Shown piece by piece: positions 1 through 64,000 of a stretch of DNA of 64,000 nt. The stretch spans positions 53,669 through 117,668 of the forward strand of contig CAZWAY010000005.1 of NCBI GenBank assembly GCA_964631945.1. The letters run 5' to 3'. Both the position numbers and the translations under genes were made by a program. Below the pieces are notes generated by a model that ran no database searches, was not told where the DNA came from, and saw nothing but the letters and a program-made list of their open reading frames with translations. The stretch comes from an uncultured Planctomycetaceae bacterium. Its GTDB lineage: Bacteria; Planctomycetota; UBA1135; GCA-002686595. How positions within the stretch are numbered: position 1 is the stretch's first letter; each line of letters opens with the position of its first letter.

Positions 1-1182
1 GCCGCGGTCGATGCGGTCGAGGGCGATGCGGAGCTCTTCTGGGGCGAGATCGCGCGCGCCTTCACGGTCGATCGCGGGATGGTCAACCTGAACAACGGCG
101 GCGTCTCGCCCAGTCCGCGCCTGGTCCAGGAGGCGATGAAGCGTCACCTGGACGTCTCGAACGAGGCGCCGGCCTACACCATGTGGCGCATCCTGGAGCC
201 CGAGCGCGAGGGCGTGCGCGCGCGCCTGGCCCAGACCTTCGGCGTCGATCCGGAGGAGGTCGCGATCACGCGCAACGCCTCGGAGAGCCTGCAGACCTGC
301 CAGTTCGGCTTCGACCTCCAGCGCGGCGACGAGGTCCTGACGACGACCCAGGACTATCCGCGCATGCTCACGACCTTCAAGCAGCGCGAGCGGCGCGAGG
401 GCATCGTGCTGGTGCAGTTCTCGATCCCGACCCCGTGCGAGGACCCGGGCGAGATCGTGCGCCGCTTCGAGGCCCACATCACGCCGCGCACGCGGCTGAT
501 CCTGGTGTCGCACGTGGTCTTCCTGACCGGCCAGATCCTGCCCGTGGCCGAGGTCGTGGCACTCGGACGAAAGCACGGCATCCCAGTGCTGGTGGACGGC
601 GCCCACGCGCTCGCGCACTTCGACTTCGAGCTCGCGGAGCTCGACTGCGACTACTACGCCTCGAGCCTGCACAAGTGGCTGTTTGCGCCGCACGGCACGG
701 GCCTCCTGTACGTGCGCAAGGCCAAGATCGGCGGGCTGTGGCCGCTGATGGCCGCGGACGAGAAGCAGCAGGACGACATCCGCAAGTTCGAGGAGATCGG
801 CACGCACCCGGCGGCCAACGCGTTGGCCATCGCCGAAGCGCTCGTGTTCCACGAGACGCTCGGGCCCAAGCGCAAGGAGCGGCGCCTGATCGAGCTGCGC
901 GAGGCCTGGGCCGAGCCGCTGGCGCGTCACGAGCGCGTGCGCTTCCACACCAGCCGCAAGCCCGGCTTCGCCTGCGGCCTGGCGCTGGTCGAGCTCGAGG
1001 GCATCGACTCCGAGAAGCTCGCGGCGCACCTGTGGGACAAGCACAAGATCTTCGTGGTCGCCATCAAGCACGCCGAGTTCCAGGGCATCCGCGTCTCGCC
1101 CAGCGTGTACACGCTGAAGAGCGAGCTGGCGCGCTTCGTCGAGGCGATGGAGTCGGTGATCCGCGCCGGCTTGCCGGGCTAG
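1..1182 (+). CDS. PLP-dependent class V aminotransferase / cysteine-desulfurase-like, 5'-partial (frame open to window start)
   Basis: ORF track 79..1182, and the same frame is open from nt 1 (AAVDAVEGDAELFWGEIARAFTVDRGMVNLNNGG). Motifs: VLVDGAHALAHFDFELAELDCDYYASSLHKWLFAPHGTGLLYV (PLP-Lys region). The overlapping 601-aa Arg-rich ORF at 183..1988 is out-of-frame junk. Confidence 0.8.
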   Translation, partial: AAVDAVEGDAELFWGEIARAFTVDRGMVNLNNGGVSPSPRLVQEAMKRHLDVSNEAPAYTMWRILEPEREGVRARLAQTFGVDPEEVAITRNASESLQTCQFGFDLQRGDEVLTTTQDYPRMLTTFKQRERREGIVLVQFSIPTPCEDPGEIVRRFEAHITPRTRLILVSHVVFLTGQILPVAEVVALGRKHGIPVLVDGAHALAHFDFELAELDCDYYASSLHKWLFAPHGTGLLYVRKAKIGGLWPLMAADEKQQDDIRKFEEIGTHPAANALAIAEALVFHETLGPKRKERRLIELREAWAEPLARHERVRFHTSRKPGFACGLALVELEGIDSEKLAAHLWDKHKIFVVAIKHAEFQGIRVSPSVYTLKSELARFVEAMESVIRAGLPG

Positions 1183-1196
1183 GTCCGGCCACGGCT

Positions 1197-1877
1197 CTAG
1201 GCGCTCCGCGGAGGCCAGATCACCACGTCCAGCTCGCGCGCGAAGTGGAGTCGAGGGCTTCCATCGGGGCGCGCGAGGCCGCTGGCCTGGGCCAGCGTGT
1301 CGCGCTCGAACTCGGCCTCCGCGCGCTGCAAGGGCCACGGGCGGTGGTGGATGTCTCCACGCAGGAGCGCGCCCCGTGGGCTGGCGGCGAACAGGCAGTA
1401 GCGCTCGGTCAGGAAGTGCTCGAGCGTGCCCGGGCGCGCGAATTCGACCGGAGCGAGCGGGGCATAGCGGGCCAGGAGCTCTGCGGCCGGTGCTGCGCGG
1501 TGCGTGCGCACGGAGTGGTAGCGGACCCCGTCCACGTCCTCGCCGCAGTCCATGCGCGCGTGGAAGTAGGGCAGGTGGAACCATGCGCGCGCGACGCGTA
1601 CCGCCAGCGAGCTGGCCGCGTCCAGACTGAAGAACCACACGCCGCGGTGCTCGCCACGGCGCACGTAGGTGCGCAGGTTCAGCTCCGGAAAGGCCGAGAG
1701 CCCGGGCAGCGCCGGCGTCCCGCGCAGGCGCACGGCGCTCATGCGGAAGGGCACGAGGCCGAGCCAGGCCTCGCCTTCGAACGTGTCGAGCTCGAGCCCG
1801 GCCGGAAGACGCGCGCGCAGCGGCGCGCTCGGCACGGGCCAGTGCGCGAAGAGGAGCTGGTGCCAGCGCTGGAACAT
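1197..1877 (-). CDS. DUF2071 (YqjF-like) family protein
   Basis: C-terminal 226 aa of minus ORF 1197..2687: PWVMFQRWHQLLFAHWPVP...ELNLRTYV...FHLPYFHARM, typical DUF2071. ATG at 1877, with an in-frame GTG one codon upstream. The upstream 270 codons of the ORF are Arg/Ala-rich junk. Confidence 0.65.
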   Translation of the reverse strand: MFQRWHQLLFAHWPVPSAPLRARLPAGLELDTFEGEAWLGLVPFRMSAVRLRGTPALPGLSAFPELNLRTYVRRGEHRGVWFFSLDAASSLAVRVARAWFHLPYFHARMDCGEDVDGVRYHSVRTHRAAPAAELLARYAPLAPVEFARPGTLEHFLTERYCLFAASPRGALLRGDIHHRPWPLQRAEAEFERDTLAQASGLARPDGSPRLHFARELDVVIWPPRSA

Positions 1878-2006
1878 CACCCACGGTCCGCGCGGCAGGG
1901 GCGTCGGGCGGTGGGTGATGGCGCGCAGCAGCTCGCCCGCGCGCGCCGGGCGGATCGGGGGCGGTACCCTCACGGGGCGCGAGGATAGCGCCCCCGCTCG
2001 GCGCCG

Positions 2007-2834
2007 TTGCGAGCGGAGCGCGCCGCGTGCGAAGCTGCACCGATGGCCAAGGCCGCCAGAGGCGCGCGCAAGGAGACGGCGACCCCAGCGAAGGAAACTG
2101 CCCGGGCGAGACGCGCGTCCCCTGCAGAGTCCCGGACCGTGGCGGGCGAGGACAGCTCCGAGCTGCGCGCGCGGCTGGCACGCGCGCTGCCCGAGCCGCG
2201 CTGCGAGCTCGACTTCGCCGACGCCTGGCAGCTCCTGGTCGCCACCATCCTCTCGGCCCAGAGCACGGATGCGCGCGTGAACCAGGTCACACCCGCGCTG
2301 TTCGCGCGCTGGCCGACGCCGGCCGCGCTCGGCGCGGCGACCCAGGCCGAGGTGGAAGGGGTCGTGAAGAGCACCGGCTTCTTCCGCAACAAGGCGCGCG
2401 CGATCCGCGAGGCCAGCCAGCAGCTCGTGGCGCGCTTCGGCGGCGAGGTGCCGCGCGACTTGCAGGCCCTCCTCGGCCTGCGCGGCGTCGCGCGCAAGAC
2501 CGCCAACCTCGTGCTCGGCACGGCCTACGGGCTGGCCACCGGGATGATCGTGGACACGCACGCGGCGCGCGTCGCCCAGCGCCTGGGGCTCACGCGCGCC
2601 AGCGACCCGCTGGAGATCGAGCGCGACCTGTGCGCGTTCTTCCCGCGTGCGGAGTGGGTCGCGAGCGGGCACCGCCTGGTGCTGCACGGGCGCTACGTGT
2701 GCAAGGCACGGGCGCCGCGCTGCGCCGAGTGCCCGCTGAACGAGCTGTGCCCGGCGCGCGCGGCCAGCGCGGAGGGCGCGCTCTCCGAGCGTGAGCTCGG
2801 CCAGGCCCGGCGCGTGGCCGCGCGCGGCGCGTAG
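2007..2834 (+). CDS. nth: Endonuclease III (DNA glycosylase/AP lyase) with a basic N-terminal extension
   Basis: HhH-GPD motif LLGLRGVARKTANLVLGTAYG, catalytic VDTHAARVAQRL, and a 4Fe-4S loop CKARAPRCAECPLNELC. Alternative start at M13 (nt 2043). Confidence 0.85.
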   Translation: MRAERAACEAAPMAKAARGARKETATPAKETARARRASPAESRTVAGEDSSELRARLARALPEPRCELDFADAWQLLVATILSAQSTDARVNQVTPALFARWPTPAALGAATQAEVEGVVKSTGFFRNKARAIREASQQLVARFGGEVPRDLQALLGLRGVARKTANLVLGTAYGLATGMIVDTHAARVAQRLGLTRASDPLEIERDLCAFFPRAEWVASGHRLVLHGRYVCKARAPRCAECPLNELCPARAASAEGALSERELGQARRVAARGA

Positions 2835-2835
2835 G

Positions 2836-3792
2836 TCAGCGCCGCGGCCGACTCGTGTCGCCCTGCGTCTCGGCCAGGCCGACGGCGTTCTTCAGCTCCT
2901 CGCGGTCCGGGAAGAGCGCGAGCCCCGCGCGCCAGGTCGCCAGCGCCTTGTCGCGCTCGCCCGCGGCCTGCTGCATGTTCCCGAGGAACAGGTAGGTCAT
3001 CGCGAACTCGGGCCGCGGCGGCTGCGTGGCCTGCTGCTCGAGCAGGGTCTCGAAGTTCTCGATCGCCTCCGGGCCGCGTCCGAGGAAGGCCGGCCAGTTG
3101 GAGAGCGAGACGGCCTTCGAGAAGCGCGCCGACCAGTTCTCGTCGTCCAGCGCCAGCGCGCGGTCGAAGGCCGCGTCGGACTTGTAGGCCAGCGGCCCGG
3201 CCTCGGGCGAGTTGCCCACCCCGAACAGCTTCTGCAGGTAGGCGTGCCCGAGCGCGATCTGCAGCTCGACGTTCTGGGGATCCTCGGCCGCGAGTTTCTC
3301 CATCGTGGCCACGTACTCGTCGATGCGCCCGTTCTCGCGCAGGGCCTGGAAGATCTCCTGGCGCTCGACGTTGTCGAAGCCGGTGGCCGACAGCGCGCGC
3401 ACGAGCTCCAGCATCGGGATGCTGGCGAGGTCGACCTCGCCCGGCTTCAGGGCGACGGGCGCGCGCGTGGCGCCGTGCGCGCCCGGCTCCGCCGGCGGGT
3501 GCGCGGCCTGCCAGCGCGCCAGCGCGGCGGCGATCTCGGACTCGCCGAGCTCGTTGCCGGGGACGGGCGCCGCCACCAGGGTGTCCGCGCGTTGCTCGAG
3601 CGCGGCGGCCAGGCGCCGGTTCTCCAGGCGCAGTCCCTCGAGCGCGGCGCGCAGCTCGGCCGCGCGCGCGCGCTCCACGGCGGGCGCCTCGTGCTCGAGC
3701 CCCGCGCGCGCGGGCTTCGCCAGGGAGCGCGCCCCGAAGGCGGCCACGGCCGCCACGAGGATCGTCGGCACGATCGTCACAAGGATCTTCAT
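2836..3792 (-). CDS. Membrane-anchored coiled-coil protein with C-terminal TPR-like domain (paralog A)
   Basis: Real start is MKILVTIVPTILVAAVAAFG at residue 164 of ORF 2836..4281. N-terminal TM helix, then a coiled-coil (LRAALEGLRLENRRLAAALEQ), then a helical-repeat domain (QIALGHAYLQKLFGVGNSP...WSARFSKAVSLSNWPAFLG...YLFLGNMQQAAGERDKALATW). The ATG overlaps the TGA of the upstream gene (TGATG). Confidence 0.6.
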   Translation of the reverse strand: MKILVTIVPTILVAAVAAFGARSLAKPARAGLEHEAPAVERARAAELRAALEGLRLENRRLAAALEQRADTLVAAPVPGNELGESEIAAALARWQAAHPPAEPGAHGATRAPVALKPGEVDLASIPMLELVRALSATGFDNVERQEIFQALRENGRIDEYVATMEKLAAEDPQNVELQIALGHAYLQKLFGVGNSPEAGPLAYKSDAAFDRALALDDENWSARFSKAVSLSNWPAFLGRGPEAIENFETLLEQQATQPPRPEFAMTYLFLGNMQQAAGERDKALATWRAGLALFPDREELKNAVGLAETQGDTSRPRR

Positions 3793-4673
3793 CAGCGTGC
3801 CCTCGCTTCCGTCTTCCGGCGCAGCTGCTCGTTGCCGGGGAAGCGCGCCGCGCCGCGCTGCCAGGTGGCGCGGGCCTTCTCGCCCTCGCCCATCTGATCG
3901 TAGAGGTTGCCGAGGAAGGTGTAGGTCCAGGCCTGCTTGGCCGAGGGCGCGGCGTGCTCCTGTTGCTCCATCAGGATCTCGAACTGGCGCACGGATTCGC
4001 CCTGCTTGCCGAGGAAGGTCGGCCAGTTGGAGAGCGCCATGGCCTTGTTGAAGCGCGCCTCCCAGTGCGTGTCGTCGAGCTCCAGCGCGCGGTCGAAGGC
4101 CCGGTCGGCTTTCTCGCCCCAGACCGAGGCCAGCGGGCCGATCCCGACGTCGAAGAGCTTCTGGATGTAGGCCTGGCCGAGCTCGCTCTGCAGGTCGGGG
4201 TTGTTCGGCGCGAGCCCGGCCTGGCGCTCGATCTCGGCCAGCACGGCGTCGATGCGCTTCTCGTCGCGCAGGGTCTGCCACAGTGCTTCCAGCTCGTCAC
4301 CCTCGACCTGGCCCGTGAGGATGCGATCGGCGATCGCGGCGCCCTCGAGGTCGGCCGGAGCCGAGCCGCTGGAGTGGTCCGAGCTCGCCTCGCCGCCGAC
4401 ACGCTTTGCCATGTAGGCCGCGATCGCCTCGTCGAGGTCCTGCGCGGGAACGCGCTGGGCGACCGGGGCGCTGGCGGGCGCGCTCGGCAGCGTCGCCAGG
4501 CGCTCGGCCAGGCGGGTCTGCTCGGCGCGCAGCTCGGCCAGCGCCGCAAGGAGCTCGGAGCTCTCGGGGGCGGCGCCGCGGGCCGCGCGCTCGGGCGCGG
4601 CCAGACGCGTGCTCCCGTAGCCGATCAGGGCGGCCACGACGGCCGCGATGGGGAGGTGGATCCAGTTCTTCAT
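3792..4673 (-). CDS. Membrane-anchored coiled-coil protein with C-terminal TPR-like domain (paralog B)
   Basis: C-terminal 293 aa of ORF 3792..6878, starting MKNWIHLPIAAVVAALIGYG. Same architecture and clear sequence similarity to paralog A (LGQAYIQKLFDVGIGP...WEARFNKAMALSNWPTFLG...YTFLGNLYDQMGEGEKARATW). The remaining 735 upstream codons of the ORF are Arg/Gly junk, antisense or out of frame to the anti-sigma gene. The start coordinate is plus or minus 1 nt. Confidence 0.6.
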   Translation of the reverse strand: MKNWIHLPIAAVVAALIGYGSTRLAAPERAARGAAPESSELLAALAELRAEQTRLAERLATLPSAPASAPVAQRVPAQDLDEAIAAYMAKRVGGEASSDHSSGSAPADLEGAAIADRILTGQVEGDELEALWQTLRDEKRIDAVLAEIERQAGLAPNNPDLQSELGQAYIQKLFDVGIGPLASVWGEKADRAFDRALELDDTHWEARFNKAMALSNWPTFLGKQGESVRQFEILMEQQEHAAPSAKQAWTYTFLGNLYDQMGEGEKARATWQRGAARFPGNEQLRRKTEARAR

Positions 4674-4783
4674 GGTTTGCTCGACGGGGTCTGCGGGGTC
4701 CGGGGCGGGCGGATCCGGCCCTCGGCTCGTCCTCTTCTTGTCCTCACCGCGCTCTTTCCTTCGCCGTTTCCCGCGGAAGTCCG

Positions 4784-7210
4784 CTAGCGCGGCGCGGGCG
4801 CCTGGCTCGCGGGCTCCGAGCGGGGCGCCGCGTCGGCGGGCACCAGCACGAGCAGCACCTCGGGCACGCTGCCCAGCTCGAAGCGGAACTCGACCGGCGT
4901 GCCCTGGTAGCCGGCCAGCTGGGCCACGACTCGGTAGCGGCCGGGCCGCAGGCCATGGGCGCGGAAGCGTCCGGCCGAGTCGGTCAGCGGCAGACGCGCG
5001 AACAGGTGCTCGCCGCCCTGGGCGTCGTAGAACACCACCGCCGCGCCCTCGAGCGCGCGCCCGTCGCCGTCGCGCACGAGCACGTCCGCCGGGCCACCCG
5101 CTTCCAGCGCGAGCTCGAGCTCGCGCGGCACGCCTTCGGCCCCGCTCTCGGACACGGTCACGCTCTCGCTCTGCGCGAAGCCGAGTCCGGGGCGGGTCGG
5201 GTAGGCGACGACGTGGTAGGTGCCGGGACGCAGCTGGGTGAAGGCGAAGCGTCCGTTCTCGTCGCTCAGGCCGAAGGCGTTGAAGGACGTGCGGCCGCCG
5301 CCTTCCTCGCGCATCATCATCAGAGCCGCCTGCCCGGTCGGCTCGGCGCTGTGCGCGTCGAACACCGAGACCGTCAGGCTGCCCGTGGGAACGCGCACGT
5401 CGCGCTCGACGTCCAGGACGTCGCGCGTGAGCTCGAACGCGTCCACGCAGCGCAGCTCGCGCCCGAGCTGGTCGATCAGGAACAGCTGATAGCGGCCCGG
5501 GCGCACGCCCTCGAAGGCGTAGGCCCCGTCGGCCAGGGTCGTGGTGGCGACCCAGTCCTGGTTCCAGCTGGCCGTCTCCATGTCGAACAGGCCCAGGTTC
5601 TGGAGCGCGAGCGGCACGTCCGCGCGCCCGAGGACCCGCCCGTGCAGGCGGATGCCGCGGCGCGCGGCGGCGAAGTCGGCGGTGATCGTCTGGCCCTCGA
5701 CGACCTGCACCGGGCGCACCTCGGGCCGCTCGCTGGCCGTGGCCGAGTCGCGGCTCATCATCACCACGATCATGGTCGCGGCCGGCAGGCGCTCGAAGCG
5801 ATAGCGTCCGTCGGCGTCCGTGCGGGTGTGGGCGTAGGACATGCGCGTGCGCTGGGCATCGTCCATGGCCACGATCACGAGCTGGGCCTCGGCACGCGGT
5901 CCGCCGTCCTCGCGCGTGACCCGGCCCTGGACCACGCCGCCCGCGCCGAGCGTGAAGACGAGCTCCTCGTCCCGCCCGCGCGGCGCGCGCACGGCGTCCT
6001 TCCAGGCCGGGGCGAGGTCCTCGGCGCCGGCGCGCAGGGTGTGCGTGCCCGGATGGAGGTGCGCCAGCTCGAAGCGTCCGTCGGGACCGGTGCGCGCCTG
6101 GATCGGCAGCCAGTAGGCGAGCTCGGAGAGGGGGAGCGAGAAGAACAGACCGTCGCTCGGGACCTCGTCCTCCGAGATCACCCACGCGTTCGGGACCGGG
6201 TTGCCGTGCTCGTCGAGCACGCTGCCGTGCACGCTGACGCCGGGCACGAGCTCGGCCCGCAGCCGCGGGAGCTCGTCCGCGAGCTCGAACTCGCCCAGCG
6301 CGCACAGCGCGTAGCCGGGCGCGTGCACGAACACGCGCTGCTTGCCGGCGGGCGGATCGGGCCAGCGGAAGGTCCCGTCGCTGCTCGTGAAGGAGCGCAC
6401 CTCGGGGGGCGGGGTCTGGTTGCTGCGGCGCTCGGCCAGCAGCGCCACGCGGAAGGCGCCGAGCGCGGCGCCGCCCTCGGCGACCACGACCTCGCCCGCG
6501 AGGACGCGCGCGGCGGCGCTGGCGGCCAGCGTGCCCGCGGCCACGGGCGCGGGCGCGAGCGGCTCGCGCGGCGTGCTGGGTGTCGCGCTCGTGAGCGGCT
6601 CGGTCCGTCCCTGGGGCGGTGCACCCAGGACTCGGGCGACGCCGCGCGCGAGCTCGAGGCGCTCGTCGCCGCGCTGGAACCAGGCCGAGCCGTCGCCGAG
6701 CGTGGCGCGCACGCCCGCCGCCTCCTGCTCGAGCGCGAGCTCGGAACGCGAGCCCACGTGCACGAGTCCCGCCGCCAGCCGCACCTCGAGCTCCGCGTCC
6801 TGCGGCGTGACCACCCGCAGGGTCGGCGGGACGAAGTCGAGCCCGCGCGCGCGCTCCTCCGCGGCGGCCGCGCGCCACGCTCCGCCGGGCAGGCCCAGCG
6901 CGACCTCGCCGCGCGCGAGCAGGCGTTGGCGCGGGTCGTCCGCTTCGCGTGCGAACAGGCGCCAGCCCAGGAAGAGCGCCAGCGCGGCCGCGGCCAGGAG
7001 CGCGACCCTGTGCAGCGGCCTCGGGAGCTGCCGGAGCGTGCCGGTGCGCGCGCGCCGGGTGCCGGCGCGGCGCGCGACCTCGCTGCGGCGCGCGACCTCG
7101 CTCAGGAACAGCGCCTCCAGCCGGTCGCGGAAGGGCGGTGCGGGCAGGGCCGGTACGTAGCTCCGGCGCAGCAGCAGGCGCAGGTTGCGTTCCAGGACGT
7201 CCGCGCTCAC
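4784..7210 (-). CDS. Anti-sigma factor: N-terminal cytoplasmic domain, one TM, and a large extracytoplasmic region with 5-6 CarboxypepD_reg-like repeats
   Basis: In ORF 4784..7576. GTG start VSADVLERNLRLLLRR... overlaps the TGA of the sigma gene (GTGA). TM is VALLAAAALALFLGW. Repeats: DGRFELAHLHPGTHTL, DADGRYRFERLPAATMIVV, DGAYAFEGVRPGRYQLFL, ENGRFAFTQLRPGTYHVVAY, DSAGRFRAHGLRPGRYRVVAQ. Confidence 0.7.
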   Translation of the reverse strand: MSADVLERNLRLLLRRSYVPALPAPPFRDRLEALFLSEVARRSEVARRAGTRRARTGTLRQLPRPLHRVALLAAAALALFLGWRLFAREADDPRQRLLARGEVALGLPGGAWRAAAAEERARGLDFVPPTLRVVTPQDAELEVRLAAGLVHVGSRSELALEQEAAGVRATLGDGSAWFQRGDERLELARGVARVLGAPPQGRTEPLTSATPSTPREPLAPAPVAAGTLAASAAARVLAGEVVVAEGGAALGAFRVALLAERRSNQTPPPEVRSFTSSDGTFRWPDPPAGKQRVFVHAPGYALCALGEFELADELPRLRAELVPGVSVHGSVLDEHGNPVPNAWVISEDEVPSDGLFFSLPLSELAYWLPIQARTGPDGRFELAHLHPGTHTLRAGAEDLAPAWKDAVRAPRGRDEELVFTLGAGGVVQGRVTREDGGPRAEAQLVIVAMDDAQRTRMSYAHTRTDADGRYRFERLPAATMIVVMMSRDSATASERPEVRPVQVVEGQTITADFAAARRGIRLHGRVLGRADVPLALQNLGLFDMETASWNQDWVATTTLADGAYAFEGVRPGRYQLFLIDQLGRELRCVDAFELTRDVLDVERDVRVPTGSLTVSVFDAHSAEPTGQAALMMMREEGGGRTSFNAFGLSDENGRFAFTQLRPGTYHVVAYPTRPGLGFAQSESVTVSESGAEGVPRELELALEAGGPADVLVRDGDGRALEGAAVVFYDAQGGEHLFARLPLTDSAGRFRAHGLRPGRYRVVAQLAGYQGTPVEFRFELGSVPEVLLVLVPADAAPRSEPASQAPAPR

Positions 7211-7854
7211 GCGTAGCCTCCGCGCTTCTTGGCGAGCAGCGTGAAGACCTTGCCGAAGGCCGTGCGCGCGCGCTGCAGCGTCGATTCGGCGGCCTTCTCG
7301 TGCTTGCCGGCGCGCGCCGCGATCTCGGCCGTGCTGAGCTCCTCGACGTACTTCGCCAGCAGCGCCTCGCGGTAGTCGGGCGGCAGCGAGGACAGCGTCG
7401 CGCCCACCAGCTCGCGCGTCTCCTCGCGCTCCAGCACGTCGTCCGGCAGCGGCTCGCGGTCGATCGCCATCAGCATGGCCTCGATCTCGGGATCGGCCTC
7501 GGCCAGCACGTCCTCGAGCCGCACCGGGCGCTGGCGCCGGCGCTGGGCGCGGATCTTGTTCTTGGCGATGCCGCACAGCCAGGTGTGCAGGCTGGCGCGT
7601 CCGTCGAAGGCCGCCAGGCGCTCGAGCGCCGTCAGGAAGGTGTCTTGCACCAGGTCCTCGGCCAGCACGCGGTTGCCGCCCACGCGGTAGTGCACGAACT
7701 CGTACAGCGCGCCCAGGTGGAGGCGGAAGAAGCCCTCGGCCGCCAGGCGGTCGCCGGCCAGGATGGCGTCGCGCGTGGCGAGGTCGGGAGGGCGGAGCGG
7801 GACCTGCACGGGGCCTTGGTGCCCGCCGGGCGCGGGGTCCTTCGCTCTTTCCAT
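7207..7854 (-). CDS. ECF-family RNA polymerase sigma factor
   Basis: Region 2 LAEDLVQDTFLTALERL and region 4 LPPDYREALLAKYVEELSTAEIAARAG. Start is MERAKDP at 7854, preceded by AGGAA five nt upstream. The ORF track begins at 7896 (alternative start). Gene order is sigma then anti-sigma, same strand, with a 4-nt overlap. Confidence 0.8.
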   Translation of the reverse strand: MERAKDPAPGGHQGPVQVPLRPPDLATRDAILAGDRLAAEGFFRLHLGALYEFVHYRVGGNRVLAEDLVQDTFLTALERLAAFDGRASLHTWLCGIAKNKIRAQRRRQRPVRLEDVLAEADPEIEAMLMAIDREPLPDDVLEREETRELVGATLSSLPPDYREALLAKYVEELSTAEIAARAGKHEKAAESTLQRARTAFGKVFTLLAKKRGGYA

Positions 7855-7953
7855 GGATTCCTGCCGCCTCGGGCGGGTGGGCACGCCGGCCGCCACCTTG
7901 CCCTCCCGCGCTCGCCCTGGCTAGGCTCGCCGGGGGGGAGCGACTCGAACACC

Positions 7954-8445
7954 ATGAAGACCGACCCCCTCGCGCGCGAGGTCCTGGCGACCTGGAAGCG
8001 CCACCAGCAGATCCTGGTCACGCTGCTGCAGCGCATCCCCGAGAAGCGCCTCGGCGCCCTGCCGGCCCAGTCCAAGGGCCGCGACGTCGCCCGCCAGTTC
8101 GCGCACATGAACCGCAATCGCCTGGGCTGGCTCCACTTCCACGCGACCGGCGCGCGCCCCGAGCTGCCCACGAGCTCCAAGGGCGAGCGCCCCGGGAAGA
8201 AGGAGCTCCAGGCCGCCCTGAGGGACTCCGGCAAGCGCGTCGAGGAGCTGCTCGGAAGGGCCCTGCGCAAGGAGGCGCGCATCCGCCTCTTCGGCAAGTC
8301 GCCCGTGCGCTGGCTGGGCTACCTCGTCGCGCACGAGTCCCACCACCGCGGCCAGATCCTGCTGGCACTGAAGCAATCGGGCTTCGCCCTCGACGAGAAG
8401 GTCACGGTCCAGGCGCTGTGGGGAAAGTGGATCTTCGGGAAGTAG
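7954..8445 (+). CDS. DinB/YfiT-like (DinB_2 superfamily) metal-dependent hydrolase-like protein
   Basis: C-terminal 163 aa of ORF 6949..8445: MKTDPLAREVLATWKRHQQILVTLL...HMNRNRLGWLH...VAHESHHRGQILLALK (His triad pattern). Divergent from the sigma gene. Confidence 0.7.
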   Translation: MKTDPLAREVLATWKRHQQILVTLLQRIPEKRLGALPAQSKGRDVARQFAHMNRNRLGWLHFHATGARPELPTSSKGERPGKKELQAALRDSGKRVEELLGRALRKEARIRLFGKSPVRWLGYLVAHESHHRGQILLALKQSGFALDEKVTVQALWGKWIFGK

Positions 8446-8463
8446 TCTGGTGCGAAATCAGCA

Positions 8464-9318
8464 ATGAGTTCCGATGCTCCGTTCGGCCAAGAGATTCCCG
8501 AGGCGGTGCGGGCCGAGGTCGTGCGCCGTCTGCAGGACATCGAACGCGAGCACGGCGTACGCGTGCTCTTCGCGTGCGAGTCCGGTAGTCGCGCCTGGGG
8601 GTTTCCATCACGGGACAGCGACTTCGACGTCCGATTCCTCTACCTGCGACCGACAGCTGACTACTTGAGTCCATTTCACGCCCGACAGCGAGACGTCATC
8701 GAGCCGCCGATAGTGGACGAGTTCGACCTCAGCGGCTGGGACCTGCGCAAGGCTCTCGTCTTGTTCGAGCGCTCCAATCCGCCGTTGCTCGAGTGGCTCG
8801 ATTCGCCGATCGTCTACCGCGAATCGACGGCGCTGGCCCGTGGGCTGAGACGGCTGCGGAGCACGTTCTACTCGCCGAAGGCAAGCGCGCATCACTACCT
8901 GAGCATGGCGCGCGGCAACTTGCGCGAGTACCTCACGGGCGAGGAGGTGTGGACCAAGAAGTACTTCTACGTCCTACGACCGCTGCTGGGCGTCTTGTGG
9001 GTCGAACGCGGCCTAGGGCCGGTCCCGATGCGCTTCGATCTGCTCGTCGCAGAGCTGATCACAGACACGGCCCTGCGTCGCGCCATCGACGATCTCGTGG
9101 TGCAGAAGCGTGCCGGCGAGGAACTACGGCGTGGCCCGCGAATCGAGCTGATCAGTTCCTTCCTCGATCGAGAGCTCGCGCGGCTCGAGACGACTCTAGC
9201 GCCGTCGGCGACCGAGCCGCGCGACTCCGCTCAGCTCGAGGACCTCTTCCTGGACACGCTCGTCGAAGTGTGGGGGGCGGGTCTCGCGCGTTCCCCGGAG
9301 TGTTCGACGGGTACTTAG
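8464..9318 (+). CDS. Predicted nucleotidyltransferase (COG3541 / Nuc-transf-like)
   Basis: Pol-beta-type NTase motif FACESGSRAWGFPSRDSDFDVRFLY plus a C-terminal helical domain. Markedly lower GC and different codon usage (TTG, CTA, AGT, ACA, GAT) than its neighbours. Its TAG stop abuts the TGA of the convergent GH20 gene. Confidence 0.7.
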   Translation: MSSDAPFGQEIPEAVRAEVVRRLQDIEREHGVRVLFACESGSRAWGFPSRDSDFDVRFLYLRPTADYLSPFHARQRDVIEPPIVDEFDLSGWDLRKALVLFERSNPPLLEWLDSPIVYRESTALARGLRRLRSTFYSPKASAHHYLSMARGNLREYLTGEEVWTKKYFYVLRPLLGVLWVERGLGPVPMRFDLLVAELITDTALRRAIDDLVVQKRAGEELRRGPRIELISSFLDRELARLETTLAPSATEPRDSAQLEDLFLDTLVEVWGAGLARSPECSTGT

Positions 9319-11265
9319 TCAGCCCTCCTTGCGCAGCGCCGCGAGGATGCGCTCGAGCCAGCGCGCGGAGCGGTCGAGGCCACCGGGGCGCGAGCGCAGC
9401 AGCCACAGCTCGCGGTGACGCTGGATCAGGGGCTCGAGGAACTCGGCCAGCGTCTCGCGTCGGCGTGCCGGTAGTTCTTCGAGCCCACGACCCTCGCCGG
9501 CCTCGAGGCGCCATTCGCCGAGGAAGCAAGTGAAGCGGAGGAGCTCGGCGGCCCACGACAGTTCTTGTCGGGCCAGGACGCCCTCGGTCGTCCTGGGAGC
9601 ATCGCCGCGGATGGAATCTCCGCCGAGGGAGGTCATGCGGGCCACGCGCCGAAGCCTCTCCGTATGGAGTCCGCGCAACTCGGGCGGCGGGAACGGCTGG
9701 TCGAACCTCGTGAGCAGCAGCGACAGCGCCGAGGCGTTGCGCACGGGCCGAGCGCATTCCGTTGCGAGCCCCCCGAGTCCGCTCATTGCGCCACCGAGGG
9801 GGCTCTGCGGGTCGCCGAACAGGTGCAGGTTCAGCAGTCTGGGAAGGGGCCACACGCCGCTCCCGCGCGCGTCGGCCGTCGGATTCCAGGCGAGATCGGC
9901 CGCCCGCAGGTAGCCGCTCCAGCTCACGCTCGGCGGCTGCAGGTGCCCGCGGTCGCCCCAGTCGGTGATCAGCAGTCCGCGCGCGCCGCGCTCGGCGCCC
10001 CAGCGCGCCGCCGAGGCGACGTTCGCGAGCATGTTGTCGATGCGCCCGCCGATCGACTGCCACGAGCCCGTGCCGGGGCAGACGTAGAACGGCAGGCCAG
10101 CGTCGGCGAGCGTCTTCGTCTGTTCCTCGAACGGGTGGTCGGCCTCGTAGCCCCACAGGCACGCGACCGCGTCCTTCGGCACCTCGGGCACGAGCTCCGC
10201 ATGATTCAGCAGGATGTCGGCCCAGAACTGCATGCGCCTGCCGCGCGCGCTGACGAGGCCGTGGACCGACCTCAGGAAGCCGAGGTAGACGCGCCCGACG
10301 CCCTGCGCGCGGATCGCGGCGGCGGAACGGCCCGGCCGGCCCTCGTCGCCCAGGTCGATCGTCTCGTCGAGCCCCACGTTGAAGTCGCCGCTCGTGAAAC
10401 ACGGCAGCAACTCGTCGTAGAGCCCGCCGAGGAACGCGAGGCTCCCCGGATCCGTGGGGCACAGGCTGAAGGGCTCCGCGTGCGTCTCACCCGCGCCGAG
10501 GAACGGGTGCACGAGGCCCTCGGGCACCTCGGCCAGGTGGCGGTACTCGGAATGCTTCAGCCAGTGGTGCAGGTGCCCGAAGCTCTGCTGGTTGGGGACG
10601 AGCTCGACCCCGTGCGCGGCGCAGTGGCGGTCGAGGGCGCGGATCTCGTCGTGCGTGAAGGGATCGACGCCGCGCCAGATGCGCTCGTGCGCCCGGTAGG
10701 CGAAGGCGTGCTCGCAGTAGAGCTGCAGCTCGTTCAGCTTCCACTCGGCGAGCCGCTCGACGAGCGCGAAGAGAGCGTCCATGCGCGGCACGCGGTCGCG
10801 GCTGACGTCGAGCATCACGCCGCGGCGTTCGAACGCGGGTGAGTCCTCGATCGCCAGCGCCGGCAAGGCGAGCTCGTGCCGCTGTCTGGGTGCGCCGCCT
10901 TCTGCTCCCTCGACCTGCGCCGTGCGCACGAGCTGCAGCAGCGTGCGCAGGCCGTGGTTCAGCCCGACCCCGCGGCTCGCCACGAGGCGCACGAGCCCCG
11001 GCTCGATCGTGAGTCCGTAGCCCTCGCGCGCATGTCCCGAGCGTCCGTCGAGCACGAGCTCGATCGCCTGCGGGCCCACGCCGAGAGCCACGCCGCGGCG
11101 CTCGAGCTCGAGGCGCAGACCATCCAGCGCCGGCGAGGCGAAGCCCGGAGGCGGCCGCAGGGCGAGCGGCGGCGAGAGCCGGAAGACGCCCGGACGCCGC
11201 TCGATCCGGCGCGGCGCGGGCAGCAGGAGATCCAGGCACGGGTCGAACGCGCTCATCGCGGGCAT
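9319..11265 (-). CDS. Glycoside hydrolase family 20 beta-N-acetylhexosaminidase
   Basis: RGVMLDVSRDRVP, ELVPNQQSFGHLHHW, and DETIDLG in GH20 catalytic (beta/alpha)8 context. 648 aa. Alternative start at M4 (nt 11256). Confidence 0.85.
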   Translation of the reverse strand: MPAMSAFDPCLDLLLPAPRRIERRPGVFRLSPPLALRPPPGFASPALDGLRLELERRGVALGVGPQAIELVLDGRSGHAREGYGLTIEPGLVRLVASRGVGLNHGLRTLLQLVRTAQVEGAEGGAPRQRHELALPALAIEDSPAFERRGVMLDVSRDRVPRMDALFALVERLAEWKLNELQLYCEHAFAYRAHERIWRGVDPFTHDEIRALDRHCAAHGVELVPNQQSFGHLHHWLKHSEYRHLAEVPEGLVHPFLGAGETHAEPFSLCPTDPGSLAFLGGLYDELLPCFTSGDFNVGLDETIDLGDEGRPGRSAAAIRAQGVGRVYLGFLRSVHGLVSARGRRMQFWADILLNHAELVPEVPKDAVACLWGYEADHPFEEQTKTLADAGLPFYVCPGTGSWQSIGGRIDNMLANVASAARWGAERGARGLLITDWGDRGHLQPPSVSWSGYLRAADLAWNPTADARGSGVWPLPRLLNLHLFGDPQSPLGGAMSGLGGLATECARPVRNASALSLLLTRFDQPFPPPELRGLHTERLRRVARMTSLGGDSIRGDAPRTTEGVLARQELSWAAELLRFTCFLGEWRLEAGEGRGLEELPARRRETLAEFLEPLIQRHRELWLLRSRPGGLDRSARWLERILAALRKEG

Positions 11266-11315
11266 TGTGGCGTCGGCGCCTGGCCGCGTCGCTGGCTAGA
11301 CTGCCGCGTCTCCCG

Positions 11316-12746
11316 ATGTCCACCGCCAAGCGTTTCTCCGTCCTGCGCGACCCCGTCCACGGCGACGTCTACCTCACGCACGAGGAGCTGGCCGTGCTCG
11401 ATACGCCCGAGATGCAGCGCCTGCGCGGGGTCAAGCAGCTCGGCACGGCGTACCTGGTCTACCCCGGCGCGCTGCACACGCGCTTCGACCACTCGATCGG
11501 GGTCCTGCACGTCACCCAGCGCATGGTCGAGGCCATCAACCGCAACTTCGAGCTCGCGCCGCGCGACACGCTCGGGATCAGCGAGCGCGAGGCGCGCATC
11601 CTGCGCATCGCCGCGCTGGTGCACGACATCACGCACATCCCCTTCGGGCACCACATCGAGGACCAGGCCGGGCTGTTCGCGCGCCATGACTCCGGGCACC
11701 GCTTCCGGCGCGTGCTCGGACCCGAGCGCGAGCTCGGACGCCTGCTGGAGCGCCTGGGCGTGCGGCGCGAGGTGCTGGGCACGCTGCTGGTCGCGAAGCA
11801 GCGCGAACCGCAGGACGGCGGGCAGCTCCCGGGCGAGGCCGACGAGCGCGAGGGCATGCCCGTGCCGCCCTACTGGAGCCAGGTGCTGTCCGACACGATC
11901 TGCTCCGACATCCTCGACTACCTGCAGCGCGACGCCTACTTCACCGGGTTGCAGCTGGGGGTCGACCCGCGCGTGGCCTCGTACTTCAAGATCGACCGCG
12001 CCAGCGGCAACCTCTACCTCGACCTCGCCAAGCGCGAACTCCTGCGCGAGGACATCCTGAGCGAGGCCATCCGCCTGCTCGAGGCGCGCTACTACTTTTC
12101 CGAGCGCGTCTACTATCACCACGCCAAGGTGGCCTCGGGCGCGCTCGTGGCGCGCGCGGTCGAGCTGGCCGTGGCGCACGAACTCCTGCGCGAGGAGGAC
12201 CTGTACGACCGCACCGACGCCACGCTGCTCGAGCTCCTGGAGCAGCGCGCGGGCCGCGCCGAGCCGGAGCTCGCGCGCAACCTGCGCAGCCTGTGCGAGC
12301 GCTTCCGGAACCGCCGCCTACCGAAGCGCGCCTGCGTTTTTCCGCGCTACGAGAACAGGGCGGTGCAGGAGGATCTGGTGGCGCGCATCTTCGCGCCCGA
12401 GGCGCGCGCGCAACGCTCGGCCATCGAACGACGCATTGCCGACCTCGTGCACTTCGGGACAGGGAAACGCGTCGAGGTGATGCTGCACTGCCCCGCGGCG
12501 AAGATGCAGCTCAAGGAGGCCCGCACGCACGTGCGCTGGCCGGGTGAGAATCGCGTTCGGCCGCTGTCCGACTTCGCCGATCGCGTCCCGCGCCTGGGCG
12601 ACCTCGAGCGCGCCTACCGCGATCTCTGGAAGTTCTACGTCTTCGCCGACAGCTCCGACCCGAGCCTGCTGCGCAAGGTCCAGGAGGTGGCTTTGGGTGA
12701 GTTTCCGGGCGCCAAGAACGTGTATCGCATCGAAGGCGCAATGTAG
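11316..12746 (+). CDS. HD-domain phosphohydrolase, dGTPase/SAMHD1-like dNTP triphosphohydrolase family
   Basis: Start MSTAKRFSVLRDPVHGDVYLT at residue 18 of ORF 11265..12746. HD motif RFDHSIGVLHV...ALVHDITHIPFGHHIED, and a C-terminal YYHHAKV region. Confidence 0.85.
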   Translation: MSTAKRFSVLRDPVHGDVYLTHEELAVLDTPEMQRLRGVKQLGTAYLVYPGALHTRFDHSIGVLHVTQRMVEAINRNFELAPRDTLGISEREARILRIAALVHDITHIPFGHHIEDQAGLFARHDSGHRFRRVLGPERELGRLLERLGVRREVLGTLLVAKQREPQDGGQLPGEADEREGMPVPPYWSQVLSDTICSDILDYLQRDAYFTGLQLGVDPRVASYFKIDRASGNLYLDLAKRELLREDILSEAIRLLEARYYFSERVYYHHAKVASGALVARAVELAVAHELLREEDLYDRTDATLLELLEQRAGRAEPELARNLRSLCERFRNRRLPKRACVFPRYENRAVQEDLVARIFAPEARAQRSAIERRIADLVHFGTGKRVEVMLHCPAAKMQLKEARTHVRWPGENRVRPLSDFADRVPRLGDLERAYRDLWKFYVFADSSDPSLLRKVQEVALGEFPGAKNVYRIEGAM

Positions 12747-12961
12747 CCCCAAGGCCCCGCGCAGGCCGTCCGCGCCTCGATTCGGAAACTTCGGACGAAA
12801 CCGCTGTCCGGAGTCGGAGTACTCGGCAATGGAACCTGTGAGCGACTTGCTCCGTCCGATGAGCACAGCAGTTCGGTGTGACCAGTGAATGACCGTTGAA
12901 CGATCGAGTCGACGATTCGCTACGACGTGACGACCTGATCCCGAGGAGGGGATTCGAACCC

Positions 12962-13162
12962 GTGGAATCAACTACGCAACTCCTGACCAAGAGCGCGCTG
13001 TGCCCTGAGTGTGGAGCCGAGGTGCGACTCGTTGGTCGACTCCTGATCGGCGAGGTCTTCGGCTGCAGCCAGTGCAAGGCGCAGATCGAGGTCGCGAGCT
13101 GCGACCCGCTGGAGCTCGAGCCGTTCGCCAAGGTCGAAGAGGAAGAGGAAGACTTCGTCTAG
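12962..13162 (+). CDS. LysW-like zinc-ribbon small protein (amino-group carrier protein family) with acidic tail EEEEEDFV
   Basis: ALCPECGAEVRL...GEVFGCSQCKAQIEVASCDPLELEP matches the LysW zinc-ribbon pattern (CPECGAE.RL / C..C.A..EV...DPL.LEP). An in-frame GTG at 12962 is preceded by a perfect GAGGAGG at 12943-12949. The ORF track starts at ATG 12896 with no RBS. Low-GC islet. Confidence 0.55.
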   Translation: MESTTQLLTKSALCPECGAEVRLVGRLLIGEVFGCSQCKAQIEVASCDPLELEPFAKVEEEEEDFV

Positions 13163-13284
13163 CGCCGGCGCGGCGGGAGCGCCCGAGACCTTTGGAGGGG
13201 GTCGTCGCAGTGGGGCTGTCCCGCTGCTGGACTTGCCGGTGCGGAAACGCATGAGCGTTTCGACGCGCTAGACTTCGCGCGCTC

Positions 13285-14406
13285 GTGCTCCCGCTCCTCG
13301 CCCTGATCCTGGCCGCCGCCGGGGCCCACCCGAGTTCGCTCAGCCGCACGCAGATCCGTGTGGCCGGTCCGCGCGCGACCGTCGAGCTGCGCTTCCAGGC
13401 CCTGTCGCTGCTCGAGGCGCGCCCCGAGTTCGAGCGCGTGCGCGACGGCTTCCTCGATGCCGAGGAGCTCGCGGCCGCGCGTGCCGAGATCGAGACCTAC
13501 CTGCTGGCCGAGCTGCGCCTCCTGCGCGTGGTCGCCGGGCGCGAGGAGCCGCTGCGCGGGCAGGTCTTCGCGCTCACGTCCGAGGATCCGGCCCGCCTCG
13601 GGCCCCTGGACCTGCAGAACGTCGAGGTCCAGTTCCTGTTCGAGGCCCAGGAGGACCTGGAGGTCCTGGTGGTGGAGTCGCAGCTCTTCCACGAGACCAA
13701 TCCCTGGCACCAGGACTTCACCACCGTGGAGTGGAACGGGGACGCGCCCGTGCACCACACCTTCGAGGGCGCCGAGACGCGCTGGCGCTTCGAGCCCGCC
13801 CACGTGCGGCGGCCCGGCGTGTTCACGGTGTTCCTGCGGCTCGGGATCGAGCACATCCTCGGCGGCTACGACCACCAGGCCTTCCTCCTGGCCCTGCTGG
13901 TGGCCTCGCGTCGCGTGCGCTCGCTGGTGGGCGTGGTCACGGCCTTCACGGTGGCGCATTCGATCACCCTGGGGGTCGCGGCGCTCGGGCTGGTGCACCT
14001 GCCGTCGCGCTTCGTCGAGCTGGCCATCGCGCTCTCGATCGCCTACGTGGCTTGCGACAACCTGCTGCGGCGCGCGGCACGCGATCCGTGGCTGGAGGCC
14101 TTCGCCTTCGGGCTCCTGCACGGCCTCGGCTTCGCGGGCTTCCTGGGTGCGGCCCTGAGCGGCGAGCCGCTGATCGTGACGGCCCTGTTCGGCTTCAATC
14201 TGGGGGTGGAGCTGGGCCAGCTCGCGCTGGTCTCGGCCTGCCTGCTCGGATTTGCCGTGCTCTTCCGGCGCTGGCGTCGCGCGCGGGACGGCGCGTCGCA
14301 CCCGGGCCTGGTCCCGCCCGCCGTGCGCGACGGCGTCTCGGTCGTGGTGGCGCTGGCGGGCTTCTACTGGTTCTGCGAGCGCGCCGGCTGGCTGCCCTGG
14401 GGCTGA
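13285..14406 (+). CDS. HupE/UreJ_2-family membrane protein with N-terminal secreted domain
   Basis: GTG start with a signal-like N-terminus VLPLLALILAAAGAHP. Signature GIEHILGGYDHQAFLLALLVAS followed by multiple TM helices. Confidence 0.6.
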   Translation: MLPLLALILAAAGAHPSSLSRTQIRVAGPRATVELRFQALSLLEARPEFERVRDGFLDAEELAAARAEIETYLLAELRLLRVVAGREEPLRGQVFALTSEDPARLGPLDLQNVEVQFLFEAQEDLEVLVVESQLFHETNPWHQDFTTVEWNGDAPVHHTFEGAETRWRFEPAHVRRPGVFTVFLRLGIEHILGGYDHQAFLLALLVASRRVRSLVGVVTAFTVAHSITLGVAALGLVHLPSRFVELAIALSIAYVACDNLLRRAARDPWLEAFAFGLLHGLGFAGFLGAALSGEPLIVTALFGFNLGVELGQLALVSACLLGFAVLFRRWRRARDGASHPGLVPPAVRDGVSVVVALAGFYWFCERAGWLPWG

Positions 14407-15923
14407 GAGGCTCCGCTCGCCGCCGCCAGCAGGCGTTCGATGCGCTCGACGTCCTCGCGTCCGAAGCCGCGCGTGGTGCGCGTGAGCTCGCGCGCACGCG
14501 TGAGGTGCGCGACGGCGTCCGCCGGCCGTCCGGCCTCGAGGTACAGCGCGCCGAGCGCGATGCACAGGCGACCCTCGGTCTCGGGCCAGAGCTTCGTCTC
14601 GCGCGCGAGCTCGGCGCTGGCCTGGTCGAGGGCGCGCTCGAGGCCCGCCGGCGAGGCCGCGCCGGCCGAGCGCACCAGGTCCTCGAGCAGGCTCGCCGCC
14701 AGCGCGGCCTGGGCGTGGGCGCGCCAGCCCAGGCTCGCCTCGGTGCGGCTCTGCAGCAGGCCGCGGTAGAGCCCGGCCACCCCCACCCCGAGCGAGAGCA
14801 GCGCCAGCAGCACGGCCGCGCTCGCCAGGCGGTTGCGGCGCACGAACAGCCAGGCGCGGCGCAGGGGCGCGGCGGGGCGGGCGGCGAGCGCCCGTCCCGC
14901 CAGGAAGCGCTCGAGATCGCGCGCCAGCTGCTCGACCGAGCCGTAGCGCGCGGCCGGATCGGGCGCCAGCGCCTTGGCCACCAGCGCGTCGAAGTCACCC
15001 CGCAGGCGTCGCGCCAGCGCGGCGGGTTCCGCCGGCGGTGCCGAGCGCGCGCGCGCGGCCGAGTCCGAGAGCACCGCGACGCTGGCCGGCACGAGCTCCG
15101 CGCCCGGTTGACCCGCGAACGGCCTGCGGCCGGTGGCGAGCTCGTACAGCACGGCCCCCAGGCTCCACACGTCGCTCGGCGTTCCGAGCGCCCCGCCCGC
15201 GAGCTGCTCGGGGCTGGCGTAGCCGGGTGTGAGCGCGCGCTCGGCGCCGACCTCGTCCGAGAGCAGGCGTGCGATCCCGAAGTCCAGCAGCTGCGGTATG
15301 CCCTCGCGCGTCACCAGCACGTTGTCCGGCTTGAGGTCGCAGTGTGCGATCAGGCGTTCGTGGGCGTGCTGCACGGCCGCGCACACCGCCAGGAACAAGC
15401 GCAGGCGCGCCTCGAGCCCGAGCCCGTCGGCGAAGCGATCGAGCGCGAGTCCCTCGACCAGCCGCGTCGCCAGGTAGGGCCGTCCGTCGTCCAGCAGGCC
15501 CGCGTCCACCAGCGGCACGATGAACGGGTGGTTCAGCGCGGCCAGCGTGCGGCGCTCGGCCTGGAAGCGGCGCAGAACCCCGGCGGCGTCGTCCCGCCGG
15601 CGCAGCACCTTGACGGCCACGCGCCAGCCCTCGGCGCCGTCCGCGCGGCGTGCCCGGTAGACGTCGCTCGCCCCGCCGCTCGAGAGGCGTTGCTCGAGGA
15701 TCCATGGTCCCGCACCGTGGCCCACGAGCTCGCTCTCGGCCGCGGGCCGCTCGAGGAACTCGGGCGCGGCCTCGGCTGCCGCCAGCAGCTCGGCGACCTG
15801 GCGCGCGAGCGCGGGATCCTCGGCCGCGAGCTCTGCGAGGCGCGCGCGGCGCTCGGGCGCGGCGAGCTCGATCAGCTCGTCGAAGGCGCGCCGCACGGAG
15901 CTGGTGATGCCGGTGGTCGTCAT
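14364..15923 (-). CDS. Serine/threonine protein kinase with TM and C-terminal helical (TPR-like) domain
   Basis: Start MTTTGITSSVRRAFDE at residue 91 of ORF 14364..16193. Kinase motifs VAVKVL, HCDLKPDNVLV, DFGIAR, and GTPGYASPEQ. TM is AAVLLALLSLGVGVAGLY. The 3' end overlaps the HupE-like gene by about 43 nt, convergently. Confidence 0.8.
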   Translation of the reverse strand: MTTTGITSSVRRAFDELIELAAPERRARLAELAAEDPALARQVAELLAAAEAAPEFLERPAAESELVGHGAGPWILEQRLSSGGASDVYRARRADGAEGWRVAVKVLRRRDDAAGVLRRFQAERRTLAALNHPFIVPLVDAGLLDDGRPYLATRLVEGLALDRFADGLGLEARLRLFLAVCAAVQHAHERLIAHCDLKPDNVLVTREGIPQLLDFGIARLLSDEVGAERALTPGYASPEQLAGGALGTPSDVWSLGAVLYELATGRRPFAGQPGAELVPASVAVLSDSAARARSAPPAEPAALARRLRGDFDALVAKALAPDPAARYGSVEQLARDLERFLAGRALAARPAAPLRRAWLFVRRNRLASAAVLLALLSLGVGVAGLYRGLLQSRTEASLGWRAHAQAALAASLLEDLVRSAGAASPAGLERALDQASAELARETKLWPETEGRLCIALGALYLEAGRPADAVAHLTRARELTRTTRGFGREDVERIERLLAAASGASQPQGSQPARSQNQ

Positions 15924-15933
15924 GGCCCGCCGT

Positions 15934-16488
15934 CTAACCGTCGGCTCCGATGCGGCGGTGCAGCCAGCCCTTGGCGAGTTGCCAGCGGCGCTTGACGGTG
16001 CGCGGCGAGAGCCCGAGCGCCGCGCCCACGGCCTCGTTCTCGAGCCCGGCGAAGAAGCGCAGCTCGACCAGGCGCGCGAGCTCGGGATCGAAGCTCGCGA
16101 GCTCCGCCAGGGCGCCGTCCAGGGCCACCACGTAGGCGTCGCGCTCGACCGCGGCCGTGCCCTCGTCCAGCGCGAGCGGTTGGCGCCCCTCACCGCGCTT
16201 CAGCGCCGCGCGCCGGCGCGCGTGATCGACCAGTGCCTCGCGCATGACGTGGGCCGCGAGCGCGACGCGCGAGGCCTCGGCCGGCGGCGGCCAGGCGCGG
16301 AGCTTCAGCCAGGCCTCGTGCACGAGCTCGGTCGGGGCCAGGGTGTGCCCGCGCCGCTCGAGCGCCAGGTAGCCGGCCGCGAGCTCGCGCAGCGTGGCGT
16401 AGGTCGCGGTGGTCCAGCGCGCGGGAGCCGCCGGTGACGGTGCGGATTCCTCCATCGAGTCGGCCCGATCATACGGGCATCCGCGCAC
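15934..16488 (-). CDS. ECF-like sigma factor of the kinase-associated type
   Basis: TELVHEAWLKL (region 2-like) and LGLSPRTVKRRWQLAKGWL (region 4). The TAG stop lies 10 nt upstream of the kinase ATG. Alternative start at M12 (nt 16455). Confidence 0.75.
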   Translation of the reverse strand: MRGCPYDRADSMEESAPSPAAPARWTTATYATLRELAAGYLALERRGHTLAPTELVHEAWLKLRAWPPPAEASRVALAAHVMREALVDHARRRAALKRGEGRQPLALDEGTAAVERDAYVVALDGALAELASFDPELARLVELRFFAGLENEAVGAALGLSPRTVKRRWQLAKGWLHRRIGADG

Positions 16489-16599
16489 GAGCGGCCGGAA
16501 GCGCGCCGCGCGCGTCGGTAACGAAGGGGTATCCGCCGTCCGGTGTAGGCGCTCGCCCTCGAGCTCGAGCCGCGCGGCACCCGTTCGAGGGCCGGGCTC

Positions 16600-17799
16600 C
16601 TAGCGCTCGCGCGCGTGCTGCACGGGCGCGTGCCCGCGCGCGGCCAGGAACACGCCCAGGCGCCGTAGCGCCTCCTGGATCGTCTCCTTCGAGAGCGCGT
16701 AGGAGAGGCGCACGTGCGTGTCGACCCCGAAGGCGACGCCGGGGATGAGCACCAGGTCCTGGGCCTCGAGCAACGCGTCACAGAATCCGACCGAGCCGCG
16801 GTCGTCGAGGTGCGCCGAGACGTCCGGGAAGGCATAGAAGGCGCCGCGCGGCGTGGCGCACGGGAGGCCCAGCTGCGCCAGCCCCTTCAGCAGGAAGTCG
16901 CGCCGCTCGCCGAAGGCGCGCCGCATCGCATCCATCTCGGGCGCGTGCGTGCGCAGGCCGGCCTCGAAGGCGTGCTGCGAGACGGCGTTGGGCGAGCCGG
17001 TCATCTGGCTGTGGAGCTTGGCCACGGCGGCCGCGAGCGGCGCGGGCGCGGCCAGGAAGCCGATGCGGTAGCCGGTCATGGCGAAGGCCTTGGAGGCGCC
17101 GTCGATGATGGCGGTGCGCGCGCGGGCCTCGCGCGAGCACGCGGCCGGGCTGGCGGCCTCGCCGCCCTCGTACACCAGCGAGCGGTAGATCTCGTCCGAG
17201 AGGATCCACAGATCGTGCTCCAGCGCGAGGCGCGCCACGCCCTCGATCTCCTCGGGCGTGAAGACGTAGCCCGAGGGATTGTTGGGCGAGTTGATCATCA
17301 GCGCGCGCGTCCTCGGTGTCACGGCCCGCGCCAAGGCCGCGAAGTCGGGGCGCACCCCGTCCCGGCGGTCGGGCGGGACCAGCACGGGCGTGCCACCCGC
17401 GCAGCGCACGAGGTCGAAGTAGCTGGCCCAGGCCGGCAGCGGCACCAGCACCTCGTCGCCGGCCTCGATCAACGCGAAGATCGCGCCCGAGAGCGCGTGC
17501 TTGGCGCTGTGGCAGATCGTGATCTCCTCGGCGACGTAGGGCGAGCCGCGCGAGCGCGTCAGGTGCTCGGCCACGGCCTTGCGCAGCGAGGGCGTACCCG
17601 CGGCCGGGGTGTAGCGCACGTCGCCGCTCTGCACCTTCTGGATGGCCGCGCTCTGGACCAGGGCGGGTGCCGGAAAGTCGGGCTCGCCCACGGCCATGCT
17701 GATCACGTCGCGCCCGGCGGCGCGCAGCGTCTTGGCGCGTTCGTCGAGCGCGAGCGTGATGGACGGTTCGATGCGGTCGATACGGCTGGCGAAGCGCAT
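16600..17799 (-). CDS. Aspartate/aromatic aminotransferase (class I PLP aminotransferase)
   Basis: C-terminal 399 aa of ORF 16600..20082, starting MRFASRIDRIEPSITLALDERAKTLRAAGRDVISMAVGEPDF. Motifs NSPNNPSG and DGASKAFAMTGYRIGF (PLP-Lys). Confidence 0.9.
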   Translation of the reverse strand: MRFASRIDRIEPSITLALDERAKTLRAAGRDVISMAVGEPDFPAPALVQSAAIQKVQSGDVRYTPAAGTPSLRKAVAEHLTRSRGSPYVAEEITICHSAKHALSGAIFALIEAGDEVLVPLPAWASYFDLVRCAGGTPVLVPPDRRDGVRPDFAALARAVTPRTRALMINSPNNPSGYVFTPEEIEGVARLALEHDLWILSDEIYRSLVYEGGEAASPAACSREARARTAIIDGASKAFAMTGYRIGFLAAPAPLAAAVAKLHSQMTGSPNAVSQHAFEAGLRTHAPEMDAMRRAFGERRDFLLKGLAQLGLPCATPRGAFYAFPDVSAHLDDRGSVGFCDALLEAQDLVLIPGVAFGVDTHVRLSYALSKETIQEALRRLGVFLAARGHAPVQHARER

Positions 17800-17913
17800 G
17801 GGGCCGCCAGTGTGCGCAGGACCGGCGGACGAGTGAAGGTGCGCGGGGAAGAATCGGCGCGCCGGCGCGTCGGAGGCGCCGCCGGGCTCTTGCGTCCGTA
17901 CAATCCCGCCGAA

Positions 17914-19974
17914 ATGGGCCGCCGAATCCTGCGCTACCTCCTGGTCGGGCTGGTCCTGCTCCTGCTCGGCGGGTTGTGGGCCTTCTCCTTCTTCTTCTTC
18001 AACCCGTTCGAGGGTGACTACGACTACCCGATCTCGAGTCTGATCCCGCGCGAGGTCGACTTCTACGCCTCGAAGAACCAGCTGCGCCGCGACTTCGATC
18101 CCTTCCCGCGCCTGGCCTTCCAGTCGGCCTTCGAGCAGAGCCCGGCCGGCAAGGCCCTGCTCGAGCTCGGCCTGCGCGAGCAGGTGGCGAGCCTGAAGAT
18201 CGAGCCGGCCCTGGCCGAGCTCGAGCGCGTGCTGGCGCAGCTGCCGGTGCACGTCGATCCGCTGTCGGTCTTCGGCGGCGAGGGCCTGGCCGTGGCCGGA
18301 CACTTCGCCGGCGCGAACCTGGCCGATGCGAAGTGGGCGCTGTACGGCCGCACCAGCTGGCTCGGCAAGCTGGCGGTCGAACTCCTGGCCGGCGGCTGGC
18401 TCGACCTGGCTGGCCAGGGCCTCACGCTGCAGCCCGTCGAGCGCGAGGGTCAGGAGCTCGGCGTGCAACTCGCCGGCGGTCAGCTCGCGCGCCCGCTGTT
18501 CCTGGCGCGGCTGCAGGACGTGGTGATCGTCGCCACCGACGCCGAGTTCCTGGTCGCGGCCGTGCAGTTCGAGAAGAAGCGCGGCCAGGATTCCCTGGGC
18601 CAGTCCGCCAAGTACGACGACCACATCAAGCTCTCGGCGCTCTCCGGTGACGAGCTCGAGCTGTACCTGGACCAGCGCGCCCTGGCGGAGAACCTGAAGC
18701 TGGCGGGCACCTGGCCCGATCCGCGCTCCAACGACCTGGCGACCGCGCTGAGCGCCAAGTTGTTCCAGCTCGGGACCCTGCGCGAGCTCATCGGAACGGT
18801 CGACTTCGCGCGCGCCGTCACGCTCGACTTCGGCGGCGAGCTCTCGTCCAACGTGCTCTCGCCCTTCCAGCAGCGTCTGTACGACCAGCGCGGATTCGAC
18901 AAGGAGCAGCTGCTGGAGGCCGCGCGCCTGGCGCCGGCCGACGTGGGCCTGTTCGCCTACCTGCACGGCGACATCGGCGACCTGCTGCGCGAGCTGCGCA
19001 CGGTGGTCAACGCGCTCGACCCGGCCGCGGTCGCGAACCTCGAGGACTTCGTGCGCGCGGCCTGGAACCACCCCGACCTCGAGCCCCTGATCGAGGACCT
19101 GGACGCGGCCCTGCGCGACCGCGTGGCCTTCTTCGTGCGCGACTACGACTACCCGCCCGAGACCGGCGCCAACGTGCCCGTGCCGCCGCACGACGACACG
19201 CCGGTCTACGCCTGGGCGCTGGTGCTGTGGCCCAAGGAACAGCCGCGCATCGACGCCATCCGCAAGGTGATCTCGCGCAACGACGTGGTCGAGATGCTGA
19301 AGATCCAGGGCGCGACCCCGGGCTCGTCGGGCCTGTGGGAGAACACGCTGCAGGGCGGCGCCAAGGTCAACGAGTACTGGAACGTGCTCGTGCCCGGCAC
19401 GGGTCACCTGGCCACGCTCGAGATGAAGGGGCGCGAGCCGTACCTGGTGATCACCAACGAGAACCGCCTGCTGGGGCAGATCTTCAAGGCCTACAACACG
19501 GGCACGACCGAGGAGGGCCTCGGGCGCCTGGCCGAGGAGACCTCGTTCCGGATCTGGGCCGCGAGCGGGCTCCCGAGCGCCAACCTGCTGGTGTGGTGCG
19601 CGCCGGGCGCGGTGGCCGAGACCACGCGCCGCATCGCGCGGCGCGGCATCGACCAGGGCGCGGCCGACAACATCGACTGGAACGTCGAGCGCCCGCGCAT
19701 CGAGCGCGAGGTCCTGGCACGCGACTTCCCGGGCGAGGTCTGGGGCAATGTCTCGGACGCCAACCGCGACTCCTACGACATGCGCGTCAAGGACGCACTC
19801 GATCGCTTCCAGGCCGAGTACCTGGAGCGGCACCTGCCCGAGCTGCGCGCCGATTCCGAGCGCTGGCTGCGCGCCTCCACGGCGATCCAGTCCTCGTTCC
19901 TCGAGCTCGCCACCGACCGCAAGCGCCTGCACCTGCACGCGCGCATCGCGCTCGGCTTCCTCACGGAGCCGTGA
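17914..19974 (+). CDS. Hypothetical membrane-anchored protein (686 aa), N-terminal TM plus large extracytoplasmic domain
   Basis: Start MGRRILRYLLVGLVLLLLGGLWAFSFFFF inside ORF 16714..19974. The preceding 400 codons of that ORF are antisense to the aminotransferase. Balanced, non-repetitive composition, but no family recognised. Confidence 0.55.
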   Translation: MGRRILRYLLVGLVLLLLGGLWAFSFFFFNPFEGDYDYPISSLIPREVDFYASKNQLRRDFDPFPRLAFQSAFEQSPAGKALLELGLREQVASLKIEPALAELERVLAQLPVHVDPLSVFGGEGLAVAGHFAGANLADAKWALYGRTSWLGKLAVELLAGGWLDLAGQGLTLQPVEREGQELGVQLAGGQLARPLFLARLQDVVIVATDAEFLVAAVQFEKKRGQDSLGQSAKYDDHIKLSALSGDELELYLDQRALAENLKLAGTWPDPRSNDLATALSAKLFQLGTLRELIGTVDFARAVTLDFGGELSSNVLSPFQQRLYDQRGFDKEQLLEAARLAPADVGLFAYLHGDIGDLLRELRTVVNALDPAAVANLEDFVRAAWNHPDLEPLIEDLDAALRDRVAFFVRDYDYPPETGANVPVPPHDDTPVYAWALVLWPKEQPRIDAIRKVISRNDVVEMLKIQGATPGSSGLWENTLQGGAKVNEYWNVLVPGTGHLATLEMKGREPYLVITNENRLLGQIFKAYNTGTTEEGLGRLAEETSFRIWAASGLPSANLLVWCAPGAVAETTRRIARRGIDQGAADNIDWNVERPRIEREVLARDFPGEVWGNVSDANRDSYDMRVKDALDRFQAEYLERHLPELRADSERWLRASTAIQSSFLELATDRKRLHLHARIALGFLTEP

Positions 19975-20059
19975 GGAGGGATGGTGCGGCCGGACGTCAC
20001 ACGTTTCGGCGAGATGCGGGCGCGGGCGGGTTTCTTGCGTTCGGTGTGACCCAGGACCG

Positions 20060-21694
20060 ATGGCGCGCGAACCACCGGGCATGAACCAGCTCGCCCTGCT
20101 CCACCACGCTCTGCTCGGGTTCCTGGCTTCTCAGGACCCCGCTACGGCCGGCTCCGTTGTTGACGTCGCCCGCGGTGACGTCGCCCTGGGAAGCGTCGTC
20201 ACGCTGGATGCGGGCCGCGTCGCTGGCGTCCTTCTGGACGAGGCCGCGGGCCTCCGCGTCTTCCGCGGCATCCCCTACGCCGCCCCGCCGGTCGGTGCGC
20301 TCCGCTGGCGTGCACCGCAGCCCGTGGCGGCCTGGGAGGGCGTGCGCGCGGCGCGGGAGTTCGGCAAGCCTTGCCCCCAGAGCCCGCTGATCGCCTACCT
20401 CAGTGGTGAGCCCTTGCCCGAGACGAGCGAGGACTGCCTGACCCTCAACGTCTGGAGCGCGGCGCGCCACGAGAGCGACGGACTGCCCGTGCTGGTGTGG
20501 ATCCACGGCGGTGGTTTCGTGGGCGGATGGGCGCACCAGAGGCTCTACGACGGTGGACACTTCGCGCGGCGCGGGCTCGTGTTCGTGTCCCTGAACTACC
20601 GACTCGGGCCGCTCGGATTCTTCTCGTTGCCCGAGCTGGGAGCGGAGGCCGAGGCGGGCCCGGATGGCGCTGCGGGCGACACGCCGGGGAACTACGGGTT
20701 GCTCGACCAGCTCGCGGCGCTGCGCTGGATCCAGACGAACATCGCCGCCTTCGGTGGAGATCCCGCCCGCGTCACGCTCCTCGGCGAATCCGCGGGCGCG
20801 ACCAGCGTGCTCGCGCTCTGCGCCTCGCCCGCGGCGCGCGGCCTGTTCCAGCGCGCCATCGCCCAGAGTCCGTGGCTCGCGGACGACCTCTTCGTGGCGC
20901 GGGGCGCAGCCGAGGCGCGTGGAAGCGAGCTGGCTGCGGCGTTGCTGGCGGGGGACTCGCCGCAGACGCTGGCGAGCCTGCGCGCCCTGCCGGCCGACGT
21001 GCTCTGGCAGAGGCTCGGCGCAGCCTTCGAGCCTCGTCTCGTACTGGGGGGGCGAGTCCTGCCCAGGGCTCCCGAGGACCTCTTCGCGGAAGGCCGCCAC
21101 AACCGCGTGCAGCTGATCGCCGGGACCACCGCCGACGAGGGCAGCGTCTTTCGAGGCCTCGTCGCGGTGGGCGCCGTGTCGTCCTACCGCCCCTGGCTGG
21201 AACAGGAGTTCGGGGCCCTGGCCGAGGACGTGTTCGACCTCTACCCCGCCGCCAGTGAGGCCGAGCTGTCGGCAGCCCTCGGTCGCTTGATCACCGACCG
21301 CTGGTTCCTGCGCGGCACGCGCTCGATCTTGCGCGCGAGCTCCCGCGCCGGGATGGGAACCTGGCAGTACCTCTTCGCGCGCGTCGATCCGCTGCAGCCC
21401 GCGCTGGGCGCGCATCACGCCGTCGAGCTTCCCTACCTCTTCGGCGCGCTCGATCCGAGCGTCGATCCGGCCGGGCGCGAGATCGCGGAGCAAATGAGCG
21501 CAGCCTGGGTCCGCTTCGCCGCGAGTGGCGACCCGAACGGGCCGGGACTCCCGGTCTGGCCACGCTTCGAGCCAGAACGCGAGGCCCACCTCGTTTTCGG
21601 CCAGCACATCGCCCTTGGCGAACGCCTGCGCGCGGCGGCCTGCGACCTGCTCGACGGGATCCGCGCCGACGCACGCGCGACGCTCGAGCGTTGA
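20060..21694 (+). CDS. Carboxylesterase type B (para-nitrobenzyl esterase-like)
   Basis: Inside ORF 19748..21694. EDCLTLNVWS, HGGGF, and nucleophile elbow GESAGATS. Start MAREPPGMNQ at 20060 (alternative 20081). Confidence 0.85.
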   Translation: MAREPPGMNQLALLHHALLGFLASQDPATAGSVVDVARGDVALGSVVTLDAGRVAGVLLDEAAGLRVFRGIPYAAPPVGALRWRAPQPVAAWEGVRAAREFGKPCPQSPLIAYLSGEPLPETSEDCLTLNVWSAARHESDGLPVLVWIHGGGFVGGWAHQRLYDGGHFARRGLVFVSLNYRLGPLGFFSLPELGAEAEAGPDGAAGDTPGNYGLLDQLAALRWIQTNIAAFGGDPARVTLLGESAGATSVLALCASPAARGLFQRAIAQSPWLADDLFVARGAAEARGSELAAALLAGDSPQTLASLRALPADVLWQRLGAAFEPRLVLGGRVLPRAPEDLFAEGRHNRVQLIAGTTADEGSVFRGLVAVGAVSSYRPWLEQEFGALAEDVFDLYPAASEAELSAALGRLITDRWFLRGTRSILRASSRAGMGTWQYLFARVDPLQPALGAHHAVELPYLFGALDPSVDPAGREIAEQMSAAWVRFAASGDPNGPGLPVWPRFEPEREAHLVFGQHIALGERLRAAACDLLDGIRADARATLER

Positions 21695-22165
21695 CGCGCG
21701 GGCGCGTGGAGGCTTCCACGACTCGCTCCGCCGCCGAGTGGAGGAAGGATGGTGCAGGCGACTGGACGTGGTTCGAATGGTTCGCGGGGGCAGTCCACGG
21801 CCTCGAACTCCGTATCCTGGAGCGGATCCAGCCGCTCGAAGTCTGCCGATCCCCGCCGATGACGAACCCTACCCCTATCGCCGATCTCGTCTCGGGAAGC
21901 CGCCTCGGACACCTTCTCGCTTCCCTTGTCCTCGTTGCCTGTGCAGCTCCCAGGTCGGGAGCACGACCAGCCAGGGCGACGTCGCGGCTGGCCTGCGCCC
22001 ACGCTCCTCGTCGAGGGGCGCGATCTCTTCGGGCTGTCGGCCCCCGCGGTCTCGACCCTGAGCTGCCGCATGTACCCGGGGGGCGCGCCAAGCATGGAAG
22101 AGATCGCCACGGCTTTGAAGGCAATCGCTTCGGGCGGCGCGGATTGAGCAGGTCGATCGGGTGAC

Positions 22166-23083
22166 ATGGCTACCCTGAAGGTCGATGTTCGGATCGAGCG
22201 CAAGCACGCGGAGTTGCCCGCCTTCGTGGTCGTTCCGGCGACGAAGCTGGCGCGCTGGAGGCTCACCGGAACGACCACGGTCGAGGGAACGCTCGACGGC
22301 GTGGCCCTGGGTCGACGGTCCCTCAAGCGCTGGGATGACGAACGCTGGTTCATCGAGTTGCGCCGGGATCTGCTCGACACCCTCGGCAAGTCGCCCGGGG
22401 ACCGTGCGACGCTGGTGATCGCTCGCGCGTCCGCGGAGCTTCCGGCCGAGCTGAAGAAACTCATCGAGACCGACGCTCAGGCTCGAAGGTGCTGGGAGTC
22501 CCGCACAGAGGCTCAAAAGCGGATGCTGCGCGAGGAAGTCGTCGCCGCGAAATCTCCGGTCGCGCGTGAGCGACGCGTCCGCCGAGCTCTCCTGCCCGTG
22601 GCGAAGCCTCCGGGGCCGCCGGTCGAGGGGCTGAGTACGGAGCCGCGATCCATTCACGTGCGCATCCTCGGCCGACGTCTGCCGGGCCGGACTTGCGGCC
22701 TGTACACCGATGTCACCGTCGGGCTCGCGGGGAAGGTCGGTTGTGATCCGACCGACCGCGTCTCTGCCGATGTCCGCGGGGCGAGCTGGGAGACTCGCAT
22801 CGAGGTTCGCGGGCAGGACGGCGTGCCCGTGTTCCGTGGTCCGGCGGTGAACGGTCCGGCACGCGAGCGGTTCCTCTACCTCACGTGGGTCGGCCGGAAG
22901 GGCGGCGCCGCTCCAGCGATGTTCCGTCGAGCGAAGCTACGCCTGGACGCCGTTCCCGCCGAAGTGCTCGCGGAGTCCATGCGCTCGGGCGTGCTGGTGG
23001 GCCGGCTCGAACTCACGGCAGCCGACGGGATGCCCGTTTGCGCCTCCATGCGCCCACCCGCGATCAAATGGTCGAGTTCGTGA
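22166..23083 (+). CDS. DUF1905 (YdeI/OmpD-associated-like) domain protein with additional C-terminal domain
   Basis: N-terminal MATLKVDVRIERKHAELPAFVVVPATKLARW...GTLDGVALGRRSLKRWDDERWFIELRRDL...EAQKRMLREEV resembles DUF1905/YdeI. C-terminal half unassigned. Confidence 0.55.
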   Translation: MATLKVDVRIERKHAELPAFVVVPATKLARWRLTGTTTVEGTLDGVALGRRSLKRWDDERWFIELRRDLLDTLGKSPGDRATLVIARASAELPAELKKLIETDAQARRCWESRTEAQKRMLREEVVAAKSPVARERRVRRALLPVAKPPGPPVEGLSTEPRSIHVRILGRRLPGRTCGLYTDVTVGLAGKVGCDPTDRVSADVRGASWETRIEVRGQDGVPVFRGPAVNGPARERFLYLTWVGRKGGAAPAMFRRAKLRLDAVPAEVLAESMRSGVLVGRLELTAADGMPVCASMRPPAIKWSSS

Positions 23084-23180
23084 TGGCACGCACGCCGATC
23101 GAAACGGAGTCCGCAGCAAGAGCTCCGTCCCCGTTGACGCCACGCTCGCGCCGAGAGCTCGAGGGCCTCGGGGTGGAAGA

Positions 23181-23265
23181 TGGTGCCCGGGACTGGATTC
23201 GAACCAGCATGGTGTTACCCGCTAGCACCTCAAGCTAGTGCGTCTGCCAATTTCGCCACCCGGGC
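23181..23265 (-). tRNA. tRNA-Leu (anticodon GAG), type II with long variable arm, CCA encoded
   Basis: Reverse complement reads GCCCGGG-TG-GCGAAATTGGCAGACGC-A-CTAGC-TTGAGGT-GCTAG-[13-nt variable arm]-GCTGG-TTCGAAT-CCAGT-CCCGGGC-A-CCA. The 7-bp acceptor stem is perfect, the anticodon stem is 5 bp, and the T-loop is TTCGAAT. Confidence 0.85.
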
Positions 23266-23427
23266 ACCTGAGGTTCGGACGGAGCGCGCTCCGTCCTGCG
23301 GGGGCGGGGAGTCTAGGCAGCGCCCCGAGCCCTGACAAGCCCGGGGCGCACCGGCCGGATTGAGTCGGGCGCGGGCCCTCGCTACGGTTCGCGCTCTCCC
23401 TCCGCGACCCATGCACCCGAGCTCCCC

Positions 23428-24627
23428 ATGAAGGCCCCGCACGGCAACGCCCTGATCGGCCAGTCCGGTGGACCCACCTGCGTCATCAACCAGAGCCTGG
23501 TCGGGATCGTCGAGGCGGCCAAGGCCTCGAAGTCGATCGCCAACGTCTACGGGGCGCTGCACGGCATCAAGGGCGTGCTGGAGGGCAAGCTGATCGACCT
23601 CGGGCGCGAGTCCAAGGAGACGCTCGAGGGCGTGGCCCGGACGCCCTGCGCGGCGCTGCGCTCGGTGCGCAAGAAGCCCACGCGCGAGGAGTGCGAGCAG
23701 GCCCTGGCGCAGTTCAAGAAGCACGACATCCGCTACTTCTTCTACCTGGGCGGCAACGACTCGGCCGAGACCGCGCACGTGCTCAACGAGCTGGCCGTGG
23801 CCCAGGGCTACGACGTGCGCCTGTTCCACGTGCCGAAGACGATCGACAACGACCTGCGCGTGAACGACCATTGCCCGGGCTACGGCTCGGCCGCGCGCTT
23901 CGTGGCCCAGGCCGTGATGGGCGACAACCTCGACAATCGCAGCCTGCCGGGCATCAAGATCGACGTGGTGATGGGCCGGCACGCCGGCTGGCTGACGGCG
24001 GCGAGCGTGCTGGCGCGCCTGCACCCCGACGACGGGCCGCACCTGGTGTACGTGCCGGAGAAGGTCTTCTCGCTGGAGCGCTTCCTCGGCGACGTGGAGC
24101 GCGTCTACGCGCGCCACGGCCGCTGCCTGATCGCGGCCTCGGAGGGCATCCACGGACCCGACGGCAAGACGCTGGTCGAGAGCAAGGAGAAGGACTCGCA
24201 CGGCAACGTGCAGCTGTCGGGTTCGGGCGCGCTGGGCGACCTGCTGGCCGAGGAGATCAAGTCCAAGCTGGGCGCCAAGCTGCGCGTGCGCGCCGACACC
24301 TTCGGCTACCTGCAGCGCTCCTTCCCCGGCGTGATCTCGCCGGTCGACGCCAAGGAGGCGCGCGCGGTGGGACGGATGGCCGTGAAGCTGGCCACGGGCA
24401 CGAAGTTCGCGCACGGCTCGGTGGCGATCGTGCGCGCCGAGGAGGGGCCCTATCGGGTGACGTTCGAGCACACCGAGCTGCGCAACGTGGCCAAGGAGAC
24501 GCGTCCGATGGAGCCGGCTCTCCTGAAGGGCGACAACGACGTGGATCCGAGCTTCCTCGAGTACGTCCGGCCGCTGGTGGGCGAGCTGCCGCCCGTGCAG
24601 CGTCTCTCGGACTTCCGCGTGGAATGA
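23428..24627 (+). CDS. pfk: 6-phosphofructokinase (PfkA family; ATP- or PPi-dependent not decidable)
   Basis: GQSGGPTCVINQS, PKTIDNDL, and MGRHAGWLTAAS. Confidence 0.9.
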   Translation: MKAPHGNALIGQSGGPTCVINQSLVGIVEAAKASKSIANVYGALHGIKGVLEGKLIDLGRESKETLEGVARTPCAALRSVRKKPTREECEQALAQFKKHDIRYFFYLGGNDSAETAHVLNELAVAQGYDVRLFHVPKTIDNDLRVNDHCPGYGSAARFVAQAVMGDNLDNRSLPGIKIDVVMGRHAGWLTAASVLARLHPDDGPHLVYVPEKVFSLERFLGDVERVYARHGRCLIAASEGIHGPDGKTLVESKEKDSHGNVQLSGSGALGDLLAEEIKSKLGAKLRVRADTFGYLQRSFPGVISPVDAKEARAVGRMAVKLATGTKFAHGSVAIVRAEEGPYRVTFEHTELRNVAKETRPMEPALLKGDNDVDPSFLEYVRPLVGELPPVQRLSDFRVE

Positions 24628-24705
24628 CGGCGCGGGGTCGCCCGGCCGTTTGGCGCCCTCTCTCCGGCCCGCTATCCTCCCCGGGCTGCACCCCGTGCGA
24701 ACGAC

Positions 24706-25704
24706 GTGACCGAGATCCAGATCCGCGACCCCGACCCCGATCCGAACGCCGGCGGCGCGGCCGAGGGTCCGGGCGAGCCCGAGAGTCCCTACAAGAACCT
24801 GCTCGTGCCGCTGGTGGTCGTGCCGGCCCTGATCGTGATGGTGCTGGTGATGGTCTTCGCGCTGTTCTCGGGCGTGGTGGGGAGCGAGGACTCGCCGCGC
24901 GAGAACCTGGACCGGGTGCTGAACGGCGGCTTCAACGAGCGTCGCCAGGCGGCCTTCGCGCTGGTGCGGCAGGTCCTGCTCTACCAGCAGGCGCGCGCGC
25001 GCGGTGAACGCCCGGAGTGGGAGATCGACGCCACCTTCCTGCCCGCCCTGGCGGCGGCCCGCGCGCAGCTCGGCCCGCCCGCCTCGGCCGACGAGCTGGC
25101 CACGGCCTTCGTGCTCTCGAGCCTCCTGGCCGAGTTCGACGACCCGGACGGCGTGAGCCAGCTGATCGACATGCTGGAGCTCTCGGACGCGCTCGATCCC
25201 GGCGGCCAGTACCGCATGAACGCGATCGCGACCCTGGGGGCGCTCGGGCCGGGGCTGGCCGAACCCGTGCGCGCGCGCGCGGCGGGGGCCCTGATCGGGC
25301 TCCTCGCGAGTCCGGACAACGCGCTGGTGCTGTCGGCCATCGCCGGCCTCCAGCGCCTGCCCGGCGAGGCCACGCGGGTCGCCCTGGAGGAGCGGCTCAC
25401 GAGCGAGCGGCTCGAGGTGCGCGCCAGCGCGGCGCTCTCGCTGGCGGAACTGGGCGATCCGGCCGGTCGGGCGGTCCTGGAGGAGATGCTGGCGCTGGCG
25501 CCCTACGAGGCCGAGCACGCGGCCAATCCGCGCAAGTGGCCGCCGCAGGTGGTCTCGGAGAGCCGGATCAAGGCGCTGGACGCGCTGGTCGCGCTCGGCG
25601 CGGCTCCCGACGAGCTCACGCTGCGCCGTCTGGGCCGTGAGGATCCCGATCCCAACGTGCGGCGCGCGGCCCTGGCCCGGGCGGCCGGCGAGCCCGCGCG
25701 CTAG
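24706..25704 (+). CDS. HEAT-repeat (PBS-lyase-like) protein with N-terminal TM anchor
   Basis: GTG start. TM is LLVPLVVVPALIVMVLVMVFALF. Repeated LGxxGDPxAxxxL-type HEAT units (LGALGPGLAEPVRARAAGALIGLL, LSLAELGDPAGRAVLEEML, PNVRRAALARAAG). Confidence 0.6.
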   Translation: MTEIQIRDPDPDPNAGGAAEGPGEPESPYKNLLVPLVVVPALIVMVLVMVFALFSGVVGSEDSPRENLDRVLNGGFNERRQAAFALVRQVLLYQQARARGERPEWEIDATFLPALAAARAQLGPPASADELATAFVLSSLLAEFDDPDGVSQLIDMLELSDALDPGGQYRMNAIATLGALGPGLAEPVRARAAGALIGLLASPDNALVLSAIAGLQRLPGEATRVALEERLTSERLEVRASAALSLAELGDPAGRAVLEEMLALAPYEAEHAANPRKWPPQVVSESRIKALDALVALGAAPDELTLRRLGREDPDPNVRRAALARAAGEPAR

Positions 25705-25890
25705 GTCGGCCTGCCTGTGCGGTTTGAAAGCCGCGGGCTTGCAGATCGGCCCCCACGCCACCATCCTGATGGCCCGCTTCGTCCCCGACCCCCAGTCGCT
25801 CCACCCGCCTCCCCCTGCGCGCGGACAGATCCCAGCGCCCCGCTCCCGGGCCGAGGCGGCCGGAACCGTGCCTCCCATCGCTCCTGAACC

Positions 25891-26490
25891 GTGGCTGACG
25901 TTTCTGACGTGAAGGAAGAGAAGCGACCCGCCGAGGGCGCCGCGCCCGGTGGGCCGCAAGGAGGCGCCGACGCGCCGGGGCTCGTGCGTGCGCCGCTGCG
26001 CGGCGAGGTCTCGCGCCGGGGACTCTTCTCGGTGCTCGGATTCGGCTGGGCGATCTTCGCCGGCGCCTCGGCCGGCATGCTGGGCGCGATGGGGCGCTTC
26101 ATGTTCCCGAACGTGCTCTACGAGCCGCCCCAGGAGTTCAAGGCGGGCTATCCCGAGGACTTCGCGGTCGACGCCGTGGACGAGCGCTTCAAGGCCACCT
26201 ACGGCGTGTGGATCGTGCGCGAGACGACCGGCTTCTACGCGCTCTCGACCGTGTGCACGCACCTCGGTTGCACGCCGAACTGGCTCTCGGCGGACGAGAA
26301 GTTCAAGTGCCCGTGCCACGGCTCGGGCTTCGTGAAGTCGGGCATCAACATCGAGGGCCCGGCGCCGCGCCCGCTCGAGCGCTACCGGATCCTCCTGGCG
26401 GAGGACGGCCAGATCCAGATCGACAAGAACACGAAGTACCAGCAGGAGAAGGGGCAGTGGGAGATGGACGGCGCCTACCTGAAGGTCTAG
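25891..26490 (+). CDS. Rieske [2Fe-2S] iron-sulfur subunit of a cytochrome b/c-type complex (TAT-exported)
   Basis: GTG start. Twin-arginine SRRGLFSVLGFGWAIFAG. Rieske boxes CTHLGC and CPCHGS. Confidence 0.9.
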   Translation: MADVSDVKEEKRPAEGAAPGGPQGGADAPGLVRAPLRGEVSRRGLFSVLGFGWAIFAGASAGMLGAMGRFMFPNVLYEPPQEFKAGYPEDFAVDAVDERFKATYGVWIVRETTGFYALSTVCTHLGCTPNWLSADEKFKCPCHGSGFVKSGINIEGPAPRPLERYRILLAEDGQIQIDKNTKYQQEKGQWEMDGAYLKV

Positions 26491-26529
26491 GCCGCAGGCT
26501 CCAGCGCCCCCACGTCCACGTCACTCGCG

Positions 26530-27306
26530 ATGCAGAAGCTCCTCCAGGCCGTCCGCGACACGCAGCTCTGGCGTTCGATCTTCCGGCACGGCTATCCGGA
26601 CACGCCGCGCAACCGCACGCTCGCGGTGCTCTCGAACACGTTCCTGCACCTGCACCCGGTCAAGGTGCGGCGCAGCGGCATCCGGCTCTCCTACACCTGG
26701 TGCATGGGGGGACTGACGTTCTTCCTGTTCCTGGTGGAGACGATCACGGGTCTCCTGCTGATGTTCTACTACCGGCCGACGGCCGAGGCCGCCTACCAGG
26801 ACATCCTCGGGATCCGCGAGCACGTCGCGCTGGGCGTGATGCGCGAGATGCACCGCTGGGCGGCGCACATGATGGTGATCACGGTGTGGTTGCACATGTA
26901 CCGGGTCTTCCTGACGGGCTCCTACAAGCCGCCGCGCGAGTTCAACTGGAACGTGGGCGTGATCCTGCTGGTGCTCACGCTGCTCCTGTCCTTCACGGGG
27001 TACCTCCTGCCCTGGGACCAGCTGGCGGTGTGGGCCATCACGGTCGGCTCGAACATGGCGCGCGCCACGCCGTTCCTCGGGCACGAGGGCCCGGGCGCTT
27101 CGCTGCTCTCCTTCGGCGGGCTCAACTTCGTGCACGCCGGCGACGACGCGCGCTTCGGTCTCCTGGCCGGGCGCTTCGTGGGCGAGGGCGCGCTGCTGCG
27201 CTTCTACGTGCTGCACTGCGTCGGGCTGCCACTGGCGGCGGCCACGCTGATGGCGATCCACTTCTGGCGGGTGCGCAAGGACGGCGGCATCTCGGGGCCG
27301 CTCTAG
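26530..27306 (+). CDS. Cytochrome b, N-terminal half (cytochrome b6-like, haem-binding four-helix bundle)
   Basis: HRWAAHMMVITVWLHMYRVFLTGSYKPPRE, plus His ligands in helices B and D (GYLLPWDQLAVWAITV). 258 aa. Confidence 0.9.
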   Translation: MQKLLQAVRDTQLWRSIFRHGYPDTPRNRTLAVLSNTFLHLHPVKVRRSGIRLSYTWCMGGLTFFLFLVETITGLLLMFYYRPTAEAAYQDILGIREHVALGVMREMHRWAAHMMVITVWLHMYRVFLTGSYKPPREFNWNVGVILLVLTLLLSFTGYLLPWDQLAVWAITVGSNMARATPFLGHEGPGASLLSFGGLNFVHAGDDARFGLLAGRFVGEGALLRFYVLHCVGLPLAAATLMAIHFWRVRKDGGISGPL

Positions 27307-27316
27307 GGCACGGCTC

Positions 27317-28399
27317 ATGGGCGAAACCCTCAAGGACGTCATCAACTGGCTGTTCGCGCCGACGCGCTACTTCCTGGGCAGCGTGGCGCTGCTGGCGGCG
27401 GTGCTGTACTTCCGCAAGCAGTTCAGCCGTCAGGTCGTGATCCTCACGACCTTCGGGCTCGGCACCGTGTTCCTGGCGTGGGCCGTGGGGGACTACAACT
27501 TCCACAAGATCCTCACCAAGGGCGACAACATCCCGATCGTCATCCTGCTGGCGTCGGTGGTGTTCTTCTCGTGGCTGGCGCTGCGCCAGGCGGTCATCAA
27601 CGACGAGCGCAAGAAGAAGGGCGAGCCCGGGATCGAGCTCGAGCTCGGCAAGCAGAAGGTCTTCACCTGGCCGGACCTGGTCTACACCGAGTTCATCTGC
27701 ATCCTGCTGTTCACGGCGCTCTTGATCGTTTGGTCGATCGTGGTCGAGGCCCCGCTCGAGGAGCCGGCCGCGCTGGCGCGCACGCCCAATCCCTCCAAGG
27801 CGCCGTGGTACTTCCTCGGGCTGCAGGAGATGCTGGTCTACTTCGACCCGTGGATCGCGGGCGTGGTGCTGCCGGGCTTCATCATCGTGGGGCTGTGCGC
27901 AATCCCGTACCTCGACACCAACCCCAAGGGCAACGGCTACTACACCTTCGACGAGCGCCCGTTCGCGTGGACGTTCTTCTGGGTCGGCTTCGTGCTGTTC
28001 TGGGTGCTGTTCGTGATCCTGGGCACCTTCCTGCGCGGGCCGAACTGGTCGTTCTTCGGGCCGTTCGAGTTCTGGGACGTGCACAAGCTCGAGCCGCTGG
28101 TGAACGTGGACCTGTCCACGTACTTCTGGGTCGTGTGGCTCGGGAAGAACCTGCCGACCAACCCGCTGGTGCGCGAGGCGCCCGGGATCCTCGTGATCCT
28201 GGGCTGGTTCCTGGTGATCCCGCCGCTGCTCGGGAAGACGTTGCTGCGCGGCCTGGTCGAGCGCATGGGGATCGTTCGCTACAACGTCTTCATGCACTTG
28301 CTGCTGTGGTTCGCGCTGCTGCCCGCCAAGATGCTGCTGCGCTGGACCGTCAACCTGAAGTACATCGTCGGCATCCCCGAGTGGTTCTTCAACGTGTGA
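27317..28399 (+). CDS. Cytochrome b C-terminal half (b6f subunit IV-like) with extra TM helices
   Basis: PEWY-type Qo motif APWYFLGLQEMLVYFDPW, and PYLD (compare PFLE of PetD). 360 aa and very hydrophobic. Confidence 0.8.
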   Translation: MGETLKDVINWLFAPTRYFLGSVALLAAVLYFRKQFSRQVVILTTFGLGTVFLAWAVGDYNFHKILTKGDNIPIVILLASVVFFSWLALRQAVINDERKKKGEPGIELELGKQKVFTWPDLVYTEFICILLFTALLIVWSIVVEAPLEEPAALARTPNPSKAPWYFLGLQEMLVYFDPWIAGVVLPGFIIVGLCAIPYLDTNPKGNGYYTFDERPFAWTFFWVGFVLFWVLFVILGTFLRGPNWSFFGPFEFWDVHKLEPLVNVDLSTYFWVVWLGKNLPTNPLVREAPGILVILGWFLVIPPLLGKTLLRGLVERMGIVRYNVFMHLLLWFALLPAKMLLRWTVNLKYIVGIPEWFFNV

Positions 28400-28408
28400 G
28401 CGAGCTCG

Positions 28409-31400
28409 ATGGCTGATCGCGGCGACACCCACTATCGCGTCGGCAAGCTGAACGCCTGGTTCGCGGGCTCCAGCCTGTTCCTGCTGCTGGCGACGTTCTG
28501 GATGGTGATCGACGACTGGTCGCGGCCGTGGAAGGGCTACCAGCGCGAGTTCCGCCAGATCGAGGTGGCGCGCGCCAAGGCCCAGCTCGACTCCCCCGAG
28601 GCCAAGCGGACCCTGGCCGACGAGCAACGCCTGCGCGCCGAGCTGGCCGGGGCCGAGCAGCGCCTGGCCGCCAAGAAGGGCGACCTCGACCACGCCCAGC
28701 AGGAGCTGCGCGACCTGCTCGGCAATCGCTTCAAGGCCACCGAGGCCGAGAAGGTCCAGAAGCAGGTCAACAACTGGGAGCGCTTCCTGATCGAGGAGGA
28801 GCGCCTGCACCTCGGGGACCCCACCCACAAGGCGGCCGAGCTGGCCGCGATCGAGAAGGAGCTGTACGCGCGCGCGGGCGTCAAGCAGGAGGCCGACGCC
28901 AAGGTCGTGGCCCAGGAGAAGCGCATCGCCGCCATGAAGGCCGAGGTGACCGCGGTCGAGACCGAGCTCAAGAACGCGGGCAAGAGCATCGAGCTCACGC
29001 GCAAGAAGCTCGACACGCTGGCGCCCAGCGATCCCGCCGCGCAGATCGCCAACGTCATCCGCGACTTCCCCGGGCTCGACTTCATCGGCCCGAGCCTGAA
29101 GGTCCAGAAGCTGCTGCCGACGGACCTGACCTTCGAGCTGAACTTCCTGCAGAAGCAGCGCATCGACATGTGCCAGACGTGCCACGTGCCGATCGATCGC
29201 GAGGGCTACGGCCAGGAGGCGAACCCGTTCAAGACGCACCCGCGCCTCGACCTCTACCTGACCGCGAAGTCCCCGCACCCGTCCACCCAGTTCGGCTGCA
29301 CCATCTGCCACCGCGGCGCGGGCGAGGCGCTCGACTTCCAGCGCACCGATCACCGCCCGAGCGACGAGGTCGAGGCCGCCAGGTGGGAAGAGGAACACCA
29401 CTGGCACAAGCAGCACTACTGGGACTACCCGATGCTGCCCGCGAAGTACGTCGAGGCCAGCTGCGTGCAGTGCCACAAGTCCTCGATGGAGCTGATCGAA
29501 CCGGACGCGCCGCGCGTGACCGAGGGCTTCCACCTGTTCGAGCGCTACGGCTGCTACGCCTGCCACAAGGTCGACTGGTTCCCGACCAAGCGCCGGCCAG
29601 GCCCGACGCTGGCCAAGATCACGGCCAAGACCACGCAGTCCTTCATCGAGAGCTGGGTGTCCAACCCGAAGTCCTTCCGGCCCACCACGTGGATGCCGCA
29701 GATCTTCCACCTGGAGAACTACGCTGCCGACGTGACGGTGGCGATCTCGAACTACGGCACCGGACGTGAGGTGAAGGGCGACGAGTGGAGCAACGCGGCC
29801 GTGGCCGCGGTCAGCGCCTTCGTGCGTTCGCGCGCCTCGAGCGAGCCCTTCCCGCCCCTCCCGGTGAGCGGCGACGCCACGCGCGGGCGCGAGGTCTTCC
29901 GGCTGGCGGGCTGCCTGGCCTGCCACAACCTGGCGCCGTTCGGCGAGGAGGAGCGCGCGGCCGAGACCGACCTCGCCAACAAGCGCCGCGTCACCAACGA
30001 GCACGGGCCGAACCTGCGCGGCATCGCCACCAAGACCAACCCCGAGTGGCTGTTCGCGTGGCTGAAGGACCCCAAGGCCTACTGGGCCGAGACGCGCATG
30101 CCCAACCTGCGTCTCTCCGACCAGGACGCGGCCGACGTCGTGGCGTACGTGTTCGAGGACCCGCTGTTCCGCGACGTGCCCGCGGGCTGGAGCGCCGACC
30201 CGGCGCACTACCAGCGCGACGTGCTGGAGGAGCAGGCGCGCTGGTTCTTCAACCGCGAGCTGCGCGGCGAGCTCGAGCGACGCTTCCAGGACGAGTGGAA
30301 GGACGACCAGATCCTGCTGGTGGCGCTGGGCGAGAAGTGGGTCCTGGGCCAGGGTTGCCACTCGTGCCACTCGATCCCCGGTCTGGAGAGCGCGCAGCCG
30401 ATCGGCACCGAACTCACCAACTGGGCCTCGAAGACGGTCGACAAGCTCGACTTCGGCTTCATGCACGAGATCCTGGGCGAGGAACACGGCTGGAGCCACG
30501 AGCAGACGCTGGAGTTCAAGGAGTACCGCGAGAACTTCCTGGAGCAGAAGCTGCGCGCGCCGCGCTCCTACGACCGCCGCAAGATCAAGAACCCGACCGA
30601 GCGGCTGAAGATGCCGTGGTTCAACTTCACCGAGCACGAGATCGAGTCGATCACCTGTTTCGTGGCGGGACTCGTGAACGACGAGGTCGCGCGCGCGCGC
30701 ATGGTGCCGACGCCCGAGCAGCTGGCCATGGACACGGGCCTGCGCGTGCTGCGCCAGAAGAACTGCGTGGGCTGCCACCAGCTCGAGCCGGGGCGCATCG
30801 CCTTCAAGGACGAGCAAGGCGCCCAGCACGACGTGCGCGGCCAGTTCCTGGTCTTCGACGAGGACGTGCTGCCGCCGCCCATGCGTGGCTTCGCCGAGTA
30901 CGTGGCCAAGTACGAGGCCGACGTCGGTGAGCTGGAGGAAGTCATCGTGCAGCTGCTCGCGCCCGCGCCCGGCCTGGGCGACGTGGGCGACACGGTCGTG
31001 ATCTCCGACGTCGACAGCATCCGCGTCACGCCTCCCAAGGGCGGCGACCTGGTCGAGCTGGTCGGCGAGTACTACCTGTACGGCGACGACCACCACACCG
31101 ACGTGGAGGACGTCGACGGCGAGCGCCGCGCGTACACCGAAGAACCCTACGAGAAGGTGCGCTGGACCTTCGCGCCGCCCGTGCTCTGGAACGAGGGCGG
31201 CAAGCTGCAGCGCGAGTGGTTCTTCCGCTTCCTGCTGGATCCGAGCTCGCTGCGCCAGCAGATCCGCGTGCGCATGCCGAGCTTCGACTGGCACGAGGGC
31301 GAGGCGGGCGCGGTGGCCGACTACTTCGCCAACCGCTCGCGGCTCGACTGGCCGGCGCGCTATGCCCGGAAGCTCCTGCTCCAGATCGGGCACACGCCGG

Positions 31401-31975
31401 CCGAGGTCGCGGCCGAGATGGAGCAGCTGGTCCAGGCGAAGCAGCTCGACAAGAAGCTCACCGCCGCGGTCGTGCAGGGCATCGCCGACGGCCAGCCGGT
31501 CGAGACCGCGACCGGGCTGGAGGCGCTGATGCGCTACGGGACGAGCAAGGGCTTCACGCTGGCCGGACCCGTCGATCCGGCCTACGAGGCCGTGCCGCAG
31601 CGCTCACCGGCCGAGCTCGCCGCCGTACTCGGCTCCGACCCGGAGTTCTTCGAGACCGTGCACCGCTTGGCCACCGACACCACCGGCAAGGGCCCGAACT
31701 GCGTGCAGTGCCACTTCCTGCGCGGCGCTCCGCCGACCCAGAGCACGCCCATTGCCTGGGCCCCCGACCTGGACAACGCCCGCGAGCGCCTGCGCCCCGA
31801 CTGGGTGCGCGAGTGGCTCACGAATCCCGCGCGGATCTACCCGGGGACCTCGATGCCCGCGAACTTCGCGCTCGACCAGACCCAGTGGCAAGAGCTCGTG
31901 CCCTTGCCGAGTGCGCAGCAGATCGAAGCCGTCCTGACCTGGCTCTACAATCTGGACCGCGCCGTCCGCAACTGA
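28409..31975 (+). CDS. Membrane-anchored octahaem c-type cytochrome (1188 aa) with long N-terminal coiled-coil
   Basis: Eight CxxCH: CQTCH, CTICH, CVQCH, CYACH, CLACH, CHSCH, CVGCH, and CVQCH. N-terminal TM is SLFLLLATFWMVI. Residues about 40-230 are heptad-like and Glu/Lys/Ala-rich. Confidence 0.85.
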   Translation: MADRGDTHYRVGKLNAWFAGSSLFLLLATFWMVIDDWSRPWKGYQREFRQIEVARAKAQLDSPEAKRTLADEQRLRAELAGAEQRLAAKKGDLDHAQQELRDLLGNRFKATEAEKVQKQVNNWERFLIEEERLHLGDPTHKAAELAAIEKELYARAGVKQEADAKVVAQEKRIAAMKAEVTAVETELKNAGKSIELTRKKLDTLAPSDPAAQIANVIRDFPGLDFIGPSLKVQKLLPTDLTFELNFLQKQRIDMCQTCHVPIDREGYGQEANPFKTHPRLDLYLTAKSPHPSTQFGCTICHRGAGEALDFQRTDHRPSDEVEAARWEEEHHWHKQHYWDYPMLPAKYVEASCVQCHKSSMELIEPDAPRVTEGFHLFERYGCYACHKVDWFPTKRRPGPTLAKITAKTTQSFIESWVSNPKSFRPTTWMPQIFHLENYAADVTVAISNYGTGREVKGDEWSNAAVAAVSAFVRSRASSEPFPPLPVSGDATRGREVFRLAGCLACHNLAPFGEEERAAETDLANKRRVTNEHGPNLRGIATKTNPEWLFAWLKDPKAYWAETRMPNLRLSDQDAADVVAYVFEDPLFRDVPAGWSADPAHYQRDVLEEQARWFFNRELRGELERRFQDEWKDDQILLVALGEKWVLGQGCHSCHSIPGLESAQPIGTELTNWASKTVDKLDFGFMHEILGEEHGWSHEQTLEFKEYRENFLEQKLRAPRSYDRRKIKNPTERLKMPWFNFTEHEIESITCFVAGLVNDEVARARMVPTPEQLAMDTGLRVLRQKNCVGCHQLEPGRIAFKDEQGAQHDVRGQFLVFDEDVLPPPMRGFAEYVAKYEADVGELEEVIVQLLAPAPGLGDVGDTVVISDVDSIRVTPPKGGDLVELVGEYYLYGDDHHTDVEDVDGERRAYTEEPYEKVRWTFAPPVLWNEGGKLQREWFFRFLLDPSSLRQQIRVRMPSFDWHEGEAGAVADYFANRSRLDWPARYARKLLLQIGHTPAEVAAEMEQLVQAKQLDKKLTAAVVQGIADGQPVETATGLEALMRYGTSKGFTLAGPVDPAYEAVPQRSPAELAAVLGSDPEFFETVHRLATDTTGKGPNCVQCHFLRGAPPTQSTPIAWAPDLDNARERLRPDWVREWLTNPARIYPGTSMPANFALDQTQWQELVPLPSAQQIEAVLTWLYNLDRAVRN

Positions 31976-32003
31976 ACCCGACACCCCATCGACAGGCTAC
32001 GCC

Positions 32004-32759
32004 ATGACTACTCTCTCTCTGTTCCTCGCCGCGAGCGCCCTGCTCGGCGCCGATCCCGTCCAACCCGCAGCCGTTGCCGGCAACGATTCGTTCGGCACGA
32101 TCTCGGGCAAGGTCGTCTGGGAGGGCGCGCGCCCCGAGCCCAAGCCCGACCTCGAGTACAAGGCCGAGGCCACGGTCGGCTGCAAGCACGGGGACGAGGG
32201 CCTGGACAAGCGCGACGAAACGCTGCTCATCGACGCCAAGGGCGGTGTGGCCAACATCGTCCTGACGATCGAGGTGGCCGGGGCCGAGCGGAAAGTGCCC
32301 GCCGAGCCGATCGTGTTCGACCAGCACGGCTGCCGCTTCCACCCGCACGTGGCGGTCGTCCCGGTCGGCGCCACGCTGCGCTTCGCGAACTCCGACGACA
32401 CGAACCACAACATCCACACCTACGCCAAGAAGAACGCGGCGTTCAACACCAACGTCGCCCCGGCCGGCAACCTCGACAAGCTGGTCGACAAGGCCGAGGT
32501 CATCGACGTCAAGTGCGACATCCACCCGTGGATGAAGGGCTACGTGGTGGTGACCGACGCGACCCACTTCGCCCTGAGCGCCGCCGACGGCAGCTTCGAG
32601 ATCGGCGGACTGCCGCCCGGCGAGTACGAGCTCTCCTGGTGGCACGAGGAGCTCGGCAAGGGCAAGACCGAGAAGGTCAAGGTCGAGGCCGGCCAGAAGG
32701 CCGTGCTCGAGCACAAGGTCGGGGCCGAGAAGAAGGCCGCCGGCGGCCGCCGCCGCTAG
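32004..32759 (+). CDS. Secreted cupredoxin-like (type-1 copper, amicyanin-like C-x2-H-x2-M) protein with C-terminal Ig/CarboxypepD_reg-like domain
   Basis: Signal peptide MTTLSLFLAASALLGA. Candidate copper ligands HNIHTY ... CDIHPWM (C-x-x-H-x-x-M as in amicyanin). C-terminal DGSFEIGGLPPGEYELSWWHE beta-sandwich motif. Confidence 0.55.
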   Translation: MTTLSLFLAASALLGADPVQPAAVAGNDSFGTISGKVVWEGARPEPKPDLEYKAEATVGCKHGDEGLDKRDETLLIDAKGGVANIVLTIEVAGAERKVPAEPIVFDQHGCRFHPHVAVVPVGATLRFANSDDTNHNIHTYAKKNAAFNTNVAPAGNLDKLVDKAEVIDVKCDIHPWMKGYVVVTDATHFALSAADGSFEIGGLPPGEYELSWWHEELGKGKTEKVKVEAGQKAVLEHKVGAEKKAAGGRRR

Positions 32760-32798
32760 TTCGGCCGGGCCCTGCCGGGGTCGTCCCCGGGGTACACG

Positions 32799-32834
32799 GA
32801 AGGCGCTTCCCGCGGGGGGGCGCCTTCTTTCGTT
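32799..32834 (+). terminator. Rho-independent terminator after the cytochrome operon
   Basis: GAAGGCGC-ttcccgcgggggg-GCGCCTTC followed by TTTCGTT. Perfect 8-bp GC-rich stem. Lies 40 nt after the cupredoxin stop. Confidence 0.6.
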
Positions 32835-32847
32835 CCAGGAGCCTCGT

Positions 32848-33165
32848 TCAGGACGGCCGGGGCCGCGGCGGTTCGTCGTCCCAGCGCTCGAACCAGGAGG
32901 GCGGGTTCCAGCCGTGCAGGACGCTGGCGACGGTGCTCAGGGACTGCCGGTCGCGCGCGGTAAAGCCGGGCTCGCCGGTCCGAACCTCGTCGCCGATGCG
33001 CCGGGCCTCTTCCGCGAAGCTGCGCTCGACCAGCTCGAGCAGCAGCCGGCGCTTCTCGGGCTCGGCCGCCACGGCCTTCTCGACCAGGGGCTGCAGGCGC
33101 CGCCCGAAGTCGAGCGAGACGCGAAAGCGGGTGCACAGCTGCGCGATCAGACGACGGGCTTCCAC
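32848..33165 (-). CDS. Hypothetical small protein (105 aa)
   Basis: Balanced, helical-looking composition (MEARRLIAQLCTRFRVSLDFGRRLQPLVEKAVAAEPEKRRLLLELVERSFAEEARR). The overlapping plus-strand ORF 32914..33264 looks like antisense junk. No family recognised. Confidence 0.4.
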   Translation of the reverse strand: MEARRLIAQLCTRFRVSLDFGRRLQPLVEKAVAAEPEKRRLLLELVERSFAEEARRIGDEVRTGEPGFTARDRQSLSTVASVLHGWNPPSWFERWDDEPPRPRPS

Positions 33166-33278
33166 GCGTTCCCGAAGCCTACCTTGCCGGCCCGCGCGTG
33201 GATCGGGAACTCCTTGCTCGGCGGCGTCCGCGGCTGGCGGGCTTCCCTGGCTCCGAGAGCGTAGGATCGGGCGCGCGC

Positions 33279-33965
33279 ATGGGGCAGCCGATCGCCTTCG
33301 ACATCGAGGTAGCGGGATTCCACTGGGACGAGGTGGACGAGATCACGCGCGGCTACCTGCTGCAGCGCGCCAAGAGCGAGGAAGACCGCGCCTCGGTTCC
33401 CGACCGCACCGCGCTCTTCCCCGGGCTCGGCAAGATCATCGCGATCGGCATGTGGAACCTGGAGAAGGACCGCGGCCTGTGTCTGCTGGAGGGCAAGCCG
33501 GCCCCGCAGCAGGACTGGAAGCGCGTCAACAACTCCGACGTCCTGCGTGGCGACGAGACGGAGCTGCTCGAGCGCTTCTGGGAGGTCGTCGAGCGCAAGC
33601 GTCCGCGCCTGATCTCCTTCAACGGACGCGGGTACGACGGCCCGATCCTGATGATCCGCTCGGCCCAGCTCGGCGTCACGCCGAGCCTGAACCTGTGCGG
33701 CAACCGCTACAACCTCTCCCAGCACGTCGACCTCGACGAGGTCCTGCGCTTCCACGGGTCCTGGCGCGAGCAGTACAAGCTCGACTACTGGTGCCGGCGC
33801 TTCGACATCGAGAGCCCGAAGGGCTCGATCGACGGCTCGCAGGTCGCGCGCGCCTACCGCGAGGGGCGCATCGAGGAGATCGGCGAGTACTGCCTGCGCG
33901 ACGTGCGCGCCACGGCGCAGCTCTACAGCAAACTGGCGGATACGTTGCTGCCGCTGTTCGGCTAG
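33279..33965 (+). CDS. RNase H-fold 3'-5' exonuclease (YprB/PolB-exo-like)
   Basis: Start [18 protein letters not shown] (exo I DxE motif) inside ORF 33198..33965. Then [14 protein letters not shown] (exo II) and [14 protein letters not shown] (exo III YxxxD). Confidence 0.7.
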
Positions 33966-33996
33966 AGGCTGTGGCGGGGCCCGCGGGGGCCGGGCG

Positions 33997-34404
33997 TCAG
34001 GCCTCGGCCGCGTGCAGATCGTCGGCGATCGGCACGGCTTCCCAGTCGAGGCGTGGGCAGTGGTCGTACAGGCGATCCAGGTCGTAGTAGGTGCGCGCCT
34101 CGCGCTGCAAGAGGTGCACGACCACGTCGCTGAAGTCCAGCACGACCCACCAGTGCAGGGCCTGGCCCTCGATCGGGTGGTGGCGTTGACCGATGCTCTT
34201 GCTGCGCACGTGCAGCTCGTTCTCGAGGGCGCGCACGTGGTTGCGGTTCAGGCCCGTCACCACCACGAAGTAATCGGCCACGCCCAGCCGCTCCGCGATG
34301 CCGTAGACGGCCACGTCCTCGGCCTTCTTGTCGCTGCACCAGCGTGCCAGGGTCGCGGCGAAAGTCTTGGAGTCGATGGCAGGTTCCTCGCGGGGTGCCC
34401 CCAT
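33997..34404 (-). CDS. rsfS: Ribosomal silencing factor RsfS (Iojap family)
   Basis: C-terminal 135 aa of ORF 33997..36396: [50 protein letters not shown]...[28 protein letters not shown]. Confidence 0.85.
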
Positions 34405-34478
34405 GGTAGCCGCGCTCGCTCCCGAGGAAAGGGGAGAAAGCGGGGCGTCCCCCTGGCCCGCAGCGGCCATGGCCGGGG

Positions 34479-36566
<2,088 letters not shown>

Positions 36567-36765
36567 CGCGCAGGGGAGGAACGGGACGCGGGAAGGTCTT
36601 CAGCCCGGACGGCTTGGAGCTGCGGAGCAGGGAGCAGGGACGGGAGGCGCCGGGTCCAGGGACTGGAGCGAAGACCAGGGGGCGAAGAGGATAGTGGCCG
36701 ACCCTCGTTCGGCCAATAGAGGCGTGTCCGAACCGGGCGCGGCGGGGTTCTCGGCGCCCTGGTCC

Positions 36766-37437
36766 TCAGTCTGCGCCCGCCGGCGGCCCCCCCGAGTCTC
36801 GGCGGGAGCCTCCGGCCGGGCCTGCGGCCGCGTTCGCCCGGATCCAGCGCAGGCGGATCACGATCACGCTCAGGAGCACGAGCACCAGCAGGGCCAGGAT
36901 CAAGTGCAGGTCGTGCACCGTCTCGCGCAGGCGTTCCACCTGGCCGCCGAACAGCTTCCCGAGGTAGATCGAGGCCGGGACGCTCAGCAGCACCCCGATC
37001 CCGTCGAGCAGCAGGAGGCGCGTGTAGCGCATGCCCATCGTGCCGGCCACGAAGTAGCCCGGGATGCGCAGCATGGGCAGGAAGCGGCAGCCGAAGATGG
37101 CCCAGTTGCCGTGCTCGTCGAAGCGCCGGCGAAAGCGCTGGAAGCGCTCCGGGTGCAGCATGCGTGCGATCCACGGGATCTCCAGCGCGCGCATGCCGTA
37201 GCGCCGCCCCAGGAAGTACGGCAGCGAGTCGCCCAGCAGGATCGCGGCCGAGCACAGCAGCGTGATCGGGACGAACTCGACCTCGCCCTTGTGCAGCAGC
37301 AAGCCGGCCGCGAGCAGGAAGGTCTCCTCGGGCAGCGGCAGGCCGACTCCGCACAGGAGCAAGCCCAGGAACGGCCCCATGTAGGCGAAGTCCTGGAAGA
37401 TGCGCTGGAGGTCGGCGCTGAGGTCGAGGAGTAGCAT
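36766..37437 (-). CDS. DedA/SNARE-associated (TVP38) family membrane protein
   Basis: GLPLPEETFLLAAGLL and RFLPMLRIPGYFVAGTMGMRY, 223 aa. Confidence 0.8.
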   Translation of the reverse strand: MLLLDLSADLQRIFQDFAYMGPFLGLLLCGVGLPLPEETFLLAAGLLLHKGEVEFVPITLLCSAAILLGDSLPYFLGRRYGMRALEIPWIARMLHPERFQRFRRRFDEHGNWAIFGCRFLPMLRIPGYFVAGTMGMRYTRLLLLDGIGVLLSVPASIYLGKLFGGQVERLRETVHDLHLILALLVLVLLSVIVIRLRWIRANAAAGPAGGSRRDSGGPPAGAD

Positions 37438-37561
37438 CGGGCGAGGAGCGGGGAGTATAGAGCTGCTCGCACGGCCCGCCCCTGTTCGCCTCGATTGAAT
37501 GGGAGGTGTACGAGCGAGTAGGCTCGCGCCCTCGCCATCCGCGCTGGAGGGGAACTGACCG

Positions 37562-38173
37562 ATGCTGATCGCCGTCTTCGGGTTCGACTGGACGATGGAG
37601 CTGACCTACATGGCCTGCGCGGCCGCGGGGGGTACGGTGCTCGTCCTGCAGACCGCCCTGATGCTGTTCGGAGTCGGCGACGGGCACGACGTCGACCTGC
37701 ACCACGACGTGGGCGCCGACGGGCACGGCGACCATCCCGACGGGTACTTCAGCCTGTTCTCGGTGCGGGCCATCGCCTCGTTCTTCACCTTCTTCGGGCT
37801 GACGGGCTGGATGGGCACGAACAACGGCTGGGGGCCGACGACCACCGTGTTCGGCGCGGTCGGGGCGGGCCTCGCACTGATGGTGCTCGTCGCCTGGATG
37901 ATGCGCCTGCAGTCGAAGCTCCAGTCCAAGGGCAACATGGACTCCGCCAATGCCCTGGGTCAGTCGGCACGCGTCTACCTGCGCATCCCGGCCAAGAACA
38001 CCGGCTTCGGCAAGGTGACGGTCAAGATCCAGGGCCGGAGCGCGGAGCTCAACGCCTTCACCATGGGCCCGGAACTGCCCACCGGTGCCCTGGTGAAGAT
38101 CACGCGCATGCGGACCCCCGACACGTTCGAGGTCGAATCCCTGAAGACGGAAACGAAGGAAAAGAAGCAGTGA
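37562..38173 (+). CDS. NfeD-like (YuaF-type) membrane protein with C-terminal OB-fold
   Basis: N-terminal TM helices plus His/Asp-rich loop. C-terminal GQSARVYLRIPAKNTGFGKVTVKIQGRSAELNAFTMGPELPTGALVKITRM is an NfeD beta-barrel. GGAGGGG RBS upstream. GTGA overlap with the flotillin gene. Confidence 0.75.
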   Translation: MLIAVFGFDWTMELTYMACAAAGGTVLVLQTALMLFGVGDGHDVDLHHDVGADGHGDHPDGYFSLFSVRAIASFFTFFGLTGWMGTNNGWGPTTTVFGAVGAGLALMVLVAWMMRLQSKLQSKGNMDSANALGQSARVYLRIPAKNTGFGKVTVKIQGRSAELNAFTMGPELPTGALVKITRMRTPDTFEVESLKTETKEKKQ

Positions 38174-39813
38174 CGAACGCTCTCGCTCTGGCCCAGTTCA
38201 CCGTTCCGGGGAACCTCGTGCCCGTCCTGATGGTCGTGGCCGCGGTGGTGATCCTGTCGGGCTTCGCCCTGATGCTCGCCACGCGCTACAAGCGCTGCCC
38301 CTCGAACCGGATCCTCGTGATCTACGGCAAGACCGGGGCGGGGCAGTCCTCGAAGACCCTGCACGGCGGCGGCGCCTTCGTGTGGCCGCTGATCCAGGCC
38401 TACGAGTTCCTCGACCTCGACCCGCTGCAGATCGAGATCCCGCTGGAGGGCGCGCTGTCTTCCGAGAACATCCGCGTCTCGGTGCCCAGCATCTTCACCG
38501 TCGCGATCGGCACCGACGAAGAGGCCATGAACAACGCGGCCGTGCGCCTGCTCGGCCTCGACACGCCGCACATCATCAAGCAAGCCGAGGACATCATCTT
38601 CGGCCAGTTGCGCCAGGTGATCGCCTCGATGGCGATCCAGGAGATCAACCGCGAGCGCGACGTGTTCCTGGGCAAGGTGCAGAGCGCGCTCGAGCCCGAG
38701 CTCAAGAAGATCGGCCTGGTGCTGATCAACGTCAACATCCGCGACATCAAGGACGAGTCGGGCTTCATCGAGGCCATCGGGCGCAAGGCGGCCTCGACCG
38801 CGATCCAGCAGGCCGAGATCGACGTGGCCGAGCAGAACAAGCGCGGCGCGATCGGCGTGGCCGAGGCCGAGCGCGAGCGCGCCGTCAGCGTGGCCAACGC
38901 CGAGAAGGTGCGCGACATCGGCACCAAGGAAGCCGAGCGCGAGCGCGCCGTGAAGCTGGCCGACCTCGAGAAAGACAAGAGCATCGGCGAGCAGGCCGCC
39001 AAGTACGAGCAGGAGTCGCAGCTGCGCGACAAGGAGCGCGAGATGCGCGTGCGCGTGGCCGAGGCCAACGCCAAGGCCGTCGCGGGCGAGAACAAGTCCA
39101 AGGCCGAGATCGCCGGCACCAACGCCGAGCTGCGCGTCAAGGAAGCCCAGGCCTACGAACTCGGCGAGAAGCGCTTCCGCGAGGCCCAGGCGGCCGTGCT
39201 CGAGGCCCAGTACCGTGCCGAGGCGCGCGCCGCCGCCGCGCAGGGCGAGAAGATCGAGGCCGAGACGCGCGCCACGCTCGAGGCCACCTCCAAGGCCGAG
39301 AAGGCCAAGACCATCGTCGACGCCGAGGCCCAGGCCAGCCAGCGCAAGATCGAGGCCGAGGGCGAGGCCGCCGCGATCTACGCCAAGCTCGAGGCCGAGG
39401 CGCGCGGGCAGTACGAGATGCTGGCCAAGAAGGCCGCCGGTCTGAAGCTGATCGTGGACAGCTGCGGCGGCTCGCAGCAGGCCTTCCAGATGCTCATGCT
39501 CGAGCACCTCGACCACCTGTCCGAGACCGCCGCCAAGGCCATCTCGAACGTGAAGTTCGACAAGGTCGTGGTGTGGGACGGCCAGGGTGGAGCCAACGGC
39601 GGCAACGCCGCGGCCAACTTCATCCGCGGCCTGGGCACCGCGATCCCGCCCGTGATGCAGATCATGAAGGACGTGGGCGGCGTGGAGATGCCCGAGTACT
39701 TCGGCAAGCTGATGGCCGAGGGCGCGGCGCCGGCCGCGGCAGCTCCGTCCGCGGCGGCACCGGCCGAGCCCCGCAGGCCGACCGACAAGGGCGAGCCCAA
39801 GAAGCCGAGCTAG
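38170..39813 (+). CDS. Flotillin (SPFH/Band-7 domain protein, FloT/YuaG-like)
   Basis: GTG start overlapping the NfeD stop. N-terminal TM, SPFH domain (IEIPLEGALSSENIRVSVPSIFTVAIG), and a long EA-repeat coiled-coil flotillin domain. Confidence 0.85.
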   Translation: MTNALALAQFTVPGNLVPVLMVVAAVVILSGFALMLATRYKRCPSNRILVIYGKTGAGQSSKTLHGGGAFVWPLIQAYEFLDLDPLQIEIPLEGALSSENIRVSVPSIFTVAIGTDEEAMNNAAVRLLGLDTPHIIKQAEDIIFGQLRQVIASMAIQEINRERDVFLGKVQSALEPELKKIGLVLINVNIRDIKDESGFIEAIGRKAASTAIQQAEIDVAEQNKRGAIGVAEAERERAVSVANAEKVRDIGTKEAERERAVKLADLEKDKSIGEQAAKYEQESQLRDKEREMRVRVAEANAKAVAGENKSKAEIAGTNAELRVKEAQAYELGEKRFREAQAAVLEAQYRAEARAAAAQGEKIEAETRATLEATSKAEKAKTIVDAEAQASQRKIEAEGEAAAIYAKLEAEARGQYEMLAKKAAGLKLIVDSCGGSQQAFQMLMLEHLDHLSETAAKAISNVKFDKVVVWDGQGGANGGNAAANFIRGLGTAIPPVMQIMKDVGGVEMPEYFGKLMAEGAAPAAAAPSAAAPAEPRRPTDKGEPKKPS

Positions 39814-40754
39814 CGCGGCCTGACCAGGCTCGTCTCTTCGCTCACGCCCTCGGCCGCGCCCACGATCTTGCCGCCCTCCAGCAGGAGCTCGCCCGGCGTC
39901 TGCAGCAGGTAGGAGATCGAGGGCGGCAGGCGCGCGCTGCGCACGAAGTTGCCGTCGGGCAGCACGTGCACCACGCGGTTGGCCAGCGTGTCGTGGGGCT
40001 CCTCGAGCTGGATCAGCGCCAGCAGACGCTCGCCGTGCTCGTGCTGGGCCAGCTGTTCGAGGTGCTTCGCGCAGTGCTCGCAGGTCGCGCGCCAGAAGAC
40101 CCACAGGCCGTCGAGCGGGAGCTCGTTCACGTCCAGGTACTGGTTCAGCGGGGCCTTGCCGAGCGGCGTGACCCAGATCTCCTGGCCGACCCACTTCTCG
40201 AGCGCCAGTTCGACCCACTGGCCCTCGACCGGTCTGCCGTCGGCCACGACCTCGCCCTGCTGTAGCTCGCGATCGTGGAACCAGGGCAAGGCCAGCCCGA
40301 CCGCCGCCAGCGCCACGGGCACGATCGGTCCCAGCCCCCGGCCGAGGTTGCGCCAGGGCTTCGCGAGCAGCAGGGCCGCCAGCAGGGCCGTGTCGATGGC
40401 CATCATCCACTTCGGCGGCATGCTGAACTTGCCCCCGAAGCAGCCGCAGTTCTCCACCCCGGCGCGGATCTGCGTGGTCAGCACCAGGTCGAACACCACC
40501 AGCAGCATTGCCTGCAGCACCCAGCCCCAGCGCGGCTTGCTCAGCGCGATGGCCACGATCGCGAGCTCGATCCCGATCGCCAGCTTGTAGGTGAGCCCGA
40601 GCTCGAGCGGCAAGTCGCGCACGACCTCGGGCAAGAGCGCGGGCGTGCCCCACACGAGCTTGAACACGGCCCCCGTGAGGACCCAGGCGGCGATCAGCCA
40701 GACCGCGACCAGGGCGAAGCGCTTGCGTTCGGTCGGCACGGTGGGGTTCTGCAT
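39810..40754 (-). CDS. MauE/DoxX-like membrane domain fused to a thioredoxin-like (CxxC) domain
   Basis: Start MQNPTVPTERKRFALVAVWLIAAWVL at residue 28 of ORF 39810..40835. GVENCGCFGG motif in a four-TM domain, and a C-terminal WRATCEHCAKH CxxC. The stop overlaps the flotillin stop (CTAG at 39810-39813). Confidence 0.6.
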   Translation of the reverse strand: MQNPTVPTERKRFALVAVWLIAAWVLTGAVFKLVWGTPALLPEVVRDLPLELGLTYKLAIGIELAIVAIALSKPRWGWVLQAMLLVVFDLVLTTQIRAGVENCGCFGGKFSMPPKWMMAIDTALLAALLLAKPWRNLGRGLGPIVPVALAAVGLALPWFHDRELQQGEVVADGRPVEGQWVELALEKWVGQEIWVTPLGKAPLNQYLDVNELPLDGLWVFWRATCEHCAKHLEQLAQHEHGERLLALIQLEEPHDTLANRVVHVLPDGNFVRSARLPPSISYLLQTPGELLLEGGKIVGAAEGVSEETSLVRPR

Positions 40755-40833
40755 GTCGCGGTGGGCTCGGGATCTTGCACGCGCGCACGGCTGGCGCGGC
40801 GGACGGCTGAGGATACAACTTCGCGTCTCCCCC

Positions 40834-42366
40834 ATGCTTCACGCGACGATCTGGTCGATCCTGGAACGGGCCGAGCGCGACTTCGCCGGCCGCACGGCCG
40901 TGCGCGAGGGTGCGACGCGTCGCGACTACGGCGAGTTCGCCCGCCGTGTGAGGGCCCGCGCGCGCGCCTGGCGCGCGCTGGGACTCGGGGCCGGGGAGCG
41001 CGTGGCGATCCTGGACTGGAACACCGGCGCGTTCCTCGAGAGCACCTTCGCGGCCGCCGGCCTGGGGGCGATCCTGACCCCGCTCAACCACCGCCTGGCC
41101 GTGCCGGAGCTGGCCGAGATCCTGGCCGACTCGGGCGCGTGCCTGGTGCTGGCCGCGCGCGCCTTCGCCGAGCCCGTCGCCGCGCTGCGCGCGCGCGTGC
41201 CGAGCGTCCGGCACTGGCTGTGCTGCGAAGAGGAGCCCGAGGACGAGCCCGAGGAGGAGGGCCCGCCCTTCGCGCCCGCGCGCGTGGCTCCGGCAGACGT
41301 GGCCCAGCTCTACTACACCAGCGGCACGACCGGGCGCGCGAAGGGCGTGATGCTGACGCACCGGAACGTGTGTACGCACGCGGCCTGGGCCGTGCGCGAG
41401 CTCGAACTCACCGGCGCCGACCGCTGGGGACACTTCGCGCCCATGTTCCACCTGGCCGACGCCTGGGCGACGTTCGCCGTGACCCAGGTCGGCGGCGTGC
41501 ACGTGATGCTGCCGCGTTTCGAGGCCGACGCGGCCGTGGAGGCGATCGAGCGCGAGGGCATCACGCTCACCAATCTCGTCCCGACCATGCTGAAGCGCCT
41601 GGTCGAGAGCCCGCGCGCGCCGGCCGCGCGCTTCGCCAGCCTGCGTCTGGTGCTCTCGGGCGGCGCGCCGATCTCACCCGCGCTCGTGCGCCAGGTGCTC
41701 GCGGTCCTGGGGTGCGAGTACGCGCAAACCTACGGCATGACCGAGACGAGTCCGTACCTCACGCTCGGGCTCCTTCCGGAGGCCCTGCGGCGGCTCGCGC
41801 CGGAGGAGGTCCTGCGCCTGCGCGCGCGCACCGGCCGACCCTTCGGTGAGGTCGAGCTGGAGGTCGTGGACGAGGCCGGCCGGCGCGTGCCCGCCGACGA
41901 TCGCACGGTGGGCGAGATCCGCGTGCGCGGCGCGACCGTGACGCCGGGCTACTGGGGGCGGCCGGAGGAGACGGCCATGGCCATTCGCGACGGCTGGCTC
42001 TACACGGGCGACCTGGCCGTGCTCGATGCGCACGGCTTCGTGGACATCGTCGACCGCAAGAAGGACATGATCCTCAGCGGCGGCGAGAACGTGTACTCGA
42101 CCGAGGTCGAGAACGCGCTCTACGAGCATCCGGCCGTGCTCGAGTGCGCGGTGTTCGGGCGGCCCGACGCCACCTGGGGCGAGCGCGTGCACGCGGCGGT
42201 CGTGCTGCGGGCCGAGGCCACGCTCGGGGCGCGCGAGCTGATCGAGTTCTGCCGCGCCCGCATCGCGGCCTACAAGGCGCCGCACACGATCGAGTTCCTG
42301 CCCGAGCTGCCACGCACGGGCTCGGGCAAGATCTCCAAGCAGGTGCTGCGCGCGCGCACGCCCTAG
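40834..42366 (+). CDS. AMP-dependent acyl-CoA synthetase/ligase (fatty-acid CoA ligase-like)
   Basis: Start [23 protein letters not shown] inside ORF 40591..42366. AMP-binding motif [12 protein letters not shown], then GMTETS, and a C-terminal [10 protein letters not shown]. Confidence 0.85.
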
Positions 42367-42380
42367 GCGAGGATGGCGTC

Positions 42381-43103
42381 ATGCGCTGGCCGAGCTGGAA
42401 CGGGCGTGCGCCGGCCGGGCCGGGGACGACGGGCGCCCTGTCCGACGCCTCCGCTCTCGACCACGCCGCCGCGCGCGTGCGCATGGTGGACGAGCAGCTC
42501 GTCGCGCGCGGCATCACCGACGAGCGCGTACTCGCCGCCATGCGGCGCGTGCCGCGCGAGCGCTTCGTGCTGCCCGAGGACCTGGCGCGCGCCCACGACG
42601 ACGGCCCGCTGGCGATCGGGTACGGCCAGACCCTCTCGCAACCCTTCATCGTGGCGCTCATGAGCCAGGCCCTCGAGCTCGCGGGCGGCGAGCGCGTGCT
42701 CGAGATCGGGGCCGGCTCGGGCTACCAGAGCGCGCTGCTGGCGGCCCTGGCGCGGGAGGTCTTCGCGCTCGAGCTCCTGCCGCCCCTGCGCGCGCGCGCG
42801 GCCGGGGTCCTGGCCGAGCTCGGCTGCGCCAACGTGTGCCTGCGCGCGGGCGACGGGCGCGCCGGGTGGCCGGAGGCGGCCCCCTTCGACGCCATCCTGG
42901 CGGCGGCCGCGGCCGAGCGCGTGCCGCCGGCCTGGCTGACGCAGCTCGCGCCCGGTGGACGCCTGCTGCTGCCGGTGGGCACCCGCCAGCAGGAACTCCT
43001 GTGCATCCGTCGGACATCCGACGGCTTCGTCGAGCAGCGCCTGGGCGCGGTGCGCTTCGTGCCCCTCCTGGGCACCGAACGCGACGTGTCCGCCCGTCCG
43101 TAG
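42381..43103 (+). CDS. pcm: Protein-L-isoaspartate O-methyltransferase
   Basis: [36 protein letters not shown], and GGRLLLPVG. Alternative start at MVDEQL (nt 42483). Confidence 0.85.
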
Positions 43104-43226
43104 CGCGCGCGGCGCGGCCCGCGCCCCCGGGTGCAGGGCCGATCCCGCCCGACGCGCGCTTGAATGCGCCCTGCACGGCTGGCGTACTCGCGCCCTTCTC
43201 GCTCCTCCGTTCCGTCAGGCACCCCC

Positions 43227-43946
43227 TTGGATTGGATCAACGACCCGCAGGCCTGGATCGCGCTCCTGACCCTGACCGTGCTCGAGATCGTGCTCGGGGT
43301 GGACAACATCGTGTTCATCTCGATCCTCTCGGCGAAGCTGCCGGAGTTGCAGCGCGCGCGCGCGCGCACGATCGGGTTGGCGCTGGCGCTCGTGGGGCGG
43401 GTGGGGCTGCTGCTCTCGCTCAGCTGGGTGATCGGCCTGACCGACCCGCTGTTCGTGCTGGTGGGTGAGGAGATCTCGGGGCGCGACCTGATCCTGCTCG
43501 GCGGCGGGCTGTTCCTGCTGGCCAAGGCCACCCACGAGATCCACGCCAGCATGGAGGGAGGCGGCCCCGGGCGCGCCGCCCGGGCGAGTTCCTTCGCCGG
43601 CGTGCTGGTGCAGATCCTGGTGCTCGACCTGGTCTTCTCGCTCGACTCCGTCATCACCGCCGTGGGCATGGCCGACGACGTATCCGTGATGATCACGGCG
43701 GTCGTGATCGCAGTGCTGTTCATGATGGTGAGTGCCGGGGCGATCTCGAGCTTCATCCACAAGCATCCGACCGTGAAGATGCTGGCGCTCGCCTTCCTGC
43801 TGCTGGTGGGCGTGGCCCTGGTGGCCGACGGCCTGAACCAGCACATCCCGCGCGGCTACATCTACTTCGCGATGGCTTTCTCGGTGCTGGTCGAGATGCT
43901 CAACCTGCGTTCCGCGCGCCGCGCCTCGCCGCCGGCGGCGCACTGA
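43227..43946 (+). CDS. TerC-family integral membrane protein
   Basis: Inside ORF 43164..43946. TTG start LDWINDPQAWIALLTLTVLEIVLGVDNIVFISI (TerC signature), then LSLDSVITAVGM and DNI repeats. Confidence 0.75.
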   Translation: MDWINDPQAWIALLTLTVLEIVLGVDNIVFISILSAKLPELQRARARTIGLALALVGRVGLLLSLSWVIGLTDPLFVLVGEEISGRDLILLGGGLFLLAKATHEIHASMEGGGPGRAARASSFAGVLVQILVLDLVFSLDSVITAVGMADDVSVMITAVVIAVLFMMVSAGAISSFIHKHPTVKMLALAFLLLVGVALVADGLNQHIPRGYIYFAMAFSVLVEMLNLRSARRASPPAAH

Positions 43947-43953
43947 GTCGTTC

Positions 43954-44649
43954 GTGCCGCGCCTCGCACTGTTCGTGCTCGGGGGACTGGCGAGCGCGTG
44001 CCTCGTCCAGCGTCCGCTGCCCGATGCGCCCAGCGCGAGCGCGACGCGCGAGCTGCGCCAGAGCCGCTTCCCGGATGGCACCCCGCGCAGCGAATGGAGC
44101 GTGCTCGCCTGGCCCGATGGCCGCGTCGAGCGCGATGGCGTCGAGCGCGAGTTCCATCCGAACGGCACGCTGCGCTCGGAGGGCAGCTTCGCGCACGGCG
44201 TCCCCGTGGGTGTTTGGCGGACCTGGTTCGCCGACGGCCGCCCGCGCTCGGAGGTGGATTTCGGCTCGCCGGACGCGAGCACGACCACGCGCGAACGCTT
44301 CTGGCACGCGAACGGCCAGCTGGCAGCCGAGGGACCGGCCGCGGGTGGGGTGCGCGAGGGTCCGTGGAGCTACTGGAGCGAGAACGGCCTGCCCTTGCGC
44401 GCGGGCGCCTATCGCGCGGGGCGACGTGACGGGCCCTGGGTCTTCTACGACTCACGCGGTTCGAAGCGTGCCGAGGGATCCTACGAGCTGGGCGCGCGCG
44501 TGGGCTCCTGGACCCTGTGGGACGAGCGCGGCGCGGCGCACCAGCGACCCGCGGCCGAGGTCGACCCGGAGACACCCGTAGAGGAGTCGTCGGACGAACC
44601 GGAGGGTTCCGGCCGGATCGCGGCCCCGGATTCTGCTCGTCCGGGTTGA
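43954..44649 (+). CDS. Lipoprotein with MORN-variant (YwqK-like) repeats
   Basis: GTG start. Lipobox LGGLASAC. Repeats HPNGTLRSEGSFAHGVPVGVWRTWFADG, WHANGQLAAEG...GPWSYWSENG, and GPWVFYDSRGSKRAEGSYELGARVGSWTLWDERG. Confidence 0.6.
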   Translation: MPRLALFVLGGLASACLVQRPLPDAPSASATRELRQSRFPDGTPRSEWSVLAWPDGRVERDGVEREFHPNGTLRSEGSFAHGVPVGVWRTWFADGRPRSEVDFGSPDASTTTRERFWHANGQLAAEGPAAGGVREGPWSYWSENGLPLRAGAYRAGRRDGPWVFYDSRGSKRAEGSYELGARVGSWTLWDERGAAHQRPAAEVDPETPVEESSDEPEGSGRIAAPDSARPG

Positions 44650-44866
44650 ACTCCTCGGCCGGGGTGCCCAAGAGTCCGCCTGCGGGTCCGGCGGACAGCT
44701 GGACTTCGACCCTTGGTTCCCCCTTGACCCCCTCCTCCTCGGGGGAACCACCTGAGAGACGAGAGCGGGTCGAAGCCTCTGACTGCGTGATGGCCTCCTA
44801 GGGATGGAGACCGCCGGACCCGCCTCCCACTCTCGCCCCCGGGGTGGCTGAGATAGGCTCCGGCCA

Positions 44867-46051
44867 ATGGACGGGCCCCTGCCGAGGATCCCGCGCGCGA
44901 GCGCGGACGATTGCGCCGAGCCAGCGGTGCGCGCGCGCCGCGAGCTGTGCGAACGGGTCGTCGGGCACCCGCTCCCGCACCTCGCCGGTGCGCCGGTGCC
45001 GCCCGCCAAGGCCCGCGGCAAGGTCGAGAACCTGACCGGCTTCGCCCAGGTGCCGCTCGGGATCGCCGGGCCGCTGCGGGTCGAGACCCAGCTCGGTTGG
45101 CGCGAGGCCTACGTGCCGATGGCGACGACCGAGGGCGCGATGGTGGCCTCGTACTCGCGCGGGATGAAGCTCCTGTCGCTGGCCGGGACGGCGCGTGCGC
45201 GCGTCGTCGGTGAGGGGCTCTCGCAGCATCCGATGCTGGTGTACGCCGATGTCGCCGCGGCCGAGCGGGCGCGCGCAGCCGTGCCGGGGCTGCGCGCCGA
45301 ACTCGAGCGCGCGACGGCCGCGAGCACGCAGCACGGGCGGCTCGTGGCGGTCGAGCCCGAGCTCGTCGGGCGACGGCTCGTCCTGCGGCTGGTGTTCAGC
45401 ACGGGCGACGCCATCGGCATCAACATGGCGGCACGCGCGAGCGAGCTGTGCTGCGAGCTGGTCGCGCGCGCGACCGGAGCCGAACGGCGCTACGTGCACG
45501 GCGAGGACGTCGAGAAGCGCGCCAACGCGCGCGCGCTGCACGCGGGCCGCGGGCGCAGCGTGGTGTGCGACGTGCGCGTGCCGCGCGCGCTGCTGAGCGA
45601 GCACCTGCGGGTCACGCCCGAGGACCTGGTCGCGATCCACCAGAGCTATCAGCTCGGCTTCGCGCGCCTCGGGACGCACAACGGGCTCGTCCAGGCGGCC
45701 AACGGGCTCGCGGCGGTGTTCCTGGCCTGCGGCCAGGACGTGGCCTACGTCACGGAGTGCGCCACGGGTTTCCTGGAGTTCGCGTGCACGAGCACGGGCG
45801 AGCTCTACGCGAGCGCGCACCTGCCCTCGCTGCTGGTCGGGACCGTCGGTGGCGGCACGGGCCAGGGCACGGCGGCGGAGTGCCTCGAGCTGCTCGGCGT
45901 GCGCGGCACGGGTGGGGCCAACGTCTTCGCCGAGCTGCTGGCCGCCACGGTCCTGGCCGGCGACCTCTCGCTGCTGGCCTCGTTCTGCACGCACGAGTTC
46001 GTGGCGGCGCACGAGCGTCTGGGACGCAACCGTCCGGACGCGTCGGCATGA
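44867..46051 (+). CDS. HMG-CoA reductase catalytic domain (class-I-like, soluble)
   Basis: ENLTGFAQVPLGIAGPLRV (ENxIG...GxAGP), TGDAIGINMA (DAMGxNM), and LVGTVGGGT (GTVGG). 394 aa. Confidence 0.85.
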   Translation: MDGPLPRIPRASADDCAEPAVRARRELCERVVGHPLPHLAGAPVPPAKARGKVENLTGFAQVPLGIAGPLRVETQLGWREAYVPMATTEGAMVASYSRGMKLLSLAGTARARVVGEGLSQHPMLVYADVAAAERARAAVPGLRAELERATAASTQHGRLVAVEPELVGRRLVLRLVFSTGDAIGINMAARASELCCELVARATGAERRYVHGEDVEKRANARALHAGRGRSVVCDVRVPRALLSEHLRVTPEDLVAIHQSYQLGFARLGTHNGLVQAANGLAAVFLACGQDVAYVTECATGFLEFACTSTGELYASAHLPSLLVGTVGGGTGQGTAAECLELLGVRGTGGANVFAELLAATVLAGDLSLLASFCTHEFVAAHERLGRNRPDASA

Positions 46052-46854
46052 GCGCGCCCGCGCGCCGGGGCTTCGAGCCGTGGGCCTTCGTGGCCTTCGC
46101 GCTGGCGGGCCTGTGCGCGGGTGCGTTCGTCTTCCTCGGCTTGCGTCCGGGCGGTGCGGCGCCCGTCTTCGTCTACCGCTTCGGGCTGCTCTTCGCGGGC
46201 TGGGCCGCGGCGGTGGCGATGCTGATCGCCATGATCTGGTCCCTGCGGCGGCGGCCGGTCCTGCAGCGCGGGCGCGCGTGGCCCCTGGTGGCGCTGGGCG
46301 CCAGCCTGTGGTTCTGTTCGCTGCCGATCGCCTACCCCTCGTCGCACGAGGGCAAGTTCAGTCCGACGCGCTTCGGACTGCCGTTCGAGGGCAAGGCGCG
46401 CGTGCGCTACGGAGGCCTGCACAAGCTCCAGAATCCGTTGCTGTTCGACCCGGCGCGGCGCTTCGGCACGGCCTTCGAGCGGCGCTCGGAGTCGCTCGAG
46501 GTGCTGGCGCCGGCCGATGGCACCCTGCTCGACCTCGCCGCCGGACGCATGGGTGACGTGCTGGTGCTCGCGACCGGGGTGGGGGAGTACTGCGTGCTGG
46601 AGGGCCTGGTGCCCGGCAGCTGTTCCCTGACCCCGGGGAGCGCCGTGCGCGCGGGCGAGCGCCTCGGCAGCGGCGCGGCTTGGCTGAGCGTGCATCTCCA
46701 GGACCGACCGAGCCCAGGGGCGGGCGAGGGCATCCCGATGCGCTACTGGAACTACCTGGCCGACGGGCGAACGGCCGAGAGCGGCGTGCCGGTGCCGCCC
46801 CAGGAGGTCTCGCGTGCCGTTCCCGGGCGCTCCGACGGGCCCCCGGGGCGTTGA
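46048..46854 (+). CDS. Hypothetical two-TM membrane protein with C-terminal beta-rich domain, translationally coupled to the HMG-CoA reductase gene (ATGA)
   Basis: Start MSAPARRGFEPWAFVAFALAGLCAGAFVFL inside ORF 45448..46854. Second TM is FGLLFAGWAAAVAMLIAMIW. C-terminal EVLAPADGTLLDLAAGRMGDVLVLATGVGEYCVLEGL. Confidence 0.5.
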   Translation: MSAPARRGFEPWAFVAFALAGLCAGAFVFLGLRPGGAAPVFVYRFGLLFAGWAAAVAMLIAMIWSLRRRPVLQRGRAWPLVALGASLWFCSLPIAYPSSHEGKFSPTRFGLPFEGKARVRYGGLHKLQNPLLFDPARRFGTAFERRSESLEVLAPADGTLLDLAAGRMGDVLVLATGVGEYCVLEGLVPGSCSLTPGSAVRAGERLGSGAAWLSVHLQDRPSPGAGEGIPMRYWNYLADGRTAESGVPVPPQEVSRAVPGRSDGPPGR

Positions 46855-47025
46855 CAGCCCGAGGGAGGGCGCTACCCTGATGCGCTTCAAAAACGCCGGG
46901 GATCCGCGCCAGCGGGCCTCCGGCGAGCCGCCGAACGCCCTCGGGATCGCGCGATTCGATCGCCCCGGATGTTCGGCCCCCGGCCCCTGGCCTGCGCGTC
47001 GTCCTCTACCCCTCCAGCTGCTCCC

Positions 47026-49128
<2,103 letters not shown>

Positions 49129-49170
49129 GCGCTGGCTCCGCACCCCGGGCGTGGCTAGGATTCCGCGCCG

Positions 49171-50148
49171 ATGACGCGCACTGCACGGCGACGCTGGAGC
49201 CGCGAGTTCCAGGGTGAGATCGATGGCATCGCCCTGGGCGACACCGGGCCGGTCATCCTGCACGGCTACGACCCGCCGGCCGGCGGCAAGTGGATCGACA
49301 ACGTCATCCCCGGCAAGCTCGGAGCCTACGATCGCTCCAGCGGCGACGTGCTCTGGCTCTCGCCCTGCGAAGTCGGCTACGGCCGCGGCTTCGGCTGCGG
49401 CTTCGGAGACGAGGAGGACGTGGTGATCCTCGGTCCGTCGAGCCAGAAGCACCGCATCGCGCGCATGTCGCTCTCCACGGGGGAGCTGATCGGCGCCAGC
49501 GAGATCGGGGCCTTCGACCAGGCCCTCGCCTTCGGCGACGTGTGCCTGACCGTGACGCCGCAGCGCGTCAGCGGGATCCTGACCTCGCCCATGCTCGAGG
49601 TCTGGAGCTACGCGCGTGATGGCGAGCGTTACCACCTGGTCGGGCGCATCGGACCCCACGCCTACGTCGTGTACACCGACACCGCGCGCAAGCGTCAAGG
49701 CGTGCTGCGCCTGGACGTGGAGTCGGGCGAGCAGGTCGACACCTTCATCGACCCGGAGCTGCCGGTGATCCACGACCTGGTGTGCGGCAGCGACCTGGCC
49801 ATCGTGCTCTCCGGCAACCGCGTGCCCGCGCGCCCGGGCCAGTCGAGCGGCCCCGAGGAGCTGCGCCTGGAGGCCTTCCGCACGCACGAGTCCAGCGCCT
49901 ACTCGCTGTGGCGCGAGGTGCTCGCGGACGAGAGCGACGAATTGCCCGACGTGAGCCTCTCGCTCGACAGCGGCAAGCTCTACCTCGCGCGCGGCGCCAT
50001 GCTCGAGGTGCGCGACGGCGTGTCCGGACGGATGCTGGGGGAGCTGACCCTGCCCGGTCTGGACGAACGCGTGGCCTGGAAGGTCGCGCAGGGTGCCGGG
50101 CTCCTGGCGGAGGAGACGCGCGCCTCGGTGTTCGAGCTTCCCGCTTGA
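49171..50148 (+). CDS. PQQ-like beta-propeller repeat protein (hypothetical)
   Basis: Repeated D..sGe/D..W units: AYDRSSGDVLW, ARMSLSTGELIG, LRLDVESGEQVDTF, LEVRDGVSGRMLGEL. Confidence 0.5.
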   Translation: MTRTARRRWSREFQGEIDGIALGDTGPVILHGYDPPAGGKWIDNVIPGKLGAYDRSSGDVLWLSPCEVGYGRGFGCGFGDEEDVVILGPSSQKHRIARMSLSTGELIGASEIGAFDQALAFGDVCLTVTPQRVSGILTSPMLEVWSYARDGERYHLVGRIGPHAYVVYTDTARKRQGVLRLDVESGEQVDTFIDPELPVIHDLVCGSDLAIVLSGNRVPARPGQSSGPEELRLEAFRTHESSAYSLWREVLADESDELPDVSLSLDSGKLYLARGAMLEVRDGVSGRMLGELTLPGLDERVAWKVAQGAGLLAEETRASVFELPA

Positions 50149-50151
50149 GCG

Positions 50152-50730
50152 ATGTCCAAGAAGGAAGCCAGCCCCAAGGCCCAGCTGGACGAGCACGGGC
50201 TCGTGGTGCACGCCTACGCCAGCACGGTGCTGGTGATCGTGCCGCCCAGCGGCTACGCCGAGACGACCCTGCGCTACGCCCGTTCCGCGCTGTTCAACGT
50301 GCACGTGGGCACGCGCGTGGTCTCGTCCCAGGACGGGGCCGTCCTGCGCGGTGAGCTCCAGGACGAGTTCCAGGTCGACGGATCGCTGGCGGGGGAGACG
50401 ATGGACCCCTACTCCGGCTTGATCCTGTGCGCCGGGGTCGGCTCGCCCTGGCTCGCCGAGCAGGCCGATGTCCTGCGCCTGGTGCGCGCGGCGGCGCAGC
50501 AGCAGAAGCTCATCGGGGCCTGGGGCCTGGCCGTCGCGGCGCTCGCCCAGGGCGACGTCGTGCGCAAGAAGCGCGTGACCGGCGAGCGCTCGCTGCGCGC
50601 GCAGCTGGAGGCCGCCGGGGCGCGCTACACGGGCAGCCAGGTCGAGCGCGACGAGAAGCTCGTGACCGGGCTGGACGACGCCTCGGGCTTCCGCTTCGGG
50701 AAGGCCCTGGTCCAGGTCGTGCGCATCTGA
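50152..50730 (+). CDS. DJ-1/PfpI (class I glutamine amidotransferase-like) family protein
   Basis: LVIVPPSGYAE and nucleophile-elbow-like GLILCAGVGSPWL. 192 aa. Starts 4 nt after the previous stop. Confidence 0.6.
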   Translation: MSKKEASPKAQLDEHGLVVHAYASTVLVIVPPSGYAETTLRYARSALFNVHVGTRVVSSQDGAVLRGELQDEFQVDGSLAGETMDPYSGLILCAGVGSPWLAEQADVLRLVRAAAQQQKLIGAWGLAVAALAQGDVVRKKRVTGERSLRAQLEAAGARYTGSQVERDEKLVTGLDDASGFRFGKALVQVVRI

Positions 50731-50838
50731 GCCCGGCGTGGCGGGCCTATCTGGATCCGCCCAGCGACGCTATCCTCTAGCGCTCTTTCGGACACCAACC
50801 ACCCGTTCGTCTGGTCGCTACCGGACAGAGGGTTCCAC

Positions 50839-53820
50839 GTGAGCGCAGCCGCGATCGTCGAGACGCTGGCCAAGGAATTGTCAGTAGGGAAAGAGCACGC
50901 CCAGCGCGTGTTCGAGCTCCTCCAGGCCGGGCACAAGGCCCCCTACATCGCCCGCTACCGTCGCGCCGAGATCGGCGCCTTCACCGACGGCTCCATCCGG
51001 CGCTTCGCGCGCCGGCTGAAGCAGTTCGAGGAACTCGACAAGCGGCGGGCCTCGCTGCTGCGCTCGGTCCAGGAGCAGTTGAAGGGCGAGCCCGTGCCGA
51101 CCGAGCTCACGGAGGCGGTGTTCGCGTGCACGGACCGCTTCGAGCTCGAGGACCAGTTCCTCCCGCATCGCCGACCCGAGCCCGAGGTGCAGCTCGCCAT
51201 CGATCGCGGACTCGCGCCCCTGGCCGACGCGCTCGTGGCCAGCCCGCCGCGCGGGACACCCGCGCTCGAGGCCGAGGAGGCCTCCGGCTCCGCTCCTGGG
51301 CCGGGCACGGCGTCCGCCCAAGCCGAGGACTCGGGCCAAGCCACGGCCGAGCCCACGCCCGAAGCGCCGGCCGAGCCGCACGCGCCCGAGGGCGCCGACG
51401 AACCCGCGTCCGCGGAGTTCGAGGCGGAGATGGGTGCCGAGACAGCAGCGTCCCAGGCCCAGACCGCGGAGGGCGAGCCGGACCCCGGAACCGCCGCGCC
51501 CGAACCCGGAGCGGAGGCGGACTCGAACGCGGCCGCGGGAGAGCGGGAGAACGCCTCCGAACGCGCGCATCCCTCGCCGGATCCCCTCCACGCGCGGCCG
51601 GTGTTCCACCCCGCGCACATCGACCTGTCGCCGCAGCTCGCGCGCCTGTGCTCGGAATACGTCAACACGGATCGTGGCGTACACACCGAGCAGCAGGCGC
51701 TCGAGGGTGCGATGCGCATCCTCTCGGACCGGCTGGGGCGCAACCCCCAGCTGCGCACGCTGCTGCGGCGGCTGCTGCGCAAGCATGGCCGCGTCGGGGT
51801 GCGAGCGCTGGTCGAAGAGGGGCGCCTGGGTCGGAACCGTTCGCTGCTGCGCGTCAACGTTCCGCTGCGACAGTTGCAGGGCCACCGCCTGATCGCCTTG
51901 CGCCAGGCCCAGGCCCAGCGCCAGATCGCGCTGGTCCTCACCGTGGACGAGCGCGTGGTCATGCCCCAGGTGCGCGCTGCGCTCGGACGCCGGATCCATC
52001 CCGCCTATGCGTCCGTGGCGGACGAGGTCGCGCGTCAGGCGCTGCACCTGCGCTTGCTGCCGATGATCGAGGACGACGTTCGCAACGAACTGCGCGAGCG
52101 GGCAGACGAGGAAGCCATCCGTCTGGTGGCGCAGCACCTGCGGCAGATCCTGCTGACGCCCCCGGCCGGTCCGCGGCCCACGGCTGGCGTGCACGTGGAC
52201 GCCAAGGGGGACTGGCTGATCTTCGTGGTCGACGCCGACGGTCAGCCCCAGGGCAGCGAGCTCAAGCTCGAGGCCTCGACCTTGGCCTTGCCCGAGCTGG
52301 CCCAGAAGCTGAACGAGGCCATGCGCGGAACCGGCGTGAACACCCTCGCCGTGAGCTGCGACAAGAGCGTGCGGCCCGGCCTGCTGAAGCTGCGCGCGGC
52401 ACTCGACCTCCTGCAGGTCGAGGCGGTCGTCGTCCCGGTCAACGATGCCGGGCTCGCGAGCTACGCCAACTCCGAGCAGGCACGCGCGGAGCTGGGCGCC
52501 TTCTCGGTGCCGGCCCGCGAGGCCATCGGGCTCGCGCGTCGCTATCAGGACCCGTTGCTCGAGTTCTTGAAGGTGGAGCCACGCAACCTCGGGCTCGGGC
52601 GCGAGCAAGCCGTCATCAGCAAGGCGGCGCTGCGGCGCGTGGTCCACGACACGCTCGAATCGTGCGTGGCCCACGTCGGTTGCGACCTCAACCACGCTCC
52701 CGTGCACTTCCTGCGTCACGTCCCCGGGCTCAACTTCGAGCTGGCCAAGAAGCTCGTCGAGCGCCGTGCCCAGCGCCCCTTCGGCTCGCGCGAGGAGCTG
52801 CGCACCGAGAACCTGCTCGACGACCTGGCCTGGGTCGACTCCATCGGCTTCCTGTGCGTGCGCGACTCGAGCGAGCCGCTCGACGCCACCGCGCTGCACC
52901 CCGAGCAGTACGACCTGGCCCGACGCGTCATCCTGCAGGGCGGGGCCAGCGTGGAAGAGAGTCTCGGCCAACGCGATGTCGCCCGGGGTTTGCGCCGTGG
53001 CGACTTCGACGTGGACGAAGGCACCTGGCGCGAGCTCGTGCGCGAGGTCGCGCACCCCGGTCGGGATCCGCGCCCGCGCCAGTTCTTCCCGCGCCTGCTC
53101 CCGTCCGAGACCGACCCGAAGAGCCTGCAGAAGGACCAGGTCGTGGAGGGCGTCGTCTCCAACGTGGCCAGCTTCGGAGCCTTCGTGGACCTCGGGCCCG
53201 AGAAGGATGCGATGGTGCACGTCAGCGAGATCTCCAGCCACTACGTGCGCGACGCGCGCGTGCTGCTGTCGATCGGCCAGGTCGTGCGCGCGCGCGTGCT
53301 CGACGCCAGCGGCCCGCGCGCCGAGCTCTCGCTCAAGAACGTGCCCGACTTCCGGCGCGGCCCGGCCGGCCCGCGCCGCGCCGAACGCGGCCCGCGCGAG
53401 GAGGGGGCCGTGGCCGGCGCCGAACCGAGCACCGAGCGCCGCGAGCGCAGCGGTCGACGCGGCCCGCGACGCAACGCCGAGGGCGGCGAGACCTGGACCG
53501 ACTTCCAGCCCGTGCTGCGCGGCGCGCGTACACGCCGTGACGGCCTGGTCACGGGCTCGGGCGGCGAAGGGAAGAAGCGTGGCGGCGGTGGTCGCGGGGC
53601 GCGCGAGGGTGGCTCGGTCGGCGGCGGCCCCGGCCGTTCGGCCGGTGGCCGCGGGCGCACCGGTGGGGGTCGCGAGGAATACGACGCCGACGCGGTGCGG
53701 CGGGCGAGCCGGCCGACCGGCACCTACAACCCCTTCGCGGGCTTCTTCAAGGAGAAGAAGCCGACCGAGCCCGGACTGCCCGGCGGCGAGCCGGCCGCGC
53801 CCCCGCCGTCCGAAGGCTAG
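50839..53820 (+). CDS. tex: Tex-like transcription accessory protein (YqgF/HhH/S1 domains) with acidic internal insert and Arg/Gly-rich C-terminal tail
   Basis: GTG start. N-terminal AQRVFELLQAGHKAPYIARYRRAEIGAFTD. S1 domain EGVVSNVASFGAFVDLGPEKDAMVHVSEISSHYVRD. About 110-aa Glu/Ala/Pro insert, and about 180-aa RGG-like tail. Confidence 0.85.
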   Translation: MSAAAIVETLAKELSVGKEHAQRVFELLQAGHKAPYIARYRRAEIGAFTDGSIRRFARRLKQFEELDKRRASLLRSVQEQLKGEPVPTELTEAVFACTDRFELEDQFLPHRRPEPEVQLAIDRGLAPLADALVASPPRGTPALEAEEASGSAPGPGTASAQAEDSGQATAEPTPEAPAEPHAPEGADEPASAEFEAEMGAETAASQAQTAEGEPDPGTAAPEPGAEADSNAAAGERENASERAHPSPDPLHARPVFHPAHIDLSPQLARLCSEYVNTDRGVHTEQQALEGAMRILSDRLGRNPQLRTLLRRLLRKHGRVGVRALVEEGRLGRNRSLLRVNVPLRQLQGHRLIALRQAQAQRQIALVLTVDERVVMPQVRAALGRRIHPAYASVADEVARQALHLRLLPMIEDDVRNELRERADEEAIRLVAQHLRQILLTPPAGPRPTAGVHVDAKGDWLIFVVDADGQPQGSELKLEASTLALPELAQKLNEAMRGTGVNTLAVSCDKSVRPGLLKLRAALDLLQVEAVVVPVNDAGLASYANSEQARAELGAFSVPAREAIGLARRYQDPLLEFLKVEPRNLGLGREQAVISKAALRRVVHDTLESCVAHVGCDLNHAPVHFLRHVPGLNFELAKKLVERRAQRPFGSREELRTENLLDDLAWVDSIGFLCVRDSSEPLDATALHPEQYDLARRVILQGGASVEESLGQRDVARGLRRGDFDVDEGTWRELVREVAHPGRDPRPRQFFPRLLPSETDPKSLQKDQVVEGVVSNVASFGAFVDLGPEKDAMVHVSEISSHYVRDARVLLSIGQVVRARVLDASGPRAELSLKNVPDFRRGPAGPRRAERGPREEGAVAGAEPSTERRERSGRRGPRRNAEGGETWTDFQPVLRGARTRRDGLVTGSGGEGKKRGGGGRGAREGGSVGGGPGRSAGGRGRTGGGREEYDADAVRRASRPTGTYNPFAGFFKEKKPTEPGLPGGEPAAPPPSEG

Positions 53821-53838
53821 GAGCGCCCGCGCTCGGGC

Positions 53839-54648
53839 CTAGTAGCGGTCGCGGTACTCCTCGGGGAGCAGCGCATCGAGCGGGTCGCCGTGGCCCTGGC
53901 TCGGGAACGGCGCCTGGGGCTGGTGGCCAGGCTGCGTAAACTCGCCCGAGATCGCGTCGAGCTTCTGCATCGTCTCGTAGAAGTCGATGCCGCTGCCTGC
54001 GACCTGCGGCTGACCCTGTCCGTGGAGGGCGTGGGGCGCGACACCCGCGGGCGGAGCCGACTGGGCGCTGCCGAGCACGCGCCGGACCTCCTGGGTCGCG
54101 TGCAGCAGAGCCTCGAAGCCCGCGCGCAGTTGCAGGTCGACCGCGTGCACTCGCTCGTCGAAGTGCGCGTGCAGCTTGTCGAGGCTCGCCGCGAGGCGGA
54201 AGACGGCGTCCTGCGAGTGGTCTCCGGCCGTGTTCTTGTCGTCCTGGCTCTGCATCTGGGCCTGCTGCTGGCTCGCGACCGCGGTGATGCTCTCGTGGAT
54301 CTGGAGCAACGAGGTGCGCAACTGGGCGAGCTTGGTCGAGAGCTGATCGTTCACGAGGTGCAGCTCGGCCTGCAGTGCCTCGCTGCTCTCCGAGTGATCG
54401 CTCTGGGGCAGCGTGGCCGGAGCCGCCGCGCGCGCCACGATCCCGAGCCCGAAGAAGAACAGTCCGCCCACCACCAGGGCGCCGTTCTGCACGCCGAAGG
54501 CGGCTGCCTGGCGCGCGATCTTGGCCACCTGCCAGGAGTACTGCGGCGCCAGTGCGAAGGCCACGCCCGTTGCCACGAGCGCGAAGCCGACGAAGAACAG
54601 GAAGCCTGCGCCCTTGTGCGAACGGGTTGCGAATTCGGTCGAGGCCAT
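53839..54648 (-). CDS. Hypothetical two-TM membrane protein with C-terminal Gln-rich coiled-coil
   Basis: Start MASTEFATRSHKGAGFLFFVGFALVATGVAFALAP at residue 58 of ORF 53839..54819. Second TM is ALVVGGLFFFGLGIV. Then LQAELHLVNDQLSTKLAQLRTSLLQIHESI. Confidence 0.5.
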   Translation of the reverse strand: MASTEFATRSHKGAGFLFFVGFALVATGVAFALAPQYSWQVAKIARQAAAFGVQNGALVVGGLFFFGLGIVARAAAPATLPQSDHSESSEALQAELHLVNDQLSTKLAQLRTSLLQIHESITAVASQQQAQMQSQDDKNTAGDHSQDAVFRLAASLDKLHAHFDERVHAVDLQLRAGFEALLHATQEVRRVLGSAQSAPPAGVAPHALHGQGQPQVAGSGIDFYETMQKLDAISGEFTQPGHQPQAPFPSQGHGDPLDALLPEEYRDRY

Positions 54649-54854
54649 GGTGAGGTTCGGTGGAGGAGACGGACGTCCGAGGGCGCGGTCCGGGGTGCGC
54701 TCGGCGAGGCCCCGGCCCGATCGAGGCCTCCGGGCGGAGGCGGAATCGGCGCGAGATCCCTCCTCGAACGAGCGCTCCTCGCGGCTTGAGGAAAGAGGCG
54801 TCTTCTCGCGCCCTCGCACCCCCCGGGGGCCTGCGGCTATGGTGCTCGCCGAGA

Positions 54855-56630
54855 ATGGCCTTCCCGCTCCCGTCTCCGGCTCCGCGCGCCTCCCGAGGCA
54901 AGGTCCATGGGATCGCGGTCGCGCCCGGGCTCGCCCTGGGCAGCGTGCACATCGTCCTGACCGGTCCGACCGACGTGCCCACCTGGTCCGTGAAGCGCGA
55001 GGACGTGCCGTTCGAGATCGGGCGCCTGGCCTCGGCCCTGAACTCGGCCGCCGAACGGCTGGAGGAGCGCCAGCGTGCGGTGGCGCTCTCGGCCGGGCCG
55101 AAGGACGCCGAGATCTTCGCCGTGCACCGCATGATCCTGAAGGATCCGCACGCCATGAGCGAGGTCGAGCGCGCGATCTCGGAGCAGCGCATCAACGCGG
55201 AGGCAGCCGTGAAGCTGCTGATCGAGCGCTACCAGGAGCGCTTCGGCAAGCTGGATGGTGGCAACGTGCGCAACCTGGCCTCGGACGTCTCCGATCCATG
55301 GCGCTACGTGCTGAACGTGCTGCTCGAGCGCGACCGGGAGCAGGTGTTGCAGGCCGGGCAGCACGTGATCCTGGCGGCCGCCGAGCTCACTCCCGCAGTG
55401 GTCACGTTCCTCGAGCGCGAGCGTCTGCTGGCCGTGGTGGCCGAGACCGGTGGGCGCTTCTCGCACGGGGCCGTGCTCGCGCGCTCGCTCGGGCTGCCGT
55501 GCGTGGTCGGGCTCCCGAACCTGCTGGCGCGCCTGGAGCAGGGCATGCAAATGGCCGTCGACGGCGACCATGGCTCGGTCTTGCTCTCGCCCTCCGCTTC
55601 GCAGGTGAGCGAGTTCGAGGAGCGCAAGCGCCTGCTCGAGGATCGACGCGAGTCCTACCGCGCCGACGCCGCGCTCCCGGGCACGACCCTGGACGGCCGA
55701 TCCCTCTCGGTGCAGGTCAACGTGGAGAGCCTCCGCGACCTGGACACCTTCGATCAGGCGCACACCGACGGCATCGGCCTGCTGCGGACCGAGTTCCTCT
55801 ACCTCGAGCGCAACGAGTTCCCCTCCGAGGAGGAACAGTACCGCCTCTACCGCAGCGTGCTGGAGCGCATGGCCGGACGGCCCACGACCCTGAGGCTGCT
55901 CGACATCGGGGGCGACAAACCCCTGCCCTATTTCCAGACGCCTCCGGAGGCCAATCCGGCCCTGGGCTGGCGCGGGATCCGCATCACCCTGCGCTGGCGC
56001 GACCTCCTGCGCGTGCAGCTGCGCGCCCTGCTGCGGGCCAGCACGGCGGGCGACATGCGCATCCTGATGCCGATGATCAGCTCGCTGGAGGAGGTGCGCG
56101 AGGTGCACCGGCTGTTCGCGGAGGTCCGCTCCCAGCTCGGCGAGCAGGGCTACCCCACGGCCGACGACGTGCCGGTCGGGGCCATGATCGAGGTCCCTTC
56201 CGCGCTGCTGGAGATCGAGCGCATCGTGCGCGAGGTCGACTTCGTGAGCGTCGGGACCAACGACCTGGTGCAATACCTGCTCGCGGTCGACCGCGACAAC
56301 TCGTGGGTTTCCGGCCTCTACGAGCCGCACCACCCGGCCGTGATCCGGGCCCTGAAGCAGGTGGCCGACGCGGCCCTGCGCGTCGGGAAGTCGTGCTCGG
56401 TGTGCGGTGAGATGGCCAGCGATCCCGCCGTGACCGTGCTCCTGTGCGGGTTCGGCTACGACTCGGTCAGCGTGGCGCCCCAGTTCGTGCCGGTGATCAA
56501 GTACGCGATCCGCCACTCGCGTCACGCCGACCTGCTGGGACTCGCCGAGCAGGTGCTGGCGGCGGAGACGGCGCAGGACGTGCGCGGCCTGCTGGACCAA
56601 GCGACGCGCGGGATGTCCTCGGCAAGCTGA
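54855..56630 (+). CDS. ptsI: Phosphoenolpyruvate-protein phosphotransferase (PTS enzyme I)
   Basis: Start MAFPLPSPAPRASRGKVHGIAVAPGLALG inside ORF 54660..56630. Phospho-His region GGRFSHGAVLARSLGLPCVVG. PEP-utilizing C-terminal domain with VSVGTNDLVQYLLAVDR and CGEMASDP. Confidence 0.9.
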   Translation: MAFPLPSPAPRASRGKVHGIAVAPGLALGSVHIVLTGPTDVPTWSVKREDVPFEIGRLASALNSAAERLEERQRAVALSAGPKDAEIFAVHRMILKDPHAMSEVERAISEQRINAEAAVKLLIERYQERFGKLDGGNVRNLASDVSDPWRYVLNVLLERDREQVLQAGQHVILAAAELTPAVVTFLERERLLAVVAETGGRFSHGAVLARSLGLPCVVGLPNLLARLEQGMQMAVDGDHGSVLLSPSASQVSEFEERKRLLEDRRESYRADAALPGTTLDGRSLSVQVNVESLRDLDTFDQAHTDGIGLLRTEFLYLERNEFPSEEEQYRLYRSVLERMAGRPTTLRLLDIGGDKPLPYFQTPPEANPALGWRGIRITLRWRDLLRVQLRALLRASTAGDMRILMPMISSLEEVREVHRLFAEVRSQLGEQGYPTADDVPVGAMIEVPSALLEIERIVREVDFVSVGTNDLVQYLLAVDRDNSWVSGLYEPHHPAVIRALKQVADAALRVGKSCSVCGEMASDPAVTVLLCGFGYDSVSVAPQFVPVIKYAIRHSRHADLLGLAEQVLAAETAQDVRGLLDQATRGMSSAS

Positions 56631-56816
56631 GCTCTCTCTCCGGGCCGCAGCGCCATTCAATTTGCATCGTTCTACGGAGGGAGCGACCGTGGCGCGTTTG
56701 CGCGCTCGTCCAGGACTTCGTTCCAACATTTAGAACTTCGAAGACAAGCTCCCTATTCCGGCGCACATCCGCGCTCGCGTGGTGACGAACACGCCGAATC
56801 GCGCGGCTACTTTCGA

Positions 56817-57653
56817 GTGCAGGTGATCGATAGAATCCCGCGGCTGGTTCCCTCGCCTCGGTTGCACCAGGTCAGTCGTCGTCAGACCTTTCGGGGGACT
56901 CCAGTGGACAGCCACAAGAAAACGACGAGGGGAAGATTGCGATCCACCAAGGTCGGTTGGGGACGAGCGGACGCGCCGCGGCGCGGGCGCTGGTCCCAGC
57001 GCGAGCAGGCGCGTCTGAAGGAGCTCTACGGACTCCGGGACGACGCCCTGATCGCTCGTGAGCTCAAGCGGCCCGTGGCCAGCATCCGTCGCATGGCGGA
57101 GAAGCTCTTCACCGGACCCGTCCGGACGGGTCCGTGGACGGCGAACGAGGTCATGGAATTGCGTCGCTACCTCGGCGCGACCTCACCCGAGGTCATCGGC
57201 CGCATCCTCGGACGCCCGACCGAGGAGGTGAACGAGCGGATCTTCGATCTCGGGCGCATCAAGAAGGACGGCTCGTGGCCACGCGAGGAGCTGGCCGAGT
57301 TCAAGCGCATCTACGGCACGCGCACGGACGAGGATCTCTCGCGCATCTTCGGGCGCTCGCTGACGGAGATCGCCACGCTGGCCGAGGGGCTCGCGCTGTC
57401 CAAGGACAAGGCCTTCGTGCGCAAGCTCGCCGGCGAGGCCGCCACGCGCATGCCGCGCTGGCGGCCCGAGGAGCTCGAGATCCTGCGCCGGGACTACCCC
57501 GTTCAGTCCAACCTGGAGCTGGCACGCGCGCTCGGACGCTCGGTCAAGAGCGTGGTCTCCAAGGCGCACCACATGGGCCTCAAGAAGTCCTCCGAACGCC
57601 TGCGCACCATGGGGCGGGAGAACGTCAGTCTGCGCTACCAGGACGCGGACTGA
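56817..57653 (+). CDS. Tandem-repeat protein: four roughly 40-aa helix-turn-helix-like (Myb/SANT- or sigma-region-4-like) repeats
   Basis: Repeats W-SQREQARLKELYGLRDDALIARELKRPVASIRRMAEKL, W-TANEVMELRRYLGATSPEVIGRILGRPTEEVNERIFDL, W-PREELAEFKRIYGTRTDEDLSRIFGRSLTEIATLAEGL, and W-RPEELEILRRDYPVQSNLELARALGRSVKSVVSKAHHM. Alternative GTG start at 56904 with GGGGGA RBS. Confidence 0.55.
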   Translation: MQVIDRIPRLVPSPRLHQVSRRQTFRGTPVDSHKKTTRGRLRSTKVGWGRADAPRRGRWSQREQARLKELYGLRDDALIARELKRPVASIRRMAEKLFTGPVRTGPWTANEVMELRRYLGATSPEVIGRILGRPTEEVNERIFDLGRIKKDGSWPREELAEFKRIYGTRTDEDLSRIFGRSLTEIATLAEGLALSKDKAFVRKLAGEAATRMPRWRPEELEILRRDYPVQSNLELARALGRSVKSVVSKAHHMGLKKSSERLRTMGRENVSLRYQDAD

Positions 57654-57687
57654 GCGCCCCGGGCCTCCGCCAATCGTCCGATGCGCA

Positions 57688-60600
57688 TCACCCGATGCGT
57701 TCGGCGTGCAGCGTACAGGCCCCCAGGTGCTCCTCCACGCGCCCGTGGATCCGGAACGGCCCGCGGCCGATCAGGCGGTGCCCATCGCGCGCGTAGACCG
57801 GTGGGAAGACCACCACCTCGGCAATGCCGCTCTCGTCCTCGAGCGTGAGGAAGCGCATCCAACCGCCCGCGCTCGTGCGCACCGGACGCGAGGCGGCCAG
57901 CCAGCCGACGAGCTGCACGCGCTCGCCGCGCCGGTGTGCGAGTTCGGCGCAGGGCAGACTCGCACCGTGCTCGTCGCGCGCGAGGCAGGGGAAGAGCGTG
58001 GTCGGATGGGCACATACGGTGAGTCCGAGCAGCTCGAGTTCGAGCCGCCCCCGTCGCACGGGATCGAACTCGGGCAAGGCCGGCAAGGCCAGGGCCGACG
58101 GGGGCGGAGCGGGGAAGAGCGGCGTGCTCTCGCCCGGGCGGAGGCGTCGGGCGTCGGGCGCGAGCGCGGGCCGTGACCAGCCGCTCGCACGCTCGCGCGC
58201 GGCGGGGGACGTGCGGCAGGCGGCCAGCGCGCGCGCGTCCAGGCCGCTTGGCGGTCGGCGCGCGGGCGAACTCAACAGGTGCAGGCGCAGCAGCATCTCG
58301 GGTCGCGTGCGATCGAACGCATCCAGCGCCCCGCACAGGATCAGGCGCTCGCTCTCGTCGGCGCGCGCGCCCGAGCGCTCCACGAAGTCGGGCAGCGAGA
58401 GATAGGGGCCGCCGCGCTCCCGCTCGGCCAGCAACGCCTGGCGCGTGGCTTCCGACAGGCCCTTGACGCGCTCGAGCCCGACGCGGAGGGCGGGCGTGCC
58501 GTCGCGCCCACCGCGCTCCAGGGTGAAGCCCGTATCGCTGCGGTTCACGTCCGGCGGCAGGATCGGGACGCCCAGCCGGCGCGCCTCCTCGACGTAGACG
58601 CGCGCGTCGTAGTAGCCGGTCTGGCTGTTCAGGAAGGCCGTGAGGAACTCGGCCGGATGGTGCGCTTTCAGGTACGCCGTGCGGTAGGCGATGCGCCCGT
58701 AGGTGACCGCGTGCGCCTTGCAGAAGCCGAAGGCCGAGAAGTTGGCGACCAACTCCCAGACGCGCTCGGCGTCGCACCGGGCGATGCGCTCGCCCTCGCA
58801 GGCCGCCAGGAAGCGCGCGCGCAGCTCGATCAGCTCGGGCCCACGTCTCTTCGCCAGCGCGCGGCGCAAGAGGTCGGCCTCGGAGAGCTCGAAGCCGGCC
58901 AGCAGCACCACGACCTGCATCACGTCCTCCTGGTACAGCATCACGCCCTGCGTCTCCGCCAGCAGCTCCTCCAGGCGCGGGTGCGGCGCATGCGGCGGCT
59001 CGAGCCCGCGGAAGCGGCGGATGAAGGCGTCCTTCATGCCCGAGCCGGCCGGACCGGGTCGGATCAGCGCCACGGCCTGGATCACGGCGTCCATCGTGCG
59101 CGCGCCGGTCTGCTGCAGCAGGTTGCGCATGCCCGGCGACTCGATCTGGAAGCAGCCGAGCGTGGCCCCGCGCTCGAGCAGCGCGCCGGTACGCTCGTCG
59201 TCCTCGGGGATGCGCGCCAGTTCCGCGTGGCTCAGCCCCAGCGCGCGCAGGCAATCGTCGACCACCGTCAGCGCGCGGTTGCCGAGCAGATCCATCTTCA
59301 CCAGGCCGATGGCCTCGACGCCGTCCTTGTCGAGCTGCGTCACGATCACGCCCTTGGCGGCGCGCTGGCAGGCGACGAAGTCCGTGATCGGCCCGGGCGT
59401 CACCACCACCCCGCCCGGGTGCAGGCCGAGGTGGCGCGGGCAGTCGAGCAGCGCGCTCGCCATGCGCAGCACGAAGGCATGGCGCGGATCCTCGAAGGGG
59501 AAGCCGCGGCACTCGGGCGTGGCCGCGAGGGTGCGTGCGATGGGATCGTGCGCGAGCGCGGGCGGTAGCGCGTGTAGCAGCGGCGTGTCGTCCCGCGCGC
59601 GCTCGCCCTCCCGTCCCTCTTCCTCTTCTTCTTCCGAGCCATCCGGCACCTCGCCCGTCCCGGCCTCGGCCGCGCCGAGCTCCGCGCCCATGCCCGGCAG
59701 CCGGCGCGACCAGCGGTTGACCTCGACCGGCGCCAGGCCCTCGGCCAGCGCCACCGCGCGGAAGGCCGCGCGCATGCCGAAGGTCGAGAGCGTGGCGATC
59801 ATGGCCGTGCGCTCGAGGCCGAAGGCCGTGCCGACCTCGGCCAGTACCTCGTCGCGCCGCCGCCAGCAGAAGTCGAGATCGATGTCGGGCCGGTCCTTGC
59901 GCGCGGGATTGAGGAAGCGCTCGAACGGCAGGCGGTAGCGCAGCGGGTCGGCGTCGGTCAGCTCGAGGCAGTACGCCACCAGGCTGTCGGCCGCCGAGCC
60001 GCGCCCGACGCTCGGGATGCCGCGCGCGCGCGCGAAGTCGGCGATCTTCTTCACCAGCAGGAAGTAGGGCGCGAAGCCGAGCCCCTCGATCGCCGCCAGC
60101 TCGTGCTCGAGGCGCCGCACCACCTCCGGCCGCAGCGGCGTGTAGCGCTTGCGCGCGCCGTCGAAGGCCAGCGCGCACAGCGCCGAGTAGGGCGTCTCGT
60201 GCCCCTCCAGCTCGATCGAGGGGAAGAGCACGCCGCCGAGCGGCGGCACGTAGCGGCACGCCTCGGCGATCTCGAGCGTGCGCGCGAGCAGGCCGAGGAC
60301 GCCCTTCTTGCTCGCGCGGAACGGCCCCCGACACTCCGGCAACCCGGCGTAGAGCGTGGCCATCTCCGCGCTCCCGAGCAGGTGCGCGGGCTCCTCGGCC
60401 AGCCATTCGCGTGCGAGGTCGCAGCGCAGCGCGTTGTGCTTGATCGCGGCGCGCACGCGGTGCGCCGCGTAATCCGCCGCGCGCGCGCAGTGCACGTCCG
60501 GCACGGCCAGCGTGGCGAGCCGCGCGGCGCGCGCGCACGCCAGCAGCTCCTGGGCCGGGACCGCGCGCGCGGGCGGGGGCACCTTGGGCGCCGGGAGCAG

Positions 60601-61167
60601 CGCCACGCGCTCGGCCGGGTCGAGCGGACGTGCGCTGCGCGTGCGCGCGACGGATCGTCGCGCGAGCGCGGCCGGCGACACGGCGACGAACAGCCGCCGC
60701 GCGGGCACGCGCCCGGCCAGCGCGAGCGCGAGCCGCGGGTGATCGACGAGCAGGAACAGTCCCTCCTGGAAGCGCTCGACCGCCGCGACGAGCTCGAAGT
60801 GCTCGGGCGCGAGCCCGCGCTCGTGCTCCGCGCGATCTCCGGGATCGCCACCGAGCTGGCGCGCCGAGACCAGCTTGCACAGGTTGCGGTAGCCCTGGGC
60901 GTCGCTCGCCAGCGCGATCACGCGTCCGGGACGTCCGCTCGGATCGCTGAGCTCCGCGCCGAGGATCGGGCGCACGCGCGCCGTGTTCGCTCCGCCGTCC
61001 AGGCGCTCGGCCGCCTTCAGGAAGTCCACCGAGCCGCCGAGCGTGTCCACGTCGGTGAGCGCCAGCGCGGGCAGAGCGAGCTCCGCCGCGCGCGCGAGCA
61101 GCGCCGCGGGGGGATCGACGCCGGTCAGCAGGGAATGCCAGCCGTGGCTGCGCAGGGGGACGTACAT
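57688..61167 (-). CDS. dnaE2: Error-prone DNA polymerase DnaE2 (ImuC), 1159 aa
   Basis: PHP domain LRSHGWHSLLTGVDPPAAL, and polIII-alpha core GIPSVGRGSAADSLVAYCLELTDADP, GLVKMDLLGNRALTV, and FGFCKAHAVTYGRIAYRTAYLKAHHP. The overlapping 1225-aa ORF 57635..61312 in another frame is junk. Confidence 0.9.
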   Translation of the reverse strand: MYVPLRSHGWHSLLTGVDPPAALLARAAELALPALALTDVDTLGGSVDFLKAAERLDGGANTARVRPILGAELSDPSGRPGRVIALASDAQGYRNLCKLVSARQLGGDPGDRAEHERGLAPEHFELVAAVERFQEGLFLLVDHPRLALALAGRVPARRLFVAVSPAALARRSVARTRSARPLDPAERVALLPAPKVPPPARAVPAQELLACARAARLATLAVPDVHCARAADYAAHRVRAAIKHNALRCDLAREWLAEEPAHLLGSAEMATLYAGLPECRGPFRASKKGVLGLLARTLEIAEACRYVPPLGGVLFPSIELEGHETPYSALCALAFDGARKRYTPLRPEVVRRLEHELAAIEGLGFAPYFLLVKKIADFARARGIPSVGRGSAADSLVAYCLELTDADPLRYRLPFERFLNPARKDRPDIDLDFCWRRRDEVLAEVGTAFGLERTAMIATLSTFGMRAAFRAVALAEGLAPVEVNRWSRRLPGMGAELGAAEAGTGEVPDGSEEEEEEGREGERARDDTPLLHALPPALAHDPIARTLAATPECRGFPFEDPRHAFVLRMASALLDCPRHLGLHPGGVVVTPGPITDFVACQRAAKGVIVTQLDKDGVEAIGLVKMDLLGNRALTVVDDCLRALGLSHAELARIPEDDERTGALLERGATLGCFQIESPGMRNLLQQTGARTMDAVIQAVALIRPGPAGSGMKDAFIRRFRGLEPPHAPHPRLEELLAETQGVMLYQEDVMQVVVLLAGFELSEADLLRRALAKRRGPELIELRARFLAACEGERIARCDAERVWELVANFSAFGFCKAHAVTYGRIAYRTAYLKAHHPAEFLTAFLNSQTGYYDARVYVEEARRLGVPILPPDVNRSDTGFTLERGGRDGTPALRVGLERVKGLSEATRQALLAERERGGPYLSLPDFVERSGARADESERLILCGALDAFDRTRPEMLLRLHLLSSPARRPPSGLDARALAACRTSPAARERASGWSRPALAPDARRLRPGESTPLFPAPPPSALALPALPEFDPVRRGRLELELLGLTVCAHPTTLFPCLARDEHGASLPCAELAHRRGERVQLVGWLAASRPVRTSAGGWMRFLTLEDESGIAEVVVFPPVYARDGHRLIGRGPFRIHGRVEEHLGACTLHAERIG

Positions 61168-61197
61168 GGGCGCTCGATGACGCCCCCCACGGCCCGG

Positions 61198-61215
61198 ACC
61201 CTAACAAAAGGCGAA
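61198..61215 (-). promoter_or_regulatory. Conserved 18-nt motif (coding-strand TTCGCCTTTTGTTAGGGT) about 30 nt upstream of dnaE2: candidate SOS operator overlapping an extended -10 (TGTTAGGGT)
   Basis: 16 of 18 nt identical to the motif at 63876-63893 upstream of imuB (TTCGCCATCTGTTAGGGT). Resembles a GTTC-N7-GTTA direct repeat. Confidence 0.45.
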
Positions 61216-61314
61216 TCCGCCGTCCAGTTCTCCGGCGCGGTTCGCCGCGGTGGACGCCGCCCGTCCGCACCCCCAGAATGCCCGCCTTCCATTTCCCCCG
61301 ACGAACGAGCATCC

Positions 61315-61449
61315 ATGGGCAGAGGCGACAAGAAGACGCGGCGCGGCAAGATCTCGAATGGCACCTTCGGCAAACGCCGCCCGCGCCTGCGCAACGTGAA
61401 GTCGGCCGCCAAGAAGGCTGCCAAGGCCGGCAAGCCGGCCCCCAAGTAG
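61315..61449 (+). CDS. 30S ribosomal protein bTHX (Thx) homolog, 44 aa
   Basis: MGRGDKKTRRGKISNGTFGKRRPRLRNVKSAAKKAAKAGKPAPK. Compare Thermus Thx [24 protein letters not shown]. It is the tail of the spurious 448-aa ORF 60103..61449. Confidence 0.55.
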   Translation: MGRGDKKTRRGKISNGTFGKRRPRLRNVKSAAKKAAKAGKPAPK

Positions 61450-61495
61450 TTCCCCGCGCGGGGGCGCCCCGCCTCGCCCGCCCGACTTCCGGCGT

Positions 61496-62437
61496 TCAGA
61501 CGCCCAGCAGACCGCGCAGCGCGCCGAGGTCTGCGTGGCGTGCGCTGGCCGCGATCTCGGCCGCGTGCCGGGGTTCGAGTTCGCGCGCGCGACCGAGCAG
61601 CTCGGCGAAGAGCTGCTTGAGCTCGCTGCCCGAGAGCGTGCGCCCGCCCGCGTAGTAGCGCTTGGCCGCGTGCCCGAGCGCGTAGGTGGTCGCGAACGAG
61701 AAGCCCGCGCCCGTCGCGCCGCGCGCCAGTCCGCCGAGCAGGCCGCCCGCCGCGCGCCCGAACAGGCCACCGACGAGCTGGCGCGCGAAGCCCTCGATCA
61801 GCTGCGAGGCCAGGCCCACGCCGGCCACACCCAGGAAGTCCTGCACGTGCCCGCGGTCGAGCTCGAACCCGTGGCGCTTCCCGATCTGGTACACCAGGCG
61901 CATCTGCAGCGGCAGGATCGCGAGCGTCGCCAGGCGCTGCGGCAGGAGCTCGAGCCCGCCGCACAGGATCGCCTGGCGCAGGATCAGCGCGTCGAGCTCG
62001 GCCTCGCCCGTCGGCCCCGCGGCGGACGTCGTGCCGCTCAGCGGCGCGTCCGCGAGCGCATCCGCCTCGCGCCGGAAGCGCTCGGTACTCGTGCTCGACA
62101 GTCCGAGCGCGCGCGCCAGCTCGTCCAGGAACGCGCGCTCTGCCTCGTTCGTCGCGCCGTCCGCGCCGCACACGCAGGTCGCGAGCTCGTGGGCCAGTTC
62201 GCGCGCCGCCGGCGAGGTCAACTCGTGAGCGCTCTGCGCGAGCCCGCGCCGTCCGTCCTCGACCTCGCTCCACAGCGTCTCGACGTCCAGCCCCTCGCTC
62301 CCGATGCGCCCGAGCGCGGCGTGGATGGCGGTCTTCTCGCGCTCGTCACGGGTCCCGTCGGCGCGCGCGGCGAGCAGCGCGATGGTCAGCAAGGCTCGCG
62401 AGTTCTGCGTGTCCATGCCGTGACTGTATCTTTCCAT
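61496..62437 (-). CDS. TerB-like (DUF533-type) N-terminal domain protein with Gly-rich C-terminal domain
   Basis: C-terminal 313 aa of ORF 61496..63688: LLTIALLAARADGTRDEREKTAIHAAL...NEAERAFLDELARALGL (TerB-like), then RLVYQIGKRHGFELDRGHVQDFLGVAGVGLASQL...FATTYALGHAAKRYY. Alternative start MDTQNSR (62416). Confidence 0.55.
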   Translation of the reverse strand: MERYSHGMDTQNSRALLTIALLAARADGTRDEREKTAIHAALGRIGSEGLDVETLWSEVEDGRRGLAQSAHELTSPAARELAHELATCVCGADGATNEAERAFLDELARALGLSSTSTERFRREADALADAPLSGTTSAAGPTGEAELDALILRQAILCGGLELLPQRLATLAILPLQMRLVYQIGKRHGFELDRGHVQDFLGVAGVGLASQLIEGFARQLVGGLFGRAAGGLLGGLARGATGAGFSFATTYALGHAAKRYYAGGRTLSGSELKQLFAELLGRARELEPRHAAEIAASARHADLGALRGLLGV

Positions 62438-62481
62438 GCGCACGGGACGAGGGCCATGACCACGCGCACCGAGGACGCCCG

Positions 62482-63852
62482 TCACTGATTCAGCGACGGC
62501 GTGCGCAGCCGGAAGCCGTCGGGGCGCAGCGGGTGGCTTTGCGCGAGCGGCGTGCTCGTGCCGCGCAGGATGCGGCCGAAGCCGAGCTTCGCGCGCAATT
62601 CGTCGAGGGCGTGGTCGAGGCGGCGGTGGCGGTCGGCGCGGCTGGCGTCGTGCGTCGCGGGCCCGGGGCAGTCGTGGGCGAGCTCGTCCGCGCCCGAGAA
62701 GAGTTGCCCCTGCCAGCCGGGCGCGCGCGCCAGGCCGTGGAAGGCGATCCCGAGGCGCTTCAGCAGCGCGCGCTTCCTCGGCAGCGTGCGGTAGAGCGCG
62801 AGCGCGGCGCGCCACAGCTCGTCGGTCGCGTCGCTGGGCGCGCTCAGGGCGCGCCGGCGCTGGGCCGCCAGGCCCTCCTCCGACCACGCGCCCGGGCGCG
62901 GGTTCGTGTCGACCCAGCGCACGCGCACCTCGAGCGTGCGCGCCTGCACGCCGAGCGCGCGCAGGCGCTGCGCGCCGCGCTCGACCAGGTACGAGAGCAT
63001 CGCCTCGACCACCTCCGGGCGGCCCTCCTCGGGCTCGAAGGTGGTCTCGCGCGAGAGCGACTTCGGCGGGCGCGCCAGCAGCGCGCCGTCCTCGCCGAGC
63101 GCGTGCGTGGCCTCGACCGGGGCCTCGTCGCGGCCGTGGGCGCGCTCGAACAGCACGAGTCCGGCGCTGCCGAAGGCGGTGAAGAGCACCTCGCGCGAGA
63201 GCAGGCGCAGCTCGCACACTCGCCGCAGCGCGAAGCGCTCGAGCGCGGCGCCCGTGGCGTGCCCGACGCCGGGCAGGTGCTCGAGCGGCAGCGCGCCCAC
63301 GAAGGCGAGCTCGTGCCCGGGCAGGACCTCGCACACGCCGGCGGGCTTGGCGAGCTTGCCCGCCAGGCGCGCCACGAGCCGGTTCGAGCCCACGCCGACG
63401 GTGAGCGCGAGGCGTGTGTGCGCCTTCACTGCGCGCTGGATCGCCAGCGCGGCGTCGAAGGCCGCGCCGAAGAGCCGCGCGCTGCCCGTCAGATCGAGGT
63501 AGAAGTCGTCGATCGAGGCGACCTCGACACGCGGCGTGAAGCCCAGCAGGACGCGCGTGGCCTCGTCGCGCAGGCGGTTGGCGGCCTGCGAATCGCCGTC
63601 GCGGAACAGCGCGCGTGGACAGCGGCGCTTCGCCTCCGAGAGGTGCATGCCCGCGCGCACGCCGAAGGCGCGCGCCTCGTAGGAGCACGACATCACCAGG
63701 TTGCGCGAGGTGGGCGCGCCGCCGACGACCACCGGCTTGCCGACCAGCTCCGGGTGCAGCGCCTGCTCGACGGACGCCAGGAAGGCGTCCACGTCGAGGT
63801 GCAGGATGCGGCGCGTGGTGCGCGGGAGGAGGGCGTCGCGATGGGGGGGCAC
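62482..63852 (-). CDS. imuB: ImuB (Y-family DNA polymerase-like, catalytically degenerate) of the imuB-dnaE2 mutagenesis cassette
   Basis: RRILHLDVDAFLASVEQALHPELVGKPVVVGG (Y-family N-terminus), and SIDDFYLDLTG. GTG start at 63852 chosen because the shared upstream motif lies at 63876-63893. The ORF track extends to 63981, so the start is uncertain. Confidence 0.75.
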   Translation of the reverse strand: MPPHRDALLPRTTRRILHLDVDAFLASVEQALHPELVGKPVVVGGAPTSRNLVMSCSYEARAFGVRAGMHLSEAKRRCPRALFRDGDSQAANRLRDEATRVLLGFTPRVEVASIDDFYLDLTGSARLFGAAFDAALAIQRAVKAHTRLALTVGVGSNRLVARLAGKLAKPAGVCEVLPGHELAFVGALPLEHLPGVGHATGAALERFALRRVCELRLLSREVLFTAFGSAGLVLFERAHGRDEAPVEATHALGEDGALLARPPKSLSRETTFEPEEGRPEVVEAMLSYLVERGAQRLRALGVQARTLEVRVRWVDTNPRPGAWSEEGLAAQRRRALSAPSDATDELWRAALALYRTLPRKRALLKRLGIAFHGLARAPGWQGQLFSGADELAHDCPGPATHDASRADRHRRLDHALDELRAKLGFGRILRGTSTPLAQSHPLRPDGFRLRTPSLNQ

Positions 63853-63875
63853 GCTCGGGATCCTCGCTGGCCGAA

Positions 63876-63893
63876 ACCCTAACAGATGGCGAA
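63876..63893 (-). promoter_or_regulatory. Second copy of the conserved motif, 24 nt upstream of the imuB GTG
   Basis: Plus strand reads ACCCTAACAGATGGCGAA, versus ACCCTAACAAAAGGCGAA at 61198-61215. Confidence 0.45.
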
Positions 63894-64000
63894 CTTCGGC
63901 GCCCCGGGCCGCCCCCCGAGGGGCGGGCGCTAGGCTGTGCCGCCCATGGAACTCGTGCTCGTCCACCCGGAGATCCCGCACAACTCCGGTTGCGCCGCGC

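Follow-up and report, generated by a model that had tools for sequence, protein, structure and literature searches.

A self-contained ECF signalling module probably lies in the stretch of DNA analysed here (64 kb, hereafter the window), which derives from an uncultured relative of Engelhardtia and Saltatorellus among the planctomycetes. The gene anatomy and the domains are established, the gene order is conserved, and a conserved motif occupies two exclusive positions. The module is an ordinary sort of bacterial stress switch, consisting of a sigma factor and a membrane-bound inhibitor (predicted). The shared promoter-like motif appears to connect this switch to two adjoining genes for membrane-tethered TPR proteins.

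Sequence reading of positions 2836-7896 revealed four genes on the minus strand (Table 1), encoding the ECF sigma factor, an 808-aa single-pass protein, TPR-A and TPR-B. An earlier sequence-only reading had claimed a five-gene operon; its own text also names four. A fifth operon gene was rejected, as the DinB-like gene that comes next upstream (7954-8445) is on the opposite strand. The junctions it described are exact, including the GTGA overlap between the sigma stop and the anti-sigma start (7207-7210), the 110-nt gap after the anti-sigma gene (4783-4674), and the TGATG overlap between the TPR-A stop and the TPR-B start (3790-3794). TPR-A extends from ATG 4673 to the TGA at 3794-3792, and TPR-B ends at 2836. 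The operon was also described as tightly coupled, which is too simple, as a second copy of the promoter-like motif is found in the 110-nt gap. A scan of positions 2500-8300 for sigma-70 promoters and terminators gave no promoter of the housekeeping type, and its single terminator, on the opposite strand, was at chance level; the Rfam and tRNA scans of the region found nothing.

Table 1. Positions of the genes, protein regions and promoter-like motif copies of the module in the window.
Feature	Position	Strand	Description
ECF sigma factor	7207..7809	-	200 aa from GTG 7809; Sigma70_r2, Sigma70_r4_2, TIGR02937
FecR-like anti-sigma (predicted)	4784..7210	-	808 aa; start GTG overlaps sigma stop
Cytoplasmic N-terminus	7022..7210	-	residues 1-63; two helices; conserved motif; presumed sigma-binding part
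TM helix	6941..7021	-	residues 64-90; hydropathy maximum at residue 69; AF2 helix 64-90
FecR-like beta domain	6626..6913	-	residues ~100-195; directly outside the membrane; family profile, AF2, Foldseek
Six tandem CarboxypepD_reg repeats	4856..6496	-	residues 239-785; transthyretin-like beta-sandwich; PF13620
TPR-A	3792..4673	-	293 aa; hydrophobic segment 6-23; leucine-zipper helix 38-61; TPR superhelix ~106-293
TPR-B	2836..3792	-	318 aa; TPR-A paralogue; start ATG overlaps TPR-A stop (TGATG)
P1	7815..7851	-	GAAAGAGCGAAGGAC-N13-GGCACCAAG; promoter-like; ends 9 nt ahead of GTG 7809
P2	4734..4770	-	GAAACGGCGAAGGAA-N13-GGACAAGAAG; in the 110-nt gap; 89 nt ahead of ATG 4673

The order of sigma, anti-sigma and TPR genes recurs in ~60 related Planctomycetota loci, among them the locus of Engelhardtia mirabilis Pla133 at NZ_CP036287.1 4,990,947-5,003,540 (L061), and the three genes lie on one strand in 61 of the 73 loci with enough upstream sequence. 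The sigma/anti-sigma overlap is of the NTGA type in 51/52 related loci, which agrees with the view of a dedicated sigma/anti-sigma module. The related loci were also checked for a conserved fourth gene after the TPR gene, and none was found. The surrounding GH20, HD, DinB, EndoIII, DUF2071 and aminotransferase genes were rejected as parts of the module, because they are common to close relatives only; for example, the GH20 gene is a neighbour in 9 of 82 loci.

Domain analysis of the sigma factor showed matches to Sigma70_r2 (E 5e-14) and Sigma70_r4_2 (E 1.5e-14) in Pfam, and to TIGR02937 (94.2 bits; cutoff, 42.9). With no domains other than sigma-2 and sigma-4 in ~200 aa, the protein has the make-up of the ECF (group 4) sigma-70 factors; every score against the NCBIfam subfamily models was under the cutoff. 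The nearest solved structures by sequence are SigW and RpoE (1OR7, E 1.5e-10), not the FecI-like sigma factors. The reading frame is open further upstream, to ATG 7854 and GTG 7896, and these had been taken as the sigma starts. Both are upstream of, or across, the conserved motif at 7851-7815, and they are off by 15 and 29 codons, respectively. Among 49 loci with the motif, nearly all give a sigma factor of 200-217 aa from the first in-frame start past it. Since the motif copy falls inside the proposed sigma N-terminus, GTG 7809 is the most likely start of the sigma gene, and the mRNA would be leaderless or nearly so.

Across the related loci, the motif is composed of GAAnnnGCGAAGGAT, a spacer of ~14 nt, and GGCACCAAG. 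A PWM was trained on the sigma-upstream sequences of the related loci only, with the window left out. It scored P1 at 27.7 bits and P2 at 22.1 bits, and these were the only matches of at least 11 bits on both strands of the window. P2 only just exceeded the shuffled sequences (22.5 bits with the PWM that was used for the shuffles, against a maximum of 21.3 in 20 window shuffles), and its second block is a variant, GGACAAG in place of GGCACCA. The pattern GCGAAGGA-N16-CA has 2 matches in the window, against 0.17 expected. In 862 kb of the related loci (both strands), the PWM matched 48 times before sigma genes, 27 times before TPR genes, and 4 times elsewhere. An unbiased metagenome scan with an 18-base exact pattern returned 35 matches, of which 8 precede sigma homologues and 3 precede TPR homologues; two metagenome contigs carry both motif copies ~3 kb apart. 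The motif was also seen near a small secreted DUF1579-like gene, a possible further target, in three metagenome contigs (L085, L100 and L114). Three loci (L005, L028 and L057) have in-frame stops in or just past the motif, which indicates that it is non-coding. The two blocks are asymmetric, with fixed spacing and orientation around an unconserved spacer, and the second block is 7-17 nt from the sigma start codon in most loci. We infer from these features that the motif is the promoter of the module's sigma factor.

The sequence-only reading had proposed a promoter search upstream of 7854/7896 and of 4673; the motif is present upstream of 4673, and the sigma copy falls within the proposed coding region. 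As the motif is shared before the sigma and TPR genes, with the second copy in the 110-nt gap, the TPR genes are most likely sigma-dependent. The distance between the genes points the same way. A TPR gene at most 30 nt from the anti-sigma gene has no motif of its own (0/21 loci); with a gap of 61-250 nt the motif is present in 21/26 loci, the window included. In two loci with the TPR gene 1.2-1.6 kb away, the motif is still directly upstream of the TPR gene. The suggested tie between the TPR genes and the sigma factor thus holds in either arrangement, by closeness or by a sigma-type motif copy.

The two TPR proteins had been called paralogous, and BLASTP analysis confirmed this (38% identity over ~300 aa, E 1e-50). 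TPR-B forms one orthologous set with the second TPR copies from eight related loci. TPR_17 was above the Pfam cutoff in TPR-A, and TPR-B gave sub-threshold TPR matches only. The fold of TPR-A is a TPR superhelix of helix-turn-helix repeats, with an AF2 pLDDT of 85 overall and >95 in the TPR part; the fold searches with TPR-A revealed generic TPR proteins only. The family comprises 638 clusters at E up to 1e-30, with annotation going no further than 'TPR'; its members are of uniform length and share a highly conserved loop (ALSNWPxFLGK). The TPR proteins did not class with CpoB/YbgF, as there was no YbgF model among the Pfam/NCBIfam matches and the tol-pal genes were absent from the context. 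The 'coiled coil' noted previously corresponds to a predicted helix with a three-heptad leucine pattern (L40, L44, L47, Q51, L54, L58 and L61), from which oligomerisation is predicted only. The 'TM' of these proteins may be a cleavable signal peptide instead of an anchor. Of 88 family members, 57 carry more positive charge on the N-flank of the hydrophobic segment than on the C-flank; however, the N-terminal sequence of the window's TPR-A has more positive charge behind the segment than ahead of it. This is opposite to the family trend, and therefore the topology of TPR-A is less clear than the family average.

It is possible, though rather unlikely, that the TPR proteins belong to the sensor and not to the output. 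They might be periplasmic partners of the anti-sigma ectodomain (RseB/RseA-like, or a co-receptor) that set its threshold; P2 would then serve as feedback, and the true regulon would be elsewhere in the genome. The TPR gene is the only partner retained beside the sigma/anti-sigma pair in ~60 loci, TPR domains are protein-binding modules without catalytic function, and the conserved loop in a family of uniform length could be a binding site. The DUF1579-like gene might also be counted as one further motif target outside the module. However, there are 12 loci with a TPR homologue and neither sigma/anti-sigma genes nor motif nearby, which indicates that the TPR family is not bound to the sigma factor and suggests that it can work alone. 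For an outside regulon, the search covered the 64 kb here and 12-kb pieces of other genomes, and such a regulon may or may not lie beyond them. The C-terminal tails of the anti-sigma proteins are unconserved save a frequent final Arg. A conserved C-terminal anti-sigma peptide was, for the same reason, rejected as a TPR ligand.

The preferred reading, with the TPR genes as sigma-dependent output, also depends on the nature of the motif. It is improbable that the motif serves some other regulator or a different sigma factor, or is an element acting at the RNA level, with the sigma operon and the TPR genes co-regulated otherwise. The classical ECF promoter pattern is GGAAC, N16, CGTC, from which the motif differs, and the AAGGA in its first block is similar to a ribosome-binding site. 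However, the AAGGA is ~34 nt upstream, too distant for this role, and the 7-17 nt to the sigma start codon in most loci leave no space for a downstream promoter. Asymmetric blocks at a fixed distance are promoter-like rather than the dyad of a dimeric regulator. The motif is also hardly found except beside sigma genes of this family and their TPR partners, as would be the case for an autoregulated ECF promoter.

The sequence-only reading gave the anti-sigma protein 809 aa, whereas the ORF (7210-4784) encodes 808 aa plus stop. The short cytoplasmic part and the single TM that it described were seen by both hydropathy and AF2. The cytoplasmic helices comprise residues 3-16 and 25-51 in the AF2 model, and the family alignment (A3) showed a conserved N-terminal motif (vLExNLxxLLxRaYxPvxPxxxFRxxL). 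This N-terminus would be the part that binds the sigma factor. None of the Pfam anti-sigma models matched it at E up to 1, and no Pfam or NCBIfam anti-sigma model matches the whole protein. The HxxxCxxC motif of the class I zinc-binding anti-sigma factors (ZAS, zf-HC2, RskA) is absent: residues 1-66 have no Cys, and their sole His is residue 66, right before the membrane segment. A word-index search with the N-terminus alone (201 aa) found nothing, the candidates being swamped by Ala/Arg-rich sequences.

Following the single TM is a domain with the FecR (PF04773) fold, detected remotely by family profile, AF2 and Foldseek. The profile of 28 anti-sigma family sequences matches the C-terminal signalling domain of PupR (6OVK_R, E 2.5e-6) and also 4M0H (E 0.017), a putative anti-sigma. 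The pLDDT of the domain is >94 in the AF2 model, and its best four Foldseek matches are from 4M0H, 6OVK and 4M0N, with weak E-values of 0.04-0.09. The Pfam FecR and FecR N-terminal models did not match the window's anti-sigma. With this remote FecR-like domain just beyond the membrane, the 808-aa protein is predicted to be a FecR-type anti-sigma minus the usual transducer-binding end. Five to six CarboxypepD_reg-like repeats had been proposed; PF13620 matched in six stretches (E 8e-54), with boundaries at residues 239-311, 328-417, 428-512, 523-596, 615-694 and 711-785. Six repeats are present in 46 of the 53 family proteins compared (52 related loci and the window), and five in the remaining 7. 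The homologues are publicly labelled 'carboxypeptidase-like regulatory domain protein' or 'protocatechuate 3,4-dioxygenase beta subunit', and none is labelled 'anti-sigma'. A literature search found no paper joining ECF, anti-sigma and CarboxypepD_reg, and the domain is not mentioned in the main text of Casas-Pastor 2021 (PMC7826278). These labels and the lack of a matching anti-sigma model would also fit a structural or adhesive beta-sandwich stalk, an envelope protein that is controlled by the sigma factor and merely co-transcribed, with the sigma factor regulated otherwise; this is still less probable, as the protein keeps its position and 4-nt overlap behind the sigma gene in nearly all loci, has a conserved short cytoplasmic N-terminus, one TM and, next to the membrane, a FecR-like domain most closely related among solved structures to anti-sigma regulators, and accompanies a 200-aa sigma factor with neither a C-terminal extension nor another regulator in evidence.

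Comparison of the predicted anti-sigma system with known ones also showed some similarities. As in FecI/FecR systems (FecR, PupR and FoxR), the ECF sigma gene overlaps the following gene for a single-pass membrane regulator with a short N-terminus in the cytoplasm and a FecR-fold domain in the periplasm. Unlike FecR, the 808-aa protein has no STN-binding C-terminal domain, and its C-terminal 570 aa are the six CarboxypepD_reg repeats. Its cytoplasmic part is only ~60 aa, with two helices and a motif of its own, and it did not match the FecR-type sigma-binding domain. No gene of a TonB-dependent transducer is adjacent (the neighbours are DinB, GH20, HD and EndoIII), and the sigma factor is closest to SigW/RpoE, not FecI, among solved structures. 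FoxR and FecR have a Gly-Thr autoproteolytic site in the periplasmic domain; by eye, a weak test, it was not seen at the equivalent A3 position, where G is followed by V, L, R or A.

The SigI/RsgI system of Clostridium thermocellum has a single-pass anti-sigma with beta-sandwich, carbohydrate-binding-like modules outside, and its sigma factor autoregulates. The likeness is one of logic only, in that an autoregulating sigma factor turns on a small dedicated gene set. The RsgI_N domain of Pfam was not matched in the 808-aa protein; moreover, SigI is not an ECF sigma factor, and the proposed outputs here are TPR proteins, not cellulosomal enzymes. The RpoE-RseA-RseB system is likewise an autoregulated ECF operon (here predicted), with genes for periplasmic proteins after the anti-sigma gene; whereas the anti-sigma of the module is unrelated to RseA, its TPR proteins are unrelated to RseB, and a second promoter copy is predicted inside its operon.

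We propose the following mechanism. At rest, the short cytoplasmic N-terminus of the 808-aa protein would keep the 200-aa sigma factor at the membrane, while outside the FecR-like domain and the six-repeat beta-sandwich stalk would take in some extracytoplasmic signal. On this signal the sigma factor would be freed, presumably via regulated proteolysis like other single-pass anti-sigma factors, and would act at the two copies of its own promoter. P1 would give the leaderless or near-leaderless sigma/anti-sigma transcript, that is, positive autoregulation; P2 in the 110-nt gap would boost the translationally coupled TPR-A/TPR-B pair. The TPR proteins would face outwards, either anchored in the inner membrane or exported across it, and would probably oligomerise by the short zipper as protein-binding scaffolds in the envelope. 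The planctomycetes of the Saltatorellus/Engelhardtia type are described as shape-shifting, without FtsZ, and rich in ECF sigma factors (bioRxiv 10.1101/817700). It is conceivable, but very doubtful, that the module is a closed three-part circuit exclusive to them and the whole regulon. The fixed-length stalk of six domains would then gauge the envelope (periplasm width or wall state) as a ruler or mechanical probe, with the zipper-TPR proteins as direct binding partners, coupling envelope geometry to remodelling in shape change.

An ECF sigma factor with a single-pass anti-sigma and an adjacent target is a textbook principle, so that the gain is incremental. The module nevertheless offers a concrete unit of regulation that can be tested, in a deep-branching, ECF-rich planctomycete lineage that has hardly been studied. 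It yields a defined promoter motif (predicted), a corrected sigma start and a probable leaderless transcript, and the TPR family becomes a predicted direct target family. The predicted anti-sigma identity would correct the public annotation of the homologues. The module is also present in the cultured Engelhardtia mirabilis (Pla133), which makes experiments possible.

The region 2836-7896 had been described in the sequence-only reading as a five-gene operon; four minus-strand genes were found by reading of the sequence. They encode an ECF sigma factor, a large protein and two small proteins, TPR-A and TPR-B. The junctions were as described earlier: the sigma stop overlaps the start of the large-protein gene, a 110-nt gap precedes TPR-A, and the TPR-A stop overlaps the TPR-B start. 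The proposed domains were also recovered. The sigma factor matched Sigma70_r2, Sigma70_r4_2 and TIGR02937 (Pfam, NCBIfam; 94 bits versus a cutoff of 43 for TIGR02937); it is a plain ECF type, with SigW and RpoE as the nearest solved structures. The large protein contains six CarboxypepD_reg stretches (Pfam, E 8e-54; residues 239-311, 328-417, 428-512, 523-596, 615-694 and 711-785). TPR signals were found in both small proteins (Pfam/NCBIfam), which are indeed paralogous (38% identity over the whole length, E 1e-50). No housekeeping-type promoter or terminator was predicted in the module region. A single base separates the stop codons of TPR-B and the convergent EndoIII-like gene, and therefore any terminator must fall within the opposite gene. 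The tRNA-Leu gene was the sole Rfam/ARAGORN match in the 64-kb window.

Features of the module and its surroundings in the window
Feature	Position	Strand	Remarks
Sigma gene	proposed start GTG 7809; stop in GTGA 7207-7210	minus	200 aa from the proposed start
Large-protein gene	start in GTGA 7207-7210; stop TAG 4786-4784	minus	808 aa
TPR-A	ATG 4673 to TGA 3794-3792	minus	293 aa
TPR-B	ATG 3792-3790 to stop 2838-2836	minus	318 aa
P1, motif copy before sigma gene	7851-7815	minus	27.7 bits (leave-out PWM)
P2, motif copy in 110-nt gap	4770-4734	minus	22.1 bits (leave-out PWM); 22.5 bits (other PWM version)
EndoIII-like gene	end 2834	plus	
DinB-like gene, next upstream of module	7954-8445	plus	
GH20 beta-N-acetylhexosaminidase gene	9319-11265	minus	
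tRNA-Leu	23181-23265	minus	anticodon GAG

The module is real and well conserved. A scan of species-representative genomes gave 80 loci, including one in the cultured strain Engelhardtia mirabilis Pla133. E. mirabilis belongs to the deep-branching 'Saltatorellus' group, which has been described as shape-shifting, ECF sigma-rich and without FtsZ (bioRxiv 10.1101/817700). The order sigma, large protein and TPR gene on one strand was present in 61 loci; among loci with enough upstream sequence, 12 have the TPR gene alone behind unrelated genes. In the synteny comparison that had been suggested, the order was mostly kept and the flanks varied. The flanking GH20, HD, EndoIII, DUF2071 and aminotransferase genes of the window are common to close relatives only, and no conserved fourth gene was found downstream among the loci compared. 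Therefore, the conserved unit comprises the sigma factor, the putative anti-sigma factor and the TPR protein. A second tandem TPR copy occurs in one subclade only (loci L001, L002, L004, L005, L010, L011, L030, L042 and the window); these second copies group together, and so the duplication is old. All homologues of TPR-A that were found come from Planctomycetota metagenome-assembled genomes and metagenomes. At E up to 1e-30 the family profile matched 638 clusters in a set of 1.84 billion representatives; of the 150 best-scoring representatives listed, almost all are 290-315 aa long.

Some neighbouring genes were also observed. As in the window, a GH20 gene is found a few kb or less from the module in 9 of 82 loci (L001, L002, L003, L004, L010, L011, L028, L030 and L079), on the opposite side of the module in the more distant L003, L028 and L079; so sparse an occurrence does not suffice for a functional link. 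In the groundwater MAG L003 (positions 1-6424), two genes for Ser/Thr kinases of ~1230 aa with WD40 repeats adjoin the module, together with a second ECF sigma gene. Such a kinase-associated ECF arrangement is known from planctomycetes.

The sequence-only reading had proposed a search for an ECF-type promoter before the sigma gene and before ATG 4673, and a promoter-like motif was found at both places (P1 and P2). A dyad search upstream of the sigma genes gave GAAGG, ~16 nt and GCAC in 22 of 48 loci (0 on the opposite strand); the gaps between the large-protein and TPR genes contained this dyad too. The aligned instances read GAAnnnGCGAAGGAT, ~14 unconserved bases, then GGCAC(C/G)AAG. A PWM was trained on sigma-upstream instances only, with the window and its closest relative excluded. 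At 14 bits or more, it placed 48 sites upstream of sigma genes and 27 upstream of TPR genes, the latter all absent from the training set; 4 further sites lie elsewhere on both strands of the 862 kb scanned. The window has exactly two sites at 11 bits or more, P1 and P2; the best of 20 window shuffles reached 21.3 bits with the PWM version that gives 22.5 bits for P2. The independent pattern GCGAAGGA-N16-CA found the same two sites, versus 0.17 expected. An exact 18-base version had 35 matches in the whole metagenome collection, of which 8 lie directly before sigma homologues and 3 before TPR homologues; on two contigs both copies are present, ~3 kb apart. Most other matches lie in unrelated, often AT-rich DNA, as chance predicts. 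A perfect copy (GCGAAGGATCCCGCGCG...GGCACCAAGG) was also seen on contig L114 (320-350, plus; identical in L085 and L100). It lies ~45 nt before a gene for a small secreted protein (MRFIRLAPLAALALL...), presumably DUF1579-like, which is followed by two beta-helix secreted proteins. This copy could mark an additional target of a related sigma factor, or be a chance match.

The sigma starts proposed earlier (ATG 7854 or GTG 7896) are probably misplaced, and P1 lies inside both N-terminal extensions. In-frame stops occur in or right after the motif in loci L005, L028 and L057, and the motif is therefore non-coding. Counted from the first in-frame start that follows the motif, the sigma factor is 200-217 aa long in nearly all 49 motif-bearing loci examined; in most of them this start comes 7-17 nt after the CAC of the second block (modes 9 and 16 nt). 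Together, these stops, lengths and spacings point to a later start, predicted at GTG 7809 in the window. If this motif acts as the promoter, a leaderless sigma mRNA, or one with a leader of only a few bases, would result. The automatic call for the orthologue in L001 (6884-7531, 215 aa) starts upstream of the motif, at the ATG equivalent to window 7854; similar over-extension may affect other family members.

The gap before the TPR gene and the motif go together across loci. The motif is present in none of 21 loci with a gap of 30 nt or less, in 21 of 26 with 61-250 nt, and in 2 of 3 with over 250 nt; in these two the TPR gene is displaced by 1.2-1.6 kb and the motif is still directly upstream. 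By this comparison the 110-nt gap is no loose operon joint, and the TPR gene is either fused into the sigma operon or equipped with a separate copy of that signal. Of the available arguments for dependence of the TPR gene on the sigma factor, this one is the strongest. The regulatory link proposed earlier seems largely right; the gene count and the sigma start that came with it were wrong.

The AF2 model of TPR-A (pLDDT 85 overall, above 95 for residues 110-293) has an N-terminal hydrophobic helix (6-23), a helix with heptad-spaced leucines (38-61) and a TPR superhelix. In 57 of 88 family members the N-flank carries more positive charge than the C-flank, which favours an N-in, C-out orientation family-wide. 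The most conserved stretch is W..ARF.KA.ALSNWP.FLGK. As a best guess, the TPR proteins would be periplasmic protein-binding scaffolds close to the membrane. They might instead be co-sensors or feedback partners of the anti-sigma factor, not outputs; this is possible, at a rather low probability, and compatible with transcription of the TPR genes by the sigma factor. That the two-block motif belongs to another regulator is unlikely.

The large protein reads as a FecR-type anti-sigma factor, with a six-domain stalk in place of the usual transducer-binding end. In 51 of 52 loci its gene and the sigma gene share the 4-nt stop/start overlap. At the N-terminus a conserved motif (vLExNLxxLLxRaYxPvxPxxxFRxxL) comes first, then a basic stretch and a single hydrophobic helix. 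The single window sequence had no match to Pfam anti-sigma and FecR models; a profile of 28 N-terminal regions matched 6OVK_R, the FecR-type PupR periplasmic domain (E 2.5e-6), and 4M0H, a 'putative anti-sigma factor' (E 0.017). In the AF2 model, which covers residues 1-235, two helices are cytoplasmic, residues 64-90 form the TM helix, and a beta domain is modelled with confidence at residues 100-195 (pLDDT above 94); the top four Foldseek matches were the same PupR and putative anti-sigma structures, with weak E values (0.04-0.09). The repeat number hardly varies: among 53 proteins (52 related loci and the window), 46 have six repeats and seven have five. Homologues are annotated as 'protocatechuate 3,4-dioxygenase beta subunit' or 'carboxypeptidase-like regulatory domain protein', and none of these public records is labelled anti-sigma factor; with the PupR matches and the overlap on the other side, a merely co-transcribed envelope protein is improbable.

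Probably, the sigma factor is held by the short cytoplasmic N-terminus of this FecR-like protein. An extracytoplasmic cue on the FecR-like domain and the six-repeat stalk would release it; from P1 the freed sigma factor would then transcribe the operon that encodes it, and from P2 the two TPR genes. The module would work like FecIR-type cell-surface signalling, and also like anti-sigma factors of the RsgI type, which have sensing modules. With FecR, the large protein shares the FecR-fold domain and the single TM, whereas the FecR-type N-domain match, the transducer-binding end and the Gly-Thr site are missing, and neither a transducer gene nor any TonB-dependent receptor gene lies near the module. 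The general design is textbook, and the lineage was already known as ECF sigma-rich. No paper on an anti-sigma factor with a CarboxypepD_reg ectodomain was found in the literature. The 1083-aa JGI protein P0280 combines Sigma70_r2 and r4 with CarboxypepD_reg repeats, and could be either a fused sigma/anti-sigma protein or the product of a gene call extended through the 4-nt overlap. A terminal Arg, absent from the neighbouring sigma, GH20, EndoIII and aminotransferase proteins, was seen in about half of the 53 anti-sigma homologues (often ...PR or ...RR; window 4787-4800), and likewise in TPR-A (...ARAR) and TPR-B (...RPRR).

Follow-up and report, generated by a model that had tools for sequence, protein, structure and literature searches.

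A small gene in a 64,000-nucleotide stretch of DNA (the window, i.e. the whole stretch that was analysed) raises the question of whether its zinc-ribbon product is a carrier protein of the LysW type, a derivative of LysW recruited to another function, or a gene on its way to being lost. The features on which the answer depends are given below, with coordinates counted from the first nucleotide of the window.

7207-7920, minus strand: conserved ECF sigma gene, which recurs 3-5 kb upstream in several related loci.
11265..12746, plus strand: gene of a protein with HD and HD_assoc_2 domains (Pfam PF01966 and PF19276), the true start of which may be the ATG at ~11316.
12831..12856, plus strand: promoter-like element of ECF-sigma type, GGAAC-N17-CGTC, with GGAAC (12831-12835) as putative -35 and CGTC (12853-12856) as putative -10.
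12943..12949, plus strand: Shine-Dalgarno sequence GAGGAGG, 12 nt 5' of the GTG start.
12962..13162, plus strand: LysW-like gene, 66 codons and a TAG stop (13160-13162), with a GTG start.
13001..13123, plus strand: globular zinc-ribbon core of the product, residues 14-54 (CPEC...CSQC...LEP), with Cys14, Cys17, Cys35 and Cys38 as predicted zinc ligands.
13124..13159, plus strand: acidic C-terminal tail, residues 55-66 (FAKVEEEEEDFV), lacking the EDWGE motif with its terminal Glu for attachment.
13285..14406, plus strand: gene of a HupE_UreJ_2 membrane protein (hereafter HupE2) of 373 aa (PF13795, E=7e-43), probably the co-transcribed downstream gene.

The 66-aa product (VESTTQLLTKSALCPECGAEVRLVGRLLIGEVFGCSQCKAQIEVASCDPLELEPFAKVEEEEEDFV) ends in EEEEEDFV, and the ORF, its GTG at 12962, its length and its GAGGAGG ribosome binding site are all present where the first-pass annotation had placed them. 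The ribosome binding site is kept as GAGGAGG or GGAGG in orthologous loci. A longer ORF could be read from an in-frame TTG further upstream (12896); the GTG at 12962 is nevertheless taken as the start because 34 homologues begin at this same register, with M/V/L-E-S/T-x-T. Nine pairwise comparisons of the gene gave dN/dS values of 0.11-0.39, which indicate a protein-coding gene under purifying selection, so that the 66-aa protein is a real and conserved gene product. Two observations could be taken to mean that the gene is a functionless spurious ORF or the decaying duplicate of a lysW gene, namely the absence of the functional tail of the characterised relatives and its orphan position in the locus. 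The evidence for selection and conservation effectively refutes this reading and leaves it next to no probability: besides the dN/dS values, the Cys ligands and residues R26, G30, E31 and E43 are invariant in relatives down to ~32% identity, the start, the ribosome binding site and the upstream motif are all conserved, and an exhaustive search returned 41 cluster representatives at E<=1e-10.

In silico comparisons place the globular part of the protein with LysW. The Pfam model of the LysW globular domain (PF21344) matches residues 14-54 with 45 bits, the gathering score being 27 (E=8e-12), and the family profile matches the LysW of Thermus thermophilus at E=2e-9 and that of Thermococcus at E=2e-6. 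In an AlphaFold2 model, five beta strands are predicted and residues 9-54 have a pLDDT >90; when this model was compared with the PDB by Foldseek, the best six matches were all LysW chains and all later ones had E>0.6. Over 45 residues, at 49% identity, the model superposes on LysW with an rmsd of 0.8-0.9 A at best. In a broad alignment of homologues, Cys 17, 35 and 38 are invariant and Cys14 is nearly so. Judged by core sequence and modelled fold, the protein is a genuine LysW homologue, and the match to the LysW pattern noticed at first pass lies far beyond chance; an unrelated zinc-ribbon devoid of LysW core conservation, which had been named as the finding that would overturn that match, is not what was observed, the core being conserved.

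The features that define a carrier were then compared. Functional LysW and ArgW proteins have 3-4 zinc-binding Cys and a C-terminal EDWGE and are recognised by the GSWGR of LysX/ArgX; the terminal Glu of EDWGE bears the substrate on its gamma-carboxyl, and an E54A mutant is auxotrophic (PMC10433800). After the shared LEP, the window protein continues with FAKVEEEEEDFV as against APEEAEDWGE in Thermus LysW; aligned by eye, the tail keeps an E-D-aromatic triplet while the Gly-Glu end is gone. Its pLDDT in the AlphaFold2 model is about 50, which points to a tail that is probably disordered. Among 113 members of the subfamily, 17 different amino acids occur as last residue (D in 19, V in 18, E in 15, G in 13, then others) and tail length varies, with some members truncated and some longer by as many as ~20 residues, whereas of the 21 canonical LysW proteins retrieved alongside, 20 end in E, with a tail fixed at 10 residues. 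What the subfamily tails share is their acidity, which is found in all of them, and an aromatic residue among the last 12 positions (82/113); the endings GF-x-LL and DFE-x-WG recur in divergent members. The non-canonical C-terminus reported by the first-pass annotation is thus borne out, EDWGE and its terminal Glu being absent here and unconserved across the 113 relatives. The same annotation had proposed an HMM search as a check, and here the two strict LysW models both score under cutoff, TIGR01206 with 39.9 bits (cutoff 53.2) and NF041070 with 31.5 bits (cutoff 75). Finally, core net charge was compared as a measure of the strongly acidic surface by which carriers dock on LysX/Z/Y/J/K: the window protein has -4 and its subfamily -3.3 +/- 1.6, about half the acidity of canonical LysW (-7.1 +/- 2.5), although these ranges overlap. 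The protein was filed under the LysW-like zinc-ribbon superfamily and not as a LysW carrier because the defining attachment motif was looked for and is missing.

The same variability bears on a suggestion made at first pass, that the protein might be a substrate for C-terminal modification, with the tail being glutamylated, ligated to amino acids or trimmed by an enzyme. Glu-rich C-termini are substrates of RimK-type ligases, and the acidic run of the tail is conserved, as such a reading would have it. A modification substrate predicts a conserved terminal residue or motif, however, and the end of the protein varies in both residue (17 amino acids) and length, some members being truncated or extended; moreover, no ligase or peptidase gene is linked to the gene in any annotated locus. 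This reading is therefore unsupported and is considered very improbable.

Whether the protein could still be a genuine amino-group carrier protein (AmCP), served by a ligase and tailoring enzymes encoded elsewhere in the genome and carrying its substrate in a non-standard way (on the side chain of an internal Glu or on a processed C-terminus), depends in part on what surrounds the gene. Pfam scans of the likely genes in the 64-kb window returned no ATP-grasp/RimK, amino-acid kinase, semialdehyde dehydrogenase, class-III aminotransferase or M20 peptidase, and no ATP-grasp, LysZ, LysY, LysJ or LysK gene is present in the annotated flanks of related loci, so that the first-pass statement that no LysX/ATP-grasp, LysZ or LysY gene lies nearby holds for both. 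Characterised lysW genes, in contrast, occur in operons such as lysWXJK (PMC3597687). The core, 45-49% identical to that of Thermus LysW and superposable at 0.9 A, is what a carrier would be expected to have, and the tail offers two further hints, the E-D-aromatic triplet, which falls on the E-D-W of EDWGE in the alignment by eye, and the ending ...EDFE(N/S)WG of one sub-branch. These likenesses have to be set against the terminal Glu, which is required in characterised carriers (PMC10433800) and is replaced here by an unconserved end of variable length, against the scores below cutoff of the strict models and the loss of about half of the negative charge of the core, and against the ECF stress-type promoter described below, which is unexpected for a housekeeping gene of an amino-acid pathway. 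A carrier is consequently regarded as unlikely. Literature on lysine pathways in Planctomycetes yielded nothing decisive, and no description of a non-carrier LysW-like family was found in the searchable literature. Recruitment to a different function, the other possibility raised at first pass, is the best reading, since the carrier end has been lost and purifying selection persists.

To map the distribution of the family, 1.84 billion cluster representatives were searched exhaustively with HMMER, which gave 478 matches at E<=1e-3. The sequences that were fetched form four classes: (i) the subfamily of the window protein, with an R-L-L-I-G-E-V core and an (A/R)(R/K)(I/V)EE-acidic-(F/L) tail, (ii) canonical LysW ending in ...EEDWGE, (iii) tandem double ribbons with basic tails and (iv) single ribbons whose long poly-acidic tails have W, Y or F as last residue. 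The signature IGEVFGCxxC occurs in one of 185,579 species-representative genomes, a Planctomycetota MAG, and both members that bear NCBI names are labelled Planctomycetes/Planctomycetota; all finds of the family come from MAGs labelled Planctomycetota or from metagenomes.

Contig look-ups and one metagenome scan provided 28 distinct lineages for comparison of the locus. The usual gene block consists of a GH20 hydrolase (minus strand), the HD + HD_assoc_2 gene, the LysW-like gene and the HupE2 gene (all plus), a class I/II aminotransferase (minus), a protein of ~680 aa (plus) and PFK; its aminotransferase is aspartate-aminotransferase-like and not LysJ/ArgD-like. The order is kept down to 41-45% identity of the LysW-like protein and 65-67% of the HD protein. 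In one lineage, the complete block from GH20 to PFK is syntenic, so that adjacency within it may reflect inheritance and not function. Exceptions to this arrangement are of two kinds. In the first, HupE2 is gone and the HD and LysW-like genes are retained (L041/L042). In the second, the LysW-like gene is found in a different context where HD is not adjacent (L030 and L034); in L030, where HupE2 is absent, it is flanked by genes of a TRAP permease and a phytase, and L028, the closest relative of L030, sits in the standard block. Neither neighbour is therefore obligatory, HupE2 being absent in L041/L042 and L030, and HD in L030/L034.

The low-GC islet in which the gene had been placed by the first-pass annotation is real as a GC dip and does not hold as a foreign insert. 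The GC profile shows 62.2% for the gene and 61.4% for the 215-nt spacer upstream of it, the lowest of 17 intergenic regions in the window, as compared with a window mean of 71.5%, and the GC3 of the gene is 0.79 versus about 0.9 in neighbour genes. A horizontally acquired islet was rejected because the synteny of the locus is deep, extending to lineages whose protein is only 41% identical. What lowers the GC here is a spacer bearing the promoter motif together with one short gene, both part of a block of ancient synteny. RNA genes were also sought in this area. A T-loop-like sequence at 12950-12960 (GGATTCGAACC) had suggested a minus-strand tRNA or tmRNA, which was rejected as neither ARAGORN nor Rfam gives a match there; with the same tools, no tRNA, tmRNA or Rfam family was found to overlap the region. 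The idea that the 215-nt spacer encodes a leader RNA or riboswitch was likewise dismissed: there is no Rfam match, and the spacer, whose length between the HD and LysW-like genes varies from 128 to 260 nt among lineages, is unconserved outside the promoter motif and the ribosome binding site. Searches around the gene for a sigma-70 promoter or an intrinsic terminator returned none.

The most informative feature of the locus, overlooked in the first-pass annotation, is the conserved ECF-type motif at 12831-12856. Apart from the ribosome binding site, GGAAC-N17-CGTC is the sole conserved block in upstream spacers that are otherwise poorly alignable. The exact N17 spacing is found in 21 of the 28 lineages, 39-173 nt 5' of the start codon, with the spacer, the flanks and the distances having all diverged; its carriers include lineages at 43-45% protein identity (L016, L041 and L043). 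The motif stays with the gene where the latter has been relocated, in L030 (as TGTC) and in L034, and also in L041, which lacks HupE2. It is missing in six lineages for which upstream sequence is available, and the seventh lineage counted as motif-less has no upstream sequence. By itself, the motif is not rare in GC-rich DNA, the window having 6 matches where 2.7 are expected; nonetheless, of the 18 exact matches on either strand of ca. 206 kb of non-redundant loci, 11 immediately precede the LysW-like gene, and the remaining ones are mostly inside ORFs. GGAAC at -35 and CGTC at -13 to -10 are hallmarks of ECF promoters (PMC3397946). The conserved element matches this architecture, from which we infer promoter activity.

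Further members of a putative regulon were looked for in the window. One match, at 37551, overlaps the GGAGG ribosome binding site and the ATG (37562) of a membrane-protein ORF and was for this reason attributed to chance, and the other matches in the window were discarded as promoters, being inside ORFs or on the wrong strand. A cognate sigma factor controlling its own gene was also considered and rejected: no related motif was found upstream of the conserved ECF sigma gene (7207-7920 in the window) in five loci. Nor does the motif occur upstream of the pair formed by the second ECF gene of the window and a Ser-Thr-kinase gene (14364-16488). Taken as a statement about the family and its promoter, the reading of a non-carrier LysW-fold family with an ECF-type promoter is held with high confidence.

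Two neighbours are candidates for a functional link with the LysW-like protein. The first is HupE2, which has a signal peptide, an N-terminal domain of about 180 aa and a His-rich permease domain. Of 26 informative lineages, 24 have its gene on the same strand as, and downstream of, the LysW-like gene, at distances of 25-260 nt, the shortest gaps being 25-28 nt. No promoter-like or terminator-like site was detected between the two genes, and this spacer folds no better than its shuffles (z=-0.8). In most lineages the two genes are probably co-transcribed. The His motifs, of a kind typical of metal permeases, are invariant in HupE2 orthologues; in L017 they have been lost, together with the promoter footprint, and the tail of the LysW-like protein has diverged. 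No PDB or NCBIfam match was obtained for HupE2, and its N-terminal 185 residues gave no domain hint and no solved homologue. A conserved basic loop of HupE2 was considered as a docking site and not counted, as it is present but would be expected in any membrane protein.

Such an arrangement could mean that the LysW-like protein is a cytoplasmic accessory of HupE2, that is to say a metal-handling or gating subunit in an ECF-controlled operon for homeostasis of nickel/cobalt type. ECF sigma factors that control Ni/Co resistance are known, CnrH being one, and the position of the permease gene immediately downstream without a terminator, its invariant His motifs and the joint changes in L017 would all fit. 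The LysW-like gene and its motif persist, however, in lineages without HupE2 (L041/L042 and L030); the Cys4 site of LysW is a structural zinc site and there is no sign of exchangeable metal binding; a substrate cannot be deduced from PDB or NCBIfam matches, of which HupE2 has none; and the synteny may be merely inherited. The accessory role is for these reasons seen as possible, albeit rather unlikely.

The second neighbour is the HD protein, for which the best PDB match is 2o6i (E=4e-26), followed by SAMHD1 entries, and which is clearly a homologue of SAMHD1/EF1143-like dNTP triphosphohydrolases by its sequence. Its gene lies upstream in every syntenic locus, including that of L041 where HupE2 is missing, with the promoter-bearing spacer in between. 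A phage-defence system around this protein was considered and set aside, as PADLOC gave only a weak match to the HD core. Being the most constant neighbour, even where HupE2 has been lost, the HD enzyme might be the target of the LysW-like protein, which would then act under stress as an acidic inhibitor or activator of its dNTPase activity. Small acidic binders of this kind of enzyme exist, an example being phage T7 Gp1.2, which inhibits E. coli dGTPase. Regulation of the HD enzyme is nevertheless thought improbable, given that the two genes are 128-260 nt apart with a separate promoter motif between them, that HD is not adjacent in L030 and L034, and that no PADLOC defence signature accompanies it beyond the weak match.

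The mechanism that we favour for the diverged, non-carrier LysW ribbon combines these elements. The globular fold of LysW has been kept and the fixed ...EDWGE-COOH tail exchanged for a variable acidic tail that usually contains an aromatic residue. An ECF sigma factor would induce the protein from its own promoter-like element, and the disordered acidic and aromatic tail, helped by the ribbon domain, would dock non-covalently on a basic surface of a partner and modulate the latter, by the same docking principle as LysW on its enzymes but minus the attachment of a substrate. The partner would most likely be the HupE2 protein, owing to the operon-like spacing of the two genes, and in second place the adjacent SAMHD1-like HD enzyme. 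As a whole, from divergence to induction and docking, this scheme is put forward with evenly balanced confidence.

The family may tentatively be viewed as the first case of a LysW fold exapted into a non-covalent, stress-induced regulator or adaptor whose tail would control a metal permease or a SAMHD1-like dNTPase, a proposal in which we place somewhat less than even trust. It would then be a Planctomycetota-wide member of an ECF regulon, with the LysW-derived tail as a short linear docking motif. The other LysW-like ribbons returned by the search, namely the tandem doubles and those with a poly-acidic tail and a final W, Y or F, suggest a large and unexplored non-carrier group. The family settles no long-standing question; it does offer a tractable example of carrier repurposing, in which the fold and the acidic tail plan outlive the covalent attachment site. 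There is also a practical consequence: members of the family are named "lysine biosynthesis protein LysW" or "alpha-aminoadipate carrier protein LysW" by NCBI/JGI pipelines, which is probably an over-annotation and would lead metabolic reconstructions of these Planctomycetota MAGs to assume, wrongly, a lysine pathway via alpha-aminoadipate. As regards regulation, Planctomycetota have very many ECF sigma factors and few targets of their regulons are known. The footprint described here is among the clearest of ECF-type motifs in an uncultured lineage and provides an entry point, in the form of a motif, a target gene and a candidate operon, for a Planctomycetota regulon.

Several known systems can be compared with this locus. 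The tails of bacterial SSB (...DDDIPF) and of T7 gp2.5 are built in a similar manner, in that a stretch of disordered acidic residues leads up to an aromatic one at the C-terminus or close to it. Both dock non-covalently to basic or hydrophobic pockets. There is no homology with these proteins, the resemblance being one of sequence pattern only, and the window protein has no DNA-binding domain.

The upstream element resembles the promoters of ECF regulons such as those of E. coli sigma-E type and of Tt-RpoE1 (PMC3397946) in having both elements and a spacing of 17 nt, within the ECF range of 16-18 nt, and phylogenetic footprinting shows it to be conserved. It differs from them in that the ECF sigma genes found nearby lack the motif. 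LysW homologues outside primary lysine or arginine biosynthesis have a precedent in the LysW-like AmCPs of secondary-metabolite clusters (Family 3 encapsulin BGCs, bioRxiv 10.1101/2021.03.18.436031). The latter are, however, encoded within biosynthetic clusters and are presumed to tether intermediates covalently, whereas the gene studied here belongs to no such cluster and its product lacks the attachment residue.

The closest comparison remains that with LysW/ArgW itself (TIGR01206; PDB 3WWL, 5EIO, 5K2M and 3VPB). In addition to the missing EDWGE and to the variable end residue and tail length of its subfamily, the window protein differs by a conserved N-terminal extension of 12 residues and by the invariant R26, both of which LysW lacks. 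What the two have in common is the Cys4 zinc-ribbon fold, with an rmsd of 0.8-0.9 A and a core 45-49% identical to that of Thermus LysW, the size class, and an overall plan in which a ribbon domain and LEP are followed by a flexible tail that is acidic and includes an aromatic residue; they probably also share, as a general mode of action, the electrostatic docking of an acidic protein onto its partners.

In the window, the arrangement of genes around the LysW-like gene departs from that of other related loci at two positions, which correspond to the following features:

14364-16488, - strand: pair of genes located between HupE2, the HupE_UreJ_2 membrane-protein gene, and the aminotransferase gene, one for a Ser/Thr protein kinase (Pkinase) and the other for an ECF sigma factor of the Planctomycete type (PF07638).
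8464-9318, + strand: gene whose product matches the RlaP family (E=2e-85; RNA repair pathway DNA polymerase beta family nucleotidyltransferase).

The kinase and ECF sigma pair was found only in the window's lineage, and in the other syntenic loci that show both genes the aminotransferase gene directly follows HupE2. GC content rises to 78-82% at the pair, which looks like a lineage-specific insertion. The RlaP-family gene is flanked by a DinB-family gene and the GH20 gene and is missing from the corresponding position in several of the related loci.

A different situation was encountered in the lineage of loci L017, L018 and L019, in which the tail of the LysW-like protein has diverged and the GGAAC-N17-CGTC footprint, the promoter-like element otherwise conserved upstream of the gene, is absent. 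The HupE2 orthologue of this lineage (L017:1453-2580) has lost its conserved His motifs and no longer gives a Pfam match, and the LysW-like/HupE2 unit may have undergone correlated decay. In the window, a second, intergenic-looking match to GGAAC-N17-CGTC at 37551-37576 (+) was rejected as a promoter and regarded as a chance match because it overlaps the GGAGG ribosome-binding site and start codon (ATG, 37562) of an ORF that encodes a membrane protein and lies upstream of the SPFH/Band 7 domain.

Four related contigs carrying the LysW-like gene (L001-L004), obtained from four samples in separate sequencing runs, all end at the identical point, 136 nt past the stop codon of that gene, where the HupE_UreJ_2 gene would be expected to start. 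This shared end is a recurrent assembly break, possibly due to a repeat, to strain variation or to a difficult GC-rich structure.

Elsewhere in the window, three further features were annotated:

25888-31975, + strand: Rieske protein gene, split cytochrome b and multi-haem cytochrome c gene.
57688-61200, - strand: DnaE2-type DNA polymerase III alpha gene.
62482-63999, - strand: Y-family ImuB-like gene.

The first is a bc-type complex operon, in which cytochrome b is split in two (26491-27306 and 27251-28399) and the cytochrome c subunit is unusually large (1191 aa). The other two, separated by 1.28 kb in which no ORF was found with the GC3 filter, look like an imuA'-imuB-dnaE2-type mutagenesis cassette (57688-63999, -). 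The 1.9 kb at 2835-4783 (73% GC) contain no ORF passing the GC3-based coding filter, and scans gave no annotation there.

Homologue searches also recovered a large set of proteins of 105-215 aa built of LysW-like zinc ribbons in tandem, two or three per protein, and mostly with basic, Lys/Arg-rich tails (P0038, P0043, P0053, P0058, P0067, P0071, P0072 and many more), and a separate set of single ribbons with long poly-Asp/Glu tails having W, Y or F at the end (P0120, P0130, P0134, P0136, P0146). Neither set, for which no characterisation was found, looks to include a carrier-like protein.

Among divergent members of the LysW-like subfamily itself (P0048, P0057, P0101, which is L035, L037 and P0103; and P0041, P0193, P0194, P0198 and P0217), G-F-x-(x)-L-L or DFGLL recurs as the C-terminal end, while one branch ends in EDFE(N/S)WG. 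In these endings the chain closes with a short hydrophobic or aromatic stretch after a run of acidic residues, a pattern that resembles C-terminal docking motifs of unrelated proteins.

Follow-up and report, generated by a model that had tools for sequence, protein, structure and literature searches.

A conserved four-repeat Myb-like protein encoded beside ptsI in uncultured Planctomycetota

What does a bacterium do with a protein built from four copies of one small helical unit, and with which of its neighbours does that protein act? The question is raised by a gene in a 64,000-nucleotide stretch of DNA from an uncultured Planctomycetaceae bacterium (GenBank assembly GCA_964631945.1, contig CAZWAY010000005.1), the whole of which is referred to here as the window. 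Myb repeats in tandem are characteristic of transcription factors in eukaryotes, and to our knowledge no bacterial protein with four Myb repeats in one chain has been characterised so far. A first-pass annotation of the locus had described a 278-aa protein of four helix-turn-helix-like repeats lying next to a mutagenesis cassette. Our own reading, to which we give a probability of about 0.5, is that the product would bind DNA as a regulator or architectural protein and be coupled to the regulatory PTS.

The ORF that contains the gene spans positions 56817-57653 of the plus strand, and its start had been placed at 56817 or at GTG 56904. Neither start is supported by the homologues, whose N-termini align with TTG 56937; in the majority of the loci and protein models under comparison, the codon there is GTG, TTG or ATG. 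Because of these homologue starts, and because in-frame stops lie just upstream of the same position in several homologues (L005, L009, L010, L032 and L074), the start was assigned to TTG 56937. The protein thus keeps its four repeats and shortens to 238 aa, with a mass of 27 kDa and a very basic pI of 10.4. The commonest 7-mers preceding the start are GGAGGAG-type words (71 loci), and GTG 56817 falls between the two conserved promoter-like blocks (Table 1).

Table 1 Features of the four-repeat gene and its upstream region. Helix limits in the repeats follow the secondary structure of the AF2 model; aa, residues of the 238-aa protein.
Feature	Position in window	Strand	Details
ptsI (PTS Enzyme I)	54855..56630	+	start approximate; TIGR01417 PTS_I_fam, 491.9 bits against a cut-off of 341.7
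Intergenic region (promoter plus ~95 nt 5' UTR)	56631..56936	+	306 nt after the ptsI stop; the 'AT-richer leader'
Palindrome-like block, TTCCAACATTTAGAA then CTTCGAAG	56721..56743	.	conserved in the alignment of the window and L001-L004
GCTACT block, possible -35-region element	56806..56811	+	19 nt upstream of the -10-like hexamer
-10-like hexamer TAGAAT	56831..56836	+	TAGAATCC invariant in the window and L001-L004
Shine-Dalgarno-like GAGGGG	56927..56932	+	4 nt ahead of TTG 56937; putative, read from the sequence
Four-repeat Myb-like protein, CDS	56937..57653	+	238 aa, TTG start, TGA stop
Repeat 1	56976..57110	+	aa 14-58; basic arm PRRGRW; helices 21-30, 36-43, 47-57; helix 3 basic
Repeat 2	57120..57260	+	aa 62-108; helices 69-78, 84-91, 95-107; helix 3 acidic
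Repeat 3	57264..57392	+	aa 110-152; helices 116-128, 131-138, 142-151; helix 3 acidic to neutral
Basic linker with conserved L-x-KDKAF helix	57393..57452	+	aa 153-172; helix 158-165; charge +5 over aa 152-176
Repeat 4	57453..57584	+	aa 173-216; MPRW; helices 177-186, 192-199, 203-212 (RSVKSVVSKAH); helix 3 basic
Conserved C-terminal helix	57585..57650	+	aa 217-238; K-x3-RL-x2-MGRENV-x2-RY; helix 219-235

Long spurious ORFs are common in GC-rich genomes, and several ORFs in other frames overlap this locus; it could accordingly be read as a spurious ORF in GC-rich DNA, or as an assembly or frameshift duplication. The conservation data already refute that reading, which is left with virtually no probability. 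Searches returned 983 homologues of conserved length (typically 236-238 aa) with invariant columns, 164 clusters at 50% identity were found at E ≤ 1e-30, and the structure model is a confident one. The gene is real and strongly conserved.

Self-comparison of the protein resolved four internal repeats of about 45-60 aa each, at offsets of 48, 47 and 61 aa and with BLOSUM window scores of 33-55. Comparison of the family profiles of repeats R1-R4 with each other by hhalign gave probabilities of 95.7-98.6% (E 6.5e-16 to 9e-9), bearing out the fourfold internal repetition that had been proposed. At the DNA level, Tandem Repeats Finder reported no repeat in the gene, the sole direct repeat being a 17-nt pair of 82% identity. 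Because the gene holds no tandem DNA repeat, the protein repeats are old and diverged rather than the product of a frameshift or assembly duplication, and the duplication artefact was rejected.

The AlphaFold (AF2) model (pLDDT 87.8, pTM 0.66) consists of four three-helix bundles, each of which is predicted to be of the Myb/SANT type, helices 2 and 3 forming a helix-turn-helix. Profile matches agree with the earlier suggestion that every repeat is a single unit of Myb/SANT- or sigma-region-4-like type: Pfam Myb_DNA-binding is found in 74 of 88 family members at E ≤ 0.01 (best 1.7e-9), and Sigma70_r4_2 in 63 of the 88. The window protein itself, matched over aa 16-49 in repeat 1, reaches 20.5 bits (E 5e-4) against PF00249, below the gathering threshold of 24.4 bits that close family members exceed with 28.1 and 35.2 bits. 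Repeat 4 carries weak Sigma70_r4_2 and GcrA matches in homologues. Foldseek searches of the PDB returned SNAPc4, c-Myb R1R2R3 and Reb1 as best matches, at the level of single domains only (whole-chain TM ~0.2, E 8e-3 or worse); together with the DNA-binding domain of GcrA, the nearest bacterial structure, these are the nearest solved relatives of the bundles. A sequence search of solved structures gave sub-threshold matches only (SANT domain of DNAJC1, 2lvs).

The core of a canonical Myb repeat is formed by three regularly spaced tryptophans or other aromatics. Here the first tryptophan of each repeat (W19, W67, W114 and W175) is invariant, and the other two aromatic positions are occupied by Ile, Leu, Ala or Phe. 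Because only the first tryptophan is kept, we describe the repeats as Myb-like or SANT-like rather than canonical Myb. Tandem Myb DNA-binding domains are known from eukaryotes, in c-Myb (R1R2R3), SNAPc4/SNAP190 (4.5 repeats), Reb1 and Cdc5/Cef1. The protein described here differs from these in its bacterial host and a sequence identity of only 14-27%, in the loss of the second and third aromatic positions to aliphatic residues, in having two acidic recognition helices out of four, and in two additional elements: a basic linker helix (KDKAF) that joins R3 to R4, and a C-terminal helix, both of them conserved in the family. In the linker, L154, K156, K158 and F160 are invariant and D157 and A159 nearly so in alignment A2, while L154 and D157 are invariant in alignment A4; in the C-terminal helix, the invariant columns are K217, R221, L222, M225, G226, R227, N229, V230 and R233. 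The four-repeat protein is a variant of a known fold, and a new one.

A bacterial comparison is offered by GcrA, the Caulobacter cell-cycle regulator, which joins one DNA-binding domain to a C-terminal domain that binds sigma-70 (sigma-70 region 2). The modelled repeats share the fold of the GcrA N-terminal DNA-binding domain (PDB 5yiu), but the chain here has four such domains and no counterpart of the GcrA C-terminal domain. Pfam GcrA (PF07750) matches 4 of the 88 members at 18.5-20.1 bits against a cut-off of 26.9, through profile positions 2-52 of 155, and full-length GcrA homology was not found. Sigma-70 factors carry region 2, for -10 recognition and core binding, besides region 4; here, matches to that family are confined to Sigma70_r4_2-like matches of single repeats, with none to region 2 or region 3.

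The pI ranges from 9.5 to 11.5 across the family. Positive charge is located in the N-terminal tail (+5), the third helix of R1 (+2), the linker (+5), the third helix of R4 (+2) and also the C-terminal tail, and in R2 and R3 the third helix is negative. We consider that the four-repeat protein probably binds DNA. A single chain would bind double-stranded DNA, probably without dimerising, and would probably cover an extended asymmetric site. Judged by charge, the surfaces that touch DNA may be the basic PRRGRW arm at the N-terminus, the basic helix 3 of R1 and of R4, the linker with its KDK and the C-terminal tail, and repeats 2 and 3 would more likely hold the architecture or touch a protein partner. 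SANT-type domains, which share this fold, often bind proteins rather than DNA; given that precedent, the acidity of two of the four recognition helices counts against DNA binding.

All source names and record titles that carry a lineage are from Planctomycetota or Planctomycetes, bar one 'Acidobacterium sp.' title, and the named hits are all uncultured MAGs. The family is restricted to uncultured members of Planctomycetota and the phages that likely infect them. The view of the protein as uncharacterised held up: NCBIfam has no model for the four-repeat protein, no well-known family of known function claims it, PADLOC defence-system models gave no match to it, and source names are 'hypothetical protein' throughout, except for P0085, a 'DNA-binding CsgD family transcriptional regulator' by JGI auto-annotation. 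In a phylum where little is understood about gene regulation, a family so large and strongly conserved is a candidate for a lineage-specific regulator or chromatin protein.

The genomic context of the homologues identifies one constant neighbour. In 75 of 80 loci the four-repeat gene is directly preceded, on the same strand, by ptsI, which encodes PTS Enzyme I. Many loci also share a wider syntenic block, Tex - x - PtsI - four-repeat gene - DnaE2, with Tex present in 45 and DnaE2 in 50 of the 80. The four-repeat protein is about as conserved as the enzymes around it (60% identity between L030 and the window, with 55% for PtsI and 55% for DnaE2). Among nine distant homologues, ptsI stands upstream of five, with the other neighbours differing; the adjacency persists where Enzyme I has fallen to 37-41% and the four-repeat protein to 35-45% identity and all other neighbours are different. 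Three MAGs carry a second copy, and neither these copies nor the phage branch described below are linked to ptsI.

The association with a mutagenesis cassette (dnaE2/imuB-like) that framed the first-pass annotation does not survive this comparison. DnaE2 is encoded convergently on the opposite strand, in some loci at a distance of 1-3 kb in which other sequence may lie, and it is not adjacent to the distant ptsI-linked homologues. Because distant homologues keep ptsI but not this neighbour, a functional link to dnaE2/imuB as the primary association was rejected.

The spacing between ptsI and the four-repeat gene ranges from -7 to 447 nt among relatives (median 138). The stop and start codons overlap as TTGA in L081 and are 4 nt apart in L087, and such overlapping or abutting codons suggest co-translation with ptsI. 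Since the gene in the window lies 306 nt from ptsI and has promoter-like elements of its own, co-transcription is not required there. A general nucleoid-associated or architectural protein, which would coat or bend DNA with little specificity and have no tie to Enzyme I, would fit several of these observations, the adjacency to ptsI then being inherited gene order. The protein is small and very basic, with several basic arms; it is highly conserved and usually single-copy in its lineage; Tex and DnaE2 are syntenic as well; and the window gene has those promoter-like elements. We nevertheless judge this account unlikely, as the ptsI adjacency outlives the replacement of Tex, DnaE2 and all other neighbours, and as ptsI stop and gene start codons overlap or abut. 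Were the pairing merely inherited gene order, the finding would shrink to one more uncharacterised helix-turn-helix family.

The Enzyme I of planctomycetes is placed in 'group R', and PTS transporters are absent from these bacteria (PMC2405797). Because ptsI is the sole constant neighbour and its Enzyme I belongs to this transporter-less regulatory group, we propose that the four-repeat protein and Enzyme I share a pathway, in which the former would act as a transcriptional regulator or architectural factor, either as an output of Enzyme I or as its regulator. The persistent pairing is a testable lead on the targets of the regulatory, transporter-less PTS in Planctomycetota.

A protein-protein adaptor of SANT type could also explain the pairing. 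The repeats would then dock on Enzyme I or HPr, on RNA polymerase or sigma, as the folds of GcrA and sigma region 4 do, or on another partner, and modulate that partner directly without binding DNA. Translational coupling of the kind seen with ptsI in some lineages is typical of complex-forming subunits, and R2 and R3 each have an acidic third helix; some lineages moreover continue with STAS, PAS histidine kinase and response regulator genes, a signalling context. Set against this, a nucleic-acid ligand is favoured by the strong net positive charge and by the basic, homeodomain-like arm at the N-terminus, the nearest bacterial structure, from GcrA, is a DNA-binding domain, the sigma-binding C-terminal domain of GcrA is absent, and phage relatives are annotated as DNA-binding proteins or transcriptional regulators. 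We regard an adaptor as quite unlikely.

If the linkage to ptsI is functional, the DNA-binding protein that we favour would resemble PTS-controlled regulators (the PRD types LicT, MtlR and LevR; Mlc) in its proposed role only, that of relaying PTS state to gene expression. The fold is unrelated, and no PRD, EIIA/EIIB or ROK domain was detected. PRD regulators carry conserved phosphorylatable histidines, whereas Pfam and NCBIfam gave no PRD match for this protein and no histidine is conserved across ptsI-linked members. The sole nearly invariant histidine, H211, is not kept in the distant ptsI-linked members, so that a simple conserved phospho-histidine site there is disfavoured and was rejected as a candidate. 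When E. coli and B. subtilis sequences served as tblastn queries, an approach of low sensitivity, neither the window nor the loci yielded a gene for HPr, NPr or EIIA-Ntr. More speculatively, and with the odds well against it, the protein may be what has been missing from the transporter-less regulatory PTS of these Planctomycetota, its transcriptional output: Enzyme I or HPr, in phosphorylated or unphosphorylated form, would bind or modify it, the cellular PEP/pyruvate ratio would directly set its DNA binding, and related phages would bring a copy of their own to use or overrule the switch. This would amount to a PTS-to-DNA link on a fold not previously used for such a link.

The phage branch has a different neighbour. 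Its full-length homologues, 33-43% identical and including two IMG/VR viral contigs, stand immediately upstream of a DEAD-box helicase; four of the nine distant homologues directly precede a DEAD helicase in phage-like modules, and in P0251 nine repeat copies are fused to a helicase. The window protein matches the phrog_323 profile ('transcriptional regulator, D5-like') with E 4.9e-22 and 79.9 bits, its residues 112-216 aligning with positions 95-191 of the 319 in the profile; these ~100 positions amount to two repeats and denote a repeat-level match rather than full-length membership. Structure matches in BFVD are phage proteins of ~240-260 aa, one of them a T5-like 'D5 protein'. The D5 protein of phage T5, after which PHROG 323 is named, is treated as a helix-turn-helix DNA-binding protein and is encoded in a gene set that also includes helicase D2 (PMC13405049), a grouping like that of the helicase-linked phage branch here. 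The chromosomal copies differ in being linked to ptsI, not to a helicase.

Helicase linkage, the P0251 fusion and the T5 parallel, together with the convergent DnaE2 gene in 50 of 80 loci, are what a domesticated phage replication or transcription factor would lead one to expect, partnered by a helicase or by the adjacent DnaE2/ImuB-like polymerases, the latter link being the one that the first-pass annotation implied. We hold this origin and role to be improbable for the chromosomal family. Its members have no adjoining helicase, DnaE2 lies on the opposite strand, 1-3 kb away in some loci, and is missing beside the distant ptsI-linked homologues, and a tblastn search of 50,697 deposited phage genomes gave no match.

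The region between ptsI and the four-repeat gene had been described as an AT-richer leader of 186 nt. It is indeed AT-richer, with a GC content of 55-63% across 56650-56950 against ~70% in the flanks, but the untranslated stretch measures 306 nt. A riboswitch or small RNA in the leader was considered and rejected. Rfam at E ≤ 10 gave nothing over 56500-57100 save one chance-level match, and only a tRNA over the whole window; RNAalifold on 16 UTRs predicted no pairs and no consensus structure; the window UTR folds no better than its shuffles (z = +1.08); and anti-Shine-Dalgarno pairing was indistinguishable from composition (mean z -0.38). A terminator scan returned as its sole terminator-like site one inside the gene and on the wrong strand.

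The leader is an ordinary promoter plus 5' UTR. A generic sigma-70 scan found no promoter because there is no TTGACA-like -35, and the promoter-like elements were picked out by conservation. In 16 related loci the start is preceded, at 97-129 nt, by TAGAAT, TACAAT or TACACT, and GCTAC(C/T) or a near variant is found at the same distance from this hexamer in 12 of the 16 (all except L004, L005, L024 and L025). Further upstream, the palindrome-like block (Table 1) is absent from more distant loci; its counterpart in the nearest relatives is TTCCAnCTTTTGGAAG, and it is a possible operator.

The gene lies in an open reading frame on the forward strand (56817-57653), for which the first-pass annotation had proposed two starts (56817 and GTG 56904) and a size of 278 aa. 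Both starts proved wrong: homologues are typically 236-238 aa long with an N-terminus of the form M-R-x-x-K/G, and in the alignment these N-termini match LRSTKVG in the window, beginning at TTG 56937. At this position 71 related loci mostly carry GTG or TTG (ATG in one locus), and about a quarter have no start codon at this exact column. A purine-rich Shine-Dalgarno word precedes the aligned start, with GGAGGAG-type words as the commonest 7-mers. Longer versions of the protein are excluded by in-frame stops immediately 5' of the aligned start in loci L005, L009, L010, L032 and L074. The homologue starts, the upstream stops and the spacing of the GAGGGG in the window thus define a protein of 238 aa (27.3 kDa, computed pI 10.4), and a noncoding stretch after the upstream gene of 306 nt rather than the 186-nt leader described initially. 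A GC-rich 38-nt palindrome near the 5' end of the coding sequence, inside its first 60 nt, covers the codons of the basic N-terminal arm.

Features of the four-repeat gene, its product and its surroundings
Feature	Position	Strand	Remark
ptsI	54855-56630	+	upstream of four-repeat gene; start approximate
326-aa ORF	53839-54819	-	between Tex and ptsI
Noncoding stretch	56631-56936		
Leader block 3	56721-56735		furthest upstream; palindrome-like TTCCAnCTTTTGGAAG, degenerate in window, then CTTCGAAG in window
Leader block 2	56806-56811 (GCTACT)		GGCTACTTTCG-like
Leader block 1	56831-56836 (TAGAAT)		TAGAATCC, invariant in window and four closest loci
Shine-Dalgarno-like GAGGGG	56927-56932		4 nt ahead of TTG 56937; read in window sequence
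Four-repeat gene	56937-57653	+	
Palindrome in coding sequence	56960-56997		GGGACGAGCGGACGCGCCGCGGCGCGGGCGCTGGTCCC
Palindrome at convergent stops	57673-57696		ATCGTCCGATGCGCATCACCCGAT
DnaE2	57688-61167	-	downstream of four-repeat gene
Y-family polymerase homologue	62482-63981	-	downstream of four-repeat gene
Three-helix bundles R1-R4	aa 21-57, 69-107, 116-151, 177-212		AlphaFold2 model
Short helix in R3-R4 linker	aa 158-165		AlphaFold2 model
C-terminal helix	aa 219-235		AlphaFold2 model

Sliding BLOSUM62 self-comparison recovered the four-fold repeat originally reported, at offsets of 48, 47 and 61 residues and with scores of 33-55 per 25 residues. The family alignment was cut into four repeat segments, followed by profile-profile comparison with hhalign, revealing that R1-R4 are all pairwise related (probability 95.7-98.6%, E 6.5e-16 to 9e-9). 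A frameshift or assembly duplication is ruled out at the DNA level, where Tandem Repeats Finder detected nothing in the gene and the sole direct repeat is a 17-nt pair of 82% identity. Related in protein and lacking a DNA-level counterpart, the repeats are ancient and diverged.

Pfam analysis of the window protein gave a sub-threshold match to Myb_DNA-binding (20.5 bits vs a cut-off of 24.4), and NCBIfam gave no match. Across 88 family members, some of which exceed the curated Pfam cut-offs, Myb_DNA-binding is matched by 74 (best 1.7e-9), Sigma70_r4_2 by 63, Myb_DNA-bind_6 by 34 and GcrA by 4. An AlphaFold2 model built from the 88-sequence alignment was confident (mean pLDDT 87.8, pTM 0.66) and contains four three-helix bundles, which, together with the family-level Myb and Sigma70_r4_2 matches, bears out the HTH-like nature first ascribed to each repeat. 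The top Foldseek matches to the model were SNAPc4, c-Myb R1R2R3 and Reb1; these are weak (E 8e-3 and worse), and the whole-chain TM-scores of about 0.2 are expected for a beads-on-a-string arrangement of domains. The first Trp of each repeat (W19, W67, W114 and W175) is invariant in the alignment and is the only Trp kept. The three-tryptophan signature of canonical Myb is absent, and the repeats are Myb-like/SANT-like rather than canonical Myb.

The closest bacterial relative of each repeat is the DNA-binding domain of GcrA, but the four-repeat protein lacks the GcrA sigma-binding domain and scores under the Pfam cut-off. Likewise, it lacks region 2 of sigma factors and the PRD domains of PRD-type regulators, and, as initially suspected, no well-known family of known function claims it. 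The fold is already known; new are the conserved architecture of four Myb-like repeats plus a linker and C-terminal helix of its own, its confinement to uncultured Planctomycetota and their likely phages, and its persistent pairing with ptsI.

The protein is strongly positively charged, with positive regions in the N-terminal arm PRRGRW (+5 over 20 residues), the linker (+5) and the C-terminal tail. The third helices of R1 and R4 are basic (+2 each), and those of R2 and R3 carry negative charge. Lying ahead of helix 1, the PRRGRW arm looks similar to the basic N-terminal arm of homeodomains, e.g. RKRGRQ in Antennapedia. The charge pattern and fold suggest that the protein quite probably binds double-stranded DNA, in which case it would work like a tandem-Myb DNA-binding domain. 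Binding would probably be as a single chain that needs no dimerisation. The predicted contacts are the basic arm and helix 3 of R1, the KDK linker, helix 3 of R4 and the C-terminal tail, with R2 and R3 expected to serve as spacers or a protein-contact surface.

A word-indexed search returned 983 homologues, the best 60-94% identical, and an exhaustive HMM search returned 5,782 clusters at E<=1e-3, of which 1,271 reach E<=1e-10 and 164 reach E<=1e-30. The weaker tail is made up of further proteins built from this type of repeat. Among them are long arrays of 7-17 repeats, for example P0152 (896 aa, about 17 repeats, low-GC organism) and P0209 (503 aa), and P0251 (807 aa), which fuses an SF2 helicase to nine near-identical repeats. 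At one genome per species, relatives are encoded in 183 genomes. All 80 that were listed come from uncultured MAGs, and their titles nearly all read Planctomycetota; three say only 'bacterium' or 'uncultured bacterium' and one says 'Acidobacterium sp.' and is probably misbinned. For the sources whose names could be retrieved, the organisms named by NCBI are all Planctomycetes or Planctomycetota MAGs. Retrievable source names are all 'hypothetical protein', except for JGI auto-annotations of P0085 ('DNA-binding CsgD family transcriptional regulator') and P0204, a 762-aa multi-repeat protein ('DNA-binding Lrp family transcriptional regulator'). Three MAGs (L017, L022 and L044) carry a second gene copy. 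Around that of L022 (2619-9188), three copies of a ~154-aa basic protein (MAKKKE..RRQRRG..), with a coiled coil and a winged-helix-like C-terminal end, are interleaved with glycine-rich RRM-type RNA-binding proteins.

The leader is indeed AT-richer, with a GC content of 55-63% over 56650-56950 vs roughly 70% on both flanks. Alignment with the four closest loci revealed three conserved blocks. In 16 loci a hexamer TAGAAT, TACAAT or TACACT lies 97-129 nt 5' of the start codon, preceded in 12 of them by GCTAC(C/T) or a close variant about 19 nt further 5'. Conservation suggests that the GCTAC(C/T) and TA(G/C)A(A/C)T pair is the gene's own promoter and that the 5' UTR measures about 95 nt; the two blocks flank GTG 56817. 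A generic sigma-70 scan detected no promoter, owing to the lack of a TTGACA-like -35, and a pair of this kind at a set distance from the start may be how promoters are built in this uncultured lineage. Intergenic length in relatives ranges from -7 to 447 nt (median 138). A structured RNA in the leader is unsupported: an Rfam search gave nothing meaningful, RNAalifold predicted zero pairs on 16 UTRs, the window UTR folded no better than shuffled controls (z = +1.08), and candidate anti-Shine-Dalgarno pairing was not above composition expectation (mean z = -0.38). In all, the AT-richer stretch amounts to an ordinary promoter plus UTR.

The first-pass annotation had tied the gene to a mutagenesis cassette. 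DnaE2 and a Y-family polymerase homologue do lie downstream, DnaE2 being convergent in 50 of 80 loci, but the tighter partner is ptsI, which in 75 of 80 loci lies directly upstream in the same orientation. It encodes a bona fide PTS Enzyme I (TIGR01417, 491.9 bits vs a cut-off of 341.7). The remaining five comprise the three second copies, L038 (contig too short to tell) and L052. The ATCGTCCGATGCGCATCACCCGAT palindrome, 24 nt and imperfect, lies across the 34 nt that separate the two converging stop codons, extends into the dnaE2 3' end and has no T-run; it may be a terminator shared by both genes. Tex is also syntenic, in 45 of 80 loci. The 326-aa ORF beside it has no NCBIfam match; at least nine related loci have a conserved counterpart in this place (29-69% identity).

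Given this wider syntenic block, function and inheritance cannot be told apart from close relatives alone, and nine full-length distant homologues (33-45% identity) were therefore compared. In five (P0137, P0247, P0250, P0253 and P0237) ptsI directly precedes the gene; its Enzyme I is only 37-41% identical to that of the window and every other neighbour is different. In the P0237 contig from JGI the two genes overlap by 11 nt, in L081 their stop and start codons overlap as TTGA, and in L087 a gap of 4 nt separates them.

Tandem HTH arrays are common in phages, and the other four distant homologues (P0171, P0236, P0153 and P0232; loci L086, L088, L089 and L090) lie on high-GC contigs in a phage-like module, set among many small ORFs, with the order GGDEF, two unknowns, four-repeat protein, DEAD-box helicase (in some followed by HNH) and a second, ResIII/DEAD helicase. 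This module recurs on a pair of viral contigs from IMG/VR (L091 and L093; 74-77 kb), and tblastn against deposited phage genomes gave zero matches. A match to the phrog_323 profile 'transcriptional regulator, D5-like' (E 4.9e-22) spans only about two repeats. Structure matches in BFVD were uncharacterised phage tandem-HTH proteins and a T5-like 'D5 protein'; T5 D5 is treated as an HTH DNA-binding protein and listed with helicase D2 (2026 preprint, PMC13405049).

Comas et al. 2008 (PMC2405797) assigned planctomycete Enzyme I to the regulatory class 'group R', the organisms concerned having no PTS transporters. Since the ptsI pairing survives deep divergence, in some loci with coupled stop and start codons, a role in the same pathway is the most economical reading, and we put at about 0.5 the probability that the protein is a DNA-binding regulator or architectural factor in the pathway of Enzyme I. 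Functional coupling to Enzyme I, taken separately, is tentative, and a direct DNA-binding output of a regulatory PTS is unlikely. Against the link, the gene in the window lies 306 nt from ptsI and carries promoter-like elements of its own, and neither the second copies nor the phage copies are ptsI-linked. Further points against are that a low-sensitivity search saw no HPr or EIIA gene nearby, and that distant ptsI-linked members do not keep H211, the one histidine that is close to invariant. In three of the five distant ptsI-linked loci, genes for a STAS protein, a PAS/HisKA histidine kinase and a single-domain response regulator come next after the pair, in the same orientation (L081 8808-11170, L087 5343-7830 and the P0237 JGI contig), and the five genes may form one signalling operon.

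Follow-up and report, generated by a model that had tools for sequence, protein, structure and literature searches.

LexA-binding motifs vary greatly between phyla and have been used to trace the co-evolution of the regulator and its sites. The LexA box of Alphaproteobacteria is the direct repeat GTTC-N7-GTTC (cited in PMC4951493, PMC8565304), and that of Verrucomicrobia is TGTTC-N4-GAACA (PMC4951493). In 2016, the Verrucomicrobia study stated that the SOS response was undocumented in the PVC superphylum (PMC4951493). Our literature search found no LexA motif for Planctomycetes, and we found no SOS motif described in the PVC superphylum besides the Verrucomicrobia box. Among the targets of LexA, the imuA-imuB-dnaE2 cassette is known both in its complete form and as ImuA-less variants (PMC6511836, PMC3919608).

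Here we describe a motif present in two copies in a 64-kb stretch of DNA (64,000 nucleotides, hereafter the window) of a bacterium with a GC content of approximately 72%; homologues of its Y-family polymerase (polY) and of LexA are labelled Planctomycetota or Planctomycetaceae. Each copy precedes a DNA polymerase gene, and the two are very probably LexA operators of an uncultured high-GC Planctomycetota bacterium. Like the alphaproteobacterial box, the motif is a direct repeat and not a palindrome, has an 11-bp period and a GTTC core, and is found on promoters both of lexA and of genes for error-prone polymerases. It differs by its host phylum, Planctomycetota, and by a longer conserved half-site, GTTMGGG, whose fourth position may be A or C. 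LexA of Alphaproteobacteria also appears to differ in its recognition helix. With the box of Verrucomicrobia, a sister phylum, it shares the GTTC core, tandem sites on lexA promoters and apparent control of lexA and a dnaE2 cassette; unlike this palindrome with its 4-bp spacing, it is a direct repeat with 7 bp between the cores. Of the 8 core positions of GTTC-N7-GTTC, planctomycetal lexA sites such as GTTCGGGACTTGTTCGGGT share all, box 2 of the window shares 7, and box 1 (ATTC-N7-GTTA) shares 6.

Two motif copies upstream of polymerase genes

The initial annotation had reported two near-identical 18-mers upstream of polymerase genes. Both are present, on the minus strand, and are identical at 16 of 18 positions. 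Box 1, TTCGCCTTTTGTTAGGGT (61198-61215), lies 30 nt 5' of the ATG (61167) of a DnaE-type ORF, in agreement with the approximately 30 nt announced; box 2, TTCGCCATCTGTTAGGGT (63876-63893), lies 23 nt 5' of the GTG (63852) of a Y-family polymerase ORF, where a gap of about 24 nt had been given. The features of the locus are listed in table 1.

Table 1. Features of the window and orthologous sites in related loci
Feature	Position or loci	Strand	Remarks
SOS box 1, candidate LexA operator	61198..61216	-	ATTCGCCTTTTGTTAGGGT; direct repeat aTTCGcc + GTTAGGG, 11-bp period
SOS box 2, candidate LexA operator	63876..63894	-	GTTCGCCATCTGTTAGGGT; corresponds to GTTC-N7-GTTA
Putative -10 TAGGGT, dnaE2-like promoter	61198..61203	-	3' end of box 1; read from sequence
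Putative -35 TGGACG	61221..61226	-	17 bp upstream of TAGGGT; read from sequence
Putative -10 TAGGGT, polY promoter	63876..63881	-	3' end of box 2; read from sequence
DnaE-type DNA polymerase III alpha homologue, 1159 aa	57688..61167	-	PHP, polymerase core, HhH, C-terminal OB fold
TerB/DUF533-like protein, 306 aa	61496..62416	-	Pfam matches; 65 nt downstream of polY, same strand
DinB/Pol IV-like Y-family DNA polymerase (polY), 456 aa	62482..63852	-	HLDVDAFL and SIDDFYLD active-site motifs; QGQLF clamp-binding-like motif
Orthologous sites upstream of dnaE-like genes	L001, L003, L004, L006, L016, L025, L036, L043, L044, L047, L070, L080, L084
Orthologous sites upstream of polY	L001, L003, L004, L005, L006, L007, L016, L030, L047, L074, L086

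With up to three mismatches, no third match was found on either strand of the 64 kb. The two boxes compare with an expectation of 0.09 under these settings, and at least two matches were obtained in 2 of 100 shuffles. Similarly, a position weight matrix detected no third site of at least 14 bits in the window and approximately 85 kb of related loci. The boxes owe their significance to their AT-rich composition, to the fact that each lies in a promoter region and, most of all, to their conservation in other genomes. A match to a relaxed repeat pattern at 54612-54633 (minus strand) was rejected because it falls within the first codons of an ORF and such matches occur at the frequency expected by chance.

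Both boxes lie in promoter regions, 23-30 nt before the start codons, and carry a TAnnnT hexamer. We infer the -10 and -35 assignments at the two window promoters. The dnaE promoter of L001 carries TGGACG at the same spacing as the putative -35 of the window, and orthologues have a hexamer resembling a -35 at a distance of 17-18 bp upstream (L001, TGGACG; L003, TTGCCT; L016, L025, and L044, TCGACA). TAGGGT matches TATAAT at three of six positions, which is too weak for the threshold of a strict sigma-70 scan, and no promoter was reported by such a scan between 61100 and 64000. A terminator scan of the same interval detected no terminator-like site.

The polymerase genes and their neighbours

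The Y-family gene had been labelled imuB. Its product is instead DinB/Pol IV-like, with the acidic active-site residues kept (D, D, D; Glu replaced by Asp), and not a catalytically dead ImuB. Aligned with Escherichia coli DinB, HLDVDAF and SIDDFYLD fall at D8 and D103/E104, the Glu being an Asp in the window protein, and HxDxDAFL and IDDF are found in 113 and 97 of 120 homologues, respectively. All the best family and structure matches are Pol IV/DinB proteins, and no ImuB relative closer than DinB was found in the PDB. Approximately 70 residues follow QGQLF, a short C-terminal tail without the long ImuB-C extension. The choice of the GTG as start codon agrees with the N-termini of the orthologues (MAHRD.../MPPHRD...) and with an identical 456-aa database protein. 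An exact-protein look-up of the window polY returned no match, and homologues were used instead.

A criterion for DnaE2 polymerases is the lack of a C-terminal tau-binding domain after the OB fold (PMC3919608). This domain is lacking in the window DnaE, whose OB fold spans residues 1084-1157 of 1159 and whose alignment to Thermus aquaticus DnaE1 ends at residue 1094 of 1220. The dnaE2 label is supported by this architecture and by the genetic context, but the protein falls below the curated cut-offs of both classes: 567 bits versus a cut-off of 939 for the DnaE2 model (NCBIfam NF004225, "error-prone DNA polymerase") and 618 bits versus 1002 for the DnaE1 equivalog (NF004226). By tblastn against plasmids, plasmid-borne DnaE2 and DnaE1 are about equally similar to it (33-37%), a comparison that does not separate the classes. 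No DnaE2 relative closer than DnaE1 was found in the PDB, and the pI of its core (6.57) is only weakly DnaE2-like. A DnaE2 is not known to be the sole DnaE of a genome, a DnaE1 being encoded at another place.

The locus resembles the imuA-imuB-dnaE2 cassette in the association of a Y-family homologue with a second DnaE devoid of CTD, in a GC-rich genome and under apparent LexA control. The nearest described arrangement is the Bacteroidetes variant, which combines an apparently active PolY with DnaE2 and has no ImuA. Unlike in the cassette, there is no imuA at the locus, where the neighbours are trmL, terB-like, thx, and dnaE, with no RecA-like gene, and the DnaE is under the NCBIfam cut-off for error-prone polymerases. 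Furthermore, the polY and dnaE2-like genes form separate transcription units 2.7 kb apart, each with its own candidate operator, and between them lie the terB-like gene and a divergent thx. The terB-like gene is probably co-transcribed with polY and may share its operator. L001 and L003 have this gene and L004 and L006 lack it; it does not belong to what is conserved at the locus. In L005, the gene downstream of polY is not dnaE.

Conservation of the motif and sites at lexA

The motif upstream of both genes recurs in relatives, analysed as 8- to 21-kb pieces, down to 59-65% protein identity. It was found as GTTCGCCATCTGTTAGGGT and GTTCGCCATCCGTTAGGGT in L001 (polY identity 86%), TTTAGGTATCTGTTAGGGT and ATTAGGTATCCGTTAGGGT in L003 (82%), and GTTCTGCATTTGTTAGGGT and GTTCTGCGTTTGTTAGGGT in L006 (65%), is present at both genes in L004 (71%), and reads GTTAGGCATCTGTTAGTGT in L007 (59%). 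The sequence flanking it is not conserved among these syntenic relatives. The conserved feature is a direct repeat of 11-bp period, whose clade consensus, GTTMGG-N5-GTTMGGGT, amounts to GTTC-N7-GTTC/A. Such a GTTMGG repeat provides half-sites suited to a dimer; it is clearest in L003 (TTAGGT-N5-TTAGGG), in L005, and at the lexA sites. In L005, the two halves are swapped (GTTAGGCTTTCGTTCGGGT), which destroys the TAnnnT hexamer and keeps the repeat. Within one genome, the variable 5' half-site changes jointly at both genes (TTCGCC, TTAGGT, or TTCTGC), as expected if a single co-evolving protein reads these sites.

Across 185,579 species genomes, the pattern TTCGCCWTYYGTTAGGGT matched 84 loci, 16 in Planctomycetota and 68 elsewhere. 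Fourteen of the 16 planctomycetal matches are located upstream of dnaE-like genes (8), polY (4), or in lexA-operon promoter regions (2). One of the latter, in L069, precedes a peptide-lexA operon and is accompanied by a second, inverted copy; the other, in L081, lies between lexA and a nadB-like gene, with a perfect copy facing the nadB-like gene and a degenerate copy facing lexA. The two remaining matches were treated as probably due to chance: that in L045 (GC 54%) is upstream of a kinase-like ORF, and that in L061 (Phycisphaerae, GC 58%) has no gene start nearby. Outside Planctomycetota, most matches fall within long ORFs in genomes of medium or low GC content, and by our reading several of them encode the DKTGTLTxGE stretch of P-type ATPases. 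The initial annotation had expected genome-wide hits upstream of lexA, recA, and imuA; those at lexA were obtained in Planctomycetota, and the locus has no imuA.

A tblastn search with LexA and E. coli RecA detected neither lexA nor recA in the window or in L001-L007, and recA was absent from the 172 fetched sequences (tblastn, E. coli RecA). The link with LexA therefore rests on other Planctomycetota genomes. We examined 80 LexA loci from metagenomes with a matrix built from 11 polymerase-gene sites only, at a threshold of 16 bits. In Planctomycetota, the 600 nt upstream of lexA contain 0.289 matches per kb versus 0.0082 elsewhere, a 35-fold enrichment. Boxes on the lexA promoter, as expected for autoregulation, were found in L069, L081, L093, L094, L095, L105, L108, L113, L123, L139-L141, L148, L172, L175, and L176. 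A lexA promoter typically has a pair of boxes at a distance of 34 bp, as with GTTCGGGACTTGTTCGGGT and, after it, ATTAGGCTCCTGTTCGGGT. Clade LexA proteins, annotated "repressor LexA [Planctomycetota bacterium]", have a canonical cleavage site and the Ser/Lys residues, with the motifs AAGxP in 103, GxSM in 120, and KR in 114 of 120 sequences.

Alternative explanations and a proposed SOS module

DNA-damage regulons independent of LexA are known in other phyla, such as those of PafBC in Actinobacteria and DdrO in Deinococcus. Together with the lack of tblastn hits to LexA in the window or L001-L007, they leave a small probability that a different damage regulator controls both the polymerase genes and lexA. 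Against such a regulator, the motif is present on the lexA promoter at many loci, often in two copies, as is classical for a LexA that regulates its own gene. These loci have no other regulator gene as a conserved neighbour, and the architecture equals that of the alphaproteobacterial box GTTC-N7-GTTC (PMC4951493). It is even less probable that the motif is a promoter element only, whether an unusual or extended -10 or a sequence recognized by an alternative sigma factor, with no repressor site. In both window copies, TGTTAGGGT fits TGnTAnnnT, as the initial annotation had proposed for an extended -10, it is located at a distance from the start codons that is suitable for a -10, and several dnaE promoters have -35-like hexamers 17-18 bp upstream. 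However, the TG is not conserved: the dnaE sites of L001 and L003 carry CCGTTAGGGT, with CG in its place. As, in addition, the 3' half of the L005 box is GTTCGGGT, with no TAnnnT hexamer, the constraint acts on the repeat and not on an extended -10. The 5' half-site, 6 nt from the hexamer, is too close for a -35, and the 64 kb, which must hold many promoters, contain no other copy.

The placement of the box in relatives, where it overlaps or fills the -35/-10 region, also argues against a promoter element. In three lexA-operon promoters, it fills the 17-bp spacer, with a good -35 on one side and a good -10, distinct from the box, on the other (TTGCAC-[TTCGCGCTTTGTTAGGC]-TATACT in L172, TTGACA-[TTCGCCCTCCGTTCGTC]-TAACTT in L175, and TTGACG-[TTCGGCCGATGTTAGGT]-TATGCT in L113), and in L176, as in the window, it overlaps the -10. 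Tandem copies exist, and the box is present in inverted orientation in L069 and L094. Such variable placement and inverted copies are the behaviour of an operator and not of a promoter element. Finally, we roughly estimate that two arbitrary 18-mers agreeing at 16 of 18 positions would not be rare in 64 kb of GC-rich DNA of biased composition, and 2 of 100 shuffles yielded two relaxed matches. It is nevertheless extremely unlikely that the copies result from chance resemblance or are what is left of a short element, mobile or repetitive: between flanks that are not conserved, the motif persists in front of these two genes in genomes whose proteins are as little as 59-65% identical, 14 of the 16 planctomycetal matches precede members of three functionally linked gene families, and the matrix enrichment upstream of lexA also contradicts this explanation.

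A shared SOS/LexA operator of the GTTC-N7-GTTA type lying over the -10, as first put forward in the initial annotation, is supported by conservation at both genes, by the copies on lexA promoters and by the 11-bp repeat. According to this model, a LexA dimer would bind both half-sites of the direct repeat with its 11-bp period. As the 3' half-site (GTTAGGGT) holds the likely -10 TAGGGT in the window, bound LexA would block RNA polymerase at the promoters of polY, probably together with the terB-like gene, and of the DnaE2-like gene. Once DNA is damaged, LexA would cleave itself under stimulation by RecA and release both promoters, and the two translesion polymerases would be induced together despite their separate transcription units. 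For this locus, we infer that LexA binds, that damage induces the genes, and that the two polymerases cooperate. A repressor occluding a promoter is textbook regulatory logic; this type of switch is familiar and seems undescribed in Planctomycetota.

More tentatively, and with slightly less than even confidence, we propose that a large, mostly uncultured lineage of Planctomycetota conducts its SOS response via LexA acting on a direct repeat, similar to that of Alphaproteobacteria and unlike the palindrome of Verrucomicrobia, and through an undescribed two-polymerase core module. This module would consist of a conserved DinB-like polymerase, whose active site has an Asp-Asp pair and whose steric-gate residue is a Leu, and of a CTD-less DnaE outside the DnaE1 and DnaE2 models, each gene having its own operator, with no ImuA or ImuB; lexA would be co-transcribed with a small membrane peptide. 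These data would point to an active-looking DinB-like and DnaE2-like pair, with neither ImuA nor ImuB, as the damage-inducible mutagenesis system of the lineage. A direct-repeat box beside the Verrucomicrobia palindrome would add a data point on the interconversion of repeats and palindromes, and the motif would permit prediction of the SOS regulon in hundreds of uncultured genomes. In the polY orthologues, the start codon is located just 6-13 nt past the motif, which suggests that their transcripts are leaderless or have very short leaders.

Two copies of a direct repeat upstream of the polymerase genes

As the initial annotation had noted, near-identical 18-nt motifs precede the two polymerase genes of the window, polY and dnaE. 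Both lie on the minus strand and, allowing up to three mismatches, they are the only matches in the 64 kb (expectation 0.09). The weight matrix scan of the window gave no third site of at least 14 bits. Being A/T-rich within a window of ~72% GC, the 18-mer is compositionally unusual.

Features of the window and short peptide ORFs upstream of lexA in other Planctomycetota loci
Feature	Sequence or locus	Position	Strand	Remark
SOS box 1, TTCGCCTTTTGTTAGGGT	window	61198-61215	minus	ends 30 nt ahead of ATG (61167) of the 1159-aa ORF
SOS box 2, TTCGCCATCTGTTAGGGT	window	63876-63893	minus	ends 23 nt ahead of GTG (63852) of the 456-aa ORF
TerB/DUF533-like gene	window	61496-62416	minus	between polY and dnaE, same strand as polY, 65 nt downstream of it
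thx, small ribosomal protein bTHX	window	61315-61449	plus	between polY and dnaE, divergent from the dnaE2-like gene
SpoU-type (trmL-like) methyltransferase gene	window	upstream of polY		divergent; N-terminus in window, Pfam SpoU_methylase match on the syntenic gene in relatives
Short peptide ORF	L069	7108-6998	minus	
Short peptide ORF	L172	2781-2876		
Short peptide ORF	L175	2763-2858		
Short peptide ORF	L081	2496-2413	minus	
Short peptide ORF	L093, L095, L098, L105, L108			upstream of lexA

Homologues of the Y-family polymerase with 59-87% identity are labelled Planctomycetota MAGs, and the order SpoU-methyltransferase, polY (terB-like), thx, dnaE is conserved in these relatives. In the syntenic loci L001, L003, L004, and L006, the motif precedes both polY and dnaE; in L005 and L007, it precedes polY. 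The orthologous sites share the invariant positions TT...T..GTTAGG.T. Their 5' half-site differs among genomes and is identical at both genes inside one genome (TTCGCC in the window and L001, TTAGGT in L003, TTCTGC in L006). The 3' part had been proposed to form an extended -10 (TGnTAnnnT), but its TG is CG in two orthologous sites. In the L005 site, GTTAGGCTTTCGTTCGGGT, the half-site variants are swapped, abolishing the TAnnnT hexamer and retaining the repeat. These two observations rule out the extended -10 as a conserved feature. Because the L003 site (TTAGGT-ATCTG-TTAGGGT) is a direct repeat with an 11-bp period, the L005 swap keeps the repeat, and the TG is unconserved, the feature under selection is, judging from these alignments, the direct repeat GTTMGG-N5-GTTMGGGT. 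A weak GTTCG-type repeat of the same period, ATTCGCAACCCGTTCGCA, at 54612-54633 (minus) falls within the opening codons (MASTEFATRSHK...) of what is probably a membrane-protein ORF; it was rejected, being at chance frequency for the relaxed pattern. L007 is the most divergent of the syntenic relatives (polY identity 59%), and its dnaE is no longer adjacent. Its polY start is called ~415 nt downstream of a strong box, GTTAGGCATCTGTTAGTGT (9568-9586), that follows TTGACC; this distance may reflect a mis-called start, a long leader sequence, or an unannotated small ORF.

The suggested likeness to the alphaproteobacterial LexA box holds, the architecture being the same, GTTC-N7-GTTC, whereas the box of the sister phylum Verrucomicrobia is a palindrome, TGTTC-N4-GAACA (PMC4951493). 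According to that study, the SOS response was previously undocumented in the PVC superphylum. The literature searched, of incomplete coverage so that an earlier description is possible, yielded no Planctomycetes LexA motif. The motif is of interest chiefly for SOS evolution and Planctomycetota biology.

Probable LexA operators in Planctomycetota

As an independent test, 80 LexA loci were fetched from metagenomes with two LexA proteins and scored with a matrix built from the 11 polymerase-gene sites only (threshold at least 16 bits). The LexA proteins carry the database name "repressor LexA [Planctomycetota bacterium]"; the AAG cleavage site and both catalytic residues, Ser and Lys, are retained in them. 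The lexA-upstream DNA (41.5 kb) contained 12 matches and the remaining 610 kb contained 5, so that the motif is enriched 35-fold ahead of lexA. Together with the presence of the motif at both genes in relatives, this supports the initial proposal of a shared SOS operator, and the two window motifs are very probably LexA operators. By analogy with established LexA behavior, LexA would bind them and occlude RNA polymerase, and DNA damage would induce both genes.

A typical lexA promoter carries two boxes 34 bp apart, for example GTTCGGGACTTGTTCGGGT then ATTAGGCTCCTGTTCGGGT, followed by a small peptide ORF and lexA. In three further LexA loci, the box constitutes the 17-bp spacer between well-matching -35 and -10 hexamers (TTGCAC-TTCGCGCTTTGTTAGGC-TATACT in L172, TTGACA-TTCGCCCTCCGTTCGTC-TAACTT in L175, and TTGACG-TTCGGCCGATGTTAGGT-TATGCT in L113); in L176, it begins at the -10. 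Such freedom of position, with copies in tandem or inverted, is to be expected of an operator and not of a promoter element. In the window boxes, TAGGGT inside the 3' half-site is a probable -10. At dnaE, a -35-like TGGACG lies 17 bp upstream of it, with the same hexamer and spacing in L001, and a -35-like TCGACA occurs at three loci of the genome scan (L016, L025, and L044). No recognizable -35 was found at the window polY promoter.

Scanning 185,579 species genomes with the pattern TTCGCCWTYYGTTAGGGT returned 84 loci, 16 from Planctomycetota and 68 from others. Eight of the 16 lie before dnaE-like genes and four before a Y-family polymerase; L045 and L061 look like chance matches. In L069 and L081, the site lies near lexA, where the initial annotation had expected matches. 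The L069 box is ahead of a 36-aa membrane peptide ORF, then lexA; 12 bp upstream of the box is another copy in inverted orientation. The L081 box lies between the peptide-lexA operon and a nadB-like gene, and a degenerate copy, CTTAGGGGCCTGTTAGGGA, faces lexA. The non-Planctomycetota matches, mostly within long ORFs on the opposite strand in mid- or low-GC genomes, are background. Several appear to encode the phosphorylation site of P-type ATPases (DKTGTLTxGE), and such coding DNA will yield false positives whenever genomes are searched with the motif.

Two side observations concern these lexA regions. In many Planctomycetota loci, a short ORF of 27-36 codons encoding a single hydrophobic helix (e.g., MARLAGLIPSIREDALVVVALLAVLCTALLG) lies between the SOS boxes and lexA, with which it is apparently cotranscribed. 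Its product may be a membrane peptide induced in the SOS response and acting as a division inhibitor or toxin, comparable to Caulobacter SidA or Escherichia coli TisB. In L081 (2390-2855), the perfect box faces the nadB-like (L-aspartate oxidase/FAD) gene, located 160 nt downstream, and the peptide-lexA operon is on the other side of the intergenic region. One reading is that LexA controls a gene of NAD synthesis; the other is simply a divergent control region that the two share.

The two polymerases and their neighbors

All model and structure matches of the 456-aa protein, initially named ImuB, are to DinB/Pol IV. In the alignment with E. coli DinB, the first Asp is kept (HLDVDAF), SIDDFYLD replaces SLDEAYLD (Asp-Asp vs. 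Asp-Glu), and the steric-gate Phe is Leu (HLDVDAFL). The Asp-Asp and Leu features are each kept in ~100 or more of 120 homologues, most of which also keep a QGxLF clamp-binding-like motif. Given these exclusive matches, the acidic active-site motifs, and their conservation, its sequence indicates that the protein is not a catalytically dead ImuB, and the name imuB is abandoned. The Leu is reminiscent of mycobacterial DinB2, an enzyme that incorporates ribonucleotides. The proposed GTG start of polY at 63852 is supported, as the N-terminus (M)PPHRDALLPRTTRRILHLD agrees with the orthologues. In these, the start codon lies 6-13 nt past the motif, pointing to transcripts with little or no leader; the window gene has a 23-nt leader with a Shine-Dalgarno-like GAGGA.

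The 1159-aa protein is homologous to Pol III alpha. It comprises PHP, polymerase core, finger, and HhH domains, and an OB fold (1084-1157) occupies its extreme C-terminus. It scores below the cut-offs of both the DnaE1 equivalog model (618 vs. 1002 bits) and the "error-prone DNA polymerase" model (567 vs. 939 bits). Its alignment with Thermus aquaticus DnaE1 ends at residue 1094 of 1220; the tau-binding C-terminal domain is therefore absent. According to Timinskas and Venclovas (PMC3919608), DnaE2 proteins lack this domain without exception and are always accompanied by a DnaE1. The name dnaE2 thus agrees with the domain content and not with the curated error-prone model. No imuA was found among the genes around polY and dnaE. 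The pair resembles ImuA-less mutasome variants, notably those coupling an apparently active PolY with DnaE2 (Timinskas and Venclovas, PMC6511836). Unlike in these, polY and dnaE form two transcription units here, and each has a candidate operator in front of it.

The TerB/DUF533-like gene follows polY closely and in the same orientation; as no terminator-like site was found between them, read-through may make it SOS inducible. L001 and L003 have this gene, and L004 and L006 lack it. Box 1 lies in the 147-bp intergenic region common to thx and the dnaE2-like gene. The thx neighborhood is retained in L001, L003, and L004; in L001, the reading frame is visible upstream of dnaE, with no gene called.
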